This document shows, one piece after another, positions 1 through 59,651 of a stretch of 59,651 nucleotides of DNA. Made by a program: the position numbers and the translations under genes. The notes under the pieces were generated by a model. The model searched no databases and was not told where the DNA came from. It saw only the letters and a list, made by a program, of their open reading frames with translations. Location of the stretch: NCBI GenBank assembly GCA_013372925.1, contig JABXIV010000061.1:1-59651 (forward strand). The letters are read 5' to 3'. Source of the stretch: Alphaproteobacteria bacterium (GTDB lineage Bacteria > Pseudomonadota > Alphaproteobacteria > Sphingomonadales > Kordiimonadaceae). How positions within the stretch are numbered: the first letter of the stretch is position 1; the number at the start of each line of letters is the position of its first letter.

Positions 1-450
1 CCTGCAAAGCAATGGGAACTGACCGAAAAGGCGGATGTATATTTCCAGGATGCCCACAGAGACCTGTCGCTGGACCTTATAGACAGCGTCAAATCCCTGT
101 TTGGTGACGAAGGAATGAACCGCCTGATTGAACATCGGACCCAAAAACAGCGGCAGCGTTATGAAGGCGCTTCTTCAGCAAATTGTAGCTTGAAACAAAA
201 GCTGAAAAACATCGCTGCGGAGCGCAGCAAAGAAGGCTACATGGCTGAGGTGCAGGAAACGGACGGCAACTTTATACTTCTTGAAAACCACTGCCCCATT
301 TGCGAAGCAGCCAAAGCCTGTAGCGGGCTATGCAAAGAGGAGTTGGAACTATTCCAGAGCATGCTGAAGGATACAGCTACTGTCGAAAGAACAGAACACT
401 TGCTAAGTGGCGGCAAACGCTGCGCCTACAAGGTTGTTCCGAAAAGATAA
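1..450 (+). CDS. ArsR/SufR-like HTH transcriptional regulator, C-terminal part (5'-truncated)
   Basis: Frame is open from base 1 (PAKQWELTEKADVYFQDAH...). C-terminal ENHCPIC-x5-C-x3-C...RC pattern is typical of SufR-like regulators. Confidence 0.7.
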   Translation, partial: PAKQWELTEKADVYFQDAHRDLSLDLIDSVKSLFGDEGMNRLIEHRTQKQRQRYEGASSANCSLKQKLKNIAAERSKEGYMAEVQETDGNFILLENHCPICEAAKACSGLCKEELELFQSMLKDTATVERTEHLLSGGKRCAYKVVPKR

Positions 451-458
451 GGAAAGCT

Positions 459-962
459 CTAGCCAAGACGCTGGCGGAGCGCCTTCAGGTCGGCAAGAAC
501 AGCTTTCAATGAAGTAGCGCTTTTTTCCTCAACCGGGCTATCCGACTCCTTCATAGAAGAAACAACATTTTCCTCTGCTACGCTGTCTTTGGGCTCAGCA
601 GAAACCTGTTCGCCAACTTCTATTTCCAACGCTTCCTGAATAGTCGTTTTCAGGCCTTGGGCTTTGAAAAGCTTCTGAACACCACGAATGGTATAGCCAT
701 CCGAATGCAGCAATTTCTTGATAGCCCGCAAAAGCGTAACATCGTCTGGTCGATAATAACGACGATTGCCACCCCGCTTCAGCGGCTTAATTTGCGTAAA
801 TTTACTCTCCCAGAAACGGAGAACGTGTTGTGGCAGGTCCAGTTCATCTGCCACTTCAGAAATGGTGCGGAATGCTTCTCGCCCCTTCCCACCTCGTGGG
901 CGGTCGAGATCTGACGCAGTATCACTCACAACCGGCTCCTTTAAGCTCGAAACAGGCGTCAC
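459..962 (-). CDS. MerR-family transcriptional regulator
   Basis: [22 protein letters not shown]...[10 protein letters not shown] MerR HTH. Start overlaps the ihfA stop, matching conserved alphaproteobacterial synteny. Confidence 0.9.
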
Positions 963-1249
963 GCGTTGATACGGTCTTTCATCACCTGACTTGGGCGAAA
1001 CACAAGGACACGCCGAGGATCGATAGGAACTTCTTCACCAGTCTTGGGGTTCCGCCCCATGCGACCATTTTTCTGGCGCACAAGGAAACTACCGAAAGAG
1101 GAAATTTTCACATTGTCACCAGCAACAAGGCTGTCTGAAATTTCGTCAAGAACGGCTTCAACAAGGTCAGCAGATTCGTTTCGGGAAAGCCCGACTTCTT
1201 CGTAGACCGCTTCCGTCAGATCAGCACGAGTTAGTGTGTTATCGCTCAT
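959..1249 (-). CDS. ihfA: Integration host factor subunit alpha
   Basis: [28 protein letters not shown] and RRVLVFRPS motifs. ATG at 1249 is preferred over the ORF-track start. Confidence 0.95.
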
Positions 1250-1422
1250 GTTCTGCCCCCTACTGGTGAATAGGCACATTACCTGTCTTTAAAAAAGCTA
1301 AAGCAAGCTTTTAAAGGAGTCAACGCAGCAAGCGGCTTTTAGCCAATATTTAGAAGGGTTTATACAAAAAACCTTATAATTTGGGCCAATTCTCAGCTGT
1401 TTCGCACTATTTTGCGCAACAA

Positions 1423-2466
1423 TCAGCCTTCCCCAGCGGCAGCCTCATCATCTGCAATACGCTGAAGGTCGTCCCCGATCAGGCGAATCAGGTCATTTTG
1501 CGCCATATCGATTGCAGACGTGACAGCTGACGCAAATCCATGCGCGTTTGCGCCACCATGGCTTTTCATCACCAAACCATTCAAGCCAAGGAAAACGCCG
1601 CCGTTGTGGTTGTTAGGATCAAGGTGATCCCGCAACGACCGCAACCCGTGACGGGCCAGAAGGTAACCAAGTTTGGTCGATACCGAAGACTTGAAGGCCC
1701 GACCAAGCAGGTCTGTCACCAAGCGCGCTGTACCTTCGGCCGTTTTCAGGGCAACATTCCCTGTAAAACCATCAGTTACCACAACGTCAACCTCGCCGGT
1801 CGCAATATCGTTGCCTTCAACGAAACCAACAAAATCAAGCGGCAAGTGCGTTGATGCCTTCAGAACATCGGCTGCCGCTTTGATACTGTCTTTGCCCTTG
1901 AGGTCTTCGACACCGACGTTCAACAGCGCCACTGTCGGCTTGCTAAGGCCCAGCACTGTGCGAACATACGCAGCACCCATAATGCCGAACTGCACAAGGT
2001 TATTTGAGTCGCATTCAACGTTTGCCCCCAAGTCGAGCATTACACTTTCGCCGCGGAGCGTAGGAAGCGGGGAAATAAGCGCTGGACGGTCAATGCCAGG
2101 CATTGTCCGAAGCAAAAATTTGGCAAGGGCCATCAAGGCGCCGGTATTACCGGCCGAGATCGCAACATCCGCAGTGCCGTCCTTAACCGCCTGGATAGCC
2201 AGCCCCATAGAAGACTGCCGCCCTTTTCTCAAGGCCTGCGAAGGCTTCATGTCAGACGAAACAACATCATCGGTGTGCACTACTGTGCTGGCGGCCAACA
2301 ATTCCGTATGTTTTTCGAGAAGCGGCTTAATCCGGGCTTCATCGCCAAAAACCAGAAACTGTGTGCCGGGAAAGAATGTCCGAGCCTGAGCAATGCCTTC
2401 AATGACCATATCTGGTGCATGGTCGCCCCCCATGGCATCGACGGCGATCGTTATTTGTTTTGCCAC
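1423..2466 (-). CDS. plsX: Phosphate acyltransferase PlsX
   Basis: IAVDAMGGDHAP, SAGNTGA, DLGAN, VVTDGFTGNVALKTAEG and KSHG motifs. Confidence 0.97.
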   Translation of the reverse strand: MAKQITIAVDAMGGDHAPDMVIEGIAQARTFFPGTQFLVFGDEARIKPLLEKHTELLAASTVVHTDDVVSSDMKPSQALRKGRQSSMGLAIQAVKDGTADVAISAGNTGALMALAKFLLRTMPGIDRPALISPLPTLRGESVMLDLGANVECDSNNLVQFGIMGAAYVRTVLGLSKPTVALLNVGVEDLKGKDSIKAAADVLKASTHLPLDFVGFVEGNDIATGEVDVVVTDGFTGNVALKTAEGTARLVTDLLGRAFKSSVSTKLGYLLARHGLRSLRDHLDPNNHNGGVFLGLNGLVMKSHGGANAHGFASAVTSAIDMAQNDLIRLIGDDLQRIADDEAAAGEG

Positions 2467-2583
2467 GTATTTTTTCCAGTCTTACGCGTTGGTTTCGCGA
2501 GTTATTATACGGCTTGGCATCCAACCCTCAAGATGCATTCAGCCACCTTCAAGTGGTAGACCATAGCGATTTTGCACTTCACT

Positions 2584-3132
2584 TCAAGATTCGTCGCGTG
2601 TTTTTGCCAGCACTGCGAATGGATTGGGTCGTTCAAGCTCTGGCTCATTCGTTGAAATGCCGGGCTTTTTCCCCACTTCAAGCTCCGCCCCTTCTGCACG
2701 CGGATAAGGGTTCATCGATATGGAAAGTGTCTGCGCAAGAATTTCGCCAAGAGGAATAATATCGCCCTCCAGCGCATCGTAGTCCGGGGCGTCCGCGTCA
2801 AGGTACACGCCTTCGTCGTCCATCCTGTCAGCCATCTCTGGATCAACCAACATGAGGTCAAAGCTTGTTTCCAGGCTTTCCTCAACAGGCTTCAGAGAGG
2901 CTATGCAGCGCTGTGTGAATTTGGCAGCAAGTTGGCCATGCACATGCACACCTTCATCTTTGCCCGCATCCCTAACCGAGAGAGTCCCTTGAAGGCTATC
3001 TATCGCAATCAGGTCAAAGCGTTCAGCAAGTGCTTTGCACTCATCTTCCGTCGCCACGAGCGAAAATTCTTTTGCTTCGCGTTCCGTTTCAGAAACCTTG
3101 ATTGTAAAAGCCAATGAATGGTGTTCAGTCAT
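2584..3132 (-). CDS. YceD/DUF177 family protein
   Basis: Q.C..SL.PV, YPRAEGA and NPFAVL motifs, located upstream of plsX. ATG at 3132 sits 1 nt after the upstream stop. Confidence 0.85.
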   Translation of the reverse strand: MTEHHSLAFTIKVSETEREAKEFSLVATEDECKALAERFDLIAIDSLQGTLSVRDAGKDEGVHVHGQLAAKFTQRCIASLKPVEESLETSFDLMLVDPEMADRMDDEGVYLDADAPDYDALEGDIIPLGEILAQTLSISMNPYPRAEGAELEVGKKPGISTNEPELERPNPFAVLAKTRDES

Positions 3133-3133
3133 C

Positions 3134-3682
3134 TTATTTGCCTTTCGCAGGAAGATGTATATCCGGGAATTCGAAGTTAGAAGCAACAACATCGGGCTGC
3201 GGCACAGACTTCAATTTTTGCAGCGACTCCAGCATATATCCAGCAATCGCCTCCGCATGTGGGGCATCCTCTGATTTATACAGGTTCTTGGCCACAGCAA
3301 TTGAAAGCTCTTTTAACGGAGAATCCGACTTGATAGCCGCCGTATAGGCCTTAACCCGCCCGAACCAAGCGGCGCCCATTTTTTTTACTTCTTTCCCGAT
3401 AGACATGTCCCCGACACCCATTTCCCTGAGCGAACGATCCATATCTGAAAAAAGAGCTTCCTGAACAAAACGCCGAATCTTCTTTGTGCCCACAGCCTCA
3501 CCAGCAAGGCGATGGTCTAAAACGAACATATGCAACAAGATCATGTCAAAACGGCCATCCATGTCATCAGACACACCAAATTCCGTATAAAACACCGGAT
3601 TTCGAGCCTGCCCCACAAGCTTGCCATACAGTTTATAGCCCTGTTCTTTTTGCCGGTAACCCGGGAAAAGCCGCGCAAACAT
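3134..3682 (-). CDS. Ubiquinol-cytochrome c chaperone (Cbp3/UQCC1 family)
   Basis: QAR.PVFY, DGRFDM..LH and DMDRSLREMGVGDMSIGK motifs. Strong SD (GAAGGAG) precedes ATG 3682. Confidence 0.9.
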   Translation of the reverse strand: MFARLFPGYRQKEQGYKLYGKLVGQARNPVFYTEFGVSDDMDGRFDMILLHMFVLDHRLAGEAVGTKKIRRFVQEALFSDMDRSLREMGVGDMSIGKEVKKMGAAWFGRVKAYTAAIKSDSPLKELSIAVAKNLYKSEDAPHAEAIAGYMLESLQKLKSVPQPDVVASNFEFPDIHLPAKGK

Positions 3683-3845
3683 GGCGTCTCCTTCTTGTTG
3701 CCTCATTTGTCATACACTTATGAAACAACATTTTTTGTGTAAAATTACGGCGTGCTCTATCACGGAGCCTTGCGCCGCGCAACGGCGACCGTTATTAAAG
3801 CACATGAAGTTTAATCCGCACTTTGCCGGAAAGTAGGAATACCAG

Positions 3846-4340
3846 ATGAAATATACCATGCTCGCGAAACAAGCAAAACCAATTGCCCTATGCCTTGTGG
3901 CAGGCCTGGCCCTGTCAGCTTGCGGCAATTCCCGCATGGTTCGCGGTTATATTTTCGACAAGGAATTGGCCGACGCTATTCAGCCAGGTGTAGATAATAG
4001 GCAGTCTGTAGAATCAACATTGGGCACGCCAACTGTACGTGCATCCTTTGATGACAACACGTGGTATTATATCTCTACGACGGTTCGTATTCGCCCCGTA
4101 TTCTGGCCGGATGCAAAGGGGCATCGTGTTATGGCTGTCGCCTTTAACGACAGTGGTGTTGTTTCCGATGTCAAAAACTACGGCCTGAATGACATGCGGA
4201 AGATTAACCCCGTAGACGATGAAACGCCCACTAAAGGCCGCCATCTCAACTTCTTCCAACAAATCTTCGGTGGTGTAGGCCGCTTTGCTGGCTCTGCTCC
4301 GGTTGGTACACAAACCGACCGCCGCAGCCCGAACGGCTAA
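3846..4340 (+). CDS. bamE: Outer membrane protein assembly lipoprotein BamE (SmpA/OmlA)
   Basis: Lipobox LSAC, then V...LGTPT and WYYIS motifs. Divergent from the Cbp3 gene, as in other alphaproteobacteria. Confidence 0.88.
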   Translation: MKYTMLAKQAKPIALCLVAGLALSACGNSRMVRGYIFDKELADAIQPGVDNRQSVESTLGTPTVRASFDDNTWYYISTTVRIRPVFWPDAKGHRVMAVAFNDSGVVSDVKNYGLNDMRKINPVDDETPTKGRHLNFFQQIFGGVGRFAGSAPVGTQTDRRSPNG

Positions 4341-4365
4341 GTACTCAGCGATACAACACCTAAAA

Positions 4366-4400
4366 GAAAAAGCCCCGGCAACACCGGGGCTTTCTGTTTT
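4366..4400. terminator. Bidirectional intrinsic terminator between bamE and hppA
   Basis: AAAGCCCCGG-caaca-CCGGGGCTTT hairpin with A and T tracts on either side, between convergent genes. Confidence 0.85.
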
Positions 4401-4414
4401 TATGCGAACAATGC

Positions 4415-6502
4415 CTAGTGCGCCAGCATAGCCAGCAACAAGAGCGCCACGATATTCGTGATCTTGATCATCGGGTTTACAGCAGGCCCCGCCGTGTCCT
4501 TGTACGGATCACCAACAGTATCGCCGGTCACCGCAGCCTTGTGGGCTTCAGAGCCTTTACCACCATGGTTTCCATCCTCGATGTACTTTTTGGCATTATC
4601 CCACGCACCACCACCGGCTGTCATGGAAAGTGCTACAAAGAGGCCGCCAACAATCACACCAAGAAGAAGCGCACCCACTGCCGAGAAGGCAGCGGCTTGC
4701 CCAGCAATTGCATCGATCACAAAATAGGTAACGATCGGTGCTGCAACAGGCAAAAGGCTCGGCACCACCATTTCTTTGATGGCTGTTTTGGTAAGCAAGT
4801 CAACTGACTTAGCGTAATCCGGCTTGCTGGTACCTTCCATAATGCCAGGATTGTCACGGAACTGTGCCCGCACTTCTTCAACCACTTCACCACCGGCACG
4901 GCCAACGGCTGTCATGCCCATTGCGCCGAACAGATAAGGCAACAGCGCCCCAAGAAGCAGCCCAACAACCACATATGGATTAGAGAGACTGAAGTCTACT
5001 GGGACATCACTGAAGAACTTATCCAGGTCGGCTGTATAAGCACCAAAGAGCACAAGTGCTGCAAGACCAGCGGAACCAATCGCATAGCCCTTGGTCACAG
5101 CTTTGGTAGTGTTGCCTACAGCATCCAATGCATCTGTGCGGTTACGAACTTCTTCGTCCAGACCAGCCATCTCGGCAATGCCGCCAGCGTTGTCTGTTAC
5201 AGGGCCATAGGCATCAAGTGCCACAACCATGCCTGCAAGCGCCAGCATTGCTGTTGCTGCAAAACCAAGCCCCAGAACGCCCGCAAGACTATAAGCCACA
5301 ATAATACCGCCACAAATCACGATGGCAGGTAGTGCTGTTGCCTCAAGGGAGATTGCTAGGCCCTGGATTACGTTTGTCGCGTGCCCTGTCTCTGATGCCT
5401 TCGCGATCGACCGCACAGGACGGTACTCGGTGCTGGTGTAATATTCCGTTATCCAGATGATCACACCAGTGACCACAAGGCCTACCAAGCCGCAATAGTA
5501 AAGCGACCTGCCAGAGAACTCAGCTCCGGCAGTGGCAAACGTACGGTTCATATCACCGCCAAGTGCCCACTCCATTGCAAACCACATCACAATGGCTGAT
5601 AGCACCGCAGTGACGATAAAGCCCTTATAGAGAGCGCCCATGATGGACTGTTTTGCCCCCAGTTTTACGAAGAATGTGCCCACGATCGATGTCAGGATAC
5701 ATACACCCCCAATAATGAGAGGCAAGGCCATGATATCCGCTGCGCCGCTCGTAAGGAACAGTGCCGACAAGACCATTGTGGCACCAACTGTCACCACATA
5801 AGTCTCGAAAAGGTCAGCTGCCATACCGGCACAGTCACCAACATTGTCGCCTACATTGTCTGCGATAACGGCGGGATTGCGCGGATCATCCTCAGGAATA
5901 CCAGCTTCCACCTTGCCTACAAGGTCAGCTCCGACATCAGCACCTTTGGTGAAGATACCGCCGCCCAAACGCGCAAAGATGGAGATCAGTGATGCCCCAA
6001 AGCCAAGTGCGACGAGTGCGTCAATCACAGACCGTGAAGTCGCCTCATGACCCAGTGGCCCTGTGAGGATGGTATAATAACCAGCTACCGCCAATAGAGC
6101 CAACCCGGCAACCAACATGCCTGTTACAGCACCCGAACGGAAGGCAATCGTCAGGCCAGCCTGTAGGCTGTTGCTTGCCGCTTCTGTTGTGCGAACATTC
6201 GCCCGAACCGAAATCAGCATGCCGATATAGCCTGCAACGCCAGAAAGGATAGCACCAATCAGGAAACCAATTGCGGCCAATTGACCGATCACAAAAAACA
6301 AGGCAATCGCCACCACAACGCCAACCATGGCGATCGTGCGATACTGTCGATTTAGGTAAGCTTGAGCGCCAGCTTGAATAGCGCCCGCAATTTCTTGCAT
6401 TTTTTCACTGCCCGCGCTGGCAGAAAGAATAGATTGACGCGTTACAATGCCGTACAAAACGGCAGCAACACCGCATGCAATCGCGGCGTACAATACTTCC
6501 AT
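4415..6502 (-). CDS. hppA: Membrane-bound H+-translocating pyrophosphatase, K+-independent type
   Basis: [35 protein letters not shown] and [10 protein letters not shown] motifs. GNTTKA (Lys) is the K+-independent signature. Confidence 0.95.
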
Positions 6503-6681
6503 GGGAAACTCCCTCCCTTAACCAAACCCAATTACTTGAGCTTTACCGGGCGGCATTACTCCCCACTCGTCCGCCCTGCTCATTCATTCTAGTAGACAAA
6601 CCCCTAAAACTCCTGACACTAGGTCGGTCGATAATCACCTTAGAAAGCATTTCTGTCAGTTTCAACCATCTAAAACTGCCT

Positions 6682-6708
6682 CAGGCGCCGCAATGATTGC
6701 AGCGCCTG
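6682..6708 (-). terminator. Hairpin downstream of the FliL-like gene, possible terminator
   Basis: CAGGCGC.GCAA-tga-TTGC.GCGCCTG inverted repeat about 25 nt past the stop. The U-tract is weak. Confidence 0.45.
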
Positions 6709-6733
6709 GTAATAAACCGAGATTTTCCGCCAA

Positions 6734-7234
6734 TTAACGGGACAAACGCATGGTATTCAGGATCGAGATATTTTCCACAATGCCCTGCCCCACTACGGTC
6801 GCGGCCTTTTCCTTCAAAAGTTGAGCCACCTTGTCATGATCAAGCTGAAGCGGCGCGTCTTCGCGCATTAGATCTGCCTGACTAATGGCAGAAATAAAGG
6901 CATGTTGAAGCTGTGGCTCATAGCGCTTGATTAGAATCTGGTTATCGTTGCCCCGAACCTGAACAGACAAATCAACAAAATAGTTACCCACAAAGCGGCT
7001 GCTGTTTTCCGTTTTCATGTAGATCGGTACAGCGATCCTCTGGAATTCAACAGTTTGCAGCGGCCCTTTGGGTTTTGCCTTTTCTACAACCTCACCTTCA
7101 TCGGTTGGCGCGTTGCTTTTGAAATAGTAAAATCCCAAACCACCACCAATTGCAATGCCCCCTAGTAGCCCTAGCAACAAAAATACTTTGCCCGAACCAG
7201 AACCTGATTCCACGGATACATCATCTTGCGCCAT
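6734..7234 (-). CDS. FliL-like single-pass membrane protein
   Basis: N-terminal Gly-rich TM (LLGGIAIGGGLGFYYF), short charged linker, then a soluble domain with a FliL-like pattern (PQLQHAFI...LLKEKAATVVG). Confidence 0.6.
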   Translation of the reverse strand: MAQDDVSVESGSGSGKVFLLLGLLGGIAIGGGLGFYYFKSNAPTDEGEVVEKAKPKGPLQTVEFQRIAVPIYMKTENSSRFVGNYFVDLSVQVRGNDNQILIKRYEPQLQHAFISAISQADLMREDAPLQLDHDKVAQLLKEKAATVVGQGIVENISILNTMRLSR

Positions 7235-7257
7235 AATTTTTCTACCCTGAATATGAT

Positions 7258-8211
7258 TTAAAAATGTTGGTAGCCAGTTCTCGAAGTCTGCACCAATAGG
7301 CCTTCTTTATCAACAAGATGACAGCCGGGTGTACCCTTAATACGACCGATACAAGATAAACGCACCCCCAACCGATTGGAAACCAGACTGACTTTGGAAA
7401 GGTCTTCTGCTCGAACAGTGAACACAAGTTCGTAATCATCACCGCCGGCGAAAACACAAGGCCACTCGCCAGGATTCGCCCTCAACACTTCCTGGGCCGC
7501 CGCCGAAAGTGGCAGGTCGCCTTGTCGAACCTCCGCCCCCACATCTGAAGCCTCACAAATATGCCCAAGATCTGCTAGCAGACCATCAGAAACATCTGCG
7601 CAAGCTGTTGCCAACCCTAAGAGCGCTTGCCCAAGCGCCATCTGAGGTTCAGGACGCAAATAGCGCTGAACAAGGTCTTCAGATACCGGCAACTCACCTA
7701 CTACAGATTTCAACCCAAGCGATGCATCCCCAAGTGTTCCGGAAACAAAGACCAAGTCACCAGCGCGCGCGCCTGCCCGTTTGATCATCCTTCCTTTTGG
7801 AACAACACCCGCAGCCGTAATGCTTACGATAACGGGCCCCGGACTTGCCGTTGTATCGCCACCCGCCAAGGAAATACCAAACTTATCCTGACTTCTTTTG
7901 AGCCCAGCCGTAAAATCCGCCACCCAGCTTTCTTCAGCCTGCTTCGGCAGGGCCAAACCAAGCCAATAATGAAGGGGCTTAGCCCCCTTCGCCGCAAGAT
8001 CGGACAAATTGACCGCCAATGCTTTCTCGGCAATCGAAGACGGTGCTTCATCCCCAACGAAATGAATTTTCTCAATCAGCAGGTCTTTGGTGACGATCAG
8101 GTCCATACCGGGCGGCGGACTGACACAGGAAGCATCATCCACCAGCTCAAGCCCTTCGGCTCCCGCTAGTGGACGAAAATATTTGGCGATCAGATCAAAT
8201 TCACCGGCCAT
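7258..8211 (-). CDS. thiL: Thiamine-monophosphate kinase
   Basis: EFDLI, DDA, NLSDLAAKGA, GGDT, DVSDGL and GGDDYEL motifs. Follows nusB. Confidence 0.95.
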   Translation of the reverse strand: MAGEFDLIAKYFRPLAGAEGLELVDDASCVSPPPGMDLIVTKDLLIEKIHFVGDEAPSSIAEKALAVNLSDLAAKGAKPLHYWLGLALPKQAEESWVADFTAGLKRSQDKFGISLAGGDTTASPGPVIVSITAAGVVPKGRMIKRAGARAGDLVFVSGTLGDASLGLKSVVGELPVSEDLVQRYLRPEPQMALGQALLGLATACADVSDGLLADLGHICEASDVGAEVRQGDLPLSAAAQEVLRANPGEWPCVFAGGDDYELVFTVRAEDLSKVSLVSNRLGVRLSCIGRIKGTPGCHLVDKEGLLVQTSRTGYQHF

Positions 8212-8239
8212 AAGCTTTTGCCTTTCGCCGGAAAGCCTA

Positions 8240-8707
8240 TTAGCTGCGAACAGCCTTTGCAAACTTGTCGAGCACACCATTCACGAAGGAGGCTTCCGTG
8301 CGCTCATAAAAACCATGCGCCACATCAACATACTCGTTGATGATGACAGCGGTTGGCACATCAGGGCGCGCAGTGAGTTCATAACCACCCGCGCGGAAAA
8401 TCGCATGGATCAGTGTTTCCAAACGCTCCAACGGCCAATCAGACGACAGACAGCCTGTGAGCGTCTCGTCAATTTCAGAACGACGTTCCCACGCACCCAG
8501 CACCACATCGCCGAACAGATCTTTGTCGGCATCCACATACTGGTCGCCTTCAATTTCAGCACCCAGACGGTGCTTTACATATTCCTCAACAACAAGCTTC
8601 GCCTTTGGCTCATCTGACATCGCAAGTTGATACAGCGCCTGAACAGCTGCCAATCGTGCCGCGCTGCGTGGCCCGCCTACTTTTTTAGTGTTCTTTTGTG
8701 CGGACAT
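8240..8707 (-). CDS. nusB: Transcription antitermination factor NusB
   Basis: RSAARLAAVQALYQ, VIINEYVDVA and FVNGVLD motifs. Confidence 0.96.
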   Translation of the reverse strand: MSAQKNTKKVGGPRSAARLAAVQALYQLAMSDEPKAKLVVEEYVKHRLGAEIEGDQYVDADKDLFGDVVLGAWERRSEIDETLTGCLSSDWPLERLETLIHAIFRAGGYELTARPDVPTAVIINEYVDVAHGFYERTEASFVNGVLDKFAKAVRS

Positions 8708-9147
8708 TACTCTACTCCAAAACTCTGCTTCAGTCCGATCATGGCCAACGCCGCTTCAGCTGCCCCGCCACCTTTGTTTTTCTGGTCGCGCTTTGCACGT
8801 GCCCATGCCTGATCCCAGTCTTCAACGGTCAGAATGCCATTGCCGATTGCCAAGTTTTCATTGATGGCCAGATCCATCAAGGCACGAGCAGATTCACCGC
8901 ACACATAATCATAGTGTGTTGTTTCACCGCGGATCACACAGCCAAGCGCCACAAAGCCGTCAAAGTGGGTTTTCTGGCCTGCATGCGCAAACTTGATCGC
9001 AGCAGGTATTTCCAGGGCCCCCGGAACATCATACCGGTCCCACGTGCAGTCGGCCGCCTCAATCGCCTCAATCGCACCTGCCACCAGTTCATCGGCGAGG
9101 TCGGCATAGAATTTTGCTTCAACAATAAGAATATGAGGCTTCGCCAT
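8707..9147 (-). CDS. ribH: 6,7-dimethyl-8-ribityllumazine synthase
   Basis: VPGALEIP, LGCVIRGETTHYDYV, NGILT and NKG motifs. Confidence 0.95.
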   Translation of the reverse strand: MAKPHILIVEAKFYADLADELVAGAIEAIEAADCTWDRYDVPGALEIPAAIKFAHAGQKTHFDGFVALGCVIRGETTHYDYVCGESARALMDLAINENLAIGNGILTVEDWDQAWARAKRDQKNKGGGAAEAALAMIGLKQSFGVE

Positions 9148-9210
9148 CGTTAGGTCCTTGATGAAATGTGCAGGCATACCTGCGATAATTTATCAGTAAC
9201 CGGCCGCTCT

Positions 9211-10314
9211 CTAGCCAGCGTCCGGGATTTTGCGCTGTTCTACGATATCAAGACCATACCCATCAAGCCCAACAATGTGACTTGGTGTGTTTGAATAAAG
9301 AATCATATGACGAACGCCGATATCCAGAAGAATTTGTGAGCCAAGGCCAATTTCCTTGAGCGCACCTTCTTTGCCGTCCCACTTCTGCCCAGTCAGCAAC
9401 TCTGATGGACGCACAGCAATCAACCCCGGAAACAGAACAACAACACCGTGTCCTTCCGCTTCAATAGCTTCCATCGCGCGGCTCAACTGGCCGCTGCGTG
9501 GATGATCCATCTCCAGCAAATCTTCAAAAGGATTCAGGGAATGCATGCGTACAGGCACAGGCTTGTTGCTATCAATATCACCCAGCACGAGAGCAACAGT
9601 CTCACGGCGATCCGCAGCCGAACGATATACGACTACCTTCCATGTCTTGCCGCTTTTGCGCTTCAACTCCGTCTCGGACGCACGCTCTACCAGCACATCA
9701 TTTTTCAGTCGGTAAGCAATCAGATCCCTGATTGTCGCAACCTTCAGACCATGCTCTTTAGCGAAAGGCACCAGATCAGGCAATCGCGCCATGGTGCCGT
9801 CGTCCTTCATGATCTCGCAGATCACAGCAGAAGGGTTCAAACCAGCAAGCCGTGAAATATCCACCGATGCCTCGGTGTGGCCTGCCCGCATCAATACGCC
9901 GCCATCCTGCGCCATCAGCGGGAACACATGGCCCGGCGTTGCCAGGTCGTCAGCGCCCTTGGAACTATCGATAGCAACCGAAATCGTGTGGGCACGATCC
10001 GCCGCCGAAATACCCGTTGTCACGCCCTGCTTCGCTTCAATAGAGACAGTGAAAGCTGTTTGGTTGCGGGCCTGATTATCGTTGCTCATTTGTGGCAACT
10101 TCAGCTCTTCGATGCGTTGGCGTGTCATTGGTAAACAAATAAGACCACGGCCATGCTTGGCCATGAAATTGATTGCATCCGGGGTCGCCATTTGCGCAGG
10201 GATAATCAGGTCCCCTTCATTTTCCCGATCTTCGTCATCCACAAGGATATACATGCGGCCATTGCGCGCGTCTTCGATGACATCTTCGATGGGCGACAGG
10301 AAACTCTCTGACAC
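9211..10314 (-). CDS. ribB: DHBP synthase fused to a degenerate GTP cyclohydrolase II-like domain (RibBX type)
   Basis: N-domain has [24 protein letters not shown] and RAGHTEA. The C-domain lacks the Zn-binding cysteines. GTG start at 10314. Confidence 0.9.
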
Positions 10315-10318
10315 GGGC

Positions 10319-10918
10319 CTATCCCTTTTCTTGGAGGCGCGCCACATATCGCGCCAAAACATCAAATTCAATATTCACAGTGTCGCCCGCTTTACTATTT
10401 CTGAAGCTGGTAACGGTCTGCGTATGAGGAATGAGATTGATTGAAAACCGAGTGACTGCGCCCTCATCAACGACTGCATTCACAGTAAGCGAAGCGCCAT
10501 CCACCGTTACGCTGCCTTTTTGCGCAATGTAGCCACCGTGTTCCGTTGGCACAGCTATGTCCATCACGATAGAGTCGCCAGCTTTTTCAAAGCGCACGAT
10601 CTCGCCGGTGCAATCTACATGGCCCGTCACGATATGGCCGCCTAGCTCATCGCCCAGCTTCAGCGCACGCTCCAGATTGATTTCGGTACTAGGCACCCAC
10701 CCCTGTAGGTTGGTAACCCGCAGGGATTCAGCCGATATATCAACCGAAAACCAACCGCTGTCTTTATCAACAACAGTTAAGCATACACCGGCACAAGCAA
10801 TAGAGGCGCCAATATCCACACTTGCCATATCGTAAGCGGTTTCGATGGTAACGCGCTTGTCGCTATCACCCTCAACTGCGCGTATGCGCCCAACATCTGT
10901 AACTATTCCGGTAAACAT
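10319..10918 (-). CDS. ribE: Riboflavin synthase (alpha chain)
   Basis: MFTGIV N-terminus, NLERAL, GGHIVTGHVD and KGSVTVDGASLT motifs. Confidence 0.96.
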   Translation of the reverse strand: MFTGIVTDVGRIRAVEGDSDKRVTIETAYDMASVDIGASIACAGVCLTVVDKDSGWFSVDISAESLRVTNLQGWVPSTEINLERALKLGDELGGHIVTGHVDCTGEIVRFEKAGDSIVMDIAVPTEHGGYIAQKGSVTVDGASLTVNAVVDEGAVTRFSINLIPHTQTVTSFRNSKAGDTVNIEFDVLARYVARLQEKG

Positions 10919-10927
10919 GCGCCTGAG

Positions 10928-12022
10928 TTACTCCGCCTTGATGTATGATGCAAGTATATCCTTACCGATAGGCCGAATTGCCACACGCGTTAAATGGGGC
11001 GCACCATCCAGTGAGGCAAGTCCCAATTCCGCAATTGCAGGTTTACCGTCTCCCCCCAGGACCTTTCCCGCCATGAAATGCTCCACTCGATCGGCAAAAC
11101 CAGCTTGAAGGAAGGAAGCATGCACTTGCCCTCCGCCTTCAACCAAAATCCGGGTTAGCCCACGTGAAGCCAGCTCTTTGCCAACGGCCTTAACATCACG
11201 AGTGTTAGCCAAATGGACCAGCTCGACACCCAGTTCAGTTAAGACAGATTCCTTTTCAGCATCCTTGATAGTGTGAAAGACAATAGGCTTTCGACTTGAA
11301 GCCGCTTGCACCAACCTATGGTCCGTTTGAAGACGCAACTGACTATCTAGGATTATGGGCACTGGCGAACGATTTTCTAAACCCGGCAAACGGCAATCAA
11401 GCGAAGGATTATCGGCTAGAACGGTATTAATTCCAACCAGAATCGCATCATGAGTGGCTCGCATCTTATGTCCGAGTGTTCGCGCCTCTGGTCCTGTGAT
11501 CCACTTGCTTTCCCCGTTTGCAAGCGCGATCTTTCCATCAAGACTTGTCGCAAGTTTAAGGGTGAACAACGGGCGACGCTCTGTTGTCTTCAGGAAAAAG
11601 CCAACATTGATTGCTTTGGCCTCTTCTTCGCAGACGCCTGTATCCACAAGAACGCCTGAAGCCCGAAGTATTTTTATACCCTGTCCGGCAACACGAGGAT
11701 CTGGATCACCCGTCGCGATAACACAGCGTGCGACACCGGAAGCGACAAGCGCTTCGGCGCAAGGGCCCGTCTGACCGGTGTGGGCACACGGCTCCAGCGT
11801 TACATAAGCGTCCGCCCCTCTGGCATTTTTACCAGCCTGTGCCAGCGCTTCTGTTTCGGCGTGGGGCCTGCCTCCTGGCTGGGTCCAACCACGCCCTAGG
11901 ATTTGACCATCCTTGACGATCACACAGCCTACAGCTGGATTGGGCGCAACATTTCCCAGGCCGCGCCGGGCCAATCCAAGCGCGACTTTCATGAATTTAT
12001 GATCGGTGACGGTTGAGGCCAC
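10928..12022 (-). CDS. ribD: Bifunctional pyrimidine deaminase/reductase RibD
   Basis: PNPAVGCV, HAE, TLEPC.H...C, KLATSLDG, SKWIT and LVEGGG motifs. Confidence 0.96.
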   Translation of the reverse strand: MASTVTDHKFMKVALGLARRGLGNVAPNPAVGCVIVKDGQILGRGWTQPGGRPHAETEALAQAGKNARGADAYVTLEPCAHTGQTGPCAEALVASGVARCVIATGDPDPRVAGQGIKILRASGVLVDTGVCEEEAKAINVGFFLKTTERRPLFTLKLATSLDGKIALANGESKWITGPEARTLGHKMRATHDAILVGINTVLADNPSLDCRLPGLENRSPVPIILDSQLRLQTDHRLVQAASSRKPIVFHTIKDAEKESVLTELGVELVHLANTRDVKAVGKELASRGLTRILVEGGGQVHASFLQAGFADRVEHFMAGKVLGGDGKPAIAELGLASLDGAPHLTRVAIRPIGKDILASYIKAE

Positions 12023-12035
12023 TCAAGCCTCCTAC

Positions 12036-12515
12036 TTAGCTCTCTTCGGAGAAAATCTCGTCTTCTGTGCCTGACATCTTGCCCAGAAACTTCTCAAAGT
12101 CCGAGGCTTCCCGGAAATTACGATACACAGATGCGTAACGAACATAGGCCACCTGATCCAGGCTCTCCAGCCCTTCCATCACCAAGCGCCCGATCTCGCC
12201 GGATTCAATTTCATTTTCTCCCATGGATTCCAAACGACGGACAATACCATTGATCATGCGCTCAACCCGATCCGGATCAACTGGTCGTTTCCGAAGGGAA
12301 ATATCCAAAGAACGCTCAAGCTTGGCGCGTTCGAAAGGAACACGGCGTCCCGTTTTCTTGATTACAGTCAGTTCACGCAATTGCACGCGTTCGAATGTAG
12401 TGAACCGCGCACCGCATGCAGGACAAAACCGTCGGCGACGAATGGCCGACTTGTCATCCGTGGGACGGCTGTCTTTTACCTGAGTGTCTTCGTTCTGACA
12501 AAACGGACAACGCAT
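12036..12515 (-). CDS. nrdR: Transcriptional repressor NrdR
   Basis: [27 protein letters not shown]-cone domain and [10 protein letters not shown] motif. Confidence 0.97.
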
Positions 12516-12590
12516 ATGCCCCCTACTCCCCTGATTTATTTTGACACTTATGGTGTGGGAGAATGCGCCCACACCATCTTGTGGTCAAGC

Positions 12591-13883
12591 TTAGCCTAAT
12601 TCACTATAGATTGGGAAGCGTGCACAAAGTGCAGCGACTTTTTCACGCACAGCTTCTTCTGCAGCGTCATTGTTATCTGGGTTCGCAGCCAAGCTATCCA
12701 GCACTTCTGTGATCATGTCAGCAATCTGCATGAACTCTGTCTCGGCAAAACCACGTGTCGTACCCGCTGGAGTACCAAGACGGATACCGGACGTAATGAA
12801 CGGCTTTTCCGGGTCAAACGGCACACCGTTTTTGTTGCAAGTCATGTGCGCACGCTCAAGCGCTTCATCGGCAGCCTTACCTGTGATGCCTTTCGGGCGC
12901 AGATCAACCAGAACGACATGCGTATCTGTACCACCAGAAACAATATCAAAACCGTTTTCCTTCAGGCGGTCAGCCAATACTTTCGCATTCTTCACAACCT
13001 GGGCCGCATATTCCTTGAATTCAGGCCGCAGTGCTTCACCGAACGCAACAGCCTTCGCAGCAATCACATGCATCAACGGGCCACCTTGAAGGCCCGGGAA
13101 TACAGCAGAGTTGATCTTCTTGGAGATATCCTCACGATTTGTGAGGATCATACCACCACGTGGGCCGCGCAGCGTTTTATGCGTGGTTGTTGTCACCACA
13201 TCTGCATACTCAAGCGGGTTTGGATGCGCGCCGCCAGCTACCAGGCCTGCAAAGTGCGCCATATCAACCATCAGAAGCGCGCCAACGCTATCTGCAATTT
13301 CACGGAAACGTTTGAAATCAATTACCCGTGGATAGGCCGAACCGCCTGCGATGATCAGGCTTGGCTTATGCTCGGCGGCCATTTCAGCAACTTGATCATA
13401 GTCGATTTGAGCGTCTTCGCGGCGCACACCATACTGAACAGCATTAAACCACTTACCGGACATAGCTGGTGCTGCACCATGTGTCAGGTGACCTCCTGCA
13501 TCAAGTGACATACCCATGATGGTCTCACCGGGCTTTACAAGTGCCAGCATAACAGCACCGTTTGCCTGTGCCCCAGAATGCGGTTGCACATTCACGAAAC
13601 CAGCGCTGAACAGCTTCTTAGCGCGCTCAATCGCCAGGTTTTCTGCAACATCCACATGGTGACAGCCCTGGTAGTAGCGGCGACCAGGATAGCCTTCTGC
13701 ATATTTGTTCGTCAAAACTGAGCCTTGCGCCTCAAGAACGGCGCGGCTCACGATATTTTCAGAAGCGATAAGTTCGATCTGGCCTTGTTGGCGTTCCAGC
13801 TCACCATCTACTGATGCGAGCAGCTCAGGGTCTGTTTCGGAAAGGTGGGAGGAGAAGAAGCCGGGTTGCGTAAAACTGGTCAT
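12591..13883 (-). CDS. glyA: Serine hydroxymethyltransferase
   Basis: [19 protein letters not shown] and [14 protein letters not shown] motifs. Confidence 0.98.
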
Positions 13884-13930
13884 CGTATGTAGCCTTGAAA
13901 CTGTGGGGTAAAAATTTCGTACTGAATATA

Positions 13931-14368
13931 TTAAGCGCCTAGCTTGTCGACACGACGTTGATGGCGGCCGCCCTCAAAGTCCGTAGTCAGGAAGGCATCA
14001 AGGCAATCAAGCGCAGTCTCGACACCGATCAGGCGGGCGCCTAGCGCGAGTACGTTTGCATCATTATGTTGCCTTGAGAGTTTTGCCATGAGGCCACTTT
14101 GGCACAAAGCCGCCCGCACAGCCGGATTTCTGTTTGCAGCGATAGAAATGCCGATGCCGGAACCGCAGATCAACACGCCTCTTTTCGCGCGCCCATCGGC
14201 AATTTCCTCACCCATTGCAGCACCAAAGTCAGGATAGTCAACGGATTCGGGACCATTCGTCCCAAGATCCAGAACGTCAAATCCACGGTTACTTAGTTCC
14301 GCTTTCAACGTTTCCTTGAGCTCAAAGCCTGCATGATCACATGCGATTGCAATTGTTTCGGATCCCAT
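13931..14368 (-). CDS. rpiB: Ribose-5-phosphate isomerase B
   Basis: DHAG, SVDYPD, CGSGIG, HNDANVL and FEGGRH motifs. Confidence 0.95.
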
Positions 14369-14526
14369 TGCGCGCCTCTTTGATTAGGATTCCGTGGTAA
14401 ACCCACGTTGGAAAAACGCGGTTTGATTATCATAGAAACAGTGAGAACCCAAGCACACAAAAAGCGGATAAGGTTGAATTTCGCTTTTTGTACAATTAAT
14501 GGCTGCTAATACTTGGCTTATTGATG

Positions 14527-14542
14527 GTTAACTTTTTATTAA
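14527..14542. promoter_or_regulatory. CtrA-type box upstream of mucR
   Basis: GTTAA-CTTTTTA-TTAA, which reads TTAA-N7-TTAAC on the minus strand. Lies in an AT-rich region about 100 nt before mucR. Confidence 0.5.
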
Positions 14543-14639
14543 TAAATAAATTAGCTAGAAAAGCCTATTTAATCTTGTATTCAATACAGAATTGCGGCAA
14601 TAAATTGCAAAAATTTTAAGAATTTGGAGCAAAGAATTA

Positions 14640-15056
14640 ATGTCGGATTACACTACCTCCCCAAATCCTGCCGACATAATGCTGGGCCTGGTGACAGACA
14701 TTGTTGCGGCATATGTTAGTAATAACACCGTGCACTCTGACGACTTGCCCGGCGTAATCAAAACTGTACATACAACTCTAAGCGCGCTTCATCAGGATAA
14801 TGCCGGCGGTCGCGCCGATAATCAAAAACCTGCAGTGCCTGTAAGCAAGTCATATACAAATGACTATATTATCTGCCTGGAAGACGGGAAGAAACTGAAG
14901 ATGCTCAAACGCTATCTTCGCACCCGTTACGGCATGAGCCCAGAAGAATACCGGGCAAAATGGGGCTTACCAGTTGATTATCCGATGGTGGCCCCCAATT
15001 ACGCGGCAAAAAGATCGGAATTTGCCAAACAAATCGGTCTAGGCAAGAAGCGCTAG
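14640..15056 (+). CDS. mucR: MucR/Ros family nucleoid-associated regulator
   Basis: DIVAAYVSNN, PAVP, IICLEDGKKLKMLKRYL and YRAKWGLP.DYPMVAPNY motifs. Confidence 0.95.
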   Translation: MSDYTTSPNPADIMLGLVTDIVAAYVSNNTVHSDDLPGVIKTVHTTLSALHQDNAGGRADNQKPAVPVSKSYTNDYIICLEDGKKLKMLKRYLRTRYGMSPEEYRAKWGLPVDYPMVAPNYAAKRSEFAKQIGLGKKR

Positions 15057-15082
15057 CCTTTAACATGCTCACATGAAATCAA

Positions 15083-15301
15083 TCACGCCAGAAGCCCCTT
15101 ATTGGGGCTTTGTTTTTTTTCTGCGTCACGCTTCATTACATACTGAAGCTTTTTGACAGCGAGTGCCTCAAGTTCTTTCTGGCTTGCACGAGGATCACCG
15201 ACGATTTGCACTTCCCTGCCGGTATGAGAACACACTGCGCTAACACGAACAGCATTGCCGATTCTGATAAATTCGATAATGACGTCGCCAGAGCCTGCCA
15301 T
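15083..15301 (-). CDS. Small conserved alphaproteobacterial protein (DUF6898-like)
   Basis: 72 aa, pattern VIIEF.RIGNAVRVSAV...TG.EV.IVG...A..KL. Starts 9 nt after the hemA stop. Confidence 0.7.
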   Translation of the reverse strand: MAGSGDVIIEFIRIGNAVRVSAVCSHTGREVQIVGDPRASQKELEALAVKKLQYVMKRDAEKKQSPNKGLLA

Positions 15302-15310
15302 TTAAAGCCC

Positions 15311-16528
15311 CTAGCCAACCTCGCGTTTGAGATTCAACCTACCCCAAACATCGCACAAGGCGTCAACAAGAGCGTCCATTACCTTGTCATCATGCAGTGG
15401 ACCAGGAGTGAAGCGCAGCCGTTCCGTTCCGCGAGGAACTGTAGGATAATTGATCGGCTGGACGTAAATACCGTACTCATTAAGCAACATGTCAGACACA
15501 TCCTTGCAAAGCACAGGATCGCCGATGAAAAGCGGTACGATATGGCTTTCAGAATCCATCACGGGCAGGTTCGCGTCTTTCATAAGCTGCTTCAGCTTGG
15601 CAGCCCGCTCTTGATGCTGGTCTCTCTCAGCTTGGCTGCTCTTTAGGTGTCTAATACTTGCAAGTGCACCTGCAGCCAAAACAGGACTTAGGGCAGTTGT
15701 GAAGATAAATCCTGAAGCATAGCTGCGGACTACGTCAACAAGTGCCTTCGAGGCAGCAATATACCCGCCCATCACACCAAAAGCCTTACCAAGCGTGCCT
15801 TCGATGATAGTCAAGCGTTCAGCAACTCCATCACGTTCTGAAACACCGCCGCCGCGCTTACCGTATAGGCCAACTGCGTGCACCTCGTCCAGATAAGTCA
15901 TGGCGCCGTATTTATCAGCCAGGTCACAAATCGCACCGATAGGCGCAATGTCGCCATCCATGGAATACACAGATTCAAAGGCAATCAACTTGGGAGCTTC
16001 AGGATCAGAAGCCTTCAAAAGTTCCTCAAGGTGCTCGAGGTCATTATGGCGGAAGATATGTTTCTTCGCACCGCTATTCCTGATCCCCTGGATCATAGAT
16101 GCATGATTCATCTCGTCGGAATAAACGATACAACCGGGTAGCAATTTGGCTACTGTGGACAAAGTCGCTTCATTGGAAATGTAGCCAGAAGTAAACAGAA
16201 GCGCCGCTTCCTTGCCATGAAGGTCGGCAAGTTCCTCTTCCAGCAACACATGGTAATGGTTGGTGCCGGCGATGTTACGTGTGCCACCAGCCCCTGCACC
16301 GGTTTCATCCAGCGCTTTGTGCATGGCACCGATCACGGCTTCGTGCTGGCCCATTCCAAGATAATCATTCGAACACCAAACGGTGATAGCGCGCGCATTA
16401 TCCCCTGCATCATGCCTCAGGGCACGCGGGAAGTTACCGCGCTCTCTTGAGATGTCTGCAAAGACCCTGTAACGCCCCTCTTGGCGCACAGCCTCAATCG
16501 CGTCGGCGAATATCTTTTTATAATCCAT
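15311..16528 (-). CDS. hemA: 5-aminolevulinate synthase
   Basis: [40 protein letters not shown] and [11 protein letters not shown] motifs. Confidence 0.97.
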
Positions 16529-16606
16529 TTGGCATTCCACATGCTAGCAACTCACCGGAAGTGTACCGGTGTGCTCTTCTTAACGCAATGACGCGTTCTA
16601 CGTCCA

Positions 16607-16623
16607 GCGTCGAAAATGTCGCA
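16607..16623. promoter_or_regulatory. Candidate RegA/PrrA/RegR site upstream of hemA
   Basis: GCGTC-GAAAAT-GTCGC, i.e. GCGNC-spacer-GNCGC with an AT-rich spacer, about 80 nt upstream of hemA. Confidence 0.45.
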
Positions 16624-16665
16624 CTTGGATATAAAAATAGGGCAACAGAAAAGCAAGGCCAGTCT

Positions 16666-17145
16666 TTAAAGACCGAAATGAAGCTTATCCGACCAATACC
16701 GCTCCAGGTTCCGGAGATTCTTCCGCAAGCTCTTGAGTTCTTCATGATTGATTAGGTCATCCTGCATCAATTCCTCAAGGTGCTGCTTATACAGATTATC
16801 AATCAAATCCCGGATCTCATACCCCTTGTCGGTAAGGGAAATACGCACCGCACGCCGATCATAATCGGATCGTTCGTGGCGAAGGTATCCCATCTCAACC
16901 AGCTTCTTGAGATTGTAGGATACGTTTGAACCCTGATAGTAACCACGTGTTTTCAACTCACCGGCCGTCATCTCATTTTCCCCGATATTATGCAAGAGAA
17001 GCGCTTGCACCGGGTTCAAGTCGTTGCTACCGATATGTTCAAGGTGGTTTTTGAGAACATCGAGAAGGCGCCTGTGAAGACGTTCAACAAGCGACAGGAT
17101 GTCGAGAAATAGGAACTTTGGGTCGTTAAAATCGTAACCGCTCAT
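16666..17145 (-). CDS. MarR-family regulator (LdtR-like)
   Basis: ERLHRRLLDV, QALLL.NIG, RGYY.GSNVSYNLKKL and DRRAVRI.LT.KG motifs. Confidence 0.88.
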   Translation of the reverse strand: MSGYDFNDPKFLFLDILSLVERLHRRLLDVLKNHLEHIGSNDLNPVQALLLHNIGENEMTAGELKTRGYYQGSNVSYNLKKLVEMGYLRHERSDYDRRAVRISLTDKGYEIRDLIDNLYKQHLEELMQDDLINHEELKSLRKNLRNLERYWSDKLHFGL

Positions 17146-17172
17146 GGTATTTGCCTGACTAATTAGAGAAGA

Positions 17173-17196
17173 TTTTTAGTGAATCTTGACTAAAAA
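17173..17196. promoter_or_regulatory. Palindromic operator candidate upstream of the MarR gene
   Basis: TTTTTAGTGAA-tc-TTGACTAAAAA, 11-bp arms with one mismatch, 28 nt from the ATG. Confidence 0.5.
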
Positions 17197-17359
17197 CACT
17201 TTGAGCAACAAGTCCTAACGCTTTGTTAATGTTAAAATTTGAATTATTTTTTGTATCAAAACGGCCTTCATGCCAGAAAATGGTGCAAAATTAACCGAAT
17301 AACCCATACAGACCTCAAGCCAGAATTATATATGGCTGAAAATTAGTAAGGATTGCCCA

Positions 17360-18349
17360 ATGACCGCACGTTTTCCCGCCACACGCCTACGCCGGCCACG
17401 CGCTACGGATTGGTCCCGCCGCATGGTTCGGGAAAACCAGTTGTCAGTAAATGACCTGATCTGGCCAATTTTCATCCACGACGGCAAGGACATAATAGAG
17501 CCCGTATCCTCAATGCCTGGCGTGAACCGCCTATCTGTAGACCAAGCGGTCAAGGCCGCAAAAGAAGCAGCAAGTCTTGGTATTCCGTGCATCGCCCTAT
17601 TTCCCAATACGCCAGCCGACTTGCGCGACGAACGCGGCGATGAAGCCCTGAATGCAGACAACCTGATCAATACAGCCATGCGGGCCATCAAGGATGCCGT
17701 GCCAGAGATAGGCCTGCTTGCCGATGTTGCGCTTGATCCATACACAAGCCACGGACAAGACGGGCTCGTGGAAGACAATATTATTCTGAATGACGAGACT
17801 GTTGGCGTTTTGGTCCAGCAAGCCGTACTTCAGGCTCAATCAGGCGCCGACATTATTGCGCCTTCCGACATGATGGACGGGCGGATCGGTGCCATTCGTG
17901 ATGAACTGGACAAGGCTGGTTTTGCGCATGTCCAGATCATGGCTTATGCTGCAAAATATGCCTCCGCTTTCTATGGACCATTCCGGGACGCAGTGGGCAG
18001 CAAAGGTGCCCTTAAGGGCGACAAGAAGACCTATCAAATGGACCCGGCAAATCGCCTGGAAGCTCTTAGGGAAGTTGAACTCGACATCAATGAAGGCGCT
18101 GATAGCGTCATGGTGAAGCCAGGCATGCCTTATCTGGATATCATCCGCGACGTGAAAGGTGCCTTCGGCGTACCCACCTATGCCTATCAGGTGTCAGGTG
18201 AGTATGCGATGCTGGTAGCTGCGGCACAGAATGGTTGGCTGGATCAGGAATCTGTGATGATGGAATCGCTTTTGGCGTTCAAGCGTGCTGGCGCAAATGG
18301 GGTCTTGACCTACTTCGCACCCATGGCCGCCAAGTTGCTGCAAGCTTAG
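17360..18349 (+). CDS. hemB: Porphobilinogen synthase, Zn-independent type
   Basis: DVALDPYTSHGQDG (no Cys), APSDMMDGR, FYGPFRDA, MVKP and AYQVSGEY motifs. Confidence 0.97.
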   Translation: MTARFPATRLRRPRATDWSRRMVRENQLSVNDLIWPIFIHDGKDIIEPVSSMPGVNRLSVDQAVKAAKEAASLGIPCIALFPNTPADLRDERGDEALNADNLINTAMRAIKDAVPEIGLLADVALDPYTSHGQDGLVEDNIILNDETVGVLVQQAVLQAQSGADIIAPSDMMDGRIGAIRDELDKAGFAHVQIMAYAAKYASAFYGPFRDAVGSKGALKGDKKTYQMDPANRLEALREVELDINEGADSVMVKPGMPYLDIIRDVKGAFGVPTYAYQVSGEYAMLVAAAQNGWLDQESVMMESLLAFKRAGANGVLTYFAPMAAKLLQA

Positions 18350-18921
18350 TTCTGAGGCTGCTGATCTTCTTCAGGTGGTTTCGGGAATTCTACCATCATA
18401 TATTGAAGGTTCTGGTTAGGTGTCGCCACCTGCCAACGGACACCAAACTCGTCGGGCTGATAGTAGATGGGGAATACCGCGCCACTGTCTTTCCTATCCC
18501 GACAGGTGCGGCTAATTTTCCGAGCAACCCCATCCGCAAACCCACGGAAGCTCTGATCAAGCAGGCGTGCGCCATCGATCCACTCGATATCCGCCTGCTC
18601 GTTACAGGTCGCGGTTAGCCCGATCCACATTGACGTTGTCCGCATTTGCGGGAAATTCAGGATCAGAAAATAGTGCGTGTTAACATCCTTAACGGTGGCG
18701 AGCTGGCCTTCCCTGCCTTCATAAATATAGCCTTTCACCATACGGCTGGCATGTTCCCAGCTATGTGGTGGACGGCCGTAAAACTCGAAGACCTGAAAGT
18801 AGCTTCCCGTTGCGCTGTCTAGTGACGCCTGACCGATTGGCCGCGCAACGGCCGTACCTGTTTCATCAATACCCTGAAACAGGGTCATCAAAATGGCTAC
18901 AGTTGCACCAAGAAAAGACAT
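18346..18921 (-). CDS. Exported protein with a C-type lectin-like fold
   Basis: Hydrophobic N-terminus, then SY.QV, SWEHA, GQLATV, WIGL, WIDG and terminal VEF, spaced as in C-type lectin domains. Confidence 0.55.
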   Translation of the reverse strand: MSFLGATVAILMTLFQGIDETGTAVARPIGQASLDSATGSYFQVFEFYGRPPHSWEHASRMVKGYIYEGREGQLATVKDVNTHYFLILNFPQMRTTSMWIGLTATCNEQADIEWIDGARLLDQSFRGFADGVARKISRTCRDRKDSGAVFPIYYQPDEFGVRWQVATPNQNLQYMMVEFPKPPEEDQQPQN

Positions 18922-19000
18922 AGATCCTCCGCGTATGCGTGTCGTATTCTATCTGCCACAATAATATTGCATTGAAAACGCTGTATATCAGATGAACAGA

Positions 19001-19735
19001 TCAGTCGTCTGTTTTTGGTGCGCGTGCAAGCGATTTGACAATACCGCGCATGGTATGGACCTCCTGACGCGAAAAGGAGGCATTTTGAACCAAATTCCTG
19101 AGCGTACGGCGGAGCGGATTTCTGCGATCCTCCGACCGAAAATAACCTCGTTTATCCAGTTCAGTTTCCATATGTTCCATCAACCCCAGCAACTCTTCCT
19201 TGTTCGCTAGGCGGTCATCATGTGAAGGCTGGTACGCTGGTGTTTCATCTGCATATGTATGGAGCTCATAGGCCGCTAGAATTACCGCCTGAGCGAGGTT
19301 CAGGCTTCCGAAATCAGGGTTCACAGGCACGGTGAGTACGGTATCAGCCAGCACAACATCATCGTTCGTAAGCCCTGAACGCTCAGGGCCAAACAAAATC
19401 GCAGGCGTTGAACCCTCGTCAATATAGCGGTGAAGCTGAGCCGCCATTTCGCGCGGGGTAACGACCGGCTTTGGCATATCCCGGTCTCGCACGGTGGCCG
19501 CATAAACATGCGTGCAGTCCGCCACGGCTTCCTCAACCGTTTCAAAAACCCGAGCTTGATCAAGCACGACATCGGCGCCTGAGGCTGCGGGGCCCGCTGC
19601 AGGGTTTGGCCAACCATCACGCGGTGCTACAAGCCGCATGTCTGTTAGCCCGAAGTTAAGCATAGCGCGGGCAGCCTTGCCGATATTTTCACCCAGCTGC
19701 GGGCGCACGAGAATAATCGCAGGTTGCTTGTTCAT
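19001..19735 (-). CDS. trmJ: SPOUT tRNA 2'-O-methyltransferase, TrmJ/LasT family
   Basis: ILVRPQLGENIGKAARAMLNFGL, FGPERSGL and SLNLAQAV motifs. True start is ATG 19735. Confidence 0.88.
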   Translation of the reverse strand: MNKQPAIILVRPQLGENIGKAARAMLNFGLTDMRLVAPRDGWPNPAAGPAASGADVVLDQARVFETVEEAVADCTHVYAATVRDRDMPKPVVTPREMAAQLHRYIDEGSTPAILFGPERSGLTNDDVVLADTVLTVPVNPDFGSLNLAQAVILAAYELHTYADETPAYQPSHDDRLANKEELLGLMEHMETELDKRGYFRSEDRRNPLRRTLRNLVQNASFSRQEVHTMRGIVKSLARAPKTDD

Positions 19736-19745
19736 CGCCACAACC

Positions 19746-21077
19746 CTAATCCGCCTTACGCCACTTAATGCCGTCAGCGCCCACTTCAATGACAAGACCC
19801 AACGCTTTTGCTTCGTCCCGAATACGGTCTGCTTCAGCAAAATCCTTATCGGTGCGCGCTTGCATGTAAGTTTCGGTGTTGGCTTCGATGAAGGCGGACT
19901 GAGCCTCGTCAAAACTTTGGAACCAGTTCGCAGGATCATTCATCAAAAGCCCCATGAACTGGGCCCCTGCCTTCAGTTCCGCTGCTGTTTCAACAGCGGC
20001 AAGGGCATCAAGGGCTGCAATGGCCTTCGGTGTATTCAGGTCATCCGCGAGTGCTTCAATCACGCTTGTTGGCACTTCTGCTGCAGCGGTAACGCCGTCA
20101 GTCAGGCGGTACCAGCGGTCAAGTCGGCGCTTTTGCTCACGGGCACTGTCCAGTGAAAAGTCCACCGGCTGCCGATAATGGGCAGTCAGGATACTCAACC
20201 GCAGCGCTTCGCCAGGAAACTCACGCACCAAGTCATGCACCGTGTGATAGTTACCGAGCGACTTGGACATCTTTTCGCCATCGACGGTCAGATAGCCATT
20301 GTGCATCCAATAGCGTACGAACGGCGCATCATGAGCGCATTCGCTTTGCGCGATCTCATTCTCATGATGAGGGAAGATAAGATCCTGTCCACCGCCATGA
20401 ATGTCGATTGTTTCTCCCAAGTGCTTCTCGATCATGCAGGAGCATTCAAGGTGCCAGCCAGGTCGGCCACGGCCCCAGGGACTATTCCAGCCTACCTGAT
20501 CTTCGCTTGATGGCTTCCACAGCACAAAATCTGCAGGATCTTTCTTGAAAGGGGCAACCTCAACACGGGCACCGGCCACAAGCTCATCACGGCTATGACC
20601 TGAAAGAGTGCCGTAATTCTCCATGGATGGCACGTTGAACAGCACATGTCCTTCAGCCACATAGGCATGCCCTTTTTCAATCAGGGTCTGCATCATGCGG
20701 ATCATTTCCCCAAGGTGCTCTGTCGCTTTAGGCTGAAGTGTCGGATCAAGCGCCCCCATCATCGCCATATCTTCCTGATAGATTTTGGAATAGCGGTTGG
20801 AGACTGCCTTGATGGAGGAGCCCTCATCCACAGCACGCTTCATGATCTTGTCGTCAATGTCCGTGATATTGCGGGCATAGGTAACGTGCTCTGCACCGTA
20901 AACGTGCCGAAGCAGACGGAACAGCATATCGAAAACAACAACAGGCCGCGAATTTCCGATATGGGCATAGTCATACACTGTAGGCCCACACACATACATG
21001 CGCACATTTTGTGGGTCTATAGGTTCGAACTTCTGCTTTTCTCGCGCCTGCGTGTTGTAGACGAAAATGTCGGTCAT
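19746..21077 (-). CDS. cysS: Cysteine--tRNA ligase
   Basis: YVCGPTVY, HIGN, GRPGWHLEC, DIHGGG and KMSKS motifs. Confidence 0.98.
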   Translation of the reverse strand: MTDIFVYNTQAREKQKFEPIDPQNVRMYVCGPTVYDYAHIGNSRPVVVFDMLFRLLRHVYGAEHVTYARNITDIDDKIMKRAVDEGSSIKAVSNRYSKIYQEDMAMMGALDPTLQPKATEHLGEMIRMMQTLIEKGHAYVAEGHVLFNVPSMENYGTLSGHSRDELVAGARVEVAPFKKDPADFVLWKPSSEDQVGWNSPWGRGRPGWHLECSCMIEKHLGETIDIHGGGQDLIFPHHENEIAQSECAHDAPFVRYWMHNGYLTVDGEKMSKSLGNYHTVHDLVREFPGEALRLSILTAHYRQPVDFSLDSAREQKRRLDRWYRLTDGVTAAAEVPTSVIEALADDLNTPKAIAALDALAAVETAAELKAGAQFMGLLMNDPANWFQSFDEAQSAFIEANTETYMQARTDKDFAEADRIRDEAKALGLVIEVGADGIKWRKAD

Positions 21078-22405
21078 GCCGCCTCGCCTCCAAGACGTGC
21101 GAGTACTTTTTCACGTCCAATAAGCGGCAACAGCATGCTCATATCCGGGCCATGGTTCTGGCCCGTAAGCGCCTGACGAAGCGGCATAAAGAGCGCCCTG
21201 CCCTTTGCTCCTGTTTCCACTTTGATTGCGTCGGTCCACTCTTTCCAGCTTTCAGCAGTCAGCTCACCTTCAGGCAACAGGTCACGCGTTTTTGCGATAT
21301 GGTCTGCGTCCTCGATTACTGGCGTAACAGGGCCATCAATGATGGTCTTCAATTCCGCGACATCCGAAAGCTTGTTGATATTTGGCTGCAAGGCAAGCCA
21401 CATATCTTCGGATACGCCCTCAAGGCGATCAGCCACCGCCGTATAAGGCATCATATGCAGGATCTTCGCGTTCAGCACTTCAAGGTCTGCCGGGTCGAGC
21501 TTCGCAGTCGCGCGACCGAATTTGCCAAAATCAAAACCATCAATCAGCGGCTGCGCGTCAGCAAATGGTTCGATCGGTTCGCTCGTGCCAACTCGCGCCA
21601 GCAGGGAAACAATAGACATTGGCTCAAGGCCGGCTTCATCCCGATATTCACCGATAGACATGGCACCATGGCGTTTCGAAAGGCCTTCCCCGCCCTTGCC
21701 TGTCAATAGTGCGAAGTGTGCCATTTCCGGCGCTTTGCCGCCCACGGCTTCAAAAATCTGCACCTGCACCGCTGAGTTCGTGACATGGTCTTCACCGCGC
21801 ACAATATGCGTGATGCCATAATCCACGTCATCCACAACGCTTGGCAGCGTGTAAAGGAAAGAACCATCTTCACGGATCAGGATCGGATCAGAAAGTGCCT
21901 CAAGGTCGATTGAAACATCGCCGCGGATCAGGTCTGTCCAATCAACACGCGCTGGTGTGTTCAACTTGAAGCGCCAGTGGGGTTTGCGCCCTTCAGCTTC
22001 AAAGGCAGCTTTTTCCTCATCACTCAGGTTCAGGGCCGCACGATCATACACCGGCGGCTTACCACGGCCCATTTGGATCTTACGCTTCATGTCCAGCTCA
22101 TCAGCTGTTTCATAGCAAGGATACAGACGGCCTTCAGCCTTCAGTTTTTCAACCACTTCATTGTAGCGGTCGAACCGATCACTTTGGTTGAAGGTTTCAT
22201 CCCACTTAAGGCCGAGCCATTCAAGATCCTGCTTGATCGATGCTTCGTTTTCCTTCGTAGACCGCTCGCGGTCAGTATCATCGATCCGCAAAACAAAGGT
22301 GCCACCCTGCTGGCGTGCGAACAACCAATTTACAAGTGCTGCACGGATATTCCCTACATGCAACTTGCCAGTAGGTGACGGAGCAAAACGAACCTTTACA
22401 GTCAT
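21074..22405 (-). CDS. gltX: Glutamate--tRNA ligase (probably one of two paralogues)
   Basis: RFAPSPTG.LHVGN, LRIDDTD, RGEDH and LSKR motifs, with the anticodon domain present. Confidence 0.95.
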   Translation of the reverse strand: MTVKVRFAPSPTGKLHVGNIRAALVNWLFARQQGGTFVLRIDDTDRERSTKENEASIKQDLEWLGLKWDETFNQSDRFDRYNEVVEKLKAEGRLYPCYETADELDMKRKIQMGRGKPPVYDRAALNLSDEEKAAFEAEGRKPHWRFKLNTPARVDWTDLIRGDVSIDLEALSDPILIREDGSFLYTLPSVVDDVDYGITHIVRGEDHVTNSAVQVQIFEAVGGKAPEMAHFALLTGKGGEGLSKRHGAMSIGEYRDEAGLEPMSIVSLLARVGTSEPIEPFADAQPLIDGFDFGKFGRATAKLDPADLEVLNAKILHMMPYTAVADRLEGVSEDMWLALQPNINKLSDVAELKTIIDGPVTPVIEDADHIAKTRDLLPEGELTAESWKEWTDAIKVETGAKGRALFMPLRQALTGQNHGPDMSMLLPLIGREKVLARLGGEAA

Positions 22406-22437
22406 GGTCTAAATCCAATTATCTGGGCCCTTGGGCC

Positions 22438-24111
22438 TTATTTATCTCTGCGGGCGCTACGGAACCCGTTTGTTATCGGGTAACGGCGATCCCTGCCAAA
22501 ATTCTTACGCGTGATTTTCACACCCGGCGGTGCCTGACGCCTTTTGTATTCGGCGATGTACAGCAGGTGCTCGATCCGCGCAACCTCTGATGCGCTATGA
22601 CCGCGTGCGATCACCTCATCAACCGACATTTCTTCATCAACAAGGCACCGCAGCATATCATCCAGCGCTTCGTATGGCGGAAGGCTGTCTTCGTCTTTCT
22701 GGTCCTCTCGAAGCTCAGCGGTTGGCGGCTTGGTGATAATGTTCGTGGGGATCACTTCCCCCAAAGGCCCTAACGCGCCTTCAGGCACGTTTTCGTTTCG
22801 CCACCGAGACAATTCAAACACATCCAGCTTATAGACGTCCTTGAGAACACTATACCCACCGCACATGTCACCATACAGCGTGGCATAGCCCACTGACATC
22901 TCAGATTTATTTCCTGTTGTCAGCACCATCTTGCCAAACTTGTTCGACAGCGCCATCAAGAGCACCCCCCTGAGGCGGGACTGAATGTTTTCTTCTGTTG
23001 TATCCGGCTCAACACCAGCAAATACGCCAGAAAGCATGGTATCAAACGCCTCAACACCGGGCTTGATGGCGACCACATCATACTTCACGCCGAGGGCTTT
23101 TGCGCATTCCTCCGCATCGCCAAGGCTTTCACCGGATGTGTATTTCGATGGCATCATCACGCAGTGGACCTTGTCCGCCCCCAATGCATCCACAGCCACT
23201 GCGGCTGACAGCGCGCTATCAATACCGCCAGAAAGGCCTATCAAGACGCCCGGAAAACGATTCTTCTCGACATAGTCTTTCAGCCCCAAAACCATGGCTT
23301 GGTACATGCTTTCGAAATGGCTGGGGGCTGAACATTCATGCTGCATTGTACATTCAAGACCATTCGAGCCGCGCTGCCATGTCGTCAGCAACTCCTCTTC
23401 TTTCCAGAACGCCATTTGCACAGGCATGGTTCCATCAGCGCCAAGAACAAAACTGCCCCCATCAAATACCAGCTCGTCCTGCCCACTCATCTGATTACAG
23501 AAAATGAGCGGCAGGCCCGTTTCATCAACCCGGTTGCGCGCGTGAACCCTGCGTTCAGGGTGTTTATCCAGCTCAAATGGGCTGCATGTCGGCACCAATA
23601 GAATATCGGCACCAAGGTGCGCCAACCTGTTACTGCAGCTGGGGAACCACATATCTTCGCAAATCATCGCACCCAGCTTGAAGCCACGGAAATCAATTGG
23701 CTTTTGCGGTGGACCTGGCACAAAAACGCGTTTCTCATCGAAAACGCCATAGTTGGGCAGGTCATGCTTATAGCGAATAGCCTTGATCTCACCGCCTTCA
23801 AGCAAAATTACAGCATTATGCAGTATGTCGCCCTCATACCATGGGCAGCCGATGATCAGCCCTGGCTTGCCATCGCCTTTGGTAATGGTCGCCAACTCTT
23901 TTGCCGCCGCCATGGCACTTCGCACAAAGAACGGTTTCAACACCAAATCTTCCAGCGGGTACCCGGTTAGCGAGAGTTCCGGTGTAAGAACGAGATCTCC
24001 CCCGGCGTCGCTGCCTCTTTGGTATGCTTCAGCAATCCGTGCGGCATTCTTTTCCAGGCCACCAACGGTCGGGTTCATCTGAACGAGATATATGGATAAT
24101 GTATCGGTCAT
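22438..24111 (-). CDS. nadE: Glutamine-dependent NAD+ synthetase
   Basis: Nitrilase domain (PEL, K..LPNY, ICED) plus SGGIDS, ENIQSR, TGNKSE and GYATLYGD motifs. Confidence 0.96.
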   Translation of the reverse strand: MTDTLSIYLVQMNPTVGGLEKNAARIAEAYQRGSDAGGDLVLTPELSLTGYPLEDLVLKPFFVRSAMAAAKELATITKGDGKPGLIIGCPWYEGDILHNAVILLEGGEIKAIRYKHDLPNYGVFDEKRVFVPGPPQKPIDFRGFKLGAMICEDMWFPSCSNRLAHLGADILLVPTCSPFELDKHPERRVHARNRVDETGLPLIFCNQMSGQDELVFDGGSFVLGADGTMPVQMAFWKEEELLTTWQRGSNGLECTMQHECSAPSHFESMYQAMVLGLKDYVEKNRFPGVLIGLSGGIDSALSAAVAVDALGADKVHCVMMPSKYTSGESLGDAEECAKALGVKYDVVAIKPGVEAFDTMLSGVFAGVEPDTTEENIQSRLRGVLLMALSNKFGKMVLTTGNKSEMSVGYATLYGDMCGGYSVLKDVYKLDVFELSRWRNENVPEGALGPLGEVIPTNIITKPPTAELREDQKDEDSLPPYEALDDMLRCLVDEEMSVDEVIARGHSASEVARIEHLLYIAEYKRRQAPPGVKITRKNFGRDRRYPITNGFRSARRDK

Positions 24112-24239
24112 GACGCGCTTTTACCCTTGTTCCTACGCAGGAACAAGATAAAGAAAATCACCTACCCCGCTAATACAGCTTGCCGACCAAAAGAATTCTG
24201 ATAGGTTGCAGGCCCGGCAAATGTTTAAAGGAATTATTT

Positions 24240-24872
24240 ATGCCGGATCTCTCCACACTCTTGTTATTTTCCGCTGCTAGCCTTGCGCTTACGATGACGC
24301 CTGGCCCAGACATGCTGTTGATTGCATCAAGAAGCGTCAGCCAAGGCAAATCAGCTGGCTTTTTAACCTATGCAGGAATCGCCGCTGGATGCTATTGCCA
24401 TGCGCTTATGGTTGCCTTTGGCCTTGCACAATTATTTCTATTGGTTCCAGCCGCGTTTGACATCGTTCGGTTCGCTGGTGCCGCCTATCTGTTATTTTTG
24501 GCATGGCAAACCATACGCGCGAAGCCCTCTGATGCCAGCACCTCAGTTGAAGCACCACGCCACCGCAAGCGGCGTATTTTTAGCGAAGGTCTGCTGACAA
24601 ACCTACTGAACCCGAAAATGGCGCTGTTCATGCTCGCGCTTTTCCCGCAGTTTCTTGATCCTTCAGCTGGGTCAATGGTCATTCAAACGCTGGTGCTGGT
24701 AACCATCCTCAACATTGTTGGTTTCTTTGTGAACGGCACTGTGATCATTGCAAGCAGCAAGCTTCATCGGGCTTTTGGGCAAGGCGGCGGTTTCGGCCGC
24801 TGGCCGCAATATTTGCTGGCAAGCGTTTTTACGGGCCTGGCAGTAAGGCTGGCGTTCGATAGCCGCTCCTAA
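24240..24872 (+). CDS. LysE/RhtB family exporter
   Basis: TPGPD, GAAYL and NLLNPK motifs, about 6 TM segments. SD AAGGA precedes ATG 24240. Confidence 0.92.
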   Translation: MPDLSTLLLFSAASLALTMTPGPDMLLIASRSVSQGKSAGFLTYAGIAAGCYCHALMVAFGLAQLFLLVPAAFDIVRFAGAAYLLFLAWQTIRAKPSDASTSVEAPRHRKRRIFSEGLLTNLLNPKMALFMLALFPQFLDPSAGSMVIQTLVLVTILNIVGFFVNGTVIIASSKLHRAFGQGGGFGRWPQYLLASVFTGLAVRLAFDSRS

Positions 24873-24887
24873 GACCTGCAGACAATC

Positions 24888-24923
24888 AAAAAGGCACCCT
24901 AAAATCAGGGTGCCTTTTCTCTT
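24888..24923. terminator. Bidirectional intrinsic terminator
   Basis: AAAAGGCACCCT-aaaatc-AGGGTGCCTTTT between convergent genes. Confidence 0.88.
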
Positions 24924-24938
24924 TGTATTTAAAGTCGC

Positions 24939-26312
24939 CTACGCTGCGGCATTTTTCGCCAGTGCGTCTCGCTCTTCCTTAAGCGCCTCGGCCAGCAAGA
25001 ACGCCAATTCAATTGACTGGCTGGCATTCAAACGCGGATCGCAATGGGTGTGATAGCGGGAAGACAGGCTGTCTTCTGTGATCGCCACGGCCCCGCCGAT
25101 ACACTCAGTTACATTCTGCCCCGTAAGCTCAAGGTGGATACCACCAGCATATGTGCCCTCAGCCCTATGACAGGCAAACACCTGACGCACTTCTTTGAGT
25201 ACGCGGTCAAACGGACGAGTTTTCAACCCGCCTGTCGCTTTTTGCGTATTGCCGTGCATCGGATCGCATGACCACACAACCTTGCGCCCTTCCGTCTGCA
25301 CTGCGCGAAGAAGGCGCGGCAGATGTTCTTCCACCTTGTCTGCCCCAAAACGAGTGATCAGGGTCAAACGTCCTGCCTCATTATCCGGGTTCAGCTTATC
25401 AATCAGGCGCAGCAGATCATCTACCTCAGTCGTTGGCCCGACCTTCGAGGCGATAGGGTTTGAAATACCACTAAGGAATTCAAGGTGCGCACCATCAACC
25501 TGTCGGGTGCGATCACCAACCCACAGCATATGGGCAGATGTGTCATACCAGTCACCTGTGGTGGAATCCACGCGGGTCAACGCTTGCTCATATCCAAGAA
25601 GCAGCGCTTCATGGCTCGTGTAAAAATCTGTACCCTGCAACTGACGCACGTCGCCTGGATTGATGCCACATGCTTCCATAAAGTTCAGCGCTTCACCAAT
25701 CCGGTCTGCCAGTTCACGATATTTTTCACCAGCACCACTTTGAGACACAAAATCAAGGTTCCAGCGATGTACAGACATCAAATTAGCATACCCGCCCTGC
25801 GCAAATGCACGCAGCAGGTTAAGCGTTGCAGCCGCTTGGCTATATGCACGCAGCATGCGGTTTGGGTCGGGAATTCTGGCTTCTTCTTCAAACGCAGGCC
25901 CATTGATAATATCACCGCGATAACTCGGCAGCTCCAAACCATCCAATGTTTCAGTGTTGCTTGAGCGCGGCTTGGCAAATTGCCCAGCCAACCGGCCTAC
26001 TTTTACAACCGGACAGCTCGCCGCGAATGTCAGAACAACAGCCATCTGCAAAAGCACGCGGAAAGTGTCACGAATGTTATTCGGGTGAAATTCAGCAAAG
26101 CTTTCAGCACAATCGCCACCCTGCAGCAGGAAGGCCTTGCCCTCTGCCACGTCGGCAAGCTGTGCCTTCAGGTGCCGTGCTTCACCAGCAAATACAAGTG
26201 GTGGATAAGAAGAAAGTTCTTCTTCAACACGCTTCAGCACTTCCTCATCAGGATAGTCCGGCACTTGTACAACCGGTCGCTTCCTCCAACTGTCTGGACG
26301 CCACTCACTCAT
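24939..26312 (-). CDS. Class II DAHP synthase
   Basis: [31 protein letters not shown] and CDPRLN motifs. Confidence 0.96.
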
Positions 26313-26580
26313 CACTTTTCCTCAACGTTACTCCGCAAATTTGCGCAGTATTATTTCAATATTACACCAATTTGAGTAATTTCATAAGCCCATGTATAAT
26401 CCGGCTTTATGCACCCAGGCAAGCCATAACGGCCTTTTTCCGCCAATTCCACAGTTTCTTGTGTAACATTTTTTGCTAAGCCTTACATAAGATCATTTCT
26501 TGTCTTTCGCTTCAGCTCGGCTTTCTTTACATCTTATCAAGACATTCGAGTATCACCCCCCCTTACTTTTGAGAGTGCAA

Positions 26581-27246
26581 ATGTCCCAGTTTTTAGCCAA
26601 CAAAATCATATTTGATCTGGATGGTACACTGATTGATTCAGCGCCAGACCTGCATGCTGCAACAAATCACGTCCTCAAAAGTATTGGGCGAGACACAGTG
26701 TCCCTTGATCAGGTGCGCCATATGGTTGGCTATGGGGCGCTCAGACTTATCGAACTGGGCCTTGAAGCAACCGGAGACCCTGAAGAGTACTCGGCGGAAG
26801 ACCTGCGCCCTACGTTCCTTCAATATTATGGTGACAATATTACAACCCACACCACACTTTTTGATGGGGCCCTGGACATGATGACCCATTTCAAAAATGA
26901 AGGCATTGAGCTAGGGCTCTGTACCAACAAGCCAATTGCGCTAACCGAGCCCATACTCGACAATCTTGGCATCAGAGAGCTGTTTTCTGCCGTCAGTGGT
27001 GGCGACAGTTTTGATTTTAAAAAGCCTGACCCCCGCCACATCTTTGAAACGGCGAGAAAAATGACCGGCGAAGGCCCAGCTCTTATGGTCGGTGACAGCC
27101 GCCCGGATATCGAAGCCGCCAAGGCCGCCAATATGCCGGCGATCGCAGTCAGCTTCGGCTATTCACAAATGCCCATTCAAGACCTGAGTCCAGATGTAAT
27201 AATTGACCATTTGTCTGATTTGAAGGGGCTGATCAAGCGCGCCTGA
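26581..27246 (+). CDS. gph: HAD hydrolase, phosphoglycolate phosphatase-like
   Basis: FDLDGTLIDS, CTNK, KKPDP and MVGDS..D motifs. Confidence 0.85.
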   Translation: MSQFLANKIIFDLDGTLIDSAPDLHAATNHVLKSIGRDTVSLDQVRHMVGYGALRLIELGLEATGDPEEYSAEDLRPTFLQYYGDNITTHTTLFDGALDMMTHFKNEGIELGLCTNKPIALTEPILDNLGIRELFSAVSGGDSFDFKKPDPRHIFETARKMTGEGPALMVGDSRPDIEAAKAANMPAIAVSFGYSQMPIQDLSPDVIIDHLSDLKGLIKRA

Positions 27247-28237
27247 TGGCTTTATGCCAAAGGTGCCTAGCCAATTGCCGTACCGGCATCCGCATATAGT
27301 GACTTCGGATATATAACAGAATTTCAGCCAACCTGCGATATCGCCTATTCTCTGCCAGCTGTCGAATAAGAAAGCGCAATCGAAGGGAAGGTAAGCCCTG
27401 GCCTTCATCCGCAATATCAAGCCCGAAATATTGCCGAAGCACCCAAAGAGCAGCGGCCACAGGCCCATCTGAACGCACCTCTATTGCCCGAGCGTATAGG
27501 GCCTGCCCTTCCGCTTTTGAAAGGTCTTTATAAAGATAGTAGAGTTCAAGAAAGCTGCGAGCTGGAGTTTCCATCGCCCCATCACCAAAAACATGAATAG
27601 CAGAATGAATAAATCGATCCGTGGGCGAAAGCACTCGGAGGGCTTCTCCTTCAATCGCTCTAGCTTCTTTGATCATTTCAAGGTGATCTGGGTTCAACCT
27701 TGATGTTCTGGGTAGTAATCGATGGTGTATGTCAATAATCGTGCGACGGACGGCATGCCTAAGTGGTGGCAACTCATGCATCCAGCGCCTGTAGTAGCGT
27801 TGATCATATTCATTTTCTGTTGTTGCTTCGGGTTGCCATCCCGCTTCCTTTAACAAAGCTTCCACTTGTTCAAGGTCACTCTCTTCCACAAGAATGTCGA
27901 TATCACTTACACGTCTACCAACGCCCGCAAAAAGATGTTCCGCAACATAGGCACTACCCTTCAACAAGATAGGTTCAACGCCCGTGCCCAAAAGTGCTCT
28001 TTTAATCCGGTCTGTCTCATAAGTGAGCATGCGCCTGTCATAGCTGCTGCGAAGTTTCGCATTCTCACAAATATCAGAAAGCTTGCTCCCGGGCTCCGCA
28101 TCAATCACGGCGGCCACTTGCCCCATAATATGCTCACGCTGTGCCCAAGCGATAAATCCAGACAGTGTTTCAGTATTAGCCGGTAACGGCAAATCACCTA
28201 CTGCGAATGCCAAAAATTCTTGAATTTCCTGTTTCAT
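27233..28237 (-). CDS. Nucleotidyltransferase family protein (NTP_transf_5-like) of the HprK-related cassette
   Basis: LLKG, RRVSDIDILV and IDIHHRL motifs. Start overlaps the kinase stop by 4 nt. Confidence 0.85.
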   Translation of the reverse strand: MKQEIQEFLAFAVGDLPLPANTETLSGFIAWAQREHIMGQVAAVIDAEPGSKLSDICENAKLRSSYDRRMLTYETDRIKRALLGTGVEPILLKGSAYVAEHLFAGVGRRVSDIDILVEESDLEQVEALLKEAGWQPEATTENEYDQRYYRRWMHELPPLRHAVRRTIIDIHHRLLPRTSRLNPDHLEMIKEARAIEGEALRVLSPTDRFIHSAIHVFGDGAMETPARSFLELYYLYKDLSKAEGQALYARAIEVRSDGPVAAALWVLRQYFGLDIADEGQGLPSLRLRFLIRQLAENRRYRRLAEILLYIRSHYMRMPVRQLARHLWHKAIRRA

Positions 28238-29163
28238 GACGGCTCCCTATGAAGAAGGTCATGAACAATTTCCAAGCTATCTTCTGTGTTGCCGTATTTA
28301 ATTTCAAATGCCTGAACACCATCAAGCATAACCATAAGCGCCGTAAAAGCGGGCTCACCTATTACCTGATAGTTCGGCGAGCTAGCTATTAGCTGCATAG
28401 CAGCATCCGCCAAATCAATCTGAGTAATCTGAGGGGCTGCTCCCTCTACAAACTCAGGGAACAAAATGATGCTCGCTGAGGCTGGCTGCCCCGCAGCGGC
28501 CACATCTGAAGCCCGTATACGCCGATAAGCAATATTGCCCTTGGGTGTGTCAGTGAACGTCGCGGACACATTTTCTGAACCTGCAAAGGCTTTAACGACA
28601 TCAATCGCTTGGTTCTTGAGAGAAACCGGTCTTGGATAAGCTTTTAATGTCGCGTCTTGGATATCAAGAATGGCAAACTCATCCGACAACAACCGGAAAC
28701 CATCTTCCATCAGTGCCGCAGTAAGCGTGCTTTTCCCGCCGCCAGACTTGGCCGAAATTATGAGGGCTTCACTACCCTTTGCGACAACGCCTGCATGAAA
28801 AATAGCAAACCGGAAACACTGCAGTGCAACATTCAGGTTTAGTCCCATCTCGAGCGCCAACGGTGATAATGCGGACGGTAGAGGTACGGCGGGAAAGTTA
28901 AAACCAGGATCAGGAACAATCTGCTTGCGAAAAAAACGCCTGTAGAGATTTGGGGGACGCACCGTCATGGAGAAGTCGCATAGCAACTCATTCCCAATTT
29001 CGACCTGCGCTTCCTGGTACATATCCAGGATAAATCGCTGCGTTAGCTCGTCACCTATATTCAGGCGCGTGGCAAAAGGTCCTAATTTCAAAGCCAAGCG
29101 TTTCTCAGAAAGCGCATTAAAAACAGACGCCTCCGGTAGGTCTTTCATAATAACGACGGTCAT
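28234..29163 (-). CDS. HprK-related kinase A
   Basis: HAG, Walker A AKSGGGKST, LLSDE, PRPVSLKN and TPKG motifs. Confidence 0.88.
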   Translation of the reverse strand: MTVVIMKDLPEASVFNALSEKRLALKLGPFATRLNIGDELTQRFILDMYQEAQVEIGNELLCDFSMTVRPPNLYRRFFRKQIVPDPGFNFPAVPLPSALSPLALEMGLNLNVALQCFRFAIFHAGVVAKGSEALIISAKSGGGKSTLTAALMEDGFRLLSDEFAILDIQDATLKAYPRPVSLKNQAIDVVKAFAGSENVSATFTDTPKGNIAYRRIRASDVAAAGQPASASIILFPEFVEGAAPQITQIDLADAAMQLIASSPNYQVIGEPAFTALMVMLDGVQAFEIKYGNTEDSLEIVHDLLHREPS

Positions 29164-29462
29164 GGCCCTACTCGCTGAACGAGGCCAATATCATCCAACT
29201 CATCGAACAGGCGGCGTGCAACACCCCTTGGGCATTCTTCCGCAGGCACTTCAAGGAACATGTGAAACTCAGTCACAATGGTTCGGAGCGACTTTGGCCC
29301 TGCCGACAAATAATCGAGCATTGCCTTCGACACGAGATTGAAGATGTGTGTCGTACCTGAAAGTCGATTATAGACGAAACTTGTGTCGCCGACTTGGCGA
29401 CAGAGATAATGGTCCGGGTTGCTAACCCAGACCCAGTCTTCTTTATTAGGGCCTGCTGTCAC
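29160..29462 (-). CDS. PqqD/RRE-family peptide chaperone (HPr-rel-A system)
   Basis: 100 aa with VYNRLSGTTHIFN beta part and LFDELDDIGLV C-terminal helix. Overlaps the kinase start by 4 nt. Confidence 0.85.
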   Translation of the reverse strand: MTAGPNKEDWVWVSNPDHYLCRQVGDTSFVYNRLSGTTHIFNLVSKAMLDYLSAGPKSLRTIVTEFHMFLEVPAEECPRGVARRLFDELDDIGLVQRVGP

Positions 29463-29472
29463 CGCTTACAAA

Positions 29473-30264
29473 TTACTGCGTTTCCAGATAATTCAAAATT
29501 GACAGCAAACAGGAAATTCCGGGGAAACCACCATCATTTCCGTAAGTATCAAGATACTTGCCTGCCAAAAGGATATAGAGGCCGTTCTCGCCTTGAAGGT
29601 TCCATGAACCACTGCCATTCAGATAATCGGCTGGCGTGATCGTTGTATTACGGCTGATAACATAGACCTTATAACAATCGGTCCAGCCGCCACCGCCGCT
29701 GCCGCCATCGTCATCATCACCGTCGTCGTCACCACCACCGTGACCACCGCGCCAACCACCGCTGTAGCCGCCATCATCGTCGCCACGGCGGCTGCTACTA
29801 GTGCGCCAGTCGCTATCATCGTCATCACCGCTACCGCTGTGCCAGCCGCTATCATCGTCATCACCGCCGGAATCATCACCACCCCAACCGCCATGACCAC
29901 CATCATCATCGCCGGAATCGTCGTCCCCACCACCTGTAGAACAACCGTCGGGCCGATAGCGTTCAGGAACGGTCCCTTCACCAAAAACATAGTCGGCGTT
30001 CTGCTTGAAATCGTCTACATCTTTGGTTTTGTATTCGCCCTGCTTTTCCTGGATAGAGCCATCGCCAACCCAGGCTTTACCGTCTACATCAACGAGGATC
30101 GTCACTTTTTCGGGAATGACAAACGCACAATCCAGTGCGGAGTGGACAGGCTGGGTCGCTGACGCTTTTAGCGTCAACACCATTGGAACGCCCGCAGCGC
30201 CTAGCTTTAAAAGCTGGCGACGGCGTTCGATAAACCCCTTATCTTCATCTTTTTTGTCCGACAC
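29473..30264 (-). CDS. Twin-arginine-leader protein with a Gly/Asp-rich insert, putative substrate of the cassette
   Basis: GTG 30264 follows SD GGAGAAGG, giving 263 aa. Leader is ERRRQLLKLGAAGVPMVLTLKASA, followed by four Cys. Stop lies 10 nt before the PqqD gene. Confidence 0.8.
   Translation of the reverse strand: MSDKKDEDKGFIERRRQLLKLGAAGVPMVLTLKASATQPVHSALDCAFVIPEKVTILVDVDGKAWVGDGSIQEKQGEYKTKDVDDFKQNADYVFGEGTVPERYRPDGCSTGGGDDDSGDDDGGHGGWGGDDSGGDDDDSGWHSGSGDDDDSDWRTSSSRRGDDDGGYSGGWRGGHGGGDDDGDDDDGGSGGGGWTDCYKVYVISRNTTITPADYLNGSGSWNLQGENGLYILLAGKYLDTYGNDGGFPGISCLLSILNYLETQ
29677..29940 (-). repeat. Low-complexity imperfect repeats encoding eight GD(2-4) tracts in a Gly/Ser/Trp/His matrix
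   Basis: Plus-strand (tca/tcg)n and (ccg/cca)n runs, translating to GGGDDDSGDDDGGHGGWGGDDSGGDDDDSGWHSGSGDDDDSDW... Confidence 0.85.
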
Positions 30265-30314
30265 GCTGGAACCTTCTCCAAACCACAACGACCCACAATT
30301 GTGCAAAAATTTAA

Positions 30315-30330
30315 TTAAACCAAACTTAAC
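30315..30330. promoter_or_regulatory. CtrA consensus box upstream of the kinase cassette
   Basis: TTAA-ACCAAAC-TTAAC, an exact TTAA-N7-TTAAC match, 50 nt upstream of GTG 30264. Confidence 0.65.
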
Positions 30331-30405
30331 AGCGTTCCCAGAGAGCGGTCTAGCGTAAAAATGCCGCATGACCCCTATTTTCGTTAATCTCTGGCATTCG
30401 CAGCT

Positions 30406-30434
30406 CTGTAATATTTTATTCACAAAACTGCAAA
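30406..30434 (+). promoter_or_regulatory. Degenerate PHO box upstream of phoR
   Basis: CTGTAAT-attt-TATTCAC-aaaa-CTGCAAA, three half-sites at 11-bp period. Confidence 0.5.
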
Positions 30435-30518
30435 CTATGTCATTTAAAGGAAGCTGATCTCTCGAAATCCACTTTTTCTGGATACTGATCGTTAGAGATC
30501 TTTTAAAGGATCCGATTT

Positions 30519-31802
30519 ATGGCTGGGCAGTCAAAATCATATATGGCGCTACTGAACGAGCGAACAATTATCGTCGCAATTGTCTTTACGCTCGCGCTTA
30601 TGTGGTCTGTCGGTCAACTGACTTTCCTGGGCGGTATAATTGTTGGTGCCGTAGCTGCCGTTAGCCTTACCCAACTCGCCTTGAAGCGGCGAATTGAGGA
30701 GCTTGAAAAACGCCGGGCTTTGATGCAAGAGCGCAAGAAGGCTGAAAAACCTAGCACTGTGTCCATCGGCGCGCAGGCGCTGGATCGATTGCCCTCCCCG
30801 TTTATTCTTGTCGATTCTACGCACCGCATTACAGTTGCCAACATGGCCGCAAAAACGCTGCTTGGTGGCGATATTGTTGGAAATGATGTCTCACTTTATT
30901 TGCGGCAGACGGAATTCATTTCTGCGCTTGAAACCATTCTAAAACATCCTGCGTCAGAATTTAGGGTTATCCGCCACACAACCAGTAACGATCGCAGTTT
31001 TGATGTCACGATCGCCCCTGTCCCTCAACAATCTTCCGGACAAGAGCAATCGGGCGCGATGATCTTCTTTTACGAAGTAACGAGCCTTATTCGCGCTGAA
31101 CAAATGCGCGCAGACTTTGTTGCCAACGCGAGCCATGAACTTAGGACCCCATTAACGTCTATTCTGGGCTTTATTGAGACACTGATTGGGCCGGCAGCAG
31201 ATGACAAGGACGCGCATCAACGATTCCTTGGTATCATGCAAACCGAAGCAGAGCGCATGGTGCGCTTGATTGATGACCTGCTTTCATTATCGCGCATTGA
31301 AATGACCCGATATGTTGCACCTGAAATGGACGTAGACATCAAGAAGCTTCTTGTAAATACCGTGAGCACCATTGCGCCGAACGCCATGGCAAGAAACATA
31401 AAGTTCGAATGTAATATTCCAGATGACTTGAAACCTGTTCGCGGTGATGGCGATCAATTGACCCAGGTATTAATTAACCTGTTGTCGAATGCTTCGAAGT
31501 ATTGCGACCCGGATAGTACGGTTCACATTTCTGCAAATTCATGCCTGGATGATCAGAAGATTCAAATTTTGATTCGCGATGAAGGCCCGGGCATTTCAGA
31601 GGAACACCTTGCCCGCTTAACTGAGCGTTTCTATCGTGTCGACACGGCCCGGTCACGTAAAATGGGTGGTACAGGCCTTGGCCTCGCAATTGTAAAACAC
31701 ATTCTTTTACGGCATGATAGCAATCTGGAAATTAAGAGTGAGGTGGGCCGTGGAACAACCTTCCGCTTCAAGCTCCCAATCTCAAAAAATGCGGCTCAAT
31801 AA
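30519..31802 (+). CDS. phoR: Phosphate regulon sensor histidine kinase
   Basis: Two TMs, PAS-like region, DFVANASHELRTPL, ERFYRVD and GGTGLGLAIVKH. Heads the pst operon. Confidence 0.93.
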   Translation: MAGQSKSYMALLNERTIIVAIVFTLALMWSVGQLTFLGGIIVGAVAAVSLTQLALKRRIEELEKRRALMQERKKAEKPSTVSIGAQALDRLPSPFILVDSTHRITVANMAAKTLLGGDIVGNDVSLYLRQTEFISALETILKHPASEFRVIRHTTSNDRSFDVTIAPVPQQSSGQEQSGAMIFFYEVTSLIRAEQMRADFVANASHELRTPLTSILGFIETLIGPAADDKDAHQRFLGIMQTEAERMVRLIDDLLSLSRIEMTRYVAPEMDVDIKKLLVNTVSTIAPNAMARNIKFECNIPDDLKPVRGDGDQLTQVLINLLSNASKYCDPDSTVHISANSCLDDQKIQILIRDEGPGISEEHLARLTERFYRVDTARSRKMGGTGLGLAIVKHILLRHDSNLEIKSEVGRGTTFRFKLPISKNAAQ

Positions 31803-31804
31803 CA

Positions 31805-31822
31805 CTGTCATCGAACTGTAAC
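31805..31822 (+). promoter_or_regulatory. PHO box upstream of pstS
   Basis: CTGTCAT-CGAA-CTGTAAC matches the 7-4-7 PhoB consensus. Confidence 0.88.
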
Positions 31823-31932
31823 ATTTCACCTGTATCAGTCGCCTTGCCGGCGGAATTCTTAATAATAATGACACGCGCACGGCAAGATGCTCGTTAAAGA
31901 ACGCCACCAGGATTGTGGCTTGGAGAGACAAG

Positions 31933-33009
31933 ATGAAAAAACTCGCTGTCGCTGCTGCTTTGATTTCCGCAGCCACTTTCAGCACCACAGATGTAGAAGC
32001 CCAATCTCGTGACCAGATCCGGATTGTAGGTTCCTCCACTGTGTTCCCATTTGCAACTGCTGTTGCTGAAGAATTTGGCCGTACTACAGACTTCAAAACG
32101 CCAATCGTTGAATCAACCGGTTCCGGTGGTGGCTTGAAACTCTTTTGTTCTGGTATTGGCACCAACCACCCAGACATCACGAATGCTTCCCGCCGCATCA
32201 AAAAAACTGAAGTTGAGCTTTGCGCAAAGAACGGTGTGACAGACATCGTGGAAGTGAAAATCGGTTTTGATGGCATTGTGCTCGCTGCAGCAAAAGATGC
32301 CGCACCGATGGAGCTTAGCCTTCGTGACCTTTACCTCGCACTTGCCGCAAAAATTCCTGCACCAGGCACTGAAGGCGGTGAAGGCAACATGATCGACAAC
32401 CCAAACAAAACTTGGAATCAGGTGAACGCCAACCTTCCAAATAAGCCAATCGTAGTGCTTGGCCCTCCACCGACTTCCGGCACGCGGGACGCCTTCAACG
32501 AACTGGCTATCGAAGGCGGCTGCAAGACTTTCTCCGGCATGAAAGCCATTAAGAAATCCAACAAGAGCGCCTATAAAGCGCTTTGCCGCGGCATCCGTGA
32601 AGACGGCGCCTACACTGAGGCTGGCGAAAACGACAACCTGATCGTTCAAAAACTGCAAACGAACAGCGAAGCTGTTGGTATTTTCGGTTTCAGTTTCCTT
32701 GATCAAAACGGTGACGTCATTCAGGCTTTCCCAGTATCCAAGAAAGAAGGCGCGGCTTCTCAGGCCCCAACTTTCGAGGCAATTGCTGATGGTTCCTACC
32801 CGATCTCCCGCTCTCTTTACTTCTATGTTAAGAAAGCGCACGTAGACGTGGTTCCAGGCATCCGCGAATATCTGGCAGAGTTCACAAGCGACAAGGCTGC
32901 CGGCGACTTTGGTTACCTGGCAGATCGTGGCCTGATCCCACTGCCGGACGAAGATCGCGCCAAATATGAAGAAGATGCCCGCAATCTTACTAATCTTACT
33001 CTTGACTAA
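31933..33009 (+). CDS. pstS: Phosphate ABC transporter substrate-binding protein
   Basis: Signal peptide, then IVGSSTVFP, ESTGSGGG, NASR, SGTRD and YPISRSLYFY motifs. Confidence 0.95.
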   Translation: MKKLAVAAALISAATFSTTDVEAQSRDQIRIVGSSTVFPFATAVAEEFGRTTDFKTPIVESTGSGGGLKLFCSGIGTNHPDITNASRRIKKTEVELCAKNGVTDIVEVKIGFDGIVLAAAKDAAPMELSLRDLYLALAAKIPAPGTEGGEGNMIDNPNKTWNQVNANLPNKPIVVLGPPPTSGTRDAFNELAIEGGCKTFSGMKAIKKSNKSAYKALCRGIREDGAYTEAGENDNLIVQKLQTNSEAVGIFGFSFLDQNGDVIQAFPVSKKEGAASQAPTFEAIADGSYPISRSLYFYVKKAHVDVVPGIREYLAEFTSDKAAGDFGYLADRGLIPLPDEDRAKYEEDARNLTNLTLD

Positions 33010-33030
33010 GAGTAGCGGTATAATGTCTAG

Positions 33031-33067
33031 AGGGGGCAACCGGCAACGCAGCCTGTTGCCCCTTTTT
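33031..33067 (+). terminator. Stem-loop with U-tract between pstS and pstC
   Basis: GGGGCAAC.GGC-aacgca-GCC.GTTGCCCC-TTTTT, consistent with partial termination or pstS mRNA stabilisation. Confidence 0.75.
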
Positions 33068-33110
33068 AAAACTTCGATAAGATCGAGAAATCTGCATAAG
33101 GCCGCCTAAC

Positions 33111-34490
33111 ATGACGAGCTCCGCAATATTTTTGATTTTGGTCCTGCTGTCCCTGGTTTCTTTTGCGATGACCAGGCAGAAAGCGCTAACACGCGCTGGC
33201 GGAGACCCCGCAAAGCTGCACTCCCTGCCACGCCACTATGGCTATTTTGCTGCGACATGCGTTTTATTGCCGAGCTTCTTTGCTTTTGGCATCTGGCTGA
33301 TTTTTGGGAAAAGCATCATTGAAGGGCTGATCGTATCAGGCCTGCCTGATCGACTTTTTGAAGTAGGTACCGATCAAGCAACACTTGTACTGAACCGAAT
33401 CAGGTTGGTAGTTGAAAACGCTTCTAGCCCGGAAACGGACCCGGACATTCTGGCCGCAGCACAGAAATTTAACGATCTATATATCAGAGGGATTTGGGCT
33501 GCATTTGCGCTTTCTGTCTCCTTTGGCCTGGTAGGTTTTTATCTGGCATCAAATCGAACCCAGCCCGATTTTCGCGCCCGGAACAAATTCGAACGTATCA
33601 TGTTGATTGCTTTGGCGCTTAGTTCTGTAATCGCTATTGCTACAACACTAGGTATCGTTGCCTCACTTTTGTTTGAGAGCCTTCGCTTTTTCCACGAAGT
33701 CCCTGTAACTGAATTTGTTTTTGGTCTGCACTGGAGCCCACAGACAGCTTTGCGCGCCGACCAGGTTGCGTCTTCCGGGGCGTTTGGTGCCGTCCCCCTA
33801 TTCGCAGGCACACTGCTTATCAGCTTCATCGCCATGCTTGTGGCGGGCCCGATTGGGCTTCTTGCAGCCATCTACCTGACTCAATATGCGAACACAAAAA
33901 TGCGTAAAATTGCCAAACCGATGCTTGAGGTTTTGGCCGGTGTTCCAACAGTAGTCTACGGATTTTTCGCAGCCCTTACTGTGGCACCATTTTTCCGCGA
34001 CCTTGGTATCACGCTGGGCCTTGATATCGCCAGCGAAAGTGCTTTAGCCGCAGGTATTGTAATGGGCATCATGATCATCCCATTCGTTTCGTCGCTTTCA
34101 GATGATGCAATCACAGCAGTACCTAAATCGCTGAAGGATGGCTCACTTGCACTTGGGGCAACACCTTCAGAAACCATCACACAAGTGGTTTTACCGGCTG
34201 CCCTACCTGGCATTGTTGGCGCATTCCTCTTGGCAGTCAGTCGAGCAGTCGGCGAAACCATGATTGTTGTGATGGCTGCAGGCATGCAACCGAAACTTAC
34301 GGCAAATCCCTTCGAGGCTGTAACCACTGTCACAGTACAAATCGTAGCCTTGCTGACAGGTGACCAAGAGTTTGACAGCGCTAAAACGCTTTCTGCCTTT
34401 GCACTTGGACTTGCGCTCTTTGTATCAACCATGGCCCTCAACGTGATTGCGCTCAAAATCGTTCGCAAATACCGCGAAGTTTACGATTAA
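33111..34490 (+). CDS. pstC: Phosphate ABC transporter permease PstC
   Basis: KP.LEVLAGVPTVVYG, SLALGAT and SRAVGETM motifs. Confidence 0.96.
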   Translation: MTSSAIFLILVLLSLVSFAMTRQKALTRAGGDPAKLHSLPRHYGYFAATCVLLPSFFAFGIWLIFGKSIIEGLIVSGLPDRLFEVGTDQATLVLNRIRLVVENASSPETDPDILAAAQKFNDLYIRGIWAAFALSVSFGLVGFYLASNRTQPDFRARNKFERIMLIALALSSVIAIATTLGIVASLLFESLRFFHEVPVTEFVFGLHWSPQTALRADQVASSGAFGAVPLFAGTLLISFIAMLVAGPIGLLAAIYLTQYANTKMRKIAKPMLEVLAGVPTVVYGFFAALTVAPFFRDLGITLGLDIASESALAAGIVMGIMIIPFVSSLSDDAITAVPKSLKDGSLALGATPSETITQVVLPAALPGIVGAFLLAVSRAVGETMIVVMAAGMQPKLTANPFEAVTTVTVQIVALLTGDQEFDSAKTLSAFALGLALFVSTMALNVIALKIVRKYREVYD

Positions 34491-34499
34491 GGATGTCAC

Positions 34500-35819
34500 A
34501 TGTCGGAAACTAACAAAGACTTCAAACCTACCGATTGGCATTCAGATGAGATGAATGCGCGTATCAAGCGGCGTTACCGCAAGGAAAAGACCTTTAAGGC
34601 TTTTGGTCTCGGCGCAGTCGTGGTTGCAGCACTATTTCTCGTAATGTTGATCGGCAAAATCGCGTCAGACGGCTTTTTTGGTTTCTTTCAAACCAGTATC
34701 GAGCTCGACATTCCCTTTGAACAAAGTGTTCTGGGTAACCCACGTGAGATGAGCCCTGAGGCCTTTCAAGAACAAGTCAAGCGGGCCAACATGCTGCGCC
34801 TGATTGATGCCGCCATGAAAGAGCATTTCCCGGAAATCACGAACCGCCGGGAACGTCGCGACCTAATCCGTATGGTTAGTACAGGTGCTCGCGGACAACT
34901 TCGGGATATGATCCTTGCGAACCCAACCCTCGTAGGCACCACGAAACGAGTAAGCCTGCTGGCTTCCGACGACATCGACCAATTGCATAAAGGCAAGATC
35001 GACAAGAATGAGCCCGAAGCAAATCGGAAGGTGAAAGACAAAGAGCTTGGTTGGTACAACAAGCTTGAGGAAGAAGGTCGTGTTACTCTTCACTTCCACA
35101 GCACTTTCCTGACTCATGGTGACTCACGGGACCCAGAAATGGCTGGTATTTGGGGTGCAACTGTAGGCTCTGCGCTTACGCTTGTAGTGACCCTGCTTAT
35201 CGCCTTCCCAATCGGCGTCCTTGCCGCAATCTATCTTGAAGAATTCGCGCCAAAGAACAGGCTCACCGACCTGATTGAAATCAACATCAACAACCTGGCC
35301 GCCGTACCTTCAATTGTCTTTGGTCTCTTGGGTCTAGCTGTATTTCTAGGTGTTATGCATCTACCACGCTCCGCGCCGCTTGTTGGTGGTTTGACGCTGG
35401 CCCTCATGACACTACCCACGATCATCATTGCCTCCCGCGCATCGATCAAAGCCGTCCCTCCTTCAATCCGAGACGCAGCGCGCGGGCTTGGTGCTTCACC
35501 TATGCAGGTCGTATTCCACCATGTTGTTCCCCTTGCAATGCCGGGGATCCTTACTGGTACAATCATCGGCATGGCGCAGGCGCTTGGTGAAACTGCGCCG
35601 CTGTTGATGATCGGGATGGTAGCCTTTATCGTGGACATCCCGGGAAGCGTGACAGATGCAGCGACTGCCCTCCCCGTTCAGATCTTCCTGTGGGCAGATA
35701 GCCCTGAACGCGCCTTCGTAGAAAAAACGTCTGCAGCCATTTTGGTTCTGCTGACATTCCTGATTGCAATGAATGGCCTGGCCATCTGGTTACGCCAAAA
35801 ATTTGAGCGGCACTGGTAA
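34500..35819 (+). CDS. pstA: Phosphate ABC transporter permease PstA
   Basis: [18 protein letters not shown] and ALGETAPL motifs. Confidence 0.96.
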
Positions 35820-35820
35820 G

Positions 35821-36621
35821 ATGCGTAAAATGGCAACAGAGTTGGAAACTATGACTGATACAAAAATCGCTAAGATGACAGCCAAGGATGTCCATGTATT
35901 TTACGGTGACAACCACGCTGTAAAAGGCATCAGCCTCGACCTTCACCAAGATGAAGTAACCGCGCTTATCGGTCCATCAGGGTGCGGAAAATCTACCTTC
36001 CTGCGGTGTTTGAACCGCATGAACGACACAGTTGCGACCTGTCGTGTTGAAGGCAAAATCACATTGGACAATGAAGATATTTACGACCCAAGTATCGATG
36101 TTGTACAACTTCGCGCACGAGTGGGCATGGTCTTTCAAAAGCCAAACCCTTTCCCAAAGTCAATCTATGACAACGTAGCCTATGGCCCACGTATTCACGG
36201 CTTGGCACAGTCCAGAACGGATCTGGATGAAATCGTTACCGTTTCTCTGGAAAAGGCAGGCCTTTGGAATGAAGTGAAGGATCGCCTGGATAGTCCAGGC
36301 ACAGCTCTTTCAGGTGGCCAACAGCAACGCTTGTGCATTGCACGAGCAATTGCTGTTAACCCAGAAGTGATCCTGATGGACGAGCCTTGCTCGGCACTGG
36401 ACCCTATAGCAACAGCAAAAGTTGAAGCCCTTATCGATGAACTAAAAGGGCGCTATGCAATCGCCATCGTAACGCACAGCATGCAACAAGCTGCTCGCGT
36501 ATCTCAGAAAACCGCCTTTTTCCATATGGGTGATCTGGTTGAACACGGTGATACCACCGATATTTTCACCTCACCAAAAGAAGAACGCACCCGTGATTAT
36601 ATCACGGGACGCTTTGGCTAA
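35821..36621 (+). CDS. pstB: Phosphate ABC transporter ATPase PstB
   Basis: [35 protein letters not shown] and YITGRFG motifs. Start is uncertain (35821, 35830 or 35851). Confidence 0.96.
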
Positions 36622-36633
36622 GGAGATTTGAAC

Positions 36634-37344
36634 ATGAATGATCATACAGTCAAAGCCTATGACGATGAACTGCGCGAACTGCGCGCAATCGTAAGCCGTA
36701 TGGGCGGCCTCGCCGAAGATCAACTTGTCGGCGCCATGGAAGCCCTGAACGAGTTTGATACAGACAAGGCAGGCCAAGTTAGGGCTTCAGATCAGGCGCT
36801 GGATCAGCTTGAAATTGATGCAGAAAAGGCCGCGATCGTCGTATTTGCCCGCCGGGCGCCTGTTGCCGATGACCTTCGCGAAGTCGTTTCTTCCCTGAAA
36901 ATGACGGGGCTAATCGAGCGCATGGGCGATTACGCCAAGAATATTGCAAAACGTACGTTGGCTATTTCCGAAATGGGGCCTGTTGCCATTCCTCAGATCC
37001 TTGATCAGATGGCCAGAGAAGCCCGTAAGATGATCCAAGACGTTATGGATGCCTATGTCCACAGGAACGCCAACCTTGCGATGGAAGTCTGGGAGCGAGA
37101 TGAAGTGCTCGACAACCTCCACAACTCGGCATACCGCACCATTCTTGGTAGAATGATGGAATCTCCAGAAAAGATTGGCGTTCTCACTCACTTCCTAATG
37201 ATTGCAAAGAACCTGGAGCGAATTGGCGACCAGGCAACAAATGTGGCCGAACAGGTCTACTACACCATTAACGGTGTGATGCTAGAAGAAGCAAGACGAC
37301 CCAAACATGACGTTACGAGCACCGAACTGGTGACTGACGATTGA
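36634..37344 (+). CDS. phoU: Phosphate signalling protein PhoU
   Basis: P.A.DLR, ERMGDYAKNIA and LERIGDQATNVAE motifs. Confidence 0.96.
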   Translation: MNDHTVKAYDDELRELRAIVSRMGGLAEDQLVGAMEALNEFDTDKAGQVRASDQALDQLEIDAEKAAIVVFARRAPVADDLREVVSSLKMTGLIERMGDYAKNIAKRTLAISEMGPVAIPQILDQMAREARKMIQDVMDAYVHRNANLAMEVWERDEVLDNLHNSAYRTILGRMMESPEKIGVLTHFLMIAKNLERIGDQATNVAEQVYYTINGVMLEEARRPKHDVTSTELVTDD

Positions 37345-37372
37345 TTAACAGGACAATCCAGAGGAGCTTCCT

Positions 37373-38062
37373 GTGAAAACACGTATTCTTCTCATCGAAG
37401 ACGATGAAAACATCACCGAACTGGTGCGCTACAACCTTGAACGTGCAGACTATCAGGTAGAAGCAGTTGCAGATGGTGAAGACGGTCTGTACAGGGCAAG
37501 CCAAGCTGCACCGGACCTGATCTTGCTGGATTGGATGTTGCCAAATCTTTCCGGCCTTGAAATTTGCCGTCAACTTCGCCGAAATGCGGAAACGCAAAAC
37601 ATTCCAATCATTATGCTAACGGCCCGCGCCGACGAGCCAGACCGTATCCGCGGCTTGGAAACCGGTGCAGATGACTATATCTGCAAACCATTCTCGCCGA
37701 AGGAGCTGATCGCGCGCATCCAGGCGGTACTGCGTCGCCTGCGGCCTGCACTGGCAGGTCATGAGCTTTCCTTTGAAGACATCAAGCTAGATAGCGTTTC
37801 CCACCGTGTGACACGTAACGGCAAGCCTATTCAGCTTGGCCCAACCGAATATCGCCTCCTGCGGCATTTCATGGAAAATCCACGCCGCGTTTTCAGCCGG
37901 GAACAGCTTCTGGACAGCGTATGGGGCCATGATGTGTATGTAGAACCGCGTACGGTTGACGTGCATATCCGGCGGCTTCGCAAAGCCATCAATGTAGATA
38001 ATGCACCAGACTATATCCGTACTGTGCGTTCCGCTGGCTATTCGCTAGACAACTACAACTAG
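37373..38062 (+). CDS. phoB: Phosphate regulon response regulator
   Basis: LLDWMLP, GADDY..KPFS, GPTEYRLL and RTVDVHIRRLRK motifs. Confidence 0.96.
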   Translation: MKTRILLIEDDENITELVRYNLERADYQVEAVADGEDGLYRASQAAPDLILLDWMLPNLSGLEICRQLRRNAETQNIPIIMLTARADEPDRIRGLETGADDYICKPFSPKELIARIQAVLRRLRPALAGHELSFEDIKLDSVSHRVTRNGKPIQLGPTEYRLLRHFMENPRRVFSREQLLDSVWGHDVYVEPRTVDVHIRRLRKAINVDNAPDYIRTVRSAGYSLDNYN

Positions 38063-38074
38063 GCAGAAGCCAGT

Positions 38075-39973
38075 TCAGATATTGGCCAAGTTGGCATCCA
38101 GCTTGGCCAGAGTCCTATCCAGCATCAGGACGCACCACAAAGAAGCGTGGTGATCCCGCCTTGCAGCAAGATGCTCCTCCACCATCGCTGACAAGCCTGA
38201 CCGTGAGATCAAGCCTGTATCAAGCAAAACCTCACTTTTACATAACGCCCTTAACGTGGGTGCCATTTCGTCACGCATCCACTGCCCTGCGGGGATGTCA
38301 AAGCCTCTTTTTGGCCGATCGATCACTGCATCGGGTACAAATCCGCGAATAGCCTGCTTGAAAGCAGCCTTGCCCTCGCCATCAACAATACGGCTATCCG
38401 GGCTAAGGCGCATCCCCCATTCGAAAAACTTGTGATCCAAAAGTGGCACACGCACCTCAAGCGAATGTGCCATACTCGTTCGGTCCACTTTGGTAAGAAT
38501 ATCCCCAGGCAGATAAGTGTTGATATCGATATATTGGATCACCGAAAGCCCATGCGCGCCAGCAACTTCAGCTGCCAGTTCTTCAAACCTTTCATGAGGG
38601 TGATAGCCTGCCAATTTCTTCTTCATGACTTGAGATTGCAGGCGGGTTCTATCTCTATCAGGTGTTTTGGAGACAGATTGAAAATAAGCTTGGGCTGAAT
38701 TTCGCGCCAAGGCTTCTAGCGTAGATTTCGCACGGAAAACCTGTGGAGCCCAATCCATCTTCGGATACATTTTGCTCAGTGGACCAAATATCGCCCGGCG
38801 AAGCATAAGCGGTGCAGCACCACGAAGCTTTTCTTCCATCATATGAAGACGGTAGCGGCGATAACCACCAAAAAGCTCGTCCCCACCATCGCCGGAAAGC
38901 GCAACCTTAACATTTTCTCGCGCCAGTGCGCAGACCTTGTACGTAGGCAAGGCTGACATATCCGCAAACGGCTCGTCAAAAATGGAGGGCATCAGGTCCA
39001 GCAGGCTACTGTCGTGCGCTGATATAAGACGCATACGGTGATGGGTGTTAAAATGGTCCGCCACCATCTGGGCATAACCGCTTTCGTCATATTCTGGCAC
39101 ATCGGAGCCTACCGCGCATGTTTCAACCGGCGAGTTGCTATTGCGGCTCATTAAACCAACCACGGTGCTTGAATCCAGCCCACCAGAAAGAAAAGCGCCC
39201 AGAGGTACGTCCGCTATCATGCGTAGCTTCACGGCCTCTTCCAGCCGATCAAGAAGGGCTTGATGGTCTTCCTCGACGACTGGCGGTGTTACCAAATCAA
39301 GATTCCAATAGCGCTGAAGGTCTTGCCTACCCGTATCCTTTGCAAGCGTGAGAGTGTGGGCAGGTGGCAGTTTTTCAATACCGTTCAGGATTGACTTCGG
39401 ATCAGGTACATATCCGAGGGCCAAAAAATCTTCCATCGCATCCAGCCTCAAGGACCGAACGAATCCAGGGTATTCGAGCAAAGCCTTCATTTCGGATGCG
39501 AAAAGAAAGGTGCCATCCGGCATGTTGGCATAATAAAGCGGCTTTATACCCAGCCTGTCTCGCGCCAGAAATAATATCCCCTTACGATTATCCCATATGG
39601 CGAAGGCAAACATACCTCGTAAGCGCGAAACACACTCTGTGCCCCATTCAAGATATGAGACCAGCAGTACTTCCGTATCAGAACTCGTCTTGAACACATG
39701 TCCAAGAGCCTCAAGCTCGCGGCGCAAATGTTGGAAATTATAAATTTCCCCATTATACGTCAGGACGACGCCCTCGTCCTGACTAAGCATTGGCTGCAGG
39801 CCGCCTTCGACATCAATAATGCTTAAACGGCGGTGCCCCAGGGCAACGTGATCACTCCAGAAGAAACCTTCATCATCAGGGCCCCGATGCTGGATACTAT
39901 CTGTCATACGCCGGAGAGCAACTTGATCTACCCTAGTGCTTGACGTCGTCACGATCCCGCTTATTCCGCACAT
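38075..39973 (-). CDS. asnB: AsnB-family glutamine amidotransferase, XrtA/PEP-CTERM-associated
   Basis: MCGISG Ntn N-terminus, HRGPD, NGEIYN, LSGGLDSS, SGDGGDE and KVDRTSMAHSLEVRVP. Overlaps the xrtA end. Confidence 0.9.
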   Translation of the reverse strand: MCGISGIVTTSSTRVDQVALRRMTDSIQHRGPDDEGFFWSDHVALGHRRLSIIDVEGGLQPMLSQDEGVVLTYNGEIYNFQHLRRELEALGHVFKTSSDTEVLLVSYLEWGTECVSRLRGMFAFAIWDNRKGILFLARDRLGIKPLYYANMPDGTFLFASEMKALLEYPGFVRSLRLDAMEDFLALGYVPDPKSILNGIEKLPPAHTLTLAKDTGRQDLQRYWNLDLVTPPVVEEDHQALLDRLEEAVKLRMIADVPLGAFLSGGLDSSTVVGLMSRNSNSPVETCAVGSDVPEYDESGYAQMVADHFNTHHRMRLISAHDSSLLDLMPSIFDEPFADMSALPTYKVCALARENVKVALSGDGGDELFGGYRRYRLHMMEEKLRGAAPLMLRRAIFGPLSKMYPKMDWAPQVFRAKSTLEALARNSAQAYFQSVSKTPDRDRTRLQSQVMKKKLAGYHPHERFEELAAEVAGAHGLSVIQYIDINTYLPGDILTKVDRTSMAHSLEVRVPLLDHKFFEWGMRLSPDSRIVDGEGKAAFKQAIRGFVPDAVIDRPKRGFDIPAGQWMRDEMAPTLRALCKSEVLLDTGLISRSGLSAMVEEHLAARRDHHASLWCVLMLDRTLAKLDANLANI

Positions 39974-41499
39974 AGGCCTTGGTCCCAGCTTTGCTCGCCA
40001 GAAGGCCACAAAAGTGCCTCCGGTGGATGTGATACAAAAAATCTATTCAAAATAATCCGGGCATCTTCAATAGTCGATGTTAAATCAGTCGCTATTACAA
40101 GGGATTGCCCTATTGCCGGCCTGCCGCTTAGACGCAGCCAAGCCAAATGTAGTTTCGCATCGATGTTGTGCGCATAATGCTTGCCACCGATCACATAGGT
40201 TCGCCACATAAGTCGACGCTCTCCCTGTCGCCAAATCACACTCTCCTCAAAGGCTGCCTTACCCACGTCTACTGGATGTGTATCAATACCCCCAAGTAGC
40301 TGCCATCCATCGTCCAACAACAATGAGGTCGCCCCAACAAGCCGGTGCCCGAGCCTGTCAGGCCAATACAAGAATGTTTTACCCATAACAGTGGCTGCAT
40401 CCTCACGGAAATACCAAGCTTGCCTTAGATCAGCCTCTGCTTCATGTATCCACCGGGTAGCAACATCCGGCATTAGCTGCCGGAAACCACATTCCATACA
40501 TTTTGGGGGAGCCAAGGTCGGCGTAAGACACATCGGCACCGACAGATTACTTCCTGGCAGCCACATTCCTGCCAGAGCTGGTAGAAAGCCGGCAGCCAAC
40601 AGTATCAATGCTGGTGTTGAACTGTTTTGTCGTTCTACTGCCAACTTGCACGAGTTGGGTTCCTGCTCGTTCTCCCTATCGCTGAAGCGATAAGCGCCCG
40701 CGATCAGGAGAATCAAGATAAAGCTCAGGAAACCCCAGCCATAGACAATGTGGTCTACCCCCTTTGCGAAGGACGCGTCAGTCATTTCCCCCAAAAGCAA
40801 TGTCCCATATACGCGCACCGCATTGAAGAAAATGGGTACAATAACCGCAGCGAGCATCATCACGGATCGTCGCTTCCATGAAGAAAATGTGAGGTGGCAC
40901 AAAAGAACACCCAACACCAAACTACTGTTCAGAAACTTCACACCTGCACAGGCCCGGGCGATTTGATAGTAGCCGCTGGAAAGCTTTATCAGCACCCCAT
41001 CCGCTTCAAACTCCATCCCGGACATACCAAGAGCACCAATGACCATCTTTGCCGTGAGGTTCTGTAGCGGTTCAACCAACTGCTGTCCGAGAGGTATCGC
41101 CGCAAAAAGAAAAAGCATTGGGAACAAGATTAGTCTGTAGGCTCGCGGGCCCAGGCACCCAACCACGATGAATTGGATCGCGGTCACCAAGGAAAAGTGC
41201 TGCAAAATGCTTGCCTCGGCAGCACCACCGATCAACCATAGCGCACTTGCGACCAATATTCCCAAGGCAGCAGGCCACCAAAACGAAAGACCACTGTCAG
41301 TCACACGCTCCCATGACCGAAACATAAGCCATAAAGAGACAACAGGAACCCACACCCCGTGGTTATATATATCGGCTTTCCAAACAAGGTCAGCCAATTG
41401 TGCAACACTCTCGAACCATGAAACAAACAGTACCAAGAGAAGAAAAAGCAGCGCTATATAATTACGTCTGTTTCTAAAAACTGCTGCTAACCCGGTCAT
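39961..41499 (-). CDS. xrtA: Exosortase A with C-terminal EpsI-like region
   Basis: Multi-TM protein with HG, LQ..TA, ACAG (Cys), NAVR (Arg) and VDHIVYGW (His) motifs. Confidence 0.9.
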   Translation of the reverse strand: MTGLAAVFRNRRNYIALLFLLLVLFVSWFESVAQLADLVWKADIYNHGVWVPVVSLWLMFRSWERVTDSGLSFWWPAALGILVASALWLIGGAAEASILQHFSLVTAIQFIVVGCLGPRAYRLILFPMLFLFAAIPLGQQLVEPLQNLTAKMVIGALGMSGMEFEADGVLIKLSSGYYQIARACAGVKFLNSSLVLGVLLCHLTFSSWKRRSVMMLAAVIVPIFFNAVRVYGTLLLGEMTDASFAKGVDHIVYGWGFLSFILILLIAGAYRFSDRENEQEPNSCKLAVERQNSSTPALILLAAGFLPALAGMWLPGSNLSVPMCLTPTLAPPKCMECGFRQLMPDVATRWIHEAEADLRQAWYFREDAATVMGKTFLYWPDRLGHRLVGATSLLLDDGWQLLGGIDTHPVDVGKAAFEESVIWRQGERRLMWRTYVIGGKHYAHNIDAKLHLAWLRLSGRPAIGQSLVIATDLTSTIEDARIILNRFFVSHPPEALLWPSGEQSWDQGLCAE

Positions 41500-42701
41500 T
41501 TCACAAGCTCGCTTATAAACCCATCGAACTCTGAGAGACTATGCTGCCACTTGTAATGTTTCAGGATATGCATACGTGCTGCTTCACCAATTGCCGAAGC
41601 CTTGCCAGCGTCTGCCATCAAACTAATCAGAAGGTCCGCAAATTCCTTCGGCTCCTCTGCCACAAGCACATGCTTTCCAATTTGGGCCTCAATTCCTTCT
41701 TTGGCAGCCGCTGTCGCTATTACAGGCTTGGCCATTGCCATGCCCTCGAGAACTTTGTTCTGTATGCCCCGGGCAGTTCTCAGGGGCGCTACAACGACAC
41801 TGGCAGCTGCGATTGCCTCAGCCATATCGTCCACATAGCCAGTTACATCTACGCCACCTGTTTGAGCCAACTGCTTCACCCGTTTCGGGGTTGGCCCTCC
41901 GGCTATTTTAAAGCAGGCTTCAGGAATACGGGATCTGACGATCGGCCAAACATTTTCGACAAACCACTCAGCAGCTTCGATGTTGGGTAAATAGTCCATC
42001 GCACCAGTGAAAATCACGCTGTTCGGCGCCGGGTCAACGCCCGTAAAGCGCTCAGGGTTGAAATGGTCGACATCTACACCGTTATTAAGGTGCATGATCT
42101 TGCCATAACCACCCCCAACGATACGCTGCTTGAACAACCGGGCCTCGTCGGCGCTTACAAAAGTGGTGATAGAAGCCTGGCGAGCGATTACTGCTTCCGC
42201 TTCGGCTAGAACTTTTGCCTCACGAGCATACAGCCACGAAAGAGGAAAAACTGACTGTTTGCTATATGCTTCCCATTTTGCGCTATCGACATCTACAAGG
42301 TCTGCGATAACGGGAAAATCGGGCCGCTCCCGCCCAATCAAAGGACCTACTGCCCCCGAAAACAAAAAGATCAGATCAATCTCTTCCCGCTCCAACAGCC
42401 CCTTAACATAGCGTCTGAGTTTGCTTTTCGGATATGCAGCGAAGGACAAAGGCTCATTCCAGACAAGCCCCATCATGGCGCGCAATTTCAACATAAACTT
42501 ACTGACATAAGTGAAGCATATTGATGTGCTTCTCTGTCTAAGGAAATCTACATACTGCAGATCAGCCTTGCTATCGACATAAAAACCAAGATGCACATCG
42601 TGTTTTTGCAGCAAGTGCTCGAGAAAATGCCAAGAACGTATCTTGTCGCCTTTATTTGGCGGATAAGGAATTCGGTGTGCAAGAAAAAGGATACGGGCCA
42701 T
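41496..42701 (-). CDS. GT4 glycosyltransferase, XrtA-associated (TIGR03087-like)
   Basis: LAHRIPYPPNKGDKIRS, VDVDSAKW, FTGAMDYLPN and ARGIQNKVLE motifs. Confidence 0.9.
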   Translation of the reverse strand: MARILFLAHRIPYPPNKGDKIRSWHFLEHLLQKHDVHLGFYVDSKADLQYVDFLRQRSTSICFTYVSKFMLKLRAMMGLVWNEPLSFAAYPKSKLRRYVKGLLEREEIDLIFLFSGAVGPLIGRERPDFPVIADLVDVDSAKWEAYSKQSVFPLSWLYAREAKVLAEAEAVIARQASITTFVSADEARLFKQRIVGGGYGKIMHLNNGVDVDHFNPERFTGVDPAPNSVIFTGAMDYLPNIEAAEWFVENVWPIVRSRIPEACFKIAGGPTPKRVKQLAQTGGVDVTGYVDDMAEAIAAASVVVAPLRTARGIQNKVLEGMAMAKPVIATAAAKEGIEAQIGKHVLVAEEPKEFADLLISLMADAGKASAIGEAARMHILKHYKWQHSLSEFDGFISELVK

Positions 42702-42705
42702 CAAC

Positions 42706-43752
42706 CTACCCCAGGTGCCTTGAGATCGGTGGCCCGAGAAAGTTAGCGATGGGCAGGGGCATCCTTTTCCATACCGCTATCATCATTTGGTACTTCTTAT
42801 TTTGGGGTGAGATATCCGGAATTGTAGCACCCTCCGCGCGACGATATTGATACTCGAGAAGTGTCGGCTCAAATCCCCAGTTTTTCTTGAATTTGTAGGG
42901 CCCGCTGCCAACCTTTGACCGACCGAAATCAAAATACTTCCTGCCCGTGGCCACCGCGCGCTGCATCAATTCGAAATACATAAAGTCATGTGCGCCGAGC
43001 TCCCTAGCCCCGGCACCTGTCCCGGCATAATATGGCAGCACCGTATCGGTGGTATAGAAACTCATGAGGCCCGCAACCGGGTTCCCTGTTGCCTCACGCA
43101 CGATCTGTATAGATACGTCGCTGCCAAACACGTCTACGAAAGCCTCAAACAAGCGTCTTGGAAAAACCGGCGTCCCTAACCCCCGGACTGACCTTGCGTA
43201 TAGGAAATAAAACTCTTTTATACTTCCATTCCAGTCACTTATGAGATTATTTTTAAGTGATTTACGAACGACGGCCCGTTGCTTTCTCGGAATTTCAAGC
43301 AAGATATCCTGCTCTGCTTTCCCAACAATTTCGCGAATGAAAGTGGCAGACTTGTTTCGCTCTACATACCAGTCAGCGTCACCATCATGCCTTGCCTTTT
43401 TTGTCCTGTATTCCAATACCTCTGCGCCGGCATCAAGCGCGAGGCGCCACGCTTCCTCCTCAAGGGCCTCATAGCTGCCAGTGTCATAAGCAAGCGGCCC
43501 GCCATAAACCCCGAACATACTGGAAACAGCCAATGTACCGAACAAAACGCTTTTACGAATTGTCAGCGGCATTACACCAACAACCGCCCCATCCTGCTCC
43601 GCGATCAAAAACGGACAATGATGACGAGCGCCCTGCTCCACAACGCGTTTCCAACCTGCCTTATGGCAGAAGGTACCCTCCGGATGGCTTGCTACGAAAG
43701 TGTCCCATGCTATGGAATTGGCATCATTCAACTGCCTGACCTTCACAGTCAT
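42706..43752 (-). CDS. FemAB-related protein, XrtA-associated
   Basis: IPRKQRAVVRK, LGTPVF, LPYY, FDFGRSK and FKKNWGF motifs. Confidence 0.9.
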   Translation of the reverse strand: MTVKVRQLNDANSIAWDTFVASHPEGTFCHKAGWKRVVEQGARHHCPFLIAEQDGAVVGVMPLTIRKSVLFGTLAVSSMFGVYGGPLAYDTGSYEALEEEAWRLALDAGAEVLEYRTKKARHDGDADWYVERNKSATFIREIVGKAEQDILLEIPRKQRAVVRKSLKNNLISDWNGSIKEFYFLYARSVRGLGTPVFPRRLFEAFVDVFGSDVSIQIVREATGNPVAGLMSFYTTDTVLPYYAGTGAGARELGAHDFMYFELMQRAVATGRKYFDFGRSKVGSGPYKFKKNWGFEPTLLEYQYRRAEGATIPDISPQNKKYQMMIAVWKRMPLPIANFLGPPISRHLG

Positions 43753-44675
43753 TTGCCCTCTCCCTCGAGGCTACCACGTAGTAGAGGTGCAAACACGTCG
43801 GTCATACTACCCCATTTGCGGCTGTCGCACAGCTTTCCTACCTTTGCTGCCATCCTTCCCTGCCCGGTATAGTGCCTGAACCGAGAGAGCGCCGGAGCAT
43901 CGGCCCTGAAGGGCTGTTCAGGGTCCATTTCCCATGGGTGCATATAAAATACACCAGGCACTTTGTTTTGTTTGATGCTACGATCCAGAAGGCCCTTACC
44001 AATTGCATAAGGCAGCAAACGGAAATATCCGCCACCAGATGCGGGCCAACGTCTTCCTAAGCTTCGGCAGACGCTCAGTGGTACTTCCAGCACACGACCG
44101 GCCCCAATCGGCCAGAAGGGCCTTGTCGGCGCATCAGGCATACCGTAGTGATCAGTTTTCAAAGGATACACGCTCGAGGAATAGCGAAACCCAAGTTTCT
44201 CAAGGCTATCATATACCCACCAGGTTTCTGGCGTTAAGGAGAAGCTTGGTGCACGGTACCCTATAACAGAGACACCTGATGCATCCTCTATTTTCTGCTT
44301 GGCAATACGAACATCTTCAAAAAAGTTATCTGAAGACATTGTAAACAGGCGTTTATGGTCGCTGCCGTGGCAAGCAAGTTCATGGCCTGCGGCATGAATC
44401 TCCCGCAGCAACTCTGGGGACCTCTCGGCAACCCACCCAAGGCAGAAGAATGTGCCTGTTACTCCATGTTTTGTCAGCAATTCGAGAACTTTGTGGGTTT
44501 GATAGACCACCCGGCTCTCAAGATCAGACCAGTCTTCTCGACAAATGGTGTTTTCGAAGGCACCTACCTGAAACCATTCTTCAACATCAACGGTGAATAC
44601 AGAACGTTCACCGAAATCAAAGCCAGCCTCGACCGGCTCTGCAGAAGAAAGAACGCTGAGCTCCTTACTTCTCAT
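43749..44675 (-). CDS. Polysaccharide deacetylase, XrtA-associated
   Basis: TVDVEEWFQV, HELACHG, GYRAPSFS, GGGYFRL and HPWE.D motifs. Confidence 0.9.
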   Translation of the reverse strand: MRSKELSVLSSAEPVEAGFDFGERSVFTVDVEEWFQVGAFENTICREDWSDLESRVVYQTHKVLELLTKHGVTGTFFCLGWVAERSPELLREIHAAGHELACHGSDHKRLFTMSSDNFFEDVRIAKQKIEDASGVSVIGYRAPSFSLTPETWWVYDSLEKLGFRYSSSVYPLKTDHYGMPDAPTRPFWPIGAGRVLEVPLSVCRSLGRRWPASGGGYFRLLPYAIGKGLLDRSIKQNKVPGVFYMHPWEMDPEQPFRADAPALSRFRHYTGQGRMAAKVGKLCDSRKWGSMTDVFAPLLRGSLEGEGK

Positions 44676-45744
44676 CCTTTGAACCGCCACCAGCCAGTTG
44701 GGCCATCAGGTTAGTCAATTGCTTCAAGGTTTCATCCTGAGACTTCATCATGGTCTCAAGCTGATTGAGGCGATTTTCCATTTCTTCAGAGCCTTTGCCT
44801 GAAGCCTTGGACTTGCCACCGTCTTTTCCTTCGCTTGGTTGCCCAACCTTTTCAAGCGGCAACGAAGGATCGTTTTGCAGATTAACAGGCTGAGACCGAG
44901 GCATCGCCGAAGATGTCGGTGTTACTTGGCGCGTATCGCTGGCCATGTCGGCAATAACGGCAGCAACTGTATCCGCATCAATTGTGTGAATCTCTTCCAA
45001 TGAGCCATAAAGCAGAATGCGCGAACACAGTGTGTTCAGGCGGCGTGGCACGCCGGCACTATGCTGGTAAATGGCTTCTACCGCTTCAGCAGTGAAACAT
45101 GGGTCATTGTCCCAGCCAACAAGCCGCAAACGGTGCTCGATATAACCTGCCAGCTCTTCCTCTTCCATTGGGTCAAGGTGATGTGTCGCAATAACGCGCT
45201 GACGCAATTGCTCAAGCTCAGGCGCAGCAAAAATGCGTTCTCTGAATTCAGGCTGGCCTACAAGAAAGCTCTGTAGAAGCGCTTTGTCACCTTCCTGGAA
45301 GTTTGAAAGCATACGCATTTCTTCAAGCGCAGCATTTGAAAGGTTCTGAGCTTCGTCGACAACCAAGAGCGCCCGCCGCCCCATTCGGAATTGTTCCCGC
45401 AAGTATTTCTCAAGCCTTGCAAGCAGCTGCCCCTTGTCCTCAGCTTGCGCATCAAGCCCAAAAGCTGCAACAACACTACGTAACAAATCTTCAGCACTGA
45501 GCTGTGTGCTAACAATCATTGCAGCAATAAATTCGTTGCGATCCAACGTTTCGAAAAGATGTCGTACGAGCGTAGTCTTACCTGTTCCAATGTCACCCGT
45601 GACAATGATAAAACCCTCGCCTTGGTTCAAACCATAGGTAAGGTAAGCCATCGCCTTTTTGTGAGTGCGTGAACTAAAATAAAATCGAGGGTCTGGCGTT
45701 AACTGGAAGGGCCGCCCTTGGAGATTATAAAAACTTTCGTACAT
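44665..45744 (-). CDS. ExeA-like AAA ATPase, XrtA-associated
   Basis: MYESFY...PFQLTPDP, GDIGTGKTT, VDEAQNL, GQPE and GVPRRLN motifs. Confidence 0.9.
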   Translation of the reverse strand: MYESFYNLQGRPFQLTPDPRFYFSSRTHKKAMAYLTYGLNQGEGFIIVTGDIGTGKTTLVRHLFETLDRNEFIAAMIVSTQLSAEDLLRSVVAAFGLDAQAEDKGQLLARLEKYLREQFRMGRRALLVVDEAQNLSNAALEEMRMLSNFQEGDKALLQSFLVGQPEFRERIFAAPELEQLRQRVIATHHLDPMEEEELAGYIEHRLRLVGWDNDPCFTAEAVEAIYQHSAGVPRRLNTLCSRILLYGSLEEIHTIDADTVAAVIADMASDTRQVTPTSSAMPRSQPVNLQNDPSLPLEKVGQPSEGKDGGKSKASGKGSEEMENRLNQLETMMKSQDETLKQLTNLMAQLAGGGSKDEK

Positions 45745-45750
45745 ACCGCT

Positions 45751-47232
45751 CTAAAATGTCCCTCTTAGGTACAGGGTCAAAGCATTTTCCATCAAATCTG
45801 CACCCTGCTCATTAGACTGGCGTTGACTGTGACTAAACATCGCTGAAAACCTAAAGTAGCGTGACAACCGCTTTGACCAATCCAAGCTCCCCACAAAGTA
45901 ATTATCTACTCGAATATTGTCCTCAAATCTACTGCGACGATAGCTGATTGTACCAGATAAGTCAGTGTTTTTATTCACTTTCCGTTTAACACCCGTTGAT
46001 ACTCCCCATGAAGATGCTTGTCCGGAACCATCGTCAAAGGTTCTCCATTCCATGTTACCGTTTACATAAACCTGGGTTCTTTTGTGCCTCCATGTAAGTA
46101 CGGCACTACTATTCTGGCGTCGAAAATCGACATCAGACAGCGAAAAACTTGGATCAGTTTCATCAATCGGTAGCCCCTGACTATCGATAATTCCTTGATT
46201 GTCATCAAATTGATAGGATTGCAGATTATCGTTCAAAACGATGGCGTTGGAGGTCAGTGTATCCGTATAGCTCGCTACAAGATCAAATCTGACAGAGAAG
46301 AAATACTGTAGCCTTGCGTACCATTTACTACGGTTGCCTTCCTGACCAGTCTTCACCGTCAGGTCCAACTTACGTCCTGGCGTGAACCTAAAACCAACAT
46401 CCCAAGACCGACCATCGACAGCCAACTCGGTGGACTGGAAGTCATTTCTGGCAAACCCATAGGAGCCAAGCAAAGCAAAATGCCTGTTAAATTTTAGCGT
46501 AAGCTCTCCACTTACCCGCTCATCCTTGAAGTCATTTACATTCAGGCTTCTGCGTGTGCGTTGACTGCTCGCGGCGACCCTCCACTCAAGGTTATTAAAC
46601 CTGGCTCCAGAGCCAATCGACGCTCTGAATTCATGGGTCTGTGTATCGGAGAAATTGGTCGTAAGAGTTTCGTCCGCAAGGTTGTCTGCGGGACTAAGTG
46701 TCAAGCCGTACCTGTAGCTAAAACGCCAATCTGCCACATTGCGAACTGTGCCCTTAAGAATGGCACTGCCGGTGTAATTCTGAACCAAACGCCGATTGGT
46801 GCTTTTGTTTGCAATGCTTTTCGACAAGCTGCCACCACGATCAAGAAAGACCTGCCTTAAGCTTGCGCGACTATTCAACGTAAGATGATCTTTCCAGGGC
46901 TCCATATCAAAGGTACCAAAAAGATTGTGCCGCCCCTCAGTGGAACCGTCTGACAAGAACTTCAAATAATCATAAGAATAATCAAGAGCACCTCGCAATG
47001 TGCGACCTTCTACACGTGCATTCAAGCCTGGGGACACATTCAAAACCGCATCAAACTTGCGATCACTCTCTGAAAGAAGAGAATTGTCAGAAAACGCTAA
47101 TTTGGCTTCTGCTCTTGGATCAATCCAGACGTGTTGGGCATAAACAGGACGCCCTTCGACTTTTAGCCAAATAGACGCAAAGCCAAGCGCAGCCATCCAA
47201 GCCTGCCGTTTTGTAATGGAGAAAGCCCCCAC
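45751..47232 (-). CDS. Outer-membrane beta-barrel, PEP-CTERM-associated (TIGR03016-like)
   Basis: Signal-like N-terminus, amphipathic strands and C-terminal Phe (LYLRGTF). Canonical position between the kinase and the ATPase. Confidence 0.78.
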   Translation of the reverse strand: MGAFSITKRQAWMAALGFASIWLKVEGRPVYAQHVWIDPRAEAKLAFSDNSLLSESDRKFDAVLNVSPGLNARVEGRTLRGALDYSYDYLKFLSDGSTEGRHNLFGTFDMEPWKDHLTLNSRASLRQVFLDRGGSLSKSIANKSTNRRLVQNYTGSAILKGTVRNVADWRFSYRYGLTLSPADNLADETLTTNFSDTQTHEFRASIGSGARFNNLEWRVAASSQRTRRSLNVNDFKDERVSGELTLKFNRHFALLGSYGFARNDFQSTELAVDGRSWDVGFRFTPGRKLDLTVKTGQEGNRSKWYARLQYFFSVRFDLVASYTDTLTSNAIVLNDNLQSYQFDDNQGIIDSQGLPIDETDPSFSLSDVDFRRQNSSAVLTWRHKRTQVYVNGNMEWRTFDDGSGQASSWGVSTGVKRKVNKNTDLSGTISYRRSRFEDNIRVDNYFVGSLDWSKRLSRYFRFSAMFSHSQRQSNEQGADLMENALTLYLRGTF

Positions 47233-47243
47233 TCAGCGTACCC

Positions 47244-48410
47244 CTATCGCCCGCCGTATCCATAATAGGACGCGAATTTCTTGTTGCTACCGCTATAGCG
47301 TGTCTTGTTCAGCAGCAGATTAATATGCTCGCACGCACTTATCATGCTGAGACTTTCCTTGATCTGAGGTTCGGTTGTTTTCTCTGCCTCAATAACGAAA
47401 ACTGTTTGCCCCATGTATAGCGCCAAAACAGAAGCCGCAGAACTGGCCAGAACCGGCGGCGAGTCAAAAATAACCAAGCGGTCGGGATACCGTGTACCAA
47501 TCTCGCTAACGATCTTCTCCATCCGCTCGCTCGCAAGCAATTCAGTCGTCAGGTTGTGCTGACGACCTGCCGGCAACAGCACCAAATTTGGAATGTTCGT
47601 ACGGATCAGGCAGTCGCCAATTTCGATTTCATCATCAGCAACCACGTCCATCAACCCGCGACCGCCGCTAACGCCAAGCCGATTCAAAACCTCAGGCTTG
47701 GAAAAGTCGGCATCGATGAGCAAAACGGTCGTGTCCTGTTCTGTGGCAATCGACAATGCCAGATTGATGGCGCAAAAGGACTTGCCCTCACCAGGGTTGG
47801 AACTGGTAACCAGCACTACGTTACCCTTGTCTACTTTTTTGTCCTTGCCGAAGGCATTGAGAAGGATCGAACGCTTAATGATCCGAAACTCTTCCGACAT
47901 CAGGTTCGGTGGCATGTCAGGCGTGATGTAACCTGCTTCCCTCAGGGCCACCAAATCGATTTCCTGTTGCTTCTTCTTGCCACCTTTTGACTTGGTGGCT
48001 TTGCCCACTACTTTCGGCGCGGACGGGGCTTCAACCATTGGCGCAGGTTTGGTTGCTGGCTTGAGGAGCTCCGGCGCCGACTCAGCCATATCCGCAAGCT
48101 TGTCGGCAGTCCCTGGCTGGCCAATACCAACGCTTTTTTTCGGAGCGGCAGAGGCAACGGCTTCCTGGTTAGCTGCTTTTTCCTCAGGCGAAAGAGGCTG
48201 ACCGATTCCCCGAAAAGACTTGGGTTTGTCACTGATGGCGTCAGGATTCAAAGATGATGGATCTCTAGGCTGATCTGTTGCCTCTCCAATCGCCCCTATT
48301 GCAGAGGTTTTGCCTACGCTGGCTCCGGTTTTCTCAGCAGCCCTTTCAACCAAAGACCCCTCGGTCTTTTTCTTTTCCTGCTTCTGTGCTGCACGCTCGA
48401 TCAGATCCAT
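47244..48410 (-). CDS. BY-kinase (tyrosine autokinase), XrtA-associated
   Basis: EEFRIIKR, PGEGKSF, LLIDAD and FDSPP motifs, with C-terminal Tyr cluster SYYGY. Confidence 0.9.
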   Translation of the reverse strand: MDLIERAAQKQEKKKTEGSLVERAAEKTGASVGKTSAIGAIGEATDQPRDPSSLNPDAISDKPKSFRGIGQPLSPEEKAANQEAVASAAPKKSVGIGQPGTADKLADMAESAPELLKPATKPAPMVEAPSAPKVVGKATKSKGGKKKQQEIDLVALREAGYITPDMPPNLMSEEFRIIKRSILLNAFGKDKKVDKGNVVLVTSSNPGEGKSFCAINLALSIATEQDTTVLLIDADFSKPEVLNRLGVSGGRGLMDVVADDEIEIGDCLIRTNIPNLVLLPAGRQHNLTTELLASERMEKIVSEIGTRYPDRLVIFDSPPVLASSAASVLALYMGQTVFVIEAEKTTEPQIKESLSMISACEHINLLLNKTRYSGSNKKFASYYGYGGR

Positions 48411-48426
48411 TAAACTTTACCTACTC

Positions 48427-50058
48427 TTACCCAACCGTTGGTGCGCCGAAGATATCGAACGCTAATAGAGAAACAAAAACAATTAACAGCAGCAGGACGC
48501 CGCCCGCGAAAGAGAGTAGCTCGATACTTCTCTGCCTATTTTCTTCTTCAGACATAGATTTCGAAACATTCCCCAGAATTGGAAGGTCGAAATGAGCCTT
48601 CAGTTGATCCACTGTGATCACAACCGGCCGCAATTGCGACAAAACAAGCGCAACAGAGAGACCCGCGATTAGTGCACCAACAAAGCCGCCGGCAAAGAAG
48701 AGAAGCCTCGGCGGACCACTGGGGCGCTGCGGTGTGACAGGTTCTTCAACGACACGGAGCGACATCGCTTCATCCGTTGCCTCTACATCCGCTTTCAGGT
48801 CAAAGTCCTGTTTCTGTTGTACAAATTCATTATATTGTTGCCTCGTGGACAGATAGTCCCGCTTTAGAGCGCTTTCCTGCGCTTCAATTTCAGGCACCCT
48901 TTTCGCCTTGTCTTCCATTTCTGTAACAAGTTTGCGCTGATCACTTTCCCGTTGTTTGAGTGTTTCAAGCTCAGTTCGGGTTTGAATGATCTGCAGCATT
49001 AGCTGCTCATAAAGGCGGTTCGGCGTCTCAGTCGTAAGGTTTGATGTCTTGCCTGCCTCGGCTGATCCCTGCAACTCAGCCGCCAAGGCGTCCTGTTTAT
49101 CCTGAAGTTCGCTCTTCAGACTTTCGATTTGCCGTGTCACATTTACGACATCTGGATGGCGATCCTTCAACCCCAACACCTTGAGTTGATCATATTTTTT
49201 CTCAAGTTCTGAAATGCGTTCTTCAAGCGGATCTTGATCGCCATTTCTAGTACCAGAGCGACTGGATCTCGCTTCTCTGATAGTAGCAGGGACATTCTGA
49301 ATTTGTTGCTGCAACGTATCCAGCGTTACTTGCGCCTCTGCAATCAGGTTACTTGTCTTGCGGCGCTCCGCTTTCGCTGTATCAAGCCTTTGTACAAAGC
49401 TTCCTGCTGCTCCAAGGAACTCAATATTGTCCTGCTGGAACTTCGCAACGGCAGTCTCCGCGTCAGACAGCTTCCTCGCGTATTCTTCGATTTTCTGATC
49501 TATGAATTCGCGGGCATTGTCTGATTTCTGGCGACCATCCTCGCCATTTCGTTCAATAAAGAAGGCCAGCAAACTGGAAACAACACGCTTAGCTACTTCT
49601 GCGCGCTGCCGATCGCTTAACCGATCATCGTCAATCTCATACTGGATGCGGAACATGCCCTCATCCAGCGAAAAAATGCGAATATCACGAGTCAATTGGC
49701 CAACAAGCGCGTCGATGTCGTTATTTGAGCGCGCGATTTGATCCAGATAATCTGTGCGCTGGATGATCTTTTCCAGGTTAGCCCTCGTCACGACAGTGCG
49801 CCGCACGATTTCAACCTTACGCATAAGGTCTACATTCACGCCCATGCGGCGCGCCATGCTTGGCAAATAGGTTTCTGTATCAACGAAGATTTGCGCTGTT
49901 GCTTCGTATTTGTATGGCATTGTCGCCACAAGAGCCCAGCTTAACAGGCTTACAACCCATGTGGTTGCAAGCATATACCAACGCTTTCGCCAAATGCCAT
50001 AAGCAATAGCCTTAAATTGTTGATATAACTCATGTAAACCGGACTGTGGCACAGCCAT
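48427..50058 (-). CDS. Polysaccharide chain-length determinant/co-polymerase, XrtA-associated
   Basis: N-terminal TM, long coiled coil, HPDV, P..PSGPPR and C-terminal TMs. Confidence 0.9.
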   Translation of the reverse strand: MAVPQSGLHELYQQFKAIAYGIWRKRWYMLATTWVVSLLSWALVATMPYKYEATAQIFVDTETYLPSMARRMGVNVDLMRKVEIVRRTVVTRANLEKIIQRTDYLDQIARSNNDIDALVGQLTRDIRIFSLDEGMFRIQYEIDDDRLSDRQRAEVAKRVVSSLLAFFIERNGEDGRQKSDNAREFIDQKIEEYARKLSDAETAVAKFQQDNIEFLGAAGSFVQRLDTAKAERRKTSNLIAEAQVTLDTLQQQIQNVPATIREARSSRSGTRNGDQDPLEERISELEKKYDQLKVLGLKDRHPDVVNVTRQIESLKSELQDKQDALAAELQGSAEAGKTSNLTTETPNRLYEQLMLQIIQTRTELETLKQRESDQRKLVTEMEDKAKRVPEIEAQESALKRDYLSTRQQYNEFVQQKQDFDLKADVEATDEAMSLRVVEEPVTPQRPSGPPRLLFFAGGFVGALIAGLSVALVLSQLRPVVITVDQLKAHFDLPILGNVSKSMSEEENRQRSIELLSFAGGVLLLLIVFVSLLAFDIFGAPTVG

Positions 50059-50106
50059 ATATTATACTCCTACACTAGCATCCTGCCAGAAACTTCAAAC
50101 ATTATA

Positions 50107-50745
50107 CTACAGAATGCTCTCTGGGATAATCAGTACATCCCCCGGCAAAATTTTAACGTTCGCCTCAATCTCCCCGTCCTTCAAAAGGGATTCAATTTTG
50201 AGGCCATATTCTTTTTGTTCACCATCCTCAAAACGGACCAAAGTCGCTCGGTCTCCGGCAGCGAATTCCGTCAAGCCACCAACCTGGATCATGACATCCA
50301 ATAGCGTCATGTTCGCGCGGTAAGGAATGGCCTGCGGACTTGCTGCCTCACCCACCACACGAACCTGCTGTGAAAAAGGTCCAAAGAAATTCTGTACAAC
50401 GACGGTGACGATTGGCTGAGTAATGTATACGCCCAGTTGTTCTTCAATATCACGAGCCAACGCACTTGGCGTTTTACCCGTCGCAGGAAGATCTTCCACG
50501 AGAGGCATAGAGAGGCGGCCATCCGGGCGTACGGTAACCAAAACAGAAAGCTCTGGATTACGCCAGACATGAATACTGAGCCCATCTCCTGGTCCAATTA
50601 GATAGTTGGGCCCAGGCCCCTCGCCTGGCGACACGAAGGGGGCTGGTGGCAGCTTGCCCTTCCCGTATCCAGAGCATGCCGCTAGTAAAAGCATAGTCAC
50701 AGCCATCAGGAGAAGTTGCAGTATCGTCTTAGAAAATTGCGCCAC
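50107..50745 (-). CDS. Polysaccharide export lipoprotein (Wza-like), XrtA-associated
   Basis: Lipobox LAAC, then YLIGPGD, VRPDG and GGLTEFA motifs. Confidence 0.92.
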   Translation of the reverse strand: MAQFSKTILQLLLMAVTMLLLAACSGYGKGKLPPAPFVSPGEGPGPNYLIGPGDGLSIHVWRNPELSVLVTVRPDGRLSMPLVEDLPATGKTPSALARDIEEQLGVYITQPIVTVVVQNFFGPFSQQVRVVGEAASPQAIPYRANMTLLDVMIQVGGLTEFAAGDRATLVRFEDGEQKEYGLKIESLLKDGEIEANVKILPGDVLIIPESIL

Positions 50746-50866
50746 AGATTTCTCTTTCCAAAGTCACAAAAACAGGCAGAAAAAGTGCTAATTTCTGCCA
50801 ATATGCCAAGTTGCAAAAAAATAAATCAAGCGTTTAATTAAAGACTTAGCTTAATTTTAGCTAAAT

Positions 50867-51016
50867 TTATTTTTCTTTCACATCACCTTTTTTAGGCAAC
50901 CTGAATTTACCGTCTCGCTGTTGCCCCATAAAATCTGCAAAGTCATCATTTACCAAAGCCCAAAAAATCAGATAGGCAACGAACAAACAAAAACCAACAA
51001 AATATAATGTTTCCAT
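50867..51016 (-). CDS. Small single-TM membrane protein (49 aa)
   Basis: METLYFVGFCLFVAYLIFWALVNDD... starts 7 nt after the galE stop and has a charged tail. Confidence 0.6.
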   Translation of the reverse strand: METLYFVGFCLFVAYLIFWALVNDDFADFMGQQRDGKFRLPKKGDVKEK

Positions 51017-51023
51017 ATAGTTA

Positions 51024-52022
51024 CTACCTATTCTGCTCGACCCGGTATCGCTGCCATGCCAACGAAGATCCGATAATTTCATTCAGGCTATCATGTTTTG
51101 GCTCCCAATTCAGCGTATTATGTAATCTTGACACATTCGCTATAACCGAAGCTGCCTCACCTTCCCGGGGTGACCCAAAAGCATGTGGCACATCGCGCTC
51201 TGCCTCGTTCTCCAGCGCTCTCAGCACCTCGAGGACACTATATCCACGGCCATAACCCAAATTAATCAACTGGCTGTCACCACCTTCCAACAAGTACGCC
51301 AACAGAACAACATGAGCCTCTGCCACATCCGCTACGTGAATATAGTCTCGAACACCGGTTCCATCAGGCGTGTCAAGGTCGTCGCCGAAAACCGTCAATG
51401 GCGGTGCCGTGCCAAGCATAGCGTCAATAGAGCGACCGATAAGGTGGACTGGTTTCTCCAAATATTGCCCGTGCCGCATGTCAGGGTCTGCGCCAGCAAC
51501 ATTAAAATACCTGAAAATGCCATAGCGAAGCGAAGCAACGCCCCCCACATCCTGAAGCAATTTCTCAGTGAATAGCTTGGACCATCCATAAGGATTCAAA
51601 GGAATTGCACCATCCTCTTCTCTAACTGGCCGATCGGGTGTTTTTCCATACACAGCTGCCGTTGAAGAAAAGATGAATTTTTCGACACCACATCGCACGG
51701 CTGACTCGATCAACAGCCTGCTGCCTTCCGTGTTATTCTCATAATACTTCAAGGGATTTGAGACAGACTCATCCACTTTAATTGAACCCGCAAAATGCAA
51801 TATAGCCTGTACCTGATGATCCTTGAGGATTGCCTCCACCAATGCTTGGTTATGAACCCGTCCCTCGAAAAAACTCGTTTGATCATGAAAAGGCAAATAA
51901 CGACCGGTCGATAAATCATCCAATACGCAAACCCGGAAGCCACGATCAAGCAATGAAAGGACTGTCTGCCCTCCAATGTAGCCAGCCCCCCCTGTAACAA
52001 GTATGGATTGCCGCTTTGGCAT
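51024..52022 (-). CDS. galE: UDP-glucose 4-epimerase
   Basis: TGGAGYIG, HFA, FSSTAAVYG, PYGWSK, RYFNVAGA and DGTGVRDYIHV motifs. Confidence 0.93.
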   Translation of the reverse strand: MPKRQSILVTGGAGYIGGQTVLSLLDRGFRVCVLDDLSTGRYLPFHDQTSFFEGRVHNQALVEAILKDHQVQAILHFAGSIKVDESVSNPLKYYENNTEGSRLLIESAVRCGVEKFIFSSTAAVYGKTPDRPVREEDGAIPLNPYGWSKLFTEKLLQDVGGVASLRYGIFRYFNVAGADPDMRHGQYLEKPVHLIGRSIDAMLGTAPPLTVFGDDLDTPDGTGVRDYIHVADVAEAHVVLLAYLLEGGDSQLINLGYGRGYSVLEVLRALENEAERDVPHAFGSPREGEAASVIANVSRLHNTLNWEPKHDSLNEIIGSSLAWQRYRVEQNR

Positions 52023-52025
52023 TAC

Positions 52026-53213
52026 TTATCCTAATTCCTCGCTAGAGTTTGATATTACGTGCTCGAAAATTCTTTGCTGCCCGAGCGAAATTCCCCCCCA
52101 ACCGAACTGCAATGCAAAGCGCCGTACATCTTGTCTATTGGGTATATGCATCGCTAGATCTTGAATAGCTTCAGCATAGGCATCTCCTGTCTGTCCATGA
52201 ACCAATCGCCCTGCTACAGAATCCGTAATCAGGTCCAGCGCCCCTGCCACTGCATTGGACACGACCGGCGTCCCGCAAGCCATGGCCTCCAGCAAAACAT
52301 TGGCCCACCCTTCTCGCTCCGAAGGCAGCACTAGAATATCGTTGCGGCCATATATTTGGGGCATACGTTCCGGTGCCTGTCGACCGAGAAAGGCCACTTT
52401 GTCGGCAATACCTAGTGCCACGGCCTGTGCTTTCAATGCCGCCTGCTCCGGCCCATCTCCCACAATTTCAACCTTTACATTCTTCAGCTTGACTACCGCA
52501 TCCAACAAAAGATCAACACGCTTTCTGGGGATAAGCCAGCCGGCGTATAGGATCTTTACAAATTTCTCATTAGACGGTTTCGCCGAAATCTTGGTCTCAG
52601 TTGGCAAACAAAAGCGGTCGCCATCTATACCATTTCTCAATGTCGTTATCGGGCACTCCGAACCGTATGTTTTCAACTCATCACGCAAAGAGTTGCTAAC
52701 AGTAATTGCATGGGCGCAGCGGCTTAGCGCCCATGCAATGGCACGCCGATAGAATGGCTTTCGGCCAATTTCCGTCACGTCACTACCACGTGCCGTCATC
52801 ACAAAAGGCTTTTTGAAATCCTGGGCCACCCTCGCAACAGCAACACCGTCCGGATAGAGATAGTGGGCATCAAAAAGATCCGCTTCATACCCCTTAGCCT
52901 GTATCCGACGAATTGTGCGTTTGAGCGTCAAAGCCAAAAAAAAGGGCGTTAGTGGGGCTCCAACTTTTGGTAGAATCAGAAACCTCGGATGATAGACCTC
53001 AATACCATTCAAAATTTCATATTTTGGCGTTCGCGCAAACAAGCTGTAGCGACCAAAACGCTGGCTCTGAAAAGGGAACCACGGCACAGGCGCGATGACC
53101 TTCGCGGTGATACCTGTATCTCCAATCAAATGTCTCAACCTGTTCTCAACAAAGACGCCGAAGCTCGGCTGGACTGAGCTAGGGTACAAGCTTGATATAG
53201 TGAGTATTTTCAA
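52026..53213 (-). CDS. GT4 glycosyltransferase (TuaC-like)
   Basis: DAHYLYPDG, TARGSD and S.REGWANVLLEAMACGTP motifs. Confidence 0.9.
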   Translation of the reverse strand: MKILTISSLYPSSVQPSFGVFVENRLRHLIGDTGITAKVIAPVPWFPFQSQRFGRYSLFARTPKYEILNGIEVYHPRFLILPKVGAPLTPFFLALTLKRTIRRIQAKGYEADLFDAHYLYPDGVAVARVAQDFKKPFVMTARGSDVTEIGRKPFYRRAIAWALSRCAHAITVSNSLRDELKTYGSECPITTLRNGIDGDRFCLPTETKISAKPSNEKFVKILYAGWLIPRKRVDLLLDAVVKLKNVKVEIVGDGPEQAALKAQAVALGIADKVAFLGRQAPERMPQIYGRNDILVLPSEREGWANVLLEAMACGTPVVSNAVAGALDLITDSVAGRLVHGQTGDAYAEAIQDLAMHIPNRQDVRRFALQFGWGGISLGQQRIFEHVISNSSEELG

Positions 53214-53236
53214 AATATTGGGCCAGAATTTAAGTG

Positions 53237-56074
53237 TTAATCAATAGCAGAAAGTTGACGCTTCGCATCAGATGCTTCACTGAAATCCGGATCCAGCCTT
53301 AACGCTTGTTCAAATGCAGCCTTCGCATCTTCTCTACGTCCCTTAGCAAGATATGCCATACCTAAATGATAGCGATAAAGTGCAATGGCAGGAGCCCGTC
53401 TAATAGCCTTTTCAAGCGCAGGAATGGAATTACTGGTGTCGCGGTTTGCCTGCAGAAGGATCCAGCCATAGGCATCAAGAATAAAGGGATCTTCTGGACG
53501 AATAAGGTATGCTCGCTCGATAAGGGGCACACTTTTGCGGTTACCGACCTCCAGATACCCCTTTGCTAGCAAAGCCGCGACTTCTGCGTCTGCCACCCCG
53601 GTCTTAAGAATTGCTTCATATTGCCGAATAGCAGCCTCAACGCGGCCCTCTGAAGAATACTTCCCTCCCAAGATCAACCTACCCCCCCGGTGAGTGGGGT
53701 TATCTGCCACAAATTCTTCCAAGGTCAACAAAGCCTGCTGGCGTTGCCCCAGCACTTCCTGAGCCCTAGCCAAACCAATATAAAGATAGCCGCTCTTTTC
53801 TTCTTTCATTGCCTGGCGATAAGCTTCCACGGCGGCCGAAGCGCGGCCCGCCGCAAGCAACAAGTCCCCCACAATACTAGGGCGAACATCTTCTGGCCGC
53901 TTCGCTGCAATCAAATCTTCCCGGTATAGAAGGGCCGTATCAAACCGCTCTGCCAATGCATCCGCGGCAAATAAATACCAAGCAAGCGTTGCAGGATCTG
54001 GCTTATCCTTAGCTGCCGCCTGGGCGCGCTGAAATGCCGTTTTGGCCCCGGTATAAAGCCCTACCGCCAACATTCCCCTACCCTGAAGAAGGTGAGCTTC
54101 TCCGCTATCCGGATTAAAAGCGACATACCTCGACAATGACCGCACAGCAAGACGGGCTTCGCCAATATCCAGCAATAACAACCCCATACGCTTCAGCAAA
54201 TCCGGCCTATCTGCGGCCATTACGGCTGTATCTTTCGCCTGCGTGATGGCTTCAGCGGTATTGCCAGCTTTGGCTAATGCCTCAGAATAATCTGCCCAAA
54301 CATCTACAGAATTCGGTATCGCCCTTACGGCAGCATTGAAATAATCAACCGCTTCATCGGCCTTACCCAGTCTGAGCAGAACCCGCCCAAGCATAGCTTT
54401 TGCCCGCGCATCATTAGGGCTTAGCTCAAGTAATTTCTTCAATACGTCTTCGACTTCATCCCATTCCTGAAGCTGCATCTGTGCAAGCGCCTGGTTCCGC
54501 AGAGCTGTATAATATTCAGGATTTCTTGAAAACGCTGCAGCATAAGATTGCTTGGCCAATTGATATTGGCCCTTTTTAAACTCCAATGCACCCTTCATAT
54601 TGTACCCCAAGGCCCTGTCAGGCGCGGTACGTAGCATCTTTATGATCGTCTCTTCCGCACCGGGAAGATCATTTTCACGTAGCTGCATTCCTGCCAGAAT
54701 CGCCAGACTGCGAAGGTTAGCTGAAGTATTGGCGACGGCATTTGCCAAAGTCGAAAGGGCTTCTTCTTTGTGACCAGAAACAAATTTGGCCAAAGCGAGC
54801 TTTGCCATCATATCAATGTCATTCGGCGCCGCATCTTTCCCAGTCAACTCTGCAAGACGCTGATAAAGAGCATCACCTTGTGCTGTATCCCCCATGCGCA
54901 TTGCAGCCGTTGCAGCAATTGCAATTAAATTGGCGTCGTCCGGGCGCGCAGAAATGGCAGGCCGCAATAGATTCAGTGCAGCCTGAGGTCGTCCCTGTTT
55001 CACGTATGAGGATGCAAGTGCCATTCTTGCAGGCAGATTGGCCGGACGAGCCTGAAGAACTTTTTCCAACAACCCCTCGGCGACAGAAAATTCACCTAAT
55101 TGGTAGGCAACGAGGCCGCGAATATATACAGCAGGAAGATAGTTCTCTGTGACCACCCGGGCTGCATTCAGAAGGGCATTAGCTTCATCATACTGGCCTC
55201 TTCCAGCCAAGATAGTTCCCGAAAGATACATGGCCATGGGGTGTTTGGGCGCAAGCTCATAGACCAAGTCAAGGTAGGACTGCGCTTCCTCCAATCGGTT
55301 TTGATCAATGCGAATTGCGGCAAGCTCAATATTTGCCAAAATATTCTCTGGAAATAGTTTCTGAGCTTCTAGAAAATACCGCTCGGCGGCCTCTCCATTG
55401 CCCTGATAACGGGCAATCAGGCCCTCAGTGTAGCGCACCATCGTATTATTTGGTGCCATTTCCGCAGCTTTCGCTGCATACTTTGCTGCATCCTCAAGAT
55501 GTTCACTTTGAAGCCCCAGCCGTGCGAGACCCAGGTATGCCTGAAAGTTTTTCTCGTCTGCCGCACGCCCAAGTTCGTAGTTTCTACGTGCTTCGACATA
55601 TTTTCTCATCGCAAAATTGGCATCACCCGCGATAACATAGGCTTCTGCACGCGAGCCTGCAGGAATGTTTACTCCTCGTAATGCTCCTATTGCTTCAGCA
55701 AATTTTCCTTGCAGCAATTGCGCTTTCGCAAATGGAACAGCTGTTTGCGCATAGTCAGCGCCCATTCTACGAGCCCTATCCACCGCCGCCTCTGCCGCAA
55801 TACCGGCTCCTGTCTGAATATAAATTCTTGCCAGCAAGAGGAAGGTTTCGCTATCTGCCTGTCCCTCTGCATGTATGGCTTCAATCTCTTTAATGGCCCG
55901 CTCAAATTGCCGCCCCTCTATATAAGAGACAGCCATTTCCTTGTTCGCAAATGCAACAACAGGGCTGGCATAAAGCGCTAAACTCAGAGCCACTGCACTA
56001 CTCAAAGTCAGGAAATACCTTTGGTTAAATTTCCTGAAGAAGTCCTGCAGTGTCAGTTTCGCCTGAAGTTCCAT
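53237..56074 (-). CDS. Large TPR-repeat protein, PrsT-like
   Basis: 945 aa of TPR repeats with C-terminal ILDAYGWIL...YHLGMAY...G. Signal peptide present and located in the XrtA locus. Confidence 0.82.
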   Translation of the reverse strand: MELQAKLTLQDFFRKFNQRYFLTLSSAVALSLALYASPVVAFANKEMAVSYIEGRQFERAIKEIEAIHAEGQADSETFLLLARIYIQTGAGIAAEAAVDRARRMGADYAQTAVPFAKAQLLQGKFAEAIGALRGVNIPAGSRAEAYVIAGDANFAMRKYVEARRNYELGRAADEKNFQAYLGLARLGLQSEHLEDAAKYAAKAAEMAPNNTMVRYTEGLIARYQGNGEAAERYFLEAQKLFPENILANIELAAIRIDQNRLEEAQSYLDLVYELAPKHPMAMYLSGTILAGRGQYDEANALLNAARVVTENYLPAVYIRGLVAYQLGEFSVAEGLLEKVLQARPANLPARMALASSYVKQGRPQAALNLLRPAISARPDDANLIAIAATAAMRMGDTAQGDALYQRLAELTGKDAAPNDIDMMAKLALAKFVSGHKEEALSTLANAVANTSANLRSLAILAGMQLRENDLPGAEETIIKMLRTAPDRALGYNMKGALEFKKGQYQLAKQSYAAAFSRNPEYYTALRNQALAQMQLQEWDEVEDVLKKLLELSPNDARAKAMLGRVLLRLGKADEAVDYFNAAVRAIPNSVDVWADYSEALAKAGNTAEAITQAKDTAVMAADRPDLLKRMGLLLLDIGEARLAVRSLSRYVAFNPDSGEAHLLQGRGMLAVGLYTGAKTAFQRAQAAAKDKPDPATLAWYLFAADALAERFDTALLYREDLIAAKRPEDVRPSIVGDLLLAAGRASAAVEAYRQAMKEEKSGYLYIGLARAQEVLGQRQQALLTLEEFVADNPTHRGGRLILGGKYSSEGRVEAAIRQYEAILKTGVADAEVAALLAKGYLEVGNRKSVPLIERAYLIRPEDPFILDAYGWILLQANRDTSNSIPALEKAIRRAPAIALYRYHLGMAYLAKGRREDAKAAFEQALRLDPDFSEASDAKRQLSAID

Positions 56075-57468
56075 TATCGTACCCCTGATGGAAATAGAAT
56101 AACCCGCGCAGTTTGAAGCATAATCAGCAAATCCAGAAACAAGGAATAGTTCTTTATATAATAGAGATCATATTCAAGTTTTCTTCTGGCATCTTCCACA
56201 GAAGCTCCATAAGGATAGCGAATTTGCGCCCACCCGGTCATTCCAGGCTTCACACAATGACGCTCTCTGTAGAAGGCAATATCTTTATTCAATGTCTCGA
56301 CGAAAAAGGGGCGTTCCGGTCTTGGGCCAACAAAACTCATATCTCCCCAGAAAACATTCCAGAGCTGTGGAAGTTCATCAATTCTTGTGCGCCTGATAAA
56401 AGCACCCACCTTGGTGATACGTGGATCTTTTTCTTCTGCCCATTTGGGGCCATCACCTTGTTCTGCATCCACCTTCATGCTGCGAAATTTGACCAGACGG
56501 AATATTTTACCGTTCAAGCCAACACGATCTTGTAGGTAAAAAACGGGACCACGGCTGGTAATTTTTATCAAAATAGCAGAAACAAACATAATCGGGCTAA
56601 CCAAGGCACCAAAAAACAAACTAATACAAAGATCCATCAACCGCTTCGTGGCCTGCTCAAGCCCAGTCGCCCCCCTGAAACCATCGGAGAAGATAATCCA
56701 TTCCGCCTTTACCGACGCGATATCGACATATCCGCGTATTTCTTCATAACAGGCCAATCGGTCCTTGATAGTTACGCCTGCTAACTTACAGGCAATAAGG
56801 GCTTCCAAGGGAAGTTGCTCCTCTGTTGCATCTCCAGTCACAATAATCATCTCGATGTGATTTTCTGATACAAATCGAGTTAGCGAACCAATGTCTTGAA
56901 ATTTCACTGCCCCCTCAACCACAGCGTCCTCATTGGGAAGCGCCACGACCGATACAATATTCAGCCCCGAGCCAGTGGATTGGCGCGTATAGTCCATCAA
57001 GCTTCTTGCGGTCTTCCCTGCTCCCAACAACAACACTCGCTGTGCAAAAAAAACACCACTTCCAAGCTTCATGAAAACACCATGCGAAGCCAACAAGGTA
57101 GTGCTTATAAGAATCAAATCCAGAAGAAGAATAGAGCGCCATAAGGGCAGGATAGGAAATAAAAACAATACAGCAGACAACACCAAAGCAGCGCCCAAAA
57201 GCCCTGTTGCCATCCGTATCCAAAAAACTTTGAAATCTGAAAGAGAGTCAGCCTGATAGGCCCCTACTCCAATAAGGATTGGTAAGCATATCATTGGTAC
57301 AATGAGCTTGGCGATCCAGCCGGCCACATCTTGCAAGGGCACAGCAGTATCTAAAAAAGAATAACGTAGAATTTCCGCCAATATAGTGCATATCAAAATA
57401 AGCACGAAGTCAGCAGTTGCTAACCCCAGCTTTATTGGCGACACATAATGACGGAAAACACGAACCAT
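56074..57468 (-). CDS. Priming phosphoglycosyltransferase, XrtA-associated (TIGR03013-like)
   Basis: MVRVFRHY, KFRSM, DPRIT, RIDELPQ, GPRPER, KPG.TGWAQ and YDLYYIKN motifs. Confidence 0.92.
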   Translation of the reverse strand: MVRVFRHYVSPIKLGLATADFVLILICTILAEILRYSFLDTAVPLQDVAGWIAKLIVPMICLPILIGVGAYQADSLSDFKVFWIRMATGLLGAALVLSAVLFLFPILPLWRSILLLDLILISTTLLASHGVFMKLGSGVFFAQRVLLLGAGKTARSLMDYTRQSTGSGLNIVSVVALPNEDAVVEGAVKFQDIGSLTRFVSENHIEMIIVTGDATEEQLPLEALIACKLAGVTIKDRLACYEEIRGYVDIASVKAEWIIFSDGFRGATGLEQATKRLMDLCISLFFGALVSPIMFVSAILIKITSRGPVFYLQDRVGLNGKIFRLVKFRSMKVDAEQGDGPKWAEEKDPRITKVGAFIRRTRIDELPQLWNVFWGDMSFVGPRPERPFFVETLNKDIAFYRERHCVKPGMTGWAQIRYPYGASVEDARRKLEYDLYYIKNYSLFLDLLIMLQTARVILFPSGVR

Positions 57469-57617
57469 ACAGTTCTACCTCAATGCCCACACGCCCCCAC
57501 GCAATAGAACCCTAGGACTTCCAACCGAAATCTTCAAGTTATTGTTCTTTATAATAAACTTCTATCAACAACCGTTCAGGTGCCGCCATACTAGCCTTAA
57601 GCAAACCAGTCGTATAT

Positions 57618-58559
57618 TTAAGCTTTGTGATCCCGTAGCCCCAACAAAGCACTTGCAGCAGATAAGTGCGAAATCGCGAGCGCAACACCGCAGCCAGCTC
57701 CCGCTCCAACAGGAAAACCAACCAGGGGCTTCTTCCCAAGGCTACGCCAAATTGCTTCTTGCATGGACGTATCATACGATGCCGCCAGAACATGGTCTGT
57801 CGTCCCTTTAGCATGGGCCTCTAGCACTGCAACTGCGGCAATGGCGGCCCATCCTTCAGCGACAACCGGCAACCTGCGACTACGTGCGGCTATGATGGCA
57901 CCAACTGATGCTGCTATTTCCCGTCCGCCAAGCTGACGCATGGCCTCCAACGGCTCGTAAGAACCATTGCCTACAAGGGCCTCGGCAGCGTCAAGAATAG
58001 CCTCATCTTCGGCTATTGCAGACGCGGCCACGACTTCATACCCCAAAATTCCAATGACCATCGCCAAGGCGTACACATCGTTCCCTGGCGCCATGTCAGT
58101 CAGCCCTAAAATATCCCCGCCTGACGCTGTCGCTTCCATGCCGAAAGCTACGGATGCCATACAATCGGACGCTTCCCAACCACCATCAACCACATGAGGC
58201 ATTTCGGGAGCCAACTGAATAGCCCGTAGCCCTATCCCCTTGTCCACACACAACAAATTAACAGCCGCACCACCTTTGGATGTTGCTTCGATGTAATTGA
58301 GAACAGACGCGCTGTCCTGCCCCTCGTAGCTAGAGGCCAGAATACAGATATGTGTCTCCTTAACAGCAGGCGCAGCCTTGCCCTGCCAATGCGCAAGCCA
58401 AGTAAGCATGCCACCAATGCCACTAGCCTCTGGCAGAGGCTTAGCCTTAAGGGCCTCGGCCACTTTCTTTGCCGCACATGTATCCGCTTCAGGTAGTTGA
58501 TCTAAAACCGTCTTTAAATCATCGAAGGGGTGGCCCGTTAACATGTTCTTATAATCCAT
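57618..58559 (-). CDS. CobT-like phosphoribosyltransferase homologue with a degenerate active site
   Basis: WLAHWQG, GGAAVN and LGGREIAA..GAIIAAR give the CobT fold, but the catalytic motifs are altered (TDMAPGN, GAGAGCG). Confidence 0.75.
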   Translation of the reverse strand: MDYKNMLTGHPFDDLKTVLDQLPEADTCAAKKVAEALKAKPLPEASGIGGMLTWLAHWQGKAAPAVKETHICILASSYEGQDSASVLNYIEATSKGGAAVNLLCVDKGIGLRAIQLAPEMPHVVDGGWEASDCMASVAFGMEATASGGDILGLTDMAPGNDVYALAMVIGILGYEVVAASAIAEDEAILDAAEALVGNGSYEPLEAMRQLGGREIAASVGAIIAARSRRLPVVAEGWAAIAAVAVLEAHAKGTTDHVLAASYDTSMQEAIWRSLGKKPLVGFPVGAGAGCGVALAISHLSAASALLGLRDHKA

Positions 58560-58715
58560 AATTTAAGTTTACATTTGCTCAATTGCCAATTCATGCAATT
58601 TTGCGCATAAAAAATCATTGCGGCGCAAGGCATACCAACAAATTTGCGTTTGTTAAAACCCAATTTAATGTATTAAGTTAAATTTTAGAGAAGTTGGTGG
58701 GTCGGCAAGGAAGTC

Positions 58716-59651
58716 ATGATGCTGAAAAGCAATAAATCGCTGGTGATCACTACATTGCTAACTGGTACAGCAGTTGCCACGGGAACCCTGATATACGGTG
58801 CCCTGAAGCAGGACGACCAACTGAGCATCCTAGACGACACTCTGCCCCCTGTTATTGGCGATCGGCTATTGCCACCACCCGCGACCTATGTGATGACCAC
58901 GCCTCCGCCTGTGGAAATCCCTGGCATCCGGCGCTTGAAAGTGGTTCGACCTGCTTTCAGAAGCATCGCAACTGACCAGTCCGATCAACAGCGCCCTAGC
59001 ACCACAGATGCAGATGCAACGGAACTGTATCTCACCGGCACCCGTAGTGCTGACCTAATTAGATCCCCTGTTGAAGCCCGGATTGAAACTTTCCCGACAG
59101 TTTCTCTAGAAGAGGCTGTGGAAGGCGCTCTAGCCGTCGATGAATGGGGCTTTCAAGTCGTTCAATCCTATCTCAATCAAGCCATGGGCGACTCTGAAGC
59201 CCTGAAGGCCCGAATGGATGCGTTGCTGCAAAGAATTGAGGATGCCGCAGGTGATTATGACCTGGCAACCATTTCTGATGCCGCGAACCTGATTATTGAG
59301 GCAGGTGCGCGCACGCATTGGACGGCTTTTATGGCGCCATTCGTGCTGGATAATAACTTCAAACTGACAGAAGGCGCTATGGGGTGGGATCTTGGCCCGT
59401 CCACTAAAAAGCCCTACGAAGACTTTGTTCGGGTTAGCTCCGAAAGTAAAATGCTGGTTGGCGACCACATGAATGACGAGGCTGCTGAAGAGGGGCCCTC
59501 CATTCTTTCGAACGGCGTACGCAATGTAGAACAATTCGTCGCCAACAACGTGCCAAACGGTAGGTATCGTGTTGTTATTCTTACAGCCCCTCGCCCTAAC
59601 GGCAAGTCTCCACTCTACCCATTCGGCGTGGACGTAAAGAGAAACGGCGGC
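58716..59651 (+). CDS. Membrane-anchored/exported protein with a possible beta-sandwich domain (3'-truncated, missing from the ORF track)
   Basis: Hand translation gives 312 open codons from ATG 58716 after SD AAGGAAG: MMLKSNKSLVITTLLTGTAVATGTLIYG, Pro-rich linker, then GWDLGP...VPNGRYRVVI. Confidence 0.75.
   Translation, partial: MMLKSNKSLVITTLLTGTAVATGTLIYGALKQDDQLSILDDTLPPVIGDRLLPPPATYVMTTPPPVEIPGIRRLKVVRPAFRSIATDQSDQQRPSTTDADATELYLTGTRSADLIRSPVEARIETFPTVSLEEAVEGALAVDEWGFQVVQSYLNQAMGDSEALKARMDALLQRIEDAAGDYDLATISDAANLIIEAGARTHWTAFMAPFVLDNNFKLTEGAMGWDLGPSTKKPYEDFVRVSSESKMLVGDHMNDEAAEEGPSILSNGVRNVEQFVANNVPNGRYRVVILTAPRPNGKSPLYPFGVDVKRNGG

Follow-up and report, generated by a model that had tools for sequence, protein, structure and literature searches.

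The window, that is, the whole stretch of 59,651 nucleotides that was analyzed, carries a unit of four genes:

29473..30264, minus strand: gene 1, 263 aa, member of an unannotated leader-defined family and likely client or substrate of the cassette
29160..29462, minus strand: gene 2, 100 aa, PqqD-family RiPP recognition element (RRE), TIGR04353
28234..29163, minus strand: gene 3, 309 aa, HprK-related kinase A, TIGR04352
27233..28237, minus strand: gene 4, 334 aa, PF14907 nucleotidyltransferase (NTase) with a Pol-beta-like fold

Gene 1 has a GTG start with GGAGAAGG upstream of it. As the original prediction stated, the four co-oriented genes are tightly coupled, with a 10-nt gap followed by two 4-nt ATGA overlaps, and the kinase motifs (AKSGGGKST and LLSDE) and NTase motifs (LLKG and SDID) that it listed were all found in the open reading frames. 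HMM searches placed genes 2, 3, and 4 above the cutoffs of TIGR04353 (37.6 bits; cutoff, 35), TIGR04352 (228.4 bits; cutoff, 200), and PF14907 (135.6 bits; cutoff, 31.2), respectively. Genes 2 and 3 exceed both curated HPr-rel-A cutoffs, while no HPr-rel-A model covers gene 1, for which no NCBIfam or Pfam match was found at an E value of ≤0.1. Judged by sequence, the unit is the catalogued HPr-rel-A cassette (TIGR04353 RRE, TIGR04352 kinase, and PF14907 NTase) plus gene 1, which defines a protein family of its own. In the kinase, H123, G143-K144, T146, and D161-E162 are invariant across 40 homologues, and in the NTase, K93-G94, D112, D114, and D169 are invariant across 35.

To our knowledge, the HPr-rel-A catalogue entry names neither a substrate nor a function. 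A full-text literature search with the HPr-rel-A system names returned 0 papers. The unit itself is not described in the openly accessible full-text literature searched, nor in the parts of the RRE-Finder and daptide papers reached by term look-ups.

The gene 1 leader, its distribution, and its predicted complex

The protein encoded by gene 1 begins with a leader that contains a predicted RRE-binding strand:

30157..30264, minus strand: gene 1 leader, residues 1 to 36, with RRQLLK (R15, R16), the uncharged LGAAGVPMVLTL, and then KASA
30169..30186, minus strand: PMVLTL, residues 27 to 32, predicted to pair with RRE strand 37 to 42

The original prediction had gene 1 open with ERRRQLLK, a hydrophobic stretch, and ASA. 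ERRRQLLK is present, but it occupies residues 13 to 20 and not the protein start; an uncharged stretch of 12 residues (mean hydropathy, 1.85) follows, with ASA at residues 34 to 36 and a predicted signal peptidase cut after A36. RR-x-hydrophobic-hydrophobic is the Tat consensus, and this motif was found near the N terminus in 116 of 117 family members, here as RRQLLK at residues 15 to 20. All 149 library hits that were aligned carry RR, and 136 of them have Ala in the predicted −1 column. A lipoprotein reading was ruled out, as the lipobox, the pattern used for the lipoprotein check, precedes the first Cys in 0 of the 117 members.

We built a leader profile solely from 25 leaders of distant genomes. 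In the genome to which the window belongs, the gene 1 open reading frame was the sole pick of this profile among 56,971 six-frame pieces, with 30.5 bits versus 11.6 bits for the next piece. With a stricter-anchored protein set, from which 16 proteins including the window's own were left out, gene 1 scored 34.1, whereas none of 12 other RR-motif open reading frames of the same genome exceeded 12.5. On both comparisons, we rejected a generic Tat signal as the reason why the leader is conserved.

We investigated the distribution of the leader gene in a sample of 401 genomes of the phylum, 52 of which have the kinase and 349 of which do not. At an E value of ≤1e-5, the profile matched 48 of 52 kinase genomes versus 0 of 349 kinase-free genomes, and 22 of 26 versus 0 of 349 when only genomes outside the training alignment were counted, although these co-occurrence counts overstate independence because the genomes are related. 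The four kinase genomes missed by the profile have a weaker adjoining copy that came to light in a second profile round or on visual inspection. Among further loci with enough flank, the leader gene lies upstream of the kinase cassette in 69 of 77, or in 64 of 72 after removal of five previously seen loci; the second profile round picked up seven of the eight missed loci, one of them weakly (E value, 0.17). No leader-profile match was found downstream or on the opposite strand in these loci. The survey thus bears out the original expectation of a conserved RR-leader gene upstream of homologous cassettes, almost without exception. The NTase follows in 78 of 80 HPr-rel-A loci. Where the leader gene and the kinase are unlinked (six genomes), the RRE is with the leader gene in four, with the kinase in one, and with neither in one. 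Since the pairing of gene 1 with the cassette recurs across Proteobacteria, gene 1 is likely the missing substrate of the cassette. In the kinase tree, substrate type changes 2 times, versus 31 in shuffles (92 loci, with most same-genus loci excluded), which is not evidence of coevolution because kin share labels.

Structure prediction of the leader with the PqqD-family protein, proposed with the original prediction, favored the interaction over controls. The complex scored 0.69 (runs, 0.69, 0.76, and 0.67), versus 0.00 for the best control, the controls being unrelated proteins and not other Tat signals; 116 of 157 solved pairs and 2 of 215 mismatched pairs score at or above the pass mark, and the pass may mirror likeness to known structures because solved RRE-leader complexes exist (the nearest solved lasso RRE-leader structures are TfuB1, with an E value of 0.053, and TbiB1, with 0.14). 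At least 98% of the contacts agree between runs, and the partner pLDDT is at least 69. In the predicted complex, the near-invariant T31 of the leader touches the near-invariant T38/H39 of the RRE, and RRxLL is also covered. It is predicted, and we consider it quite likely, that the RRE adds PMVLTL as a β-strand and packs on R14 to R16 and L18/L19, a grip that would keep the export motif masked until the modifications are in place. Because the model sets the arginines on the RRE, the RR conservation could stem from RRE binding alone.

The mature protein and the proposed pathway

Two features stand out in the mature region of gene 1:

29500..29514, minus strand: S251-C252-L-L-S255, family-wide [ST]-x-x-x-S motif and best candidate phospho-acceptor
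29683..29940, minus strand: hypervariable Gly/Asp-rich loop, residues 109 to 194, with low pLDDT and absent from short homologues

The motif was found in 114 of 117 members, versus 5.3 expected from shuffles (125 rows, from which 3 unanchored and 5 duplicate rows were dropped), and it occurs in both type-A and type-B members. Among library representatives, the strict form is present in only 112 of 140; on visual inspection, many of the others carry S-A-x-x-S, a variant free of Cys, or seem truncated. The number of cysteines is even in 63 of 65 type-A members, and such even counts point to an oxidizing compartment. The loop has 32 Gly and 27 Asp plus Glu in 86 aa. For the mature fold, Foldseek gave no match at an E value of ≤0.001, VIA gave no clear match (best Z, 3.0), and Atlas gave hypothetical clusters only; together, these results speak neither for a novel fold nor for a known one. 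The conserved serine motif, the paired cysteines, and the XrtA exopolysaccharide link described below were not among the claims of the original prediction.

We consider it probable that gene 1 encodes the dedicated substrate of the cassette. The RRE would grip the twin-arginine leader in the cytoplasm, the kinase would phosphorylate a serine within the [ST]-x-x-x-S motif, and the NTase would likely extend that phosphate with a sugar or nucleotide. The modified protein would then exit via Tat, and the housekeeping signal peptidase would cleave the leader after ASA. By analogy, serine (poly)phosphorylation of the gene 1 protein is quite likely. The leader shape and the cysteine pairing make Tat export, cleavage after ASA, and the disulfides C46-C252 and C108-C197 likely. 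The weakest parts are the proposed contribution to cell aggregation or to the XrtA exopolysaccharide matrix, on which we are evenly divided, and the NTase step, for which we lean slightly to the doubtful side.

As the site of phosphorylation, S255 or S251 is slightly favored over S42. The latter lies just past the leader, like the modified Ser3 in linear polyphosphorylated peptides (LPP), and LppK and BsfK modify three residues past the cut; 51 close homologues all keep S42, and all 65 type-A members have a Ser ahead of the first Cys. However, such a Ser was found in only 12 of 49 type-B members, no more than in shuffles (about one third), while [ST]-x-x-x-S spans both types, and modification at S42, a variant counted within the substrate reading, is therefore rather unlikely.

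The cassette lies in the context of an exopolysaccharide locus:

38075..57468, minus strand: complete XrtA/PEP-CTERM exopolysaccharide locus

Only phoR-pstSCAB-phoU-phoB separates the two. XrtA/PEP-CTERM genes lie at most three genes away in 11 of 24 surveyed loci, and the kinase was found in 25 of the 36 genomes with XrtA over the cutoff. This would fit an RRE that does no more than chaperone the signal peptide of gene 1, with the kinase and NTase, for instance as a phosphorylate-then-activate pair, working on a small molecule or sugar destined for the XrtA exopolysaccharide, and the NTase fold also resembles small-molecule adenylyltransferases (ANT(2''); Z, 11.0; rmsd, 3.6; 161 aligned). We regard this explanation as improbable. 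It does not account for a serine motif that is conserved between mature regions with no other relationship, the kinase relatives with solved structures are HPr protein kinases, and LPP and lasso clusters contain both enzyme families, with the peptide as the kinase target.

It is just as improbable that the gene 1 protein is phosphorylated but not exported by Tat, with RR purely an RRE determinant and the protein staying inside, anchored by an uncleaved leader, or leaving by Sec or another route. Such a reading gains from the burial of RRxLL in the RRE by the model and from the Tat models TIGR01409 and PF10518, which gave weak matches in 7 and 6 of 44 leaders, respectively, and none in this leader. 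The uncharged run, which Tat signals by rule extend to 13 residues, is one residue short here and has at least 13 residues in 86 of 116 members. Speaking for Tat are the conserved hydrophobic run with its Ala-x-Ala-like end, the even cysteine counts, and the lack of an exporter or peptidase gene in the cassette. tatC was found in the same genome. A toxin-antitoxin pair, in which phosphorylation by the kinase silences a toxic NTase, like MenT3/TglT with TakA, and genes 1 and 2 are passengers, is very improbable: MenT1 is the best fold match of the NTase (Z, 13.0; rmsd, 2.9; 176 aligned; TglT, Z of 10.1), but its identity is only 14%, equal to that of general Pol-beta NTases, the unit is single copy and present in 24 of 24 same-genus genomes, its gph/phoR position is kept across the order, and the leader gene tracks the kinase even where unlinked.

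A crude Pho box scan upstream of the leader gene, run without a shuffle control, gave at most 10 matches, with 9 here. No sigma-54 site was found here or in any of 20 same-genus loci, PrsK was not found in the assembly of this genome or in 4 same-genus genomes, and a sigma-70 and terminator scan was at chance level.

For an orphan cassette whose kinase is found in 52 of 401 sampled genomes, the substrate reading proposes a substrate family, an RRE-binding strand, and a candidate phosphosite, all testable from one plasmid. If it is true, one leader would recruit the enzymes as well as direct export, and the range of RiPP tailoring would come to include folded secreted proteins. More tentatively, this may be a widespread proteobacterial pathway in which the RRE reads a Tat signal and retains a folded, hypervariable protein in the cytoplasm until its serine motif bears a phosphate-linked sugar or nucleotide, whereupon the RRE passes it on to Tat; the product would be a phosphoglycoprotein that serves the XrtA exopolysaccharide matrix as a component or signal. 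Such a pathway would bring RiPP leader logic together with Tat proofreading and with a form of protein phosphoglycosylation that is new in bacteria. The link of the cassette to XrtA loci bears on floc and biofilm formation.

Comparison with known systems

Tat proofreading chaperones of the TorD/DmsD type bind the twin-arginine signal of their client until cytoplasmic maturation ends. The unit would share with them a co-encoded small binder of one client's twin-arginine signal, as predicted here, but its binder has an RRE fold and the proposed maturation is covalent, whereas that of TorD/DmsD clients is cofactor insertion.

With the lasso peptide clusters of paeninodin, pseudomycoidin, and Bsf, the unit shares an RRE, an HPr-kinase homologue, and a nucleotidyltransferase. 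In these clusters, a Ser of the linear precursor is phosphorylated, as proposed for the unit; in pseudomycoidin, hexoses are added onto the phosphate, and phosphorylation by BsfK is boosted by an RRE. The gene 1 protein, however, greatly exceeds a lasso core in length. The B2 leader protease (PF13471) was found neither in the cassette nor in the genome (assembly 81% complete). A nearby asparagine-synthase-like gene was considered as lasso cyclase C and rejected, as it scored 251 bits (cutoff, 525) versus 851 bits as a TIGR03108 amidotransferase.

The closest known system is the LPP pathway of Bacillota (lppAKBSDN; Popov et al. 2026, PMC13381572), where members of these enzyme families act on a linear precursor and phosphorylate it at Ser3. 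The main text of that paper mentions neither Proteobacteria nor Tat nor signal peptides (PMC13381572). Unlike LPP, the unit is proteobacterial, its leader is twin-arginine and hydrophobic instead of YxxPxVLxHQxIxFET, and its mature part, predicted to be a domain that is folded and cysteine paired, carries the candidate site [ST]-x-x-x-S. Y/W-x-x-P, the canonical YxxP RRE motif, was found in 0 of 117 members, the Pro itself in 77 of 117. No archaeal-type signal peptidase I of the LppS type was found in the cassette of the window or its flanks, nor among 139 flanking open reading frames of 24 loci, considering the best five families for each; no MsbA-like ABC exporter was found at this cassette, and 1 of the 24 loci has one several kilobases away. 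LPP and the unit have in common a discrete RRE, a TIGR04352 kinase, and a PF14907 NTase in one cluster, a precursor with a conserved N terminus and a variable remainder (35 to 200 aa), a PxVL leader strand, the lack of a cyclase, and a position in polysaccharide loci. The originally drawn analogy with tailoring by HprK-like kinases and NTases is strengthened by this pathway, as LppK, shown to phosphorylate the linear precursor, falls under TIGR04352 and LppN under PF14907 (PMC13381572). Deletion of lppN brought no change in the LPP study (PMC13381572). If the substrate reading is true, the unit would offer, after the LPP and Bsf studies, a second setting for learning the role of PF14907 enzymes.

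A leader protein encoded upstream of the HPr-rel-A cassette

The feature is real. Four minus-strand genes separated by one 10-nt gap and two 4-nt overlaps are present as originally predicted, and all the kinase and nucleotidyltransferase (NTase) motifs quoted then were found in the sequence:

29473-30264, minus strand, gene 1, unannotated RR-leader protein of 263 residues
29160-29462, minus strand, gene 2, RRE of the PqqD family
28234-29163, minus strand, gene 3, HprK-related kinase A
27233-28237, minus strand, gene 4, NTase

The RR motif was thought to open gene 1 and actually lies at residues 15-16. The suggested HMM searches placed gene 2 in TIGR04353 (37.6 bits; cutoff, 35), gene 3 in TIGR04352 (228.4 bits; cutoff, 200), and gene 4 in PF14907 (135.6 bits; cutoff, 31.2) but found no family match for gene 1, whose closest named homologs are Kordiimonas hypothetical proteins.

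Gene 1 marks out a family of its own. The kinase scored over its cutoff in 34 of 41 relatives (24/24 within the genus) and in 52 of 401 genomes sampled from the phylum; the counted genomes are kin, and their counts overstate independence. As the original prediction anticipated, 29 of the first 30 homologous cassettes have an RR-leader gene upstream; a contig end cuts the thirtieth locus. A profile of 44 leaders had matches in 48 of the 52 kinase genomes versus none of the other 349 (E ≤ 1e-5; best match in any kinase-free genome, 1.5e-4), and it found 22 of 26 kinase genomes when the 26 training genomes were excluded. The four missed genomes have an adjacent copy that was recognized on visual inspection or in a second profile round. 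Eighty named loci were then taken, 77 of which had enough flank for counting. The leader gene was upstream on the same strand in 69 (60 of those at E < 1e-3), or in 64 of 72 after removal of five previously seen loci, and the RRE was found in 72 of the 77. The profile had no matches at other positions of the 77 loci, and its second round regained seven of the eight missed loci, one weakly. Six genomes have leader gene and kinase apart; the RRE accompanies the leader gene in four of them and the kinase in another, and in the last it is near neither. It is very likely that gene 1 is the partner of the cassette.

A generic export signal was considered as the nature of the leader and rejected; the leader is family specific. 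In a 50%-identity library the leader profile matched 1,546 clusters (E ≤ 0.001), an upper figure that may take in ordinary Tat proteins. Two leader genes per cassette occur at two of the compared loci, L069 (8663-10165) and L129 (5686-7109). One genome has tandem long and short leader genes, another has copies on either side of the RRE, and a third (locus L120) has a second leader-RRE pair on a separate contig.

Predicted leader recognition and possible export

Among the 44 leaders R16 never varies and R15 and T31 hardly do; W12, S35, T38, H39, G93, and L94 are likewise almost constant among 53 RREs. The best solved matches of the RRE profile are lasso B1 proteins, at weak scores. Structure prediction of the leader-RRE complex, suggested earlier, gave a score of 0.69 (runs of 0.69, 0.76, and 0.67; best control, 0.00), with contact agreement of at least 98% between runs and partner pLDDT of at least 69. 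The mark for this score is reached by 116 of 157 solved pairs and 2 of 215 mismatched pairs, rates that hold only roughly here, own alignments having been used. Because similar complexes have already been solved, the predicted pass shows likeness to them rather than binding. In the model, P27-L32 pairs with RRE residues 37 to 42, T31 contacts T38/H39, and L18/L19 and R14-R16 also pack against the RRE. This predicted mode is the one described for lasso B1 and for LppB, the RRE of the linear polyphosphorylated peptides (LPP) of Bacillota, except that Tat-motif leucines occupy the usual Tyr/Trp place. The YxxP motif is absent from the leaders of all 117 family members.

In favor of export are RRQLLK, the hydrophobic run, ASA, and the paired cysteines of gene 1, the presence of tatC in the genome, and the lack of an exporter or peptidase within the unit. 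Against Tat export counts the uncharged run of only 12 residues; curated Tat models left the gene 1 leader unmatched and weakly matched 7 and 6 of the 44 leaders. In addition, RRE binding alone could explain the RR conservation. We regard modify-then-export as a whole as moderately probable. Three of 24 loci (L066, L076, and L078) encode an S1 (HtrA-like) serine protease beside the cassette.

The candidate phosphosite and the enzymes

Mature regions of the family are otherwise unrelated from group to group, but [ST]-x-x-x-S, a pattern picked after looking at the sequences, occurs in one of two places in 114 of 117 unique proteins (125 rows minus 3 unanchored and 5 duplicates) versus 5.3 in shuffles. 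The rate is lower in the library set (112/140). Type A proteins (65) have a C-terminal [ST]C-x-x-S, which is S251-C252-L-L-S255 in gene 1, and type B proteins (49) have the motif directly after the first Cys. All of 51 close homologs keep S42, S251, C252, and S255, and both motif serines are invariant in 12 type B proteins. Since every type A protein (65/65) has a serine ahead of its first Cys but type B proteins have one only as often as by chance (12/49), S255/S251 rank over S42 as the candidate site. Cysteine number is even in 63 of 65 type A proteins, and because the pair in two-Cys members consists of the first and the motif Cys, a C46-C252 bond would place the motif next to the leader end.

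The gene 1 model is confidently folded at residues 45 to 110 and 190 to 262, with a disordered acidic loop between, and had no clear match in structure comparisons. The Gly/Asp-rich loop (29683-29940) is hypervariable even inside the genus, being His-, Lys/Gly-, or Asn/Gly-rich or missing in other members; it could bind metal ions or be a displayed tether. In seven proteins (P0098, P0107, P0113, P0118, P0152, P0163, and P0186), a C-terminal S-A-[YWF]-x-S motif lacking Cys was seen by eye, a third type of substrate.

Judged by their conserved residues, the cassette enzymes look active. Kinase residues H123, G143-K144, T146, and D161-E162 are invariant across 40 kinases and align to the catalytic His, P-loop, and Asp-Asp seen in HPr kinases of solved structure. 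NTase residues K93-G94, D112, D114, and D169 are kept in 35 homologs. The NTase model (pLDDT 91) is of the Pol-beta type, nearest to MenT1 (Z 13.0, rmsd 2.9, 176 aligned) and ANT(2'') (Z 11.0, rmsd 3.6, 161 aligned). The full reading, a phosphoglycoprotein with proofreading, is a tentative one that we hold somewhat doubtful.

Genomic context and known systems

Within 26500-38062 the unit, whose GC content is similar to that of its flanks, lies between gph and a divergent phoR-pstSCAB-phoU-phoB operon, beyond which is a complete XrtA/PEP-CTERM exopolysaccharide locus with prsT (38075-57468). The NTase stop and the end of the convergent gph gene overlap by 14 nt (27233-27246). The position between gph and phoR is kept across several families of the order (loci L067, L070-L072, L112, L129, and L130); gph or phoR-pst is retained as a neighbor in 7 of 24 surveyed loci, and XrtA/PEP-CTERM genes are at most three genes away in 11. 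The kinase is found in 25 of 36 genomes with XrtA over the cutoff. XrtA is below the cutoff in the remaining 27 kinase genomes, three of which were examined and show XrtA-system neighbors.

No convincing Pho box was found upstream of the leader gene. Outside the genus, 42 of 97 loci have a sigma-54-type site ahead of the leader gene (reverse strand, 4; shuffles, 2.5); inside it, none of 20 does. PrsK was not found in this assembly or in four near-complete genomes of the genus, and the exosortase A system of the window apparently does without this usual regulator. A TTAA-N7-TTAA palindrome resembling a CtrA box lies 50 nt upstream of gene 1 (30315-30329), in the upstream region that gene 1 and the divergent phoR have in common. 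Nine of 21 same-genus loci have it ahead of the leader gene; the window has 2 versus 0.78 expected, which is not significant for the window alone. In Aquincola, one PEP-CTERM gene is reported to depend on RpoN. The cassette may be coregulated with the matrix system.

Our search of papers outside subscription turned up no description of the unit, nor did term searches within PMC7470986 and PMC10036551. The closest system is LPP, as described by Popov et al. 2026 (PMC13381572): there the kinase LppK, listed as TIGR04352, polyphosphorylates Ser3, the NTase LppN belongs to PF14907 and can be deleted without effect, and the clusters sit in polysaccharide loci. Because the unit lacks both a dedicated peptidase and an ABC exporter, as well as the YxxP motif, a cyclase, and B2, it is not a member of the LPP or lasso systems, yet by analogy it would work like LPP, paeninodin and pseudomycoidin (reviewed in PMC8498205), and BsfK/BsfB1 (PMC10368454).
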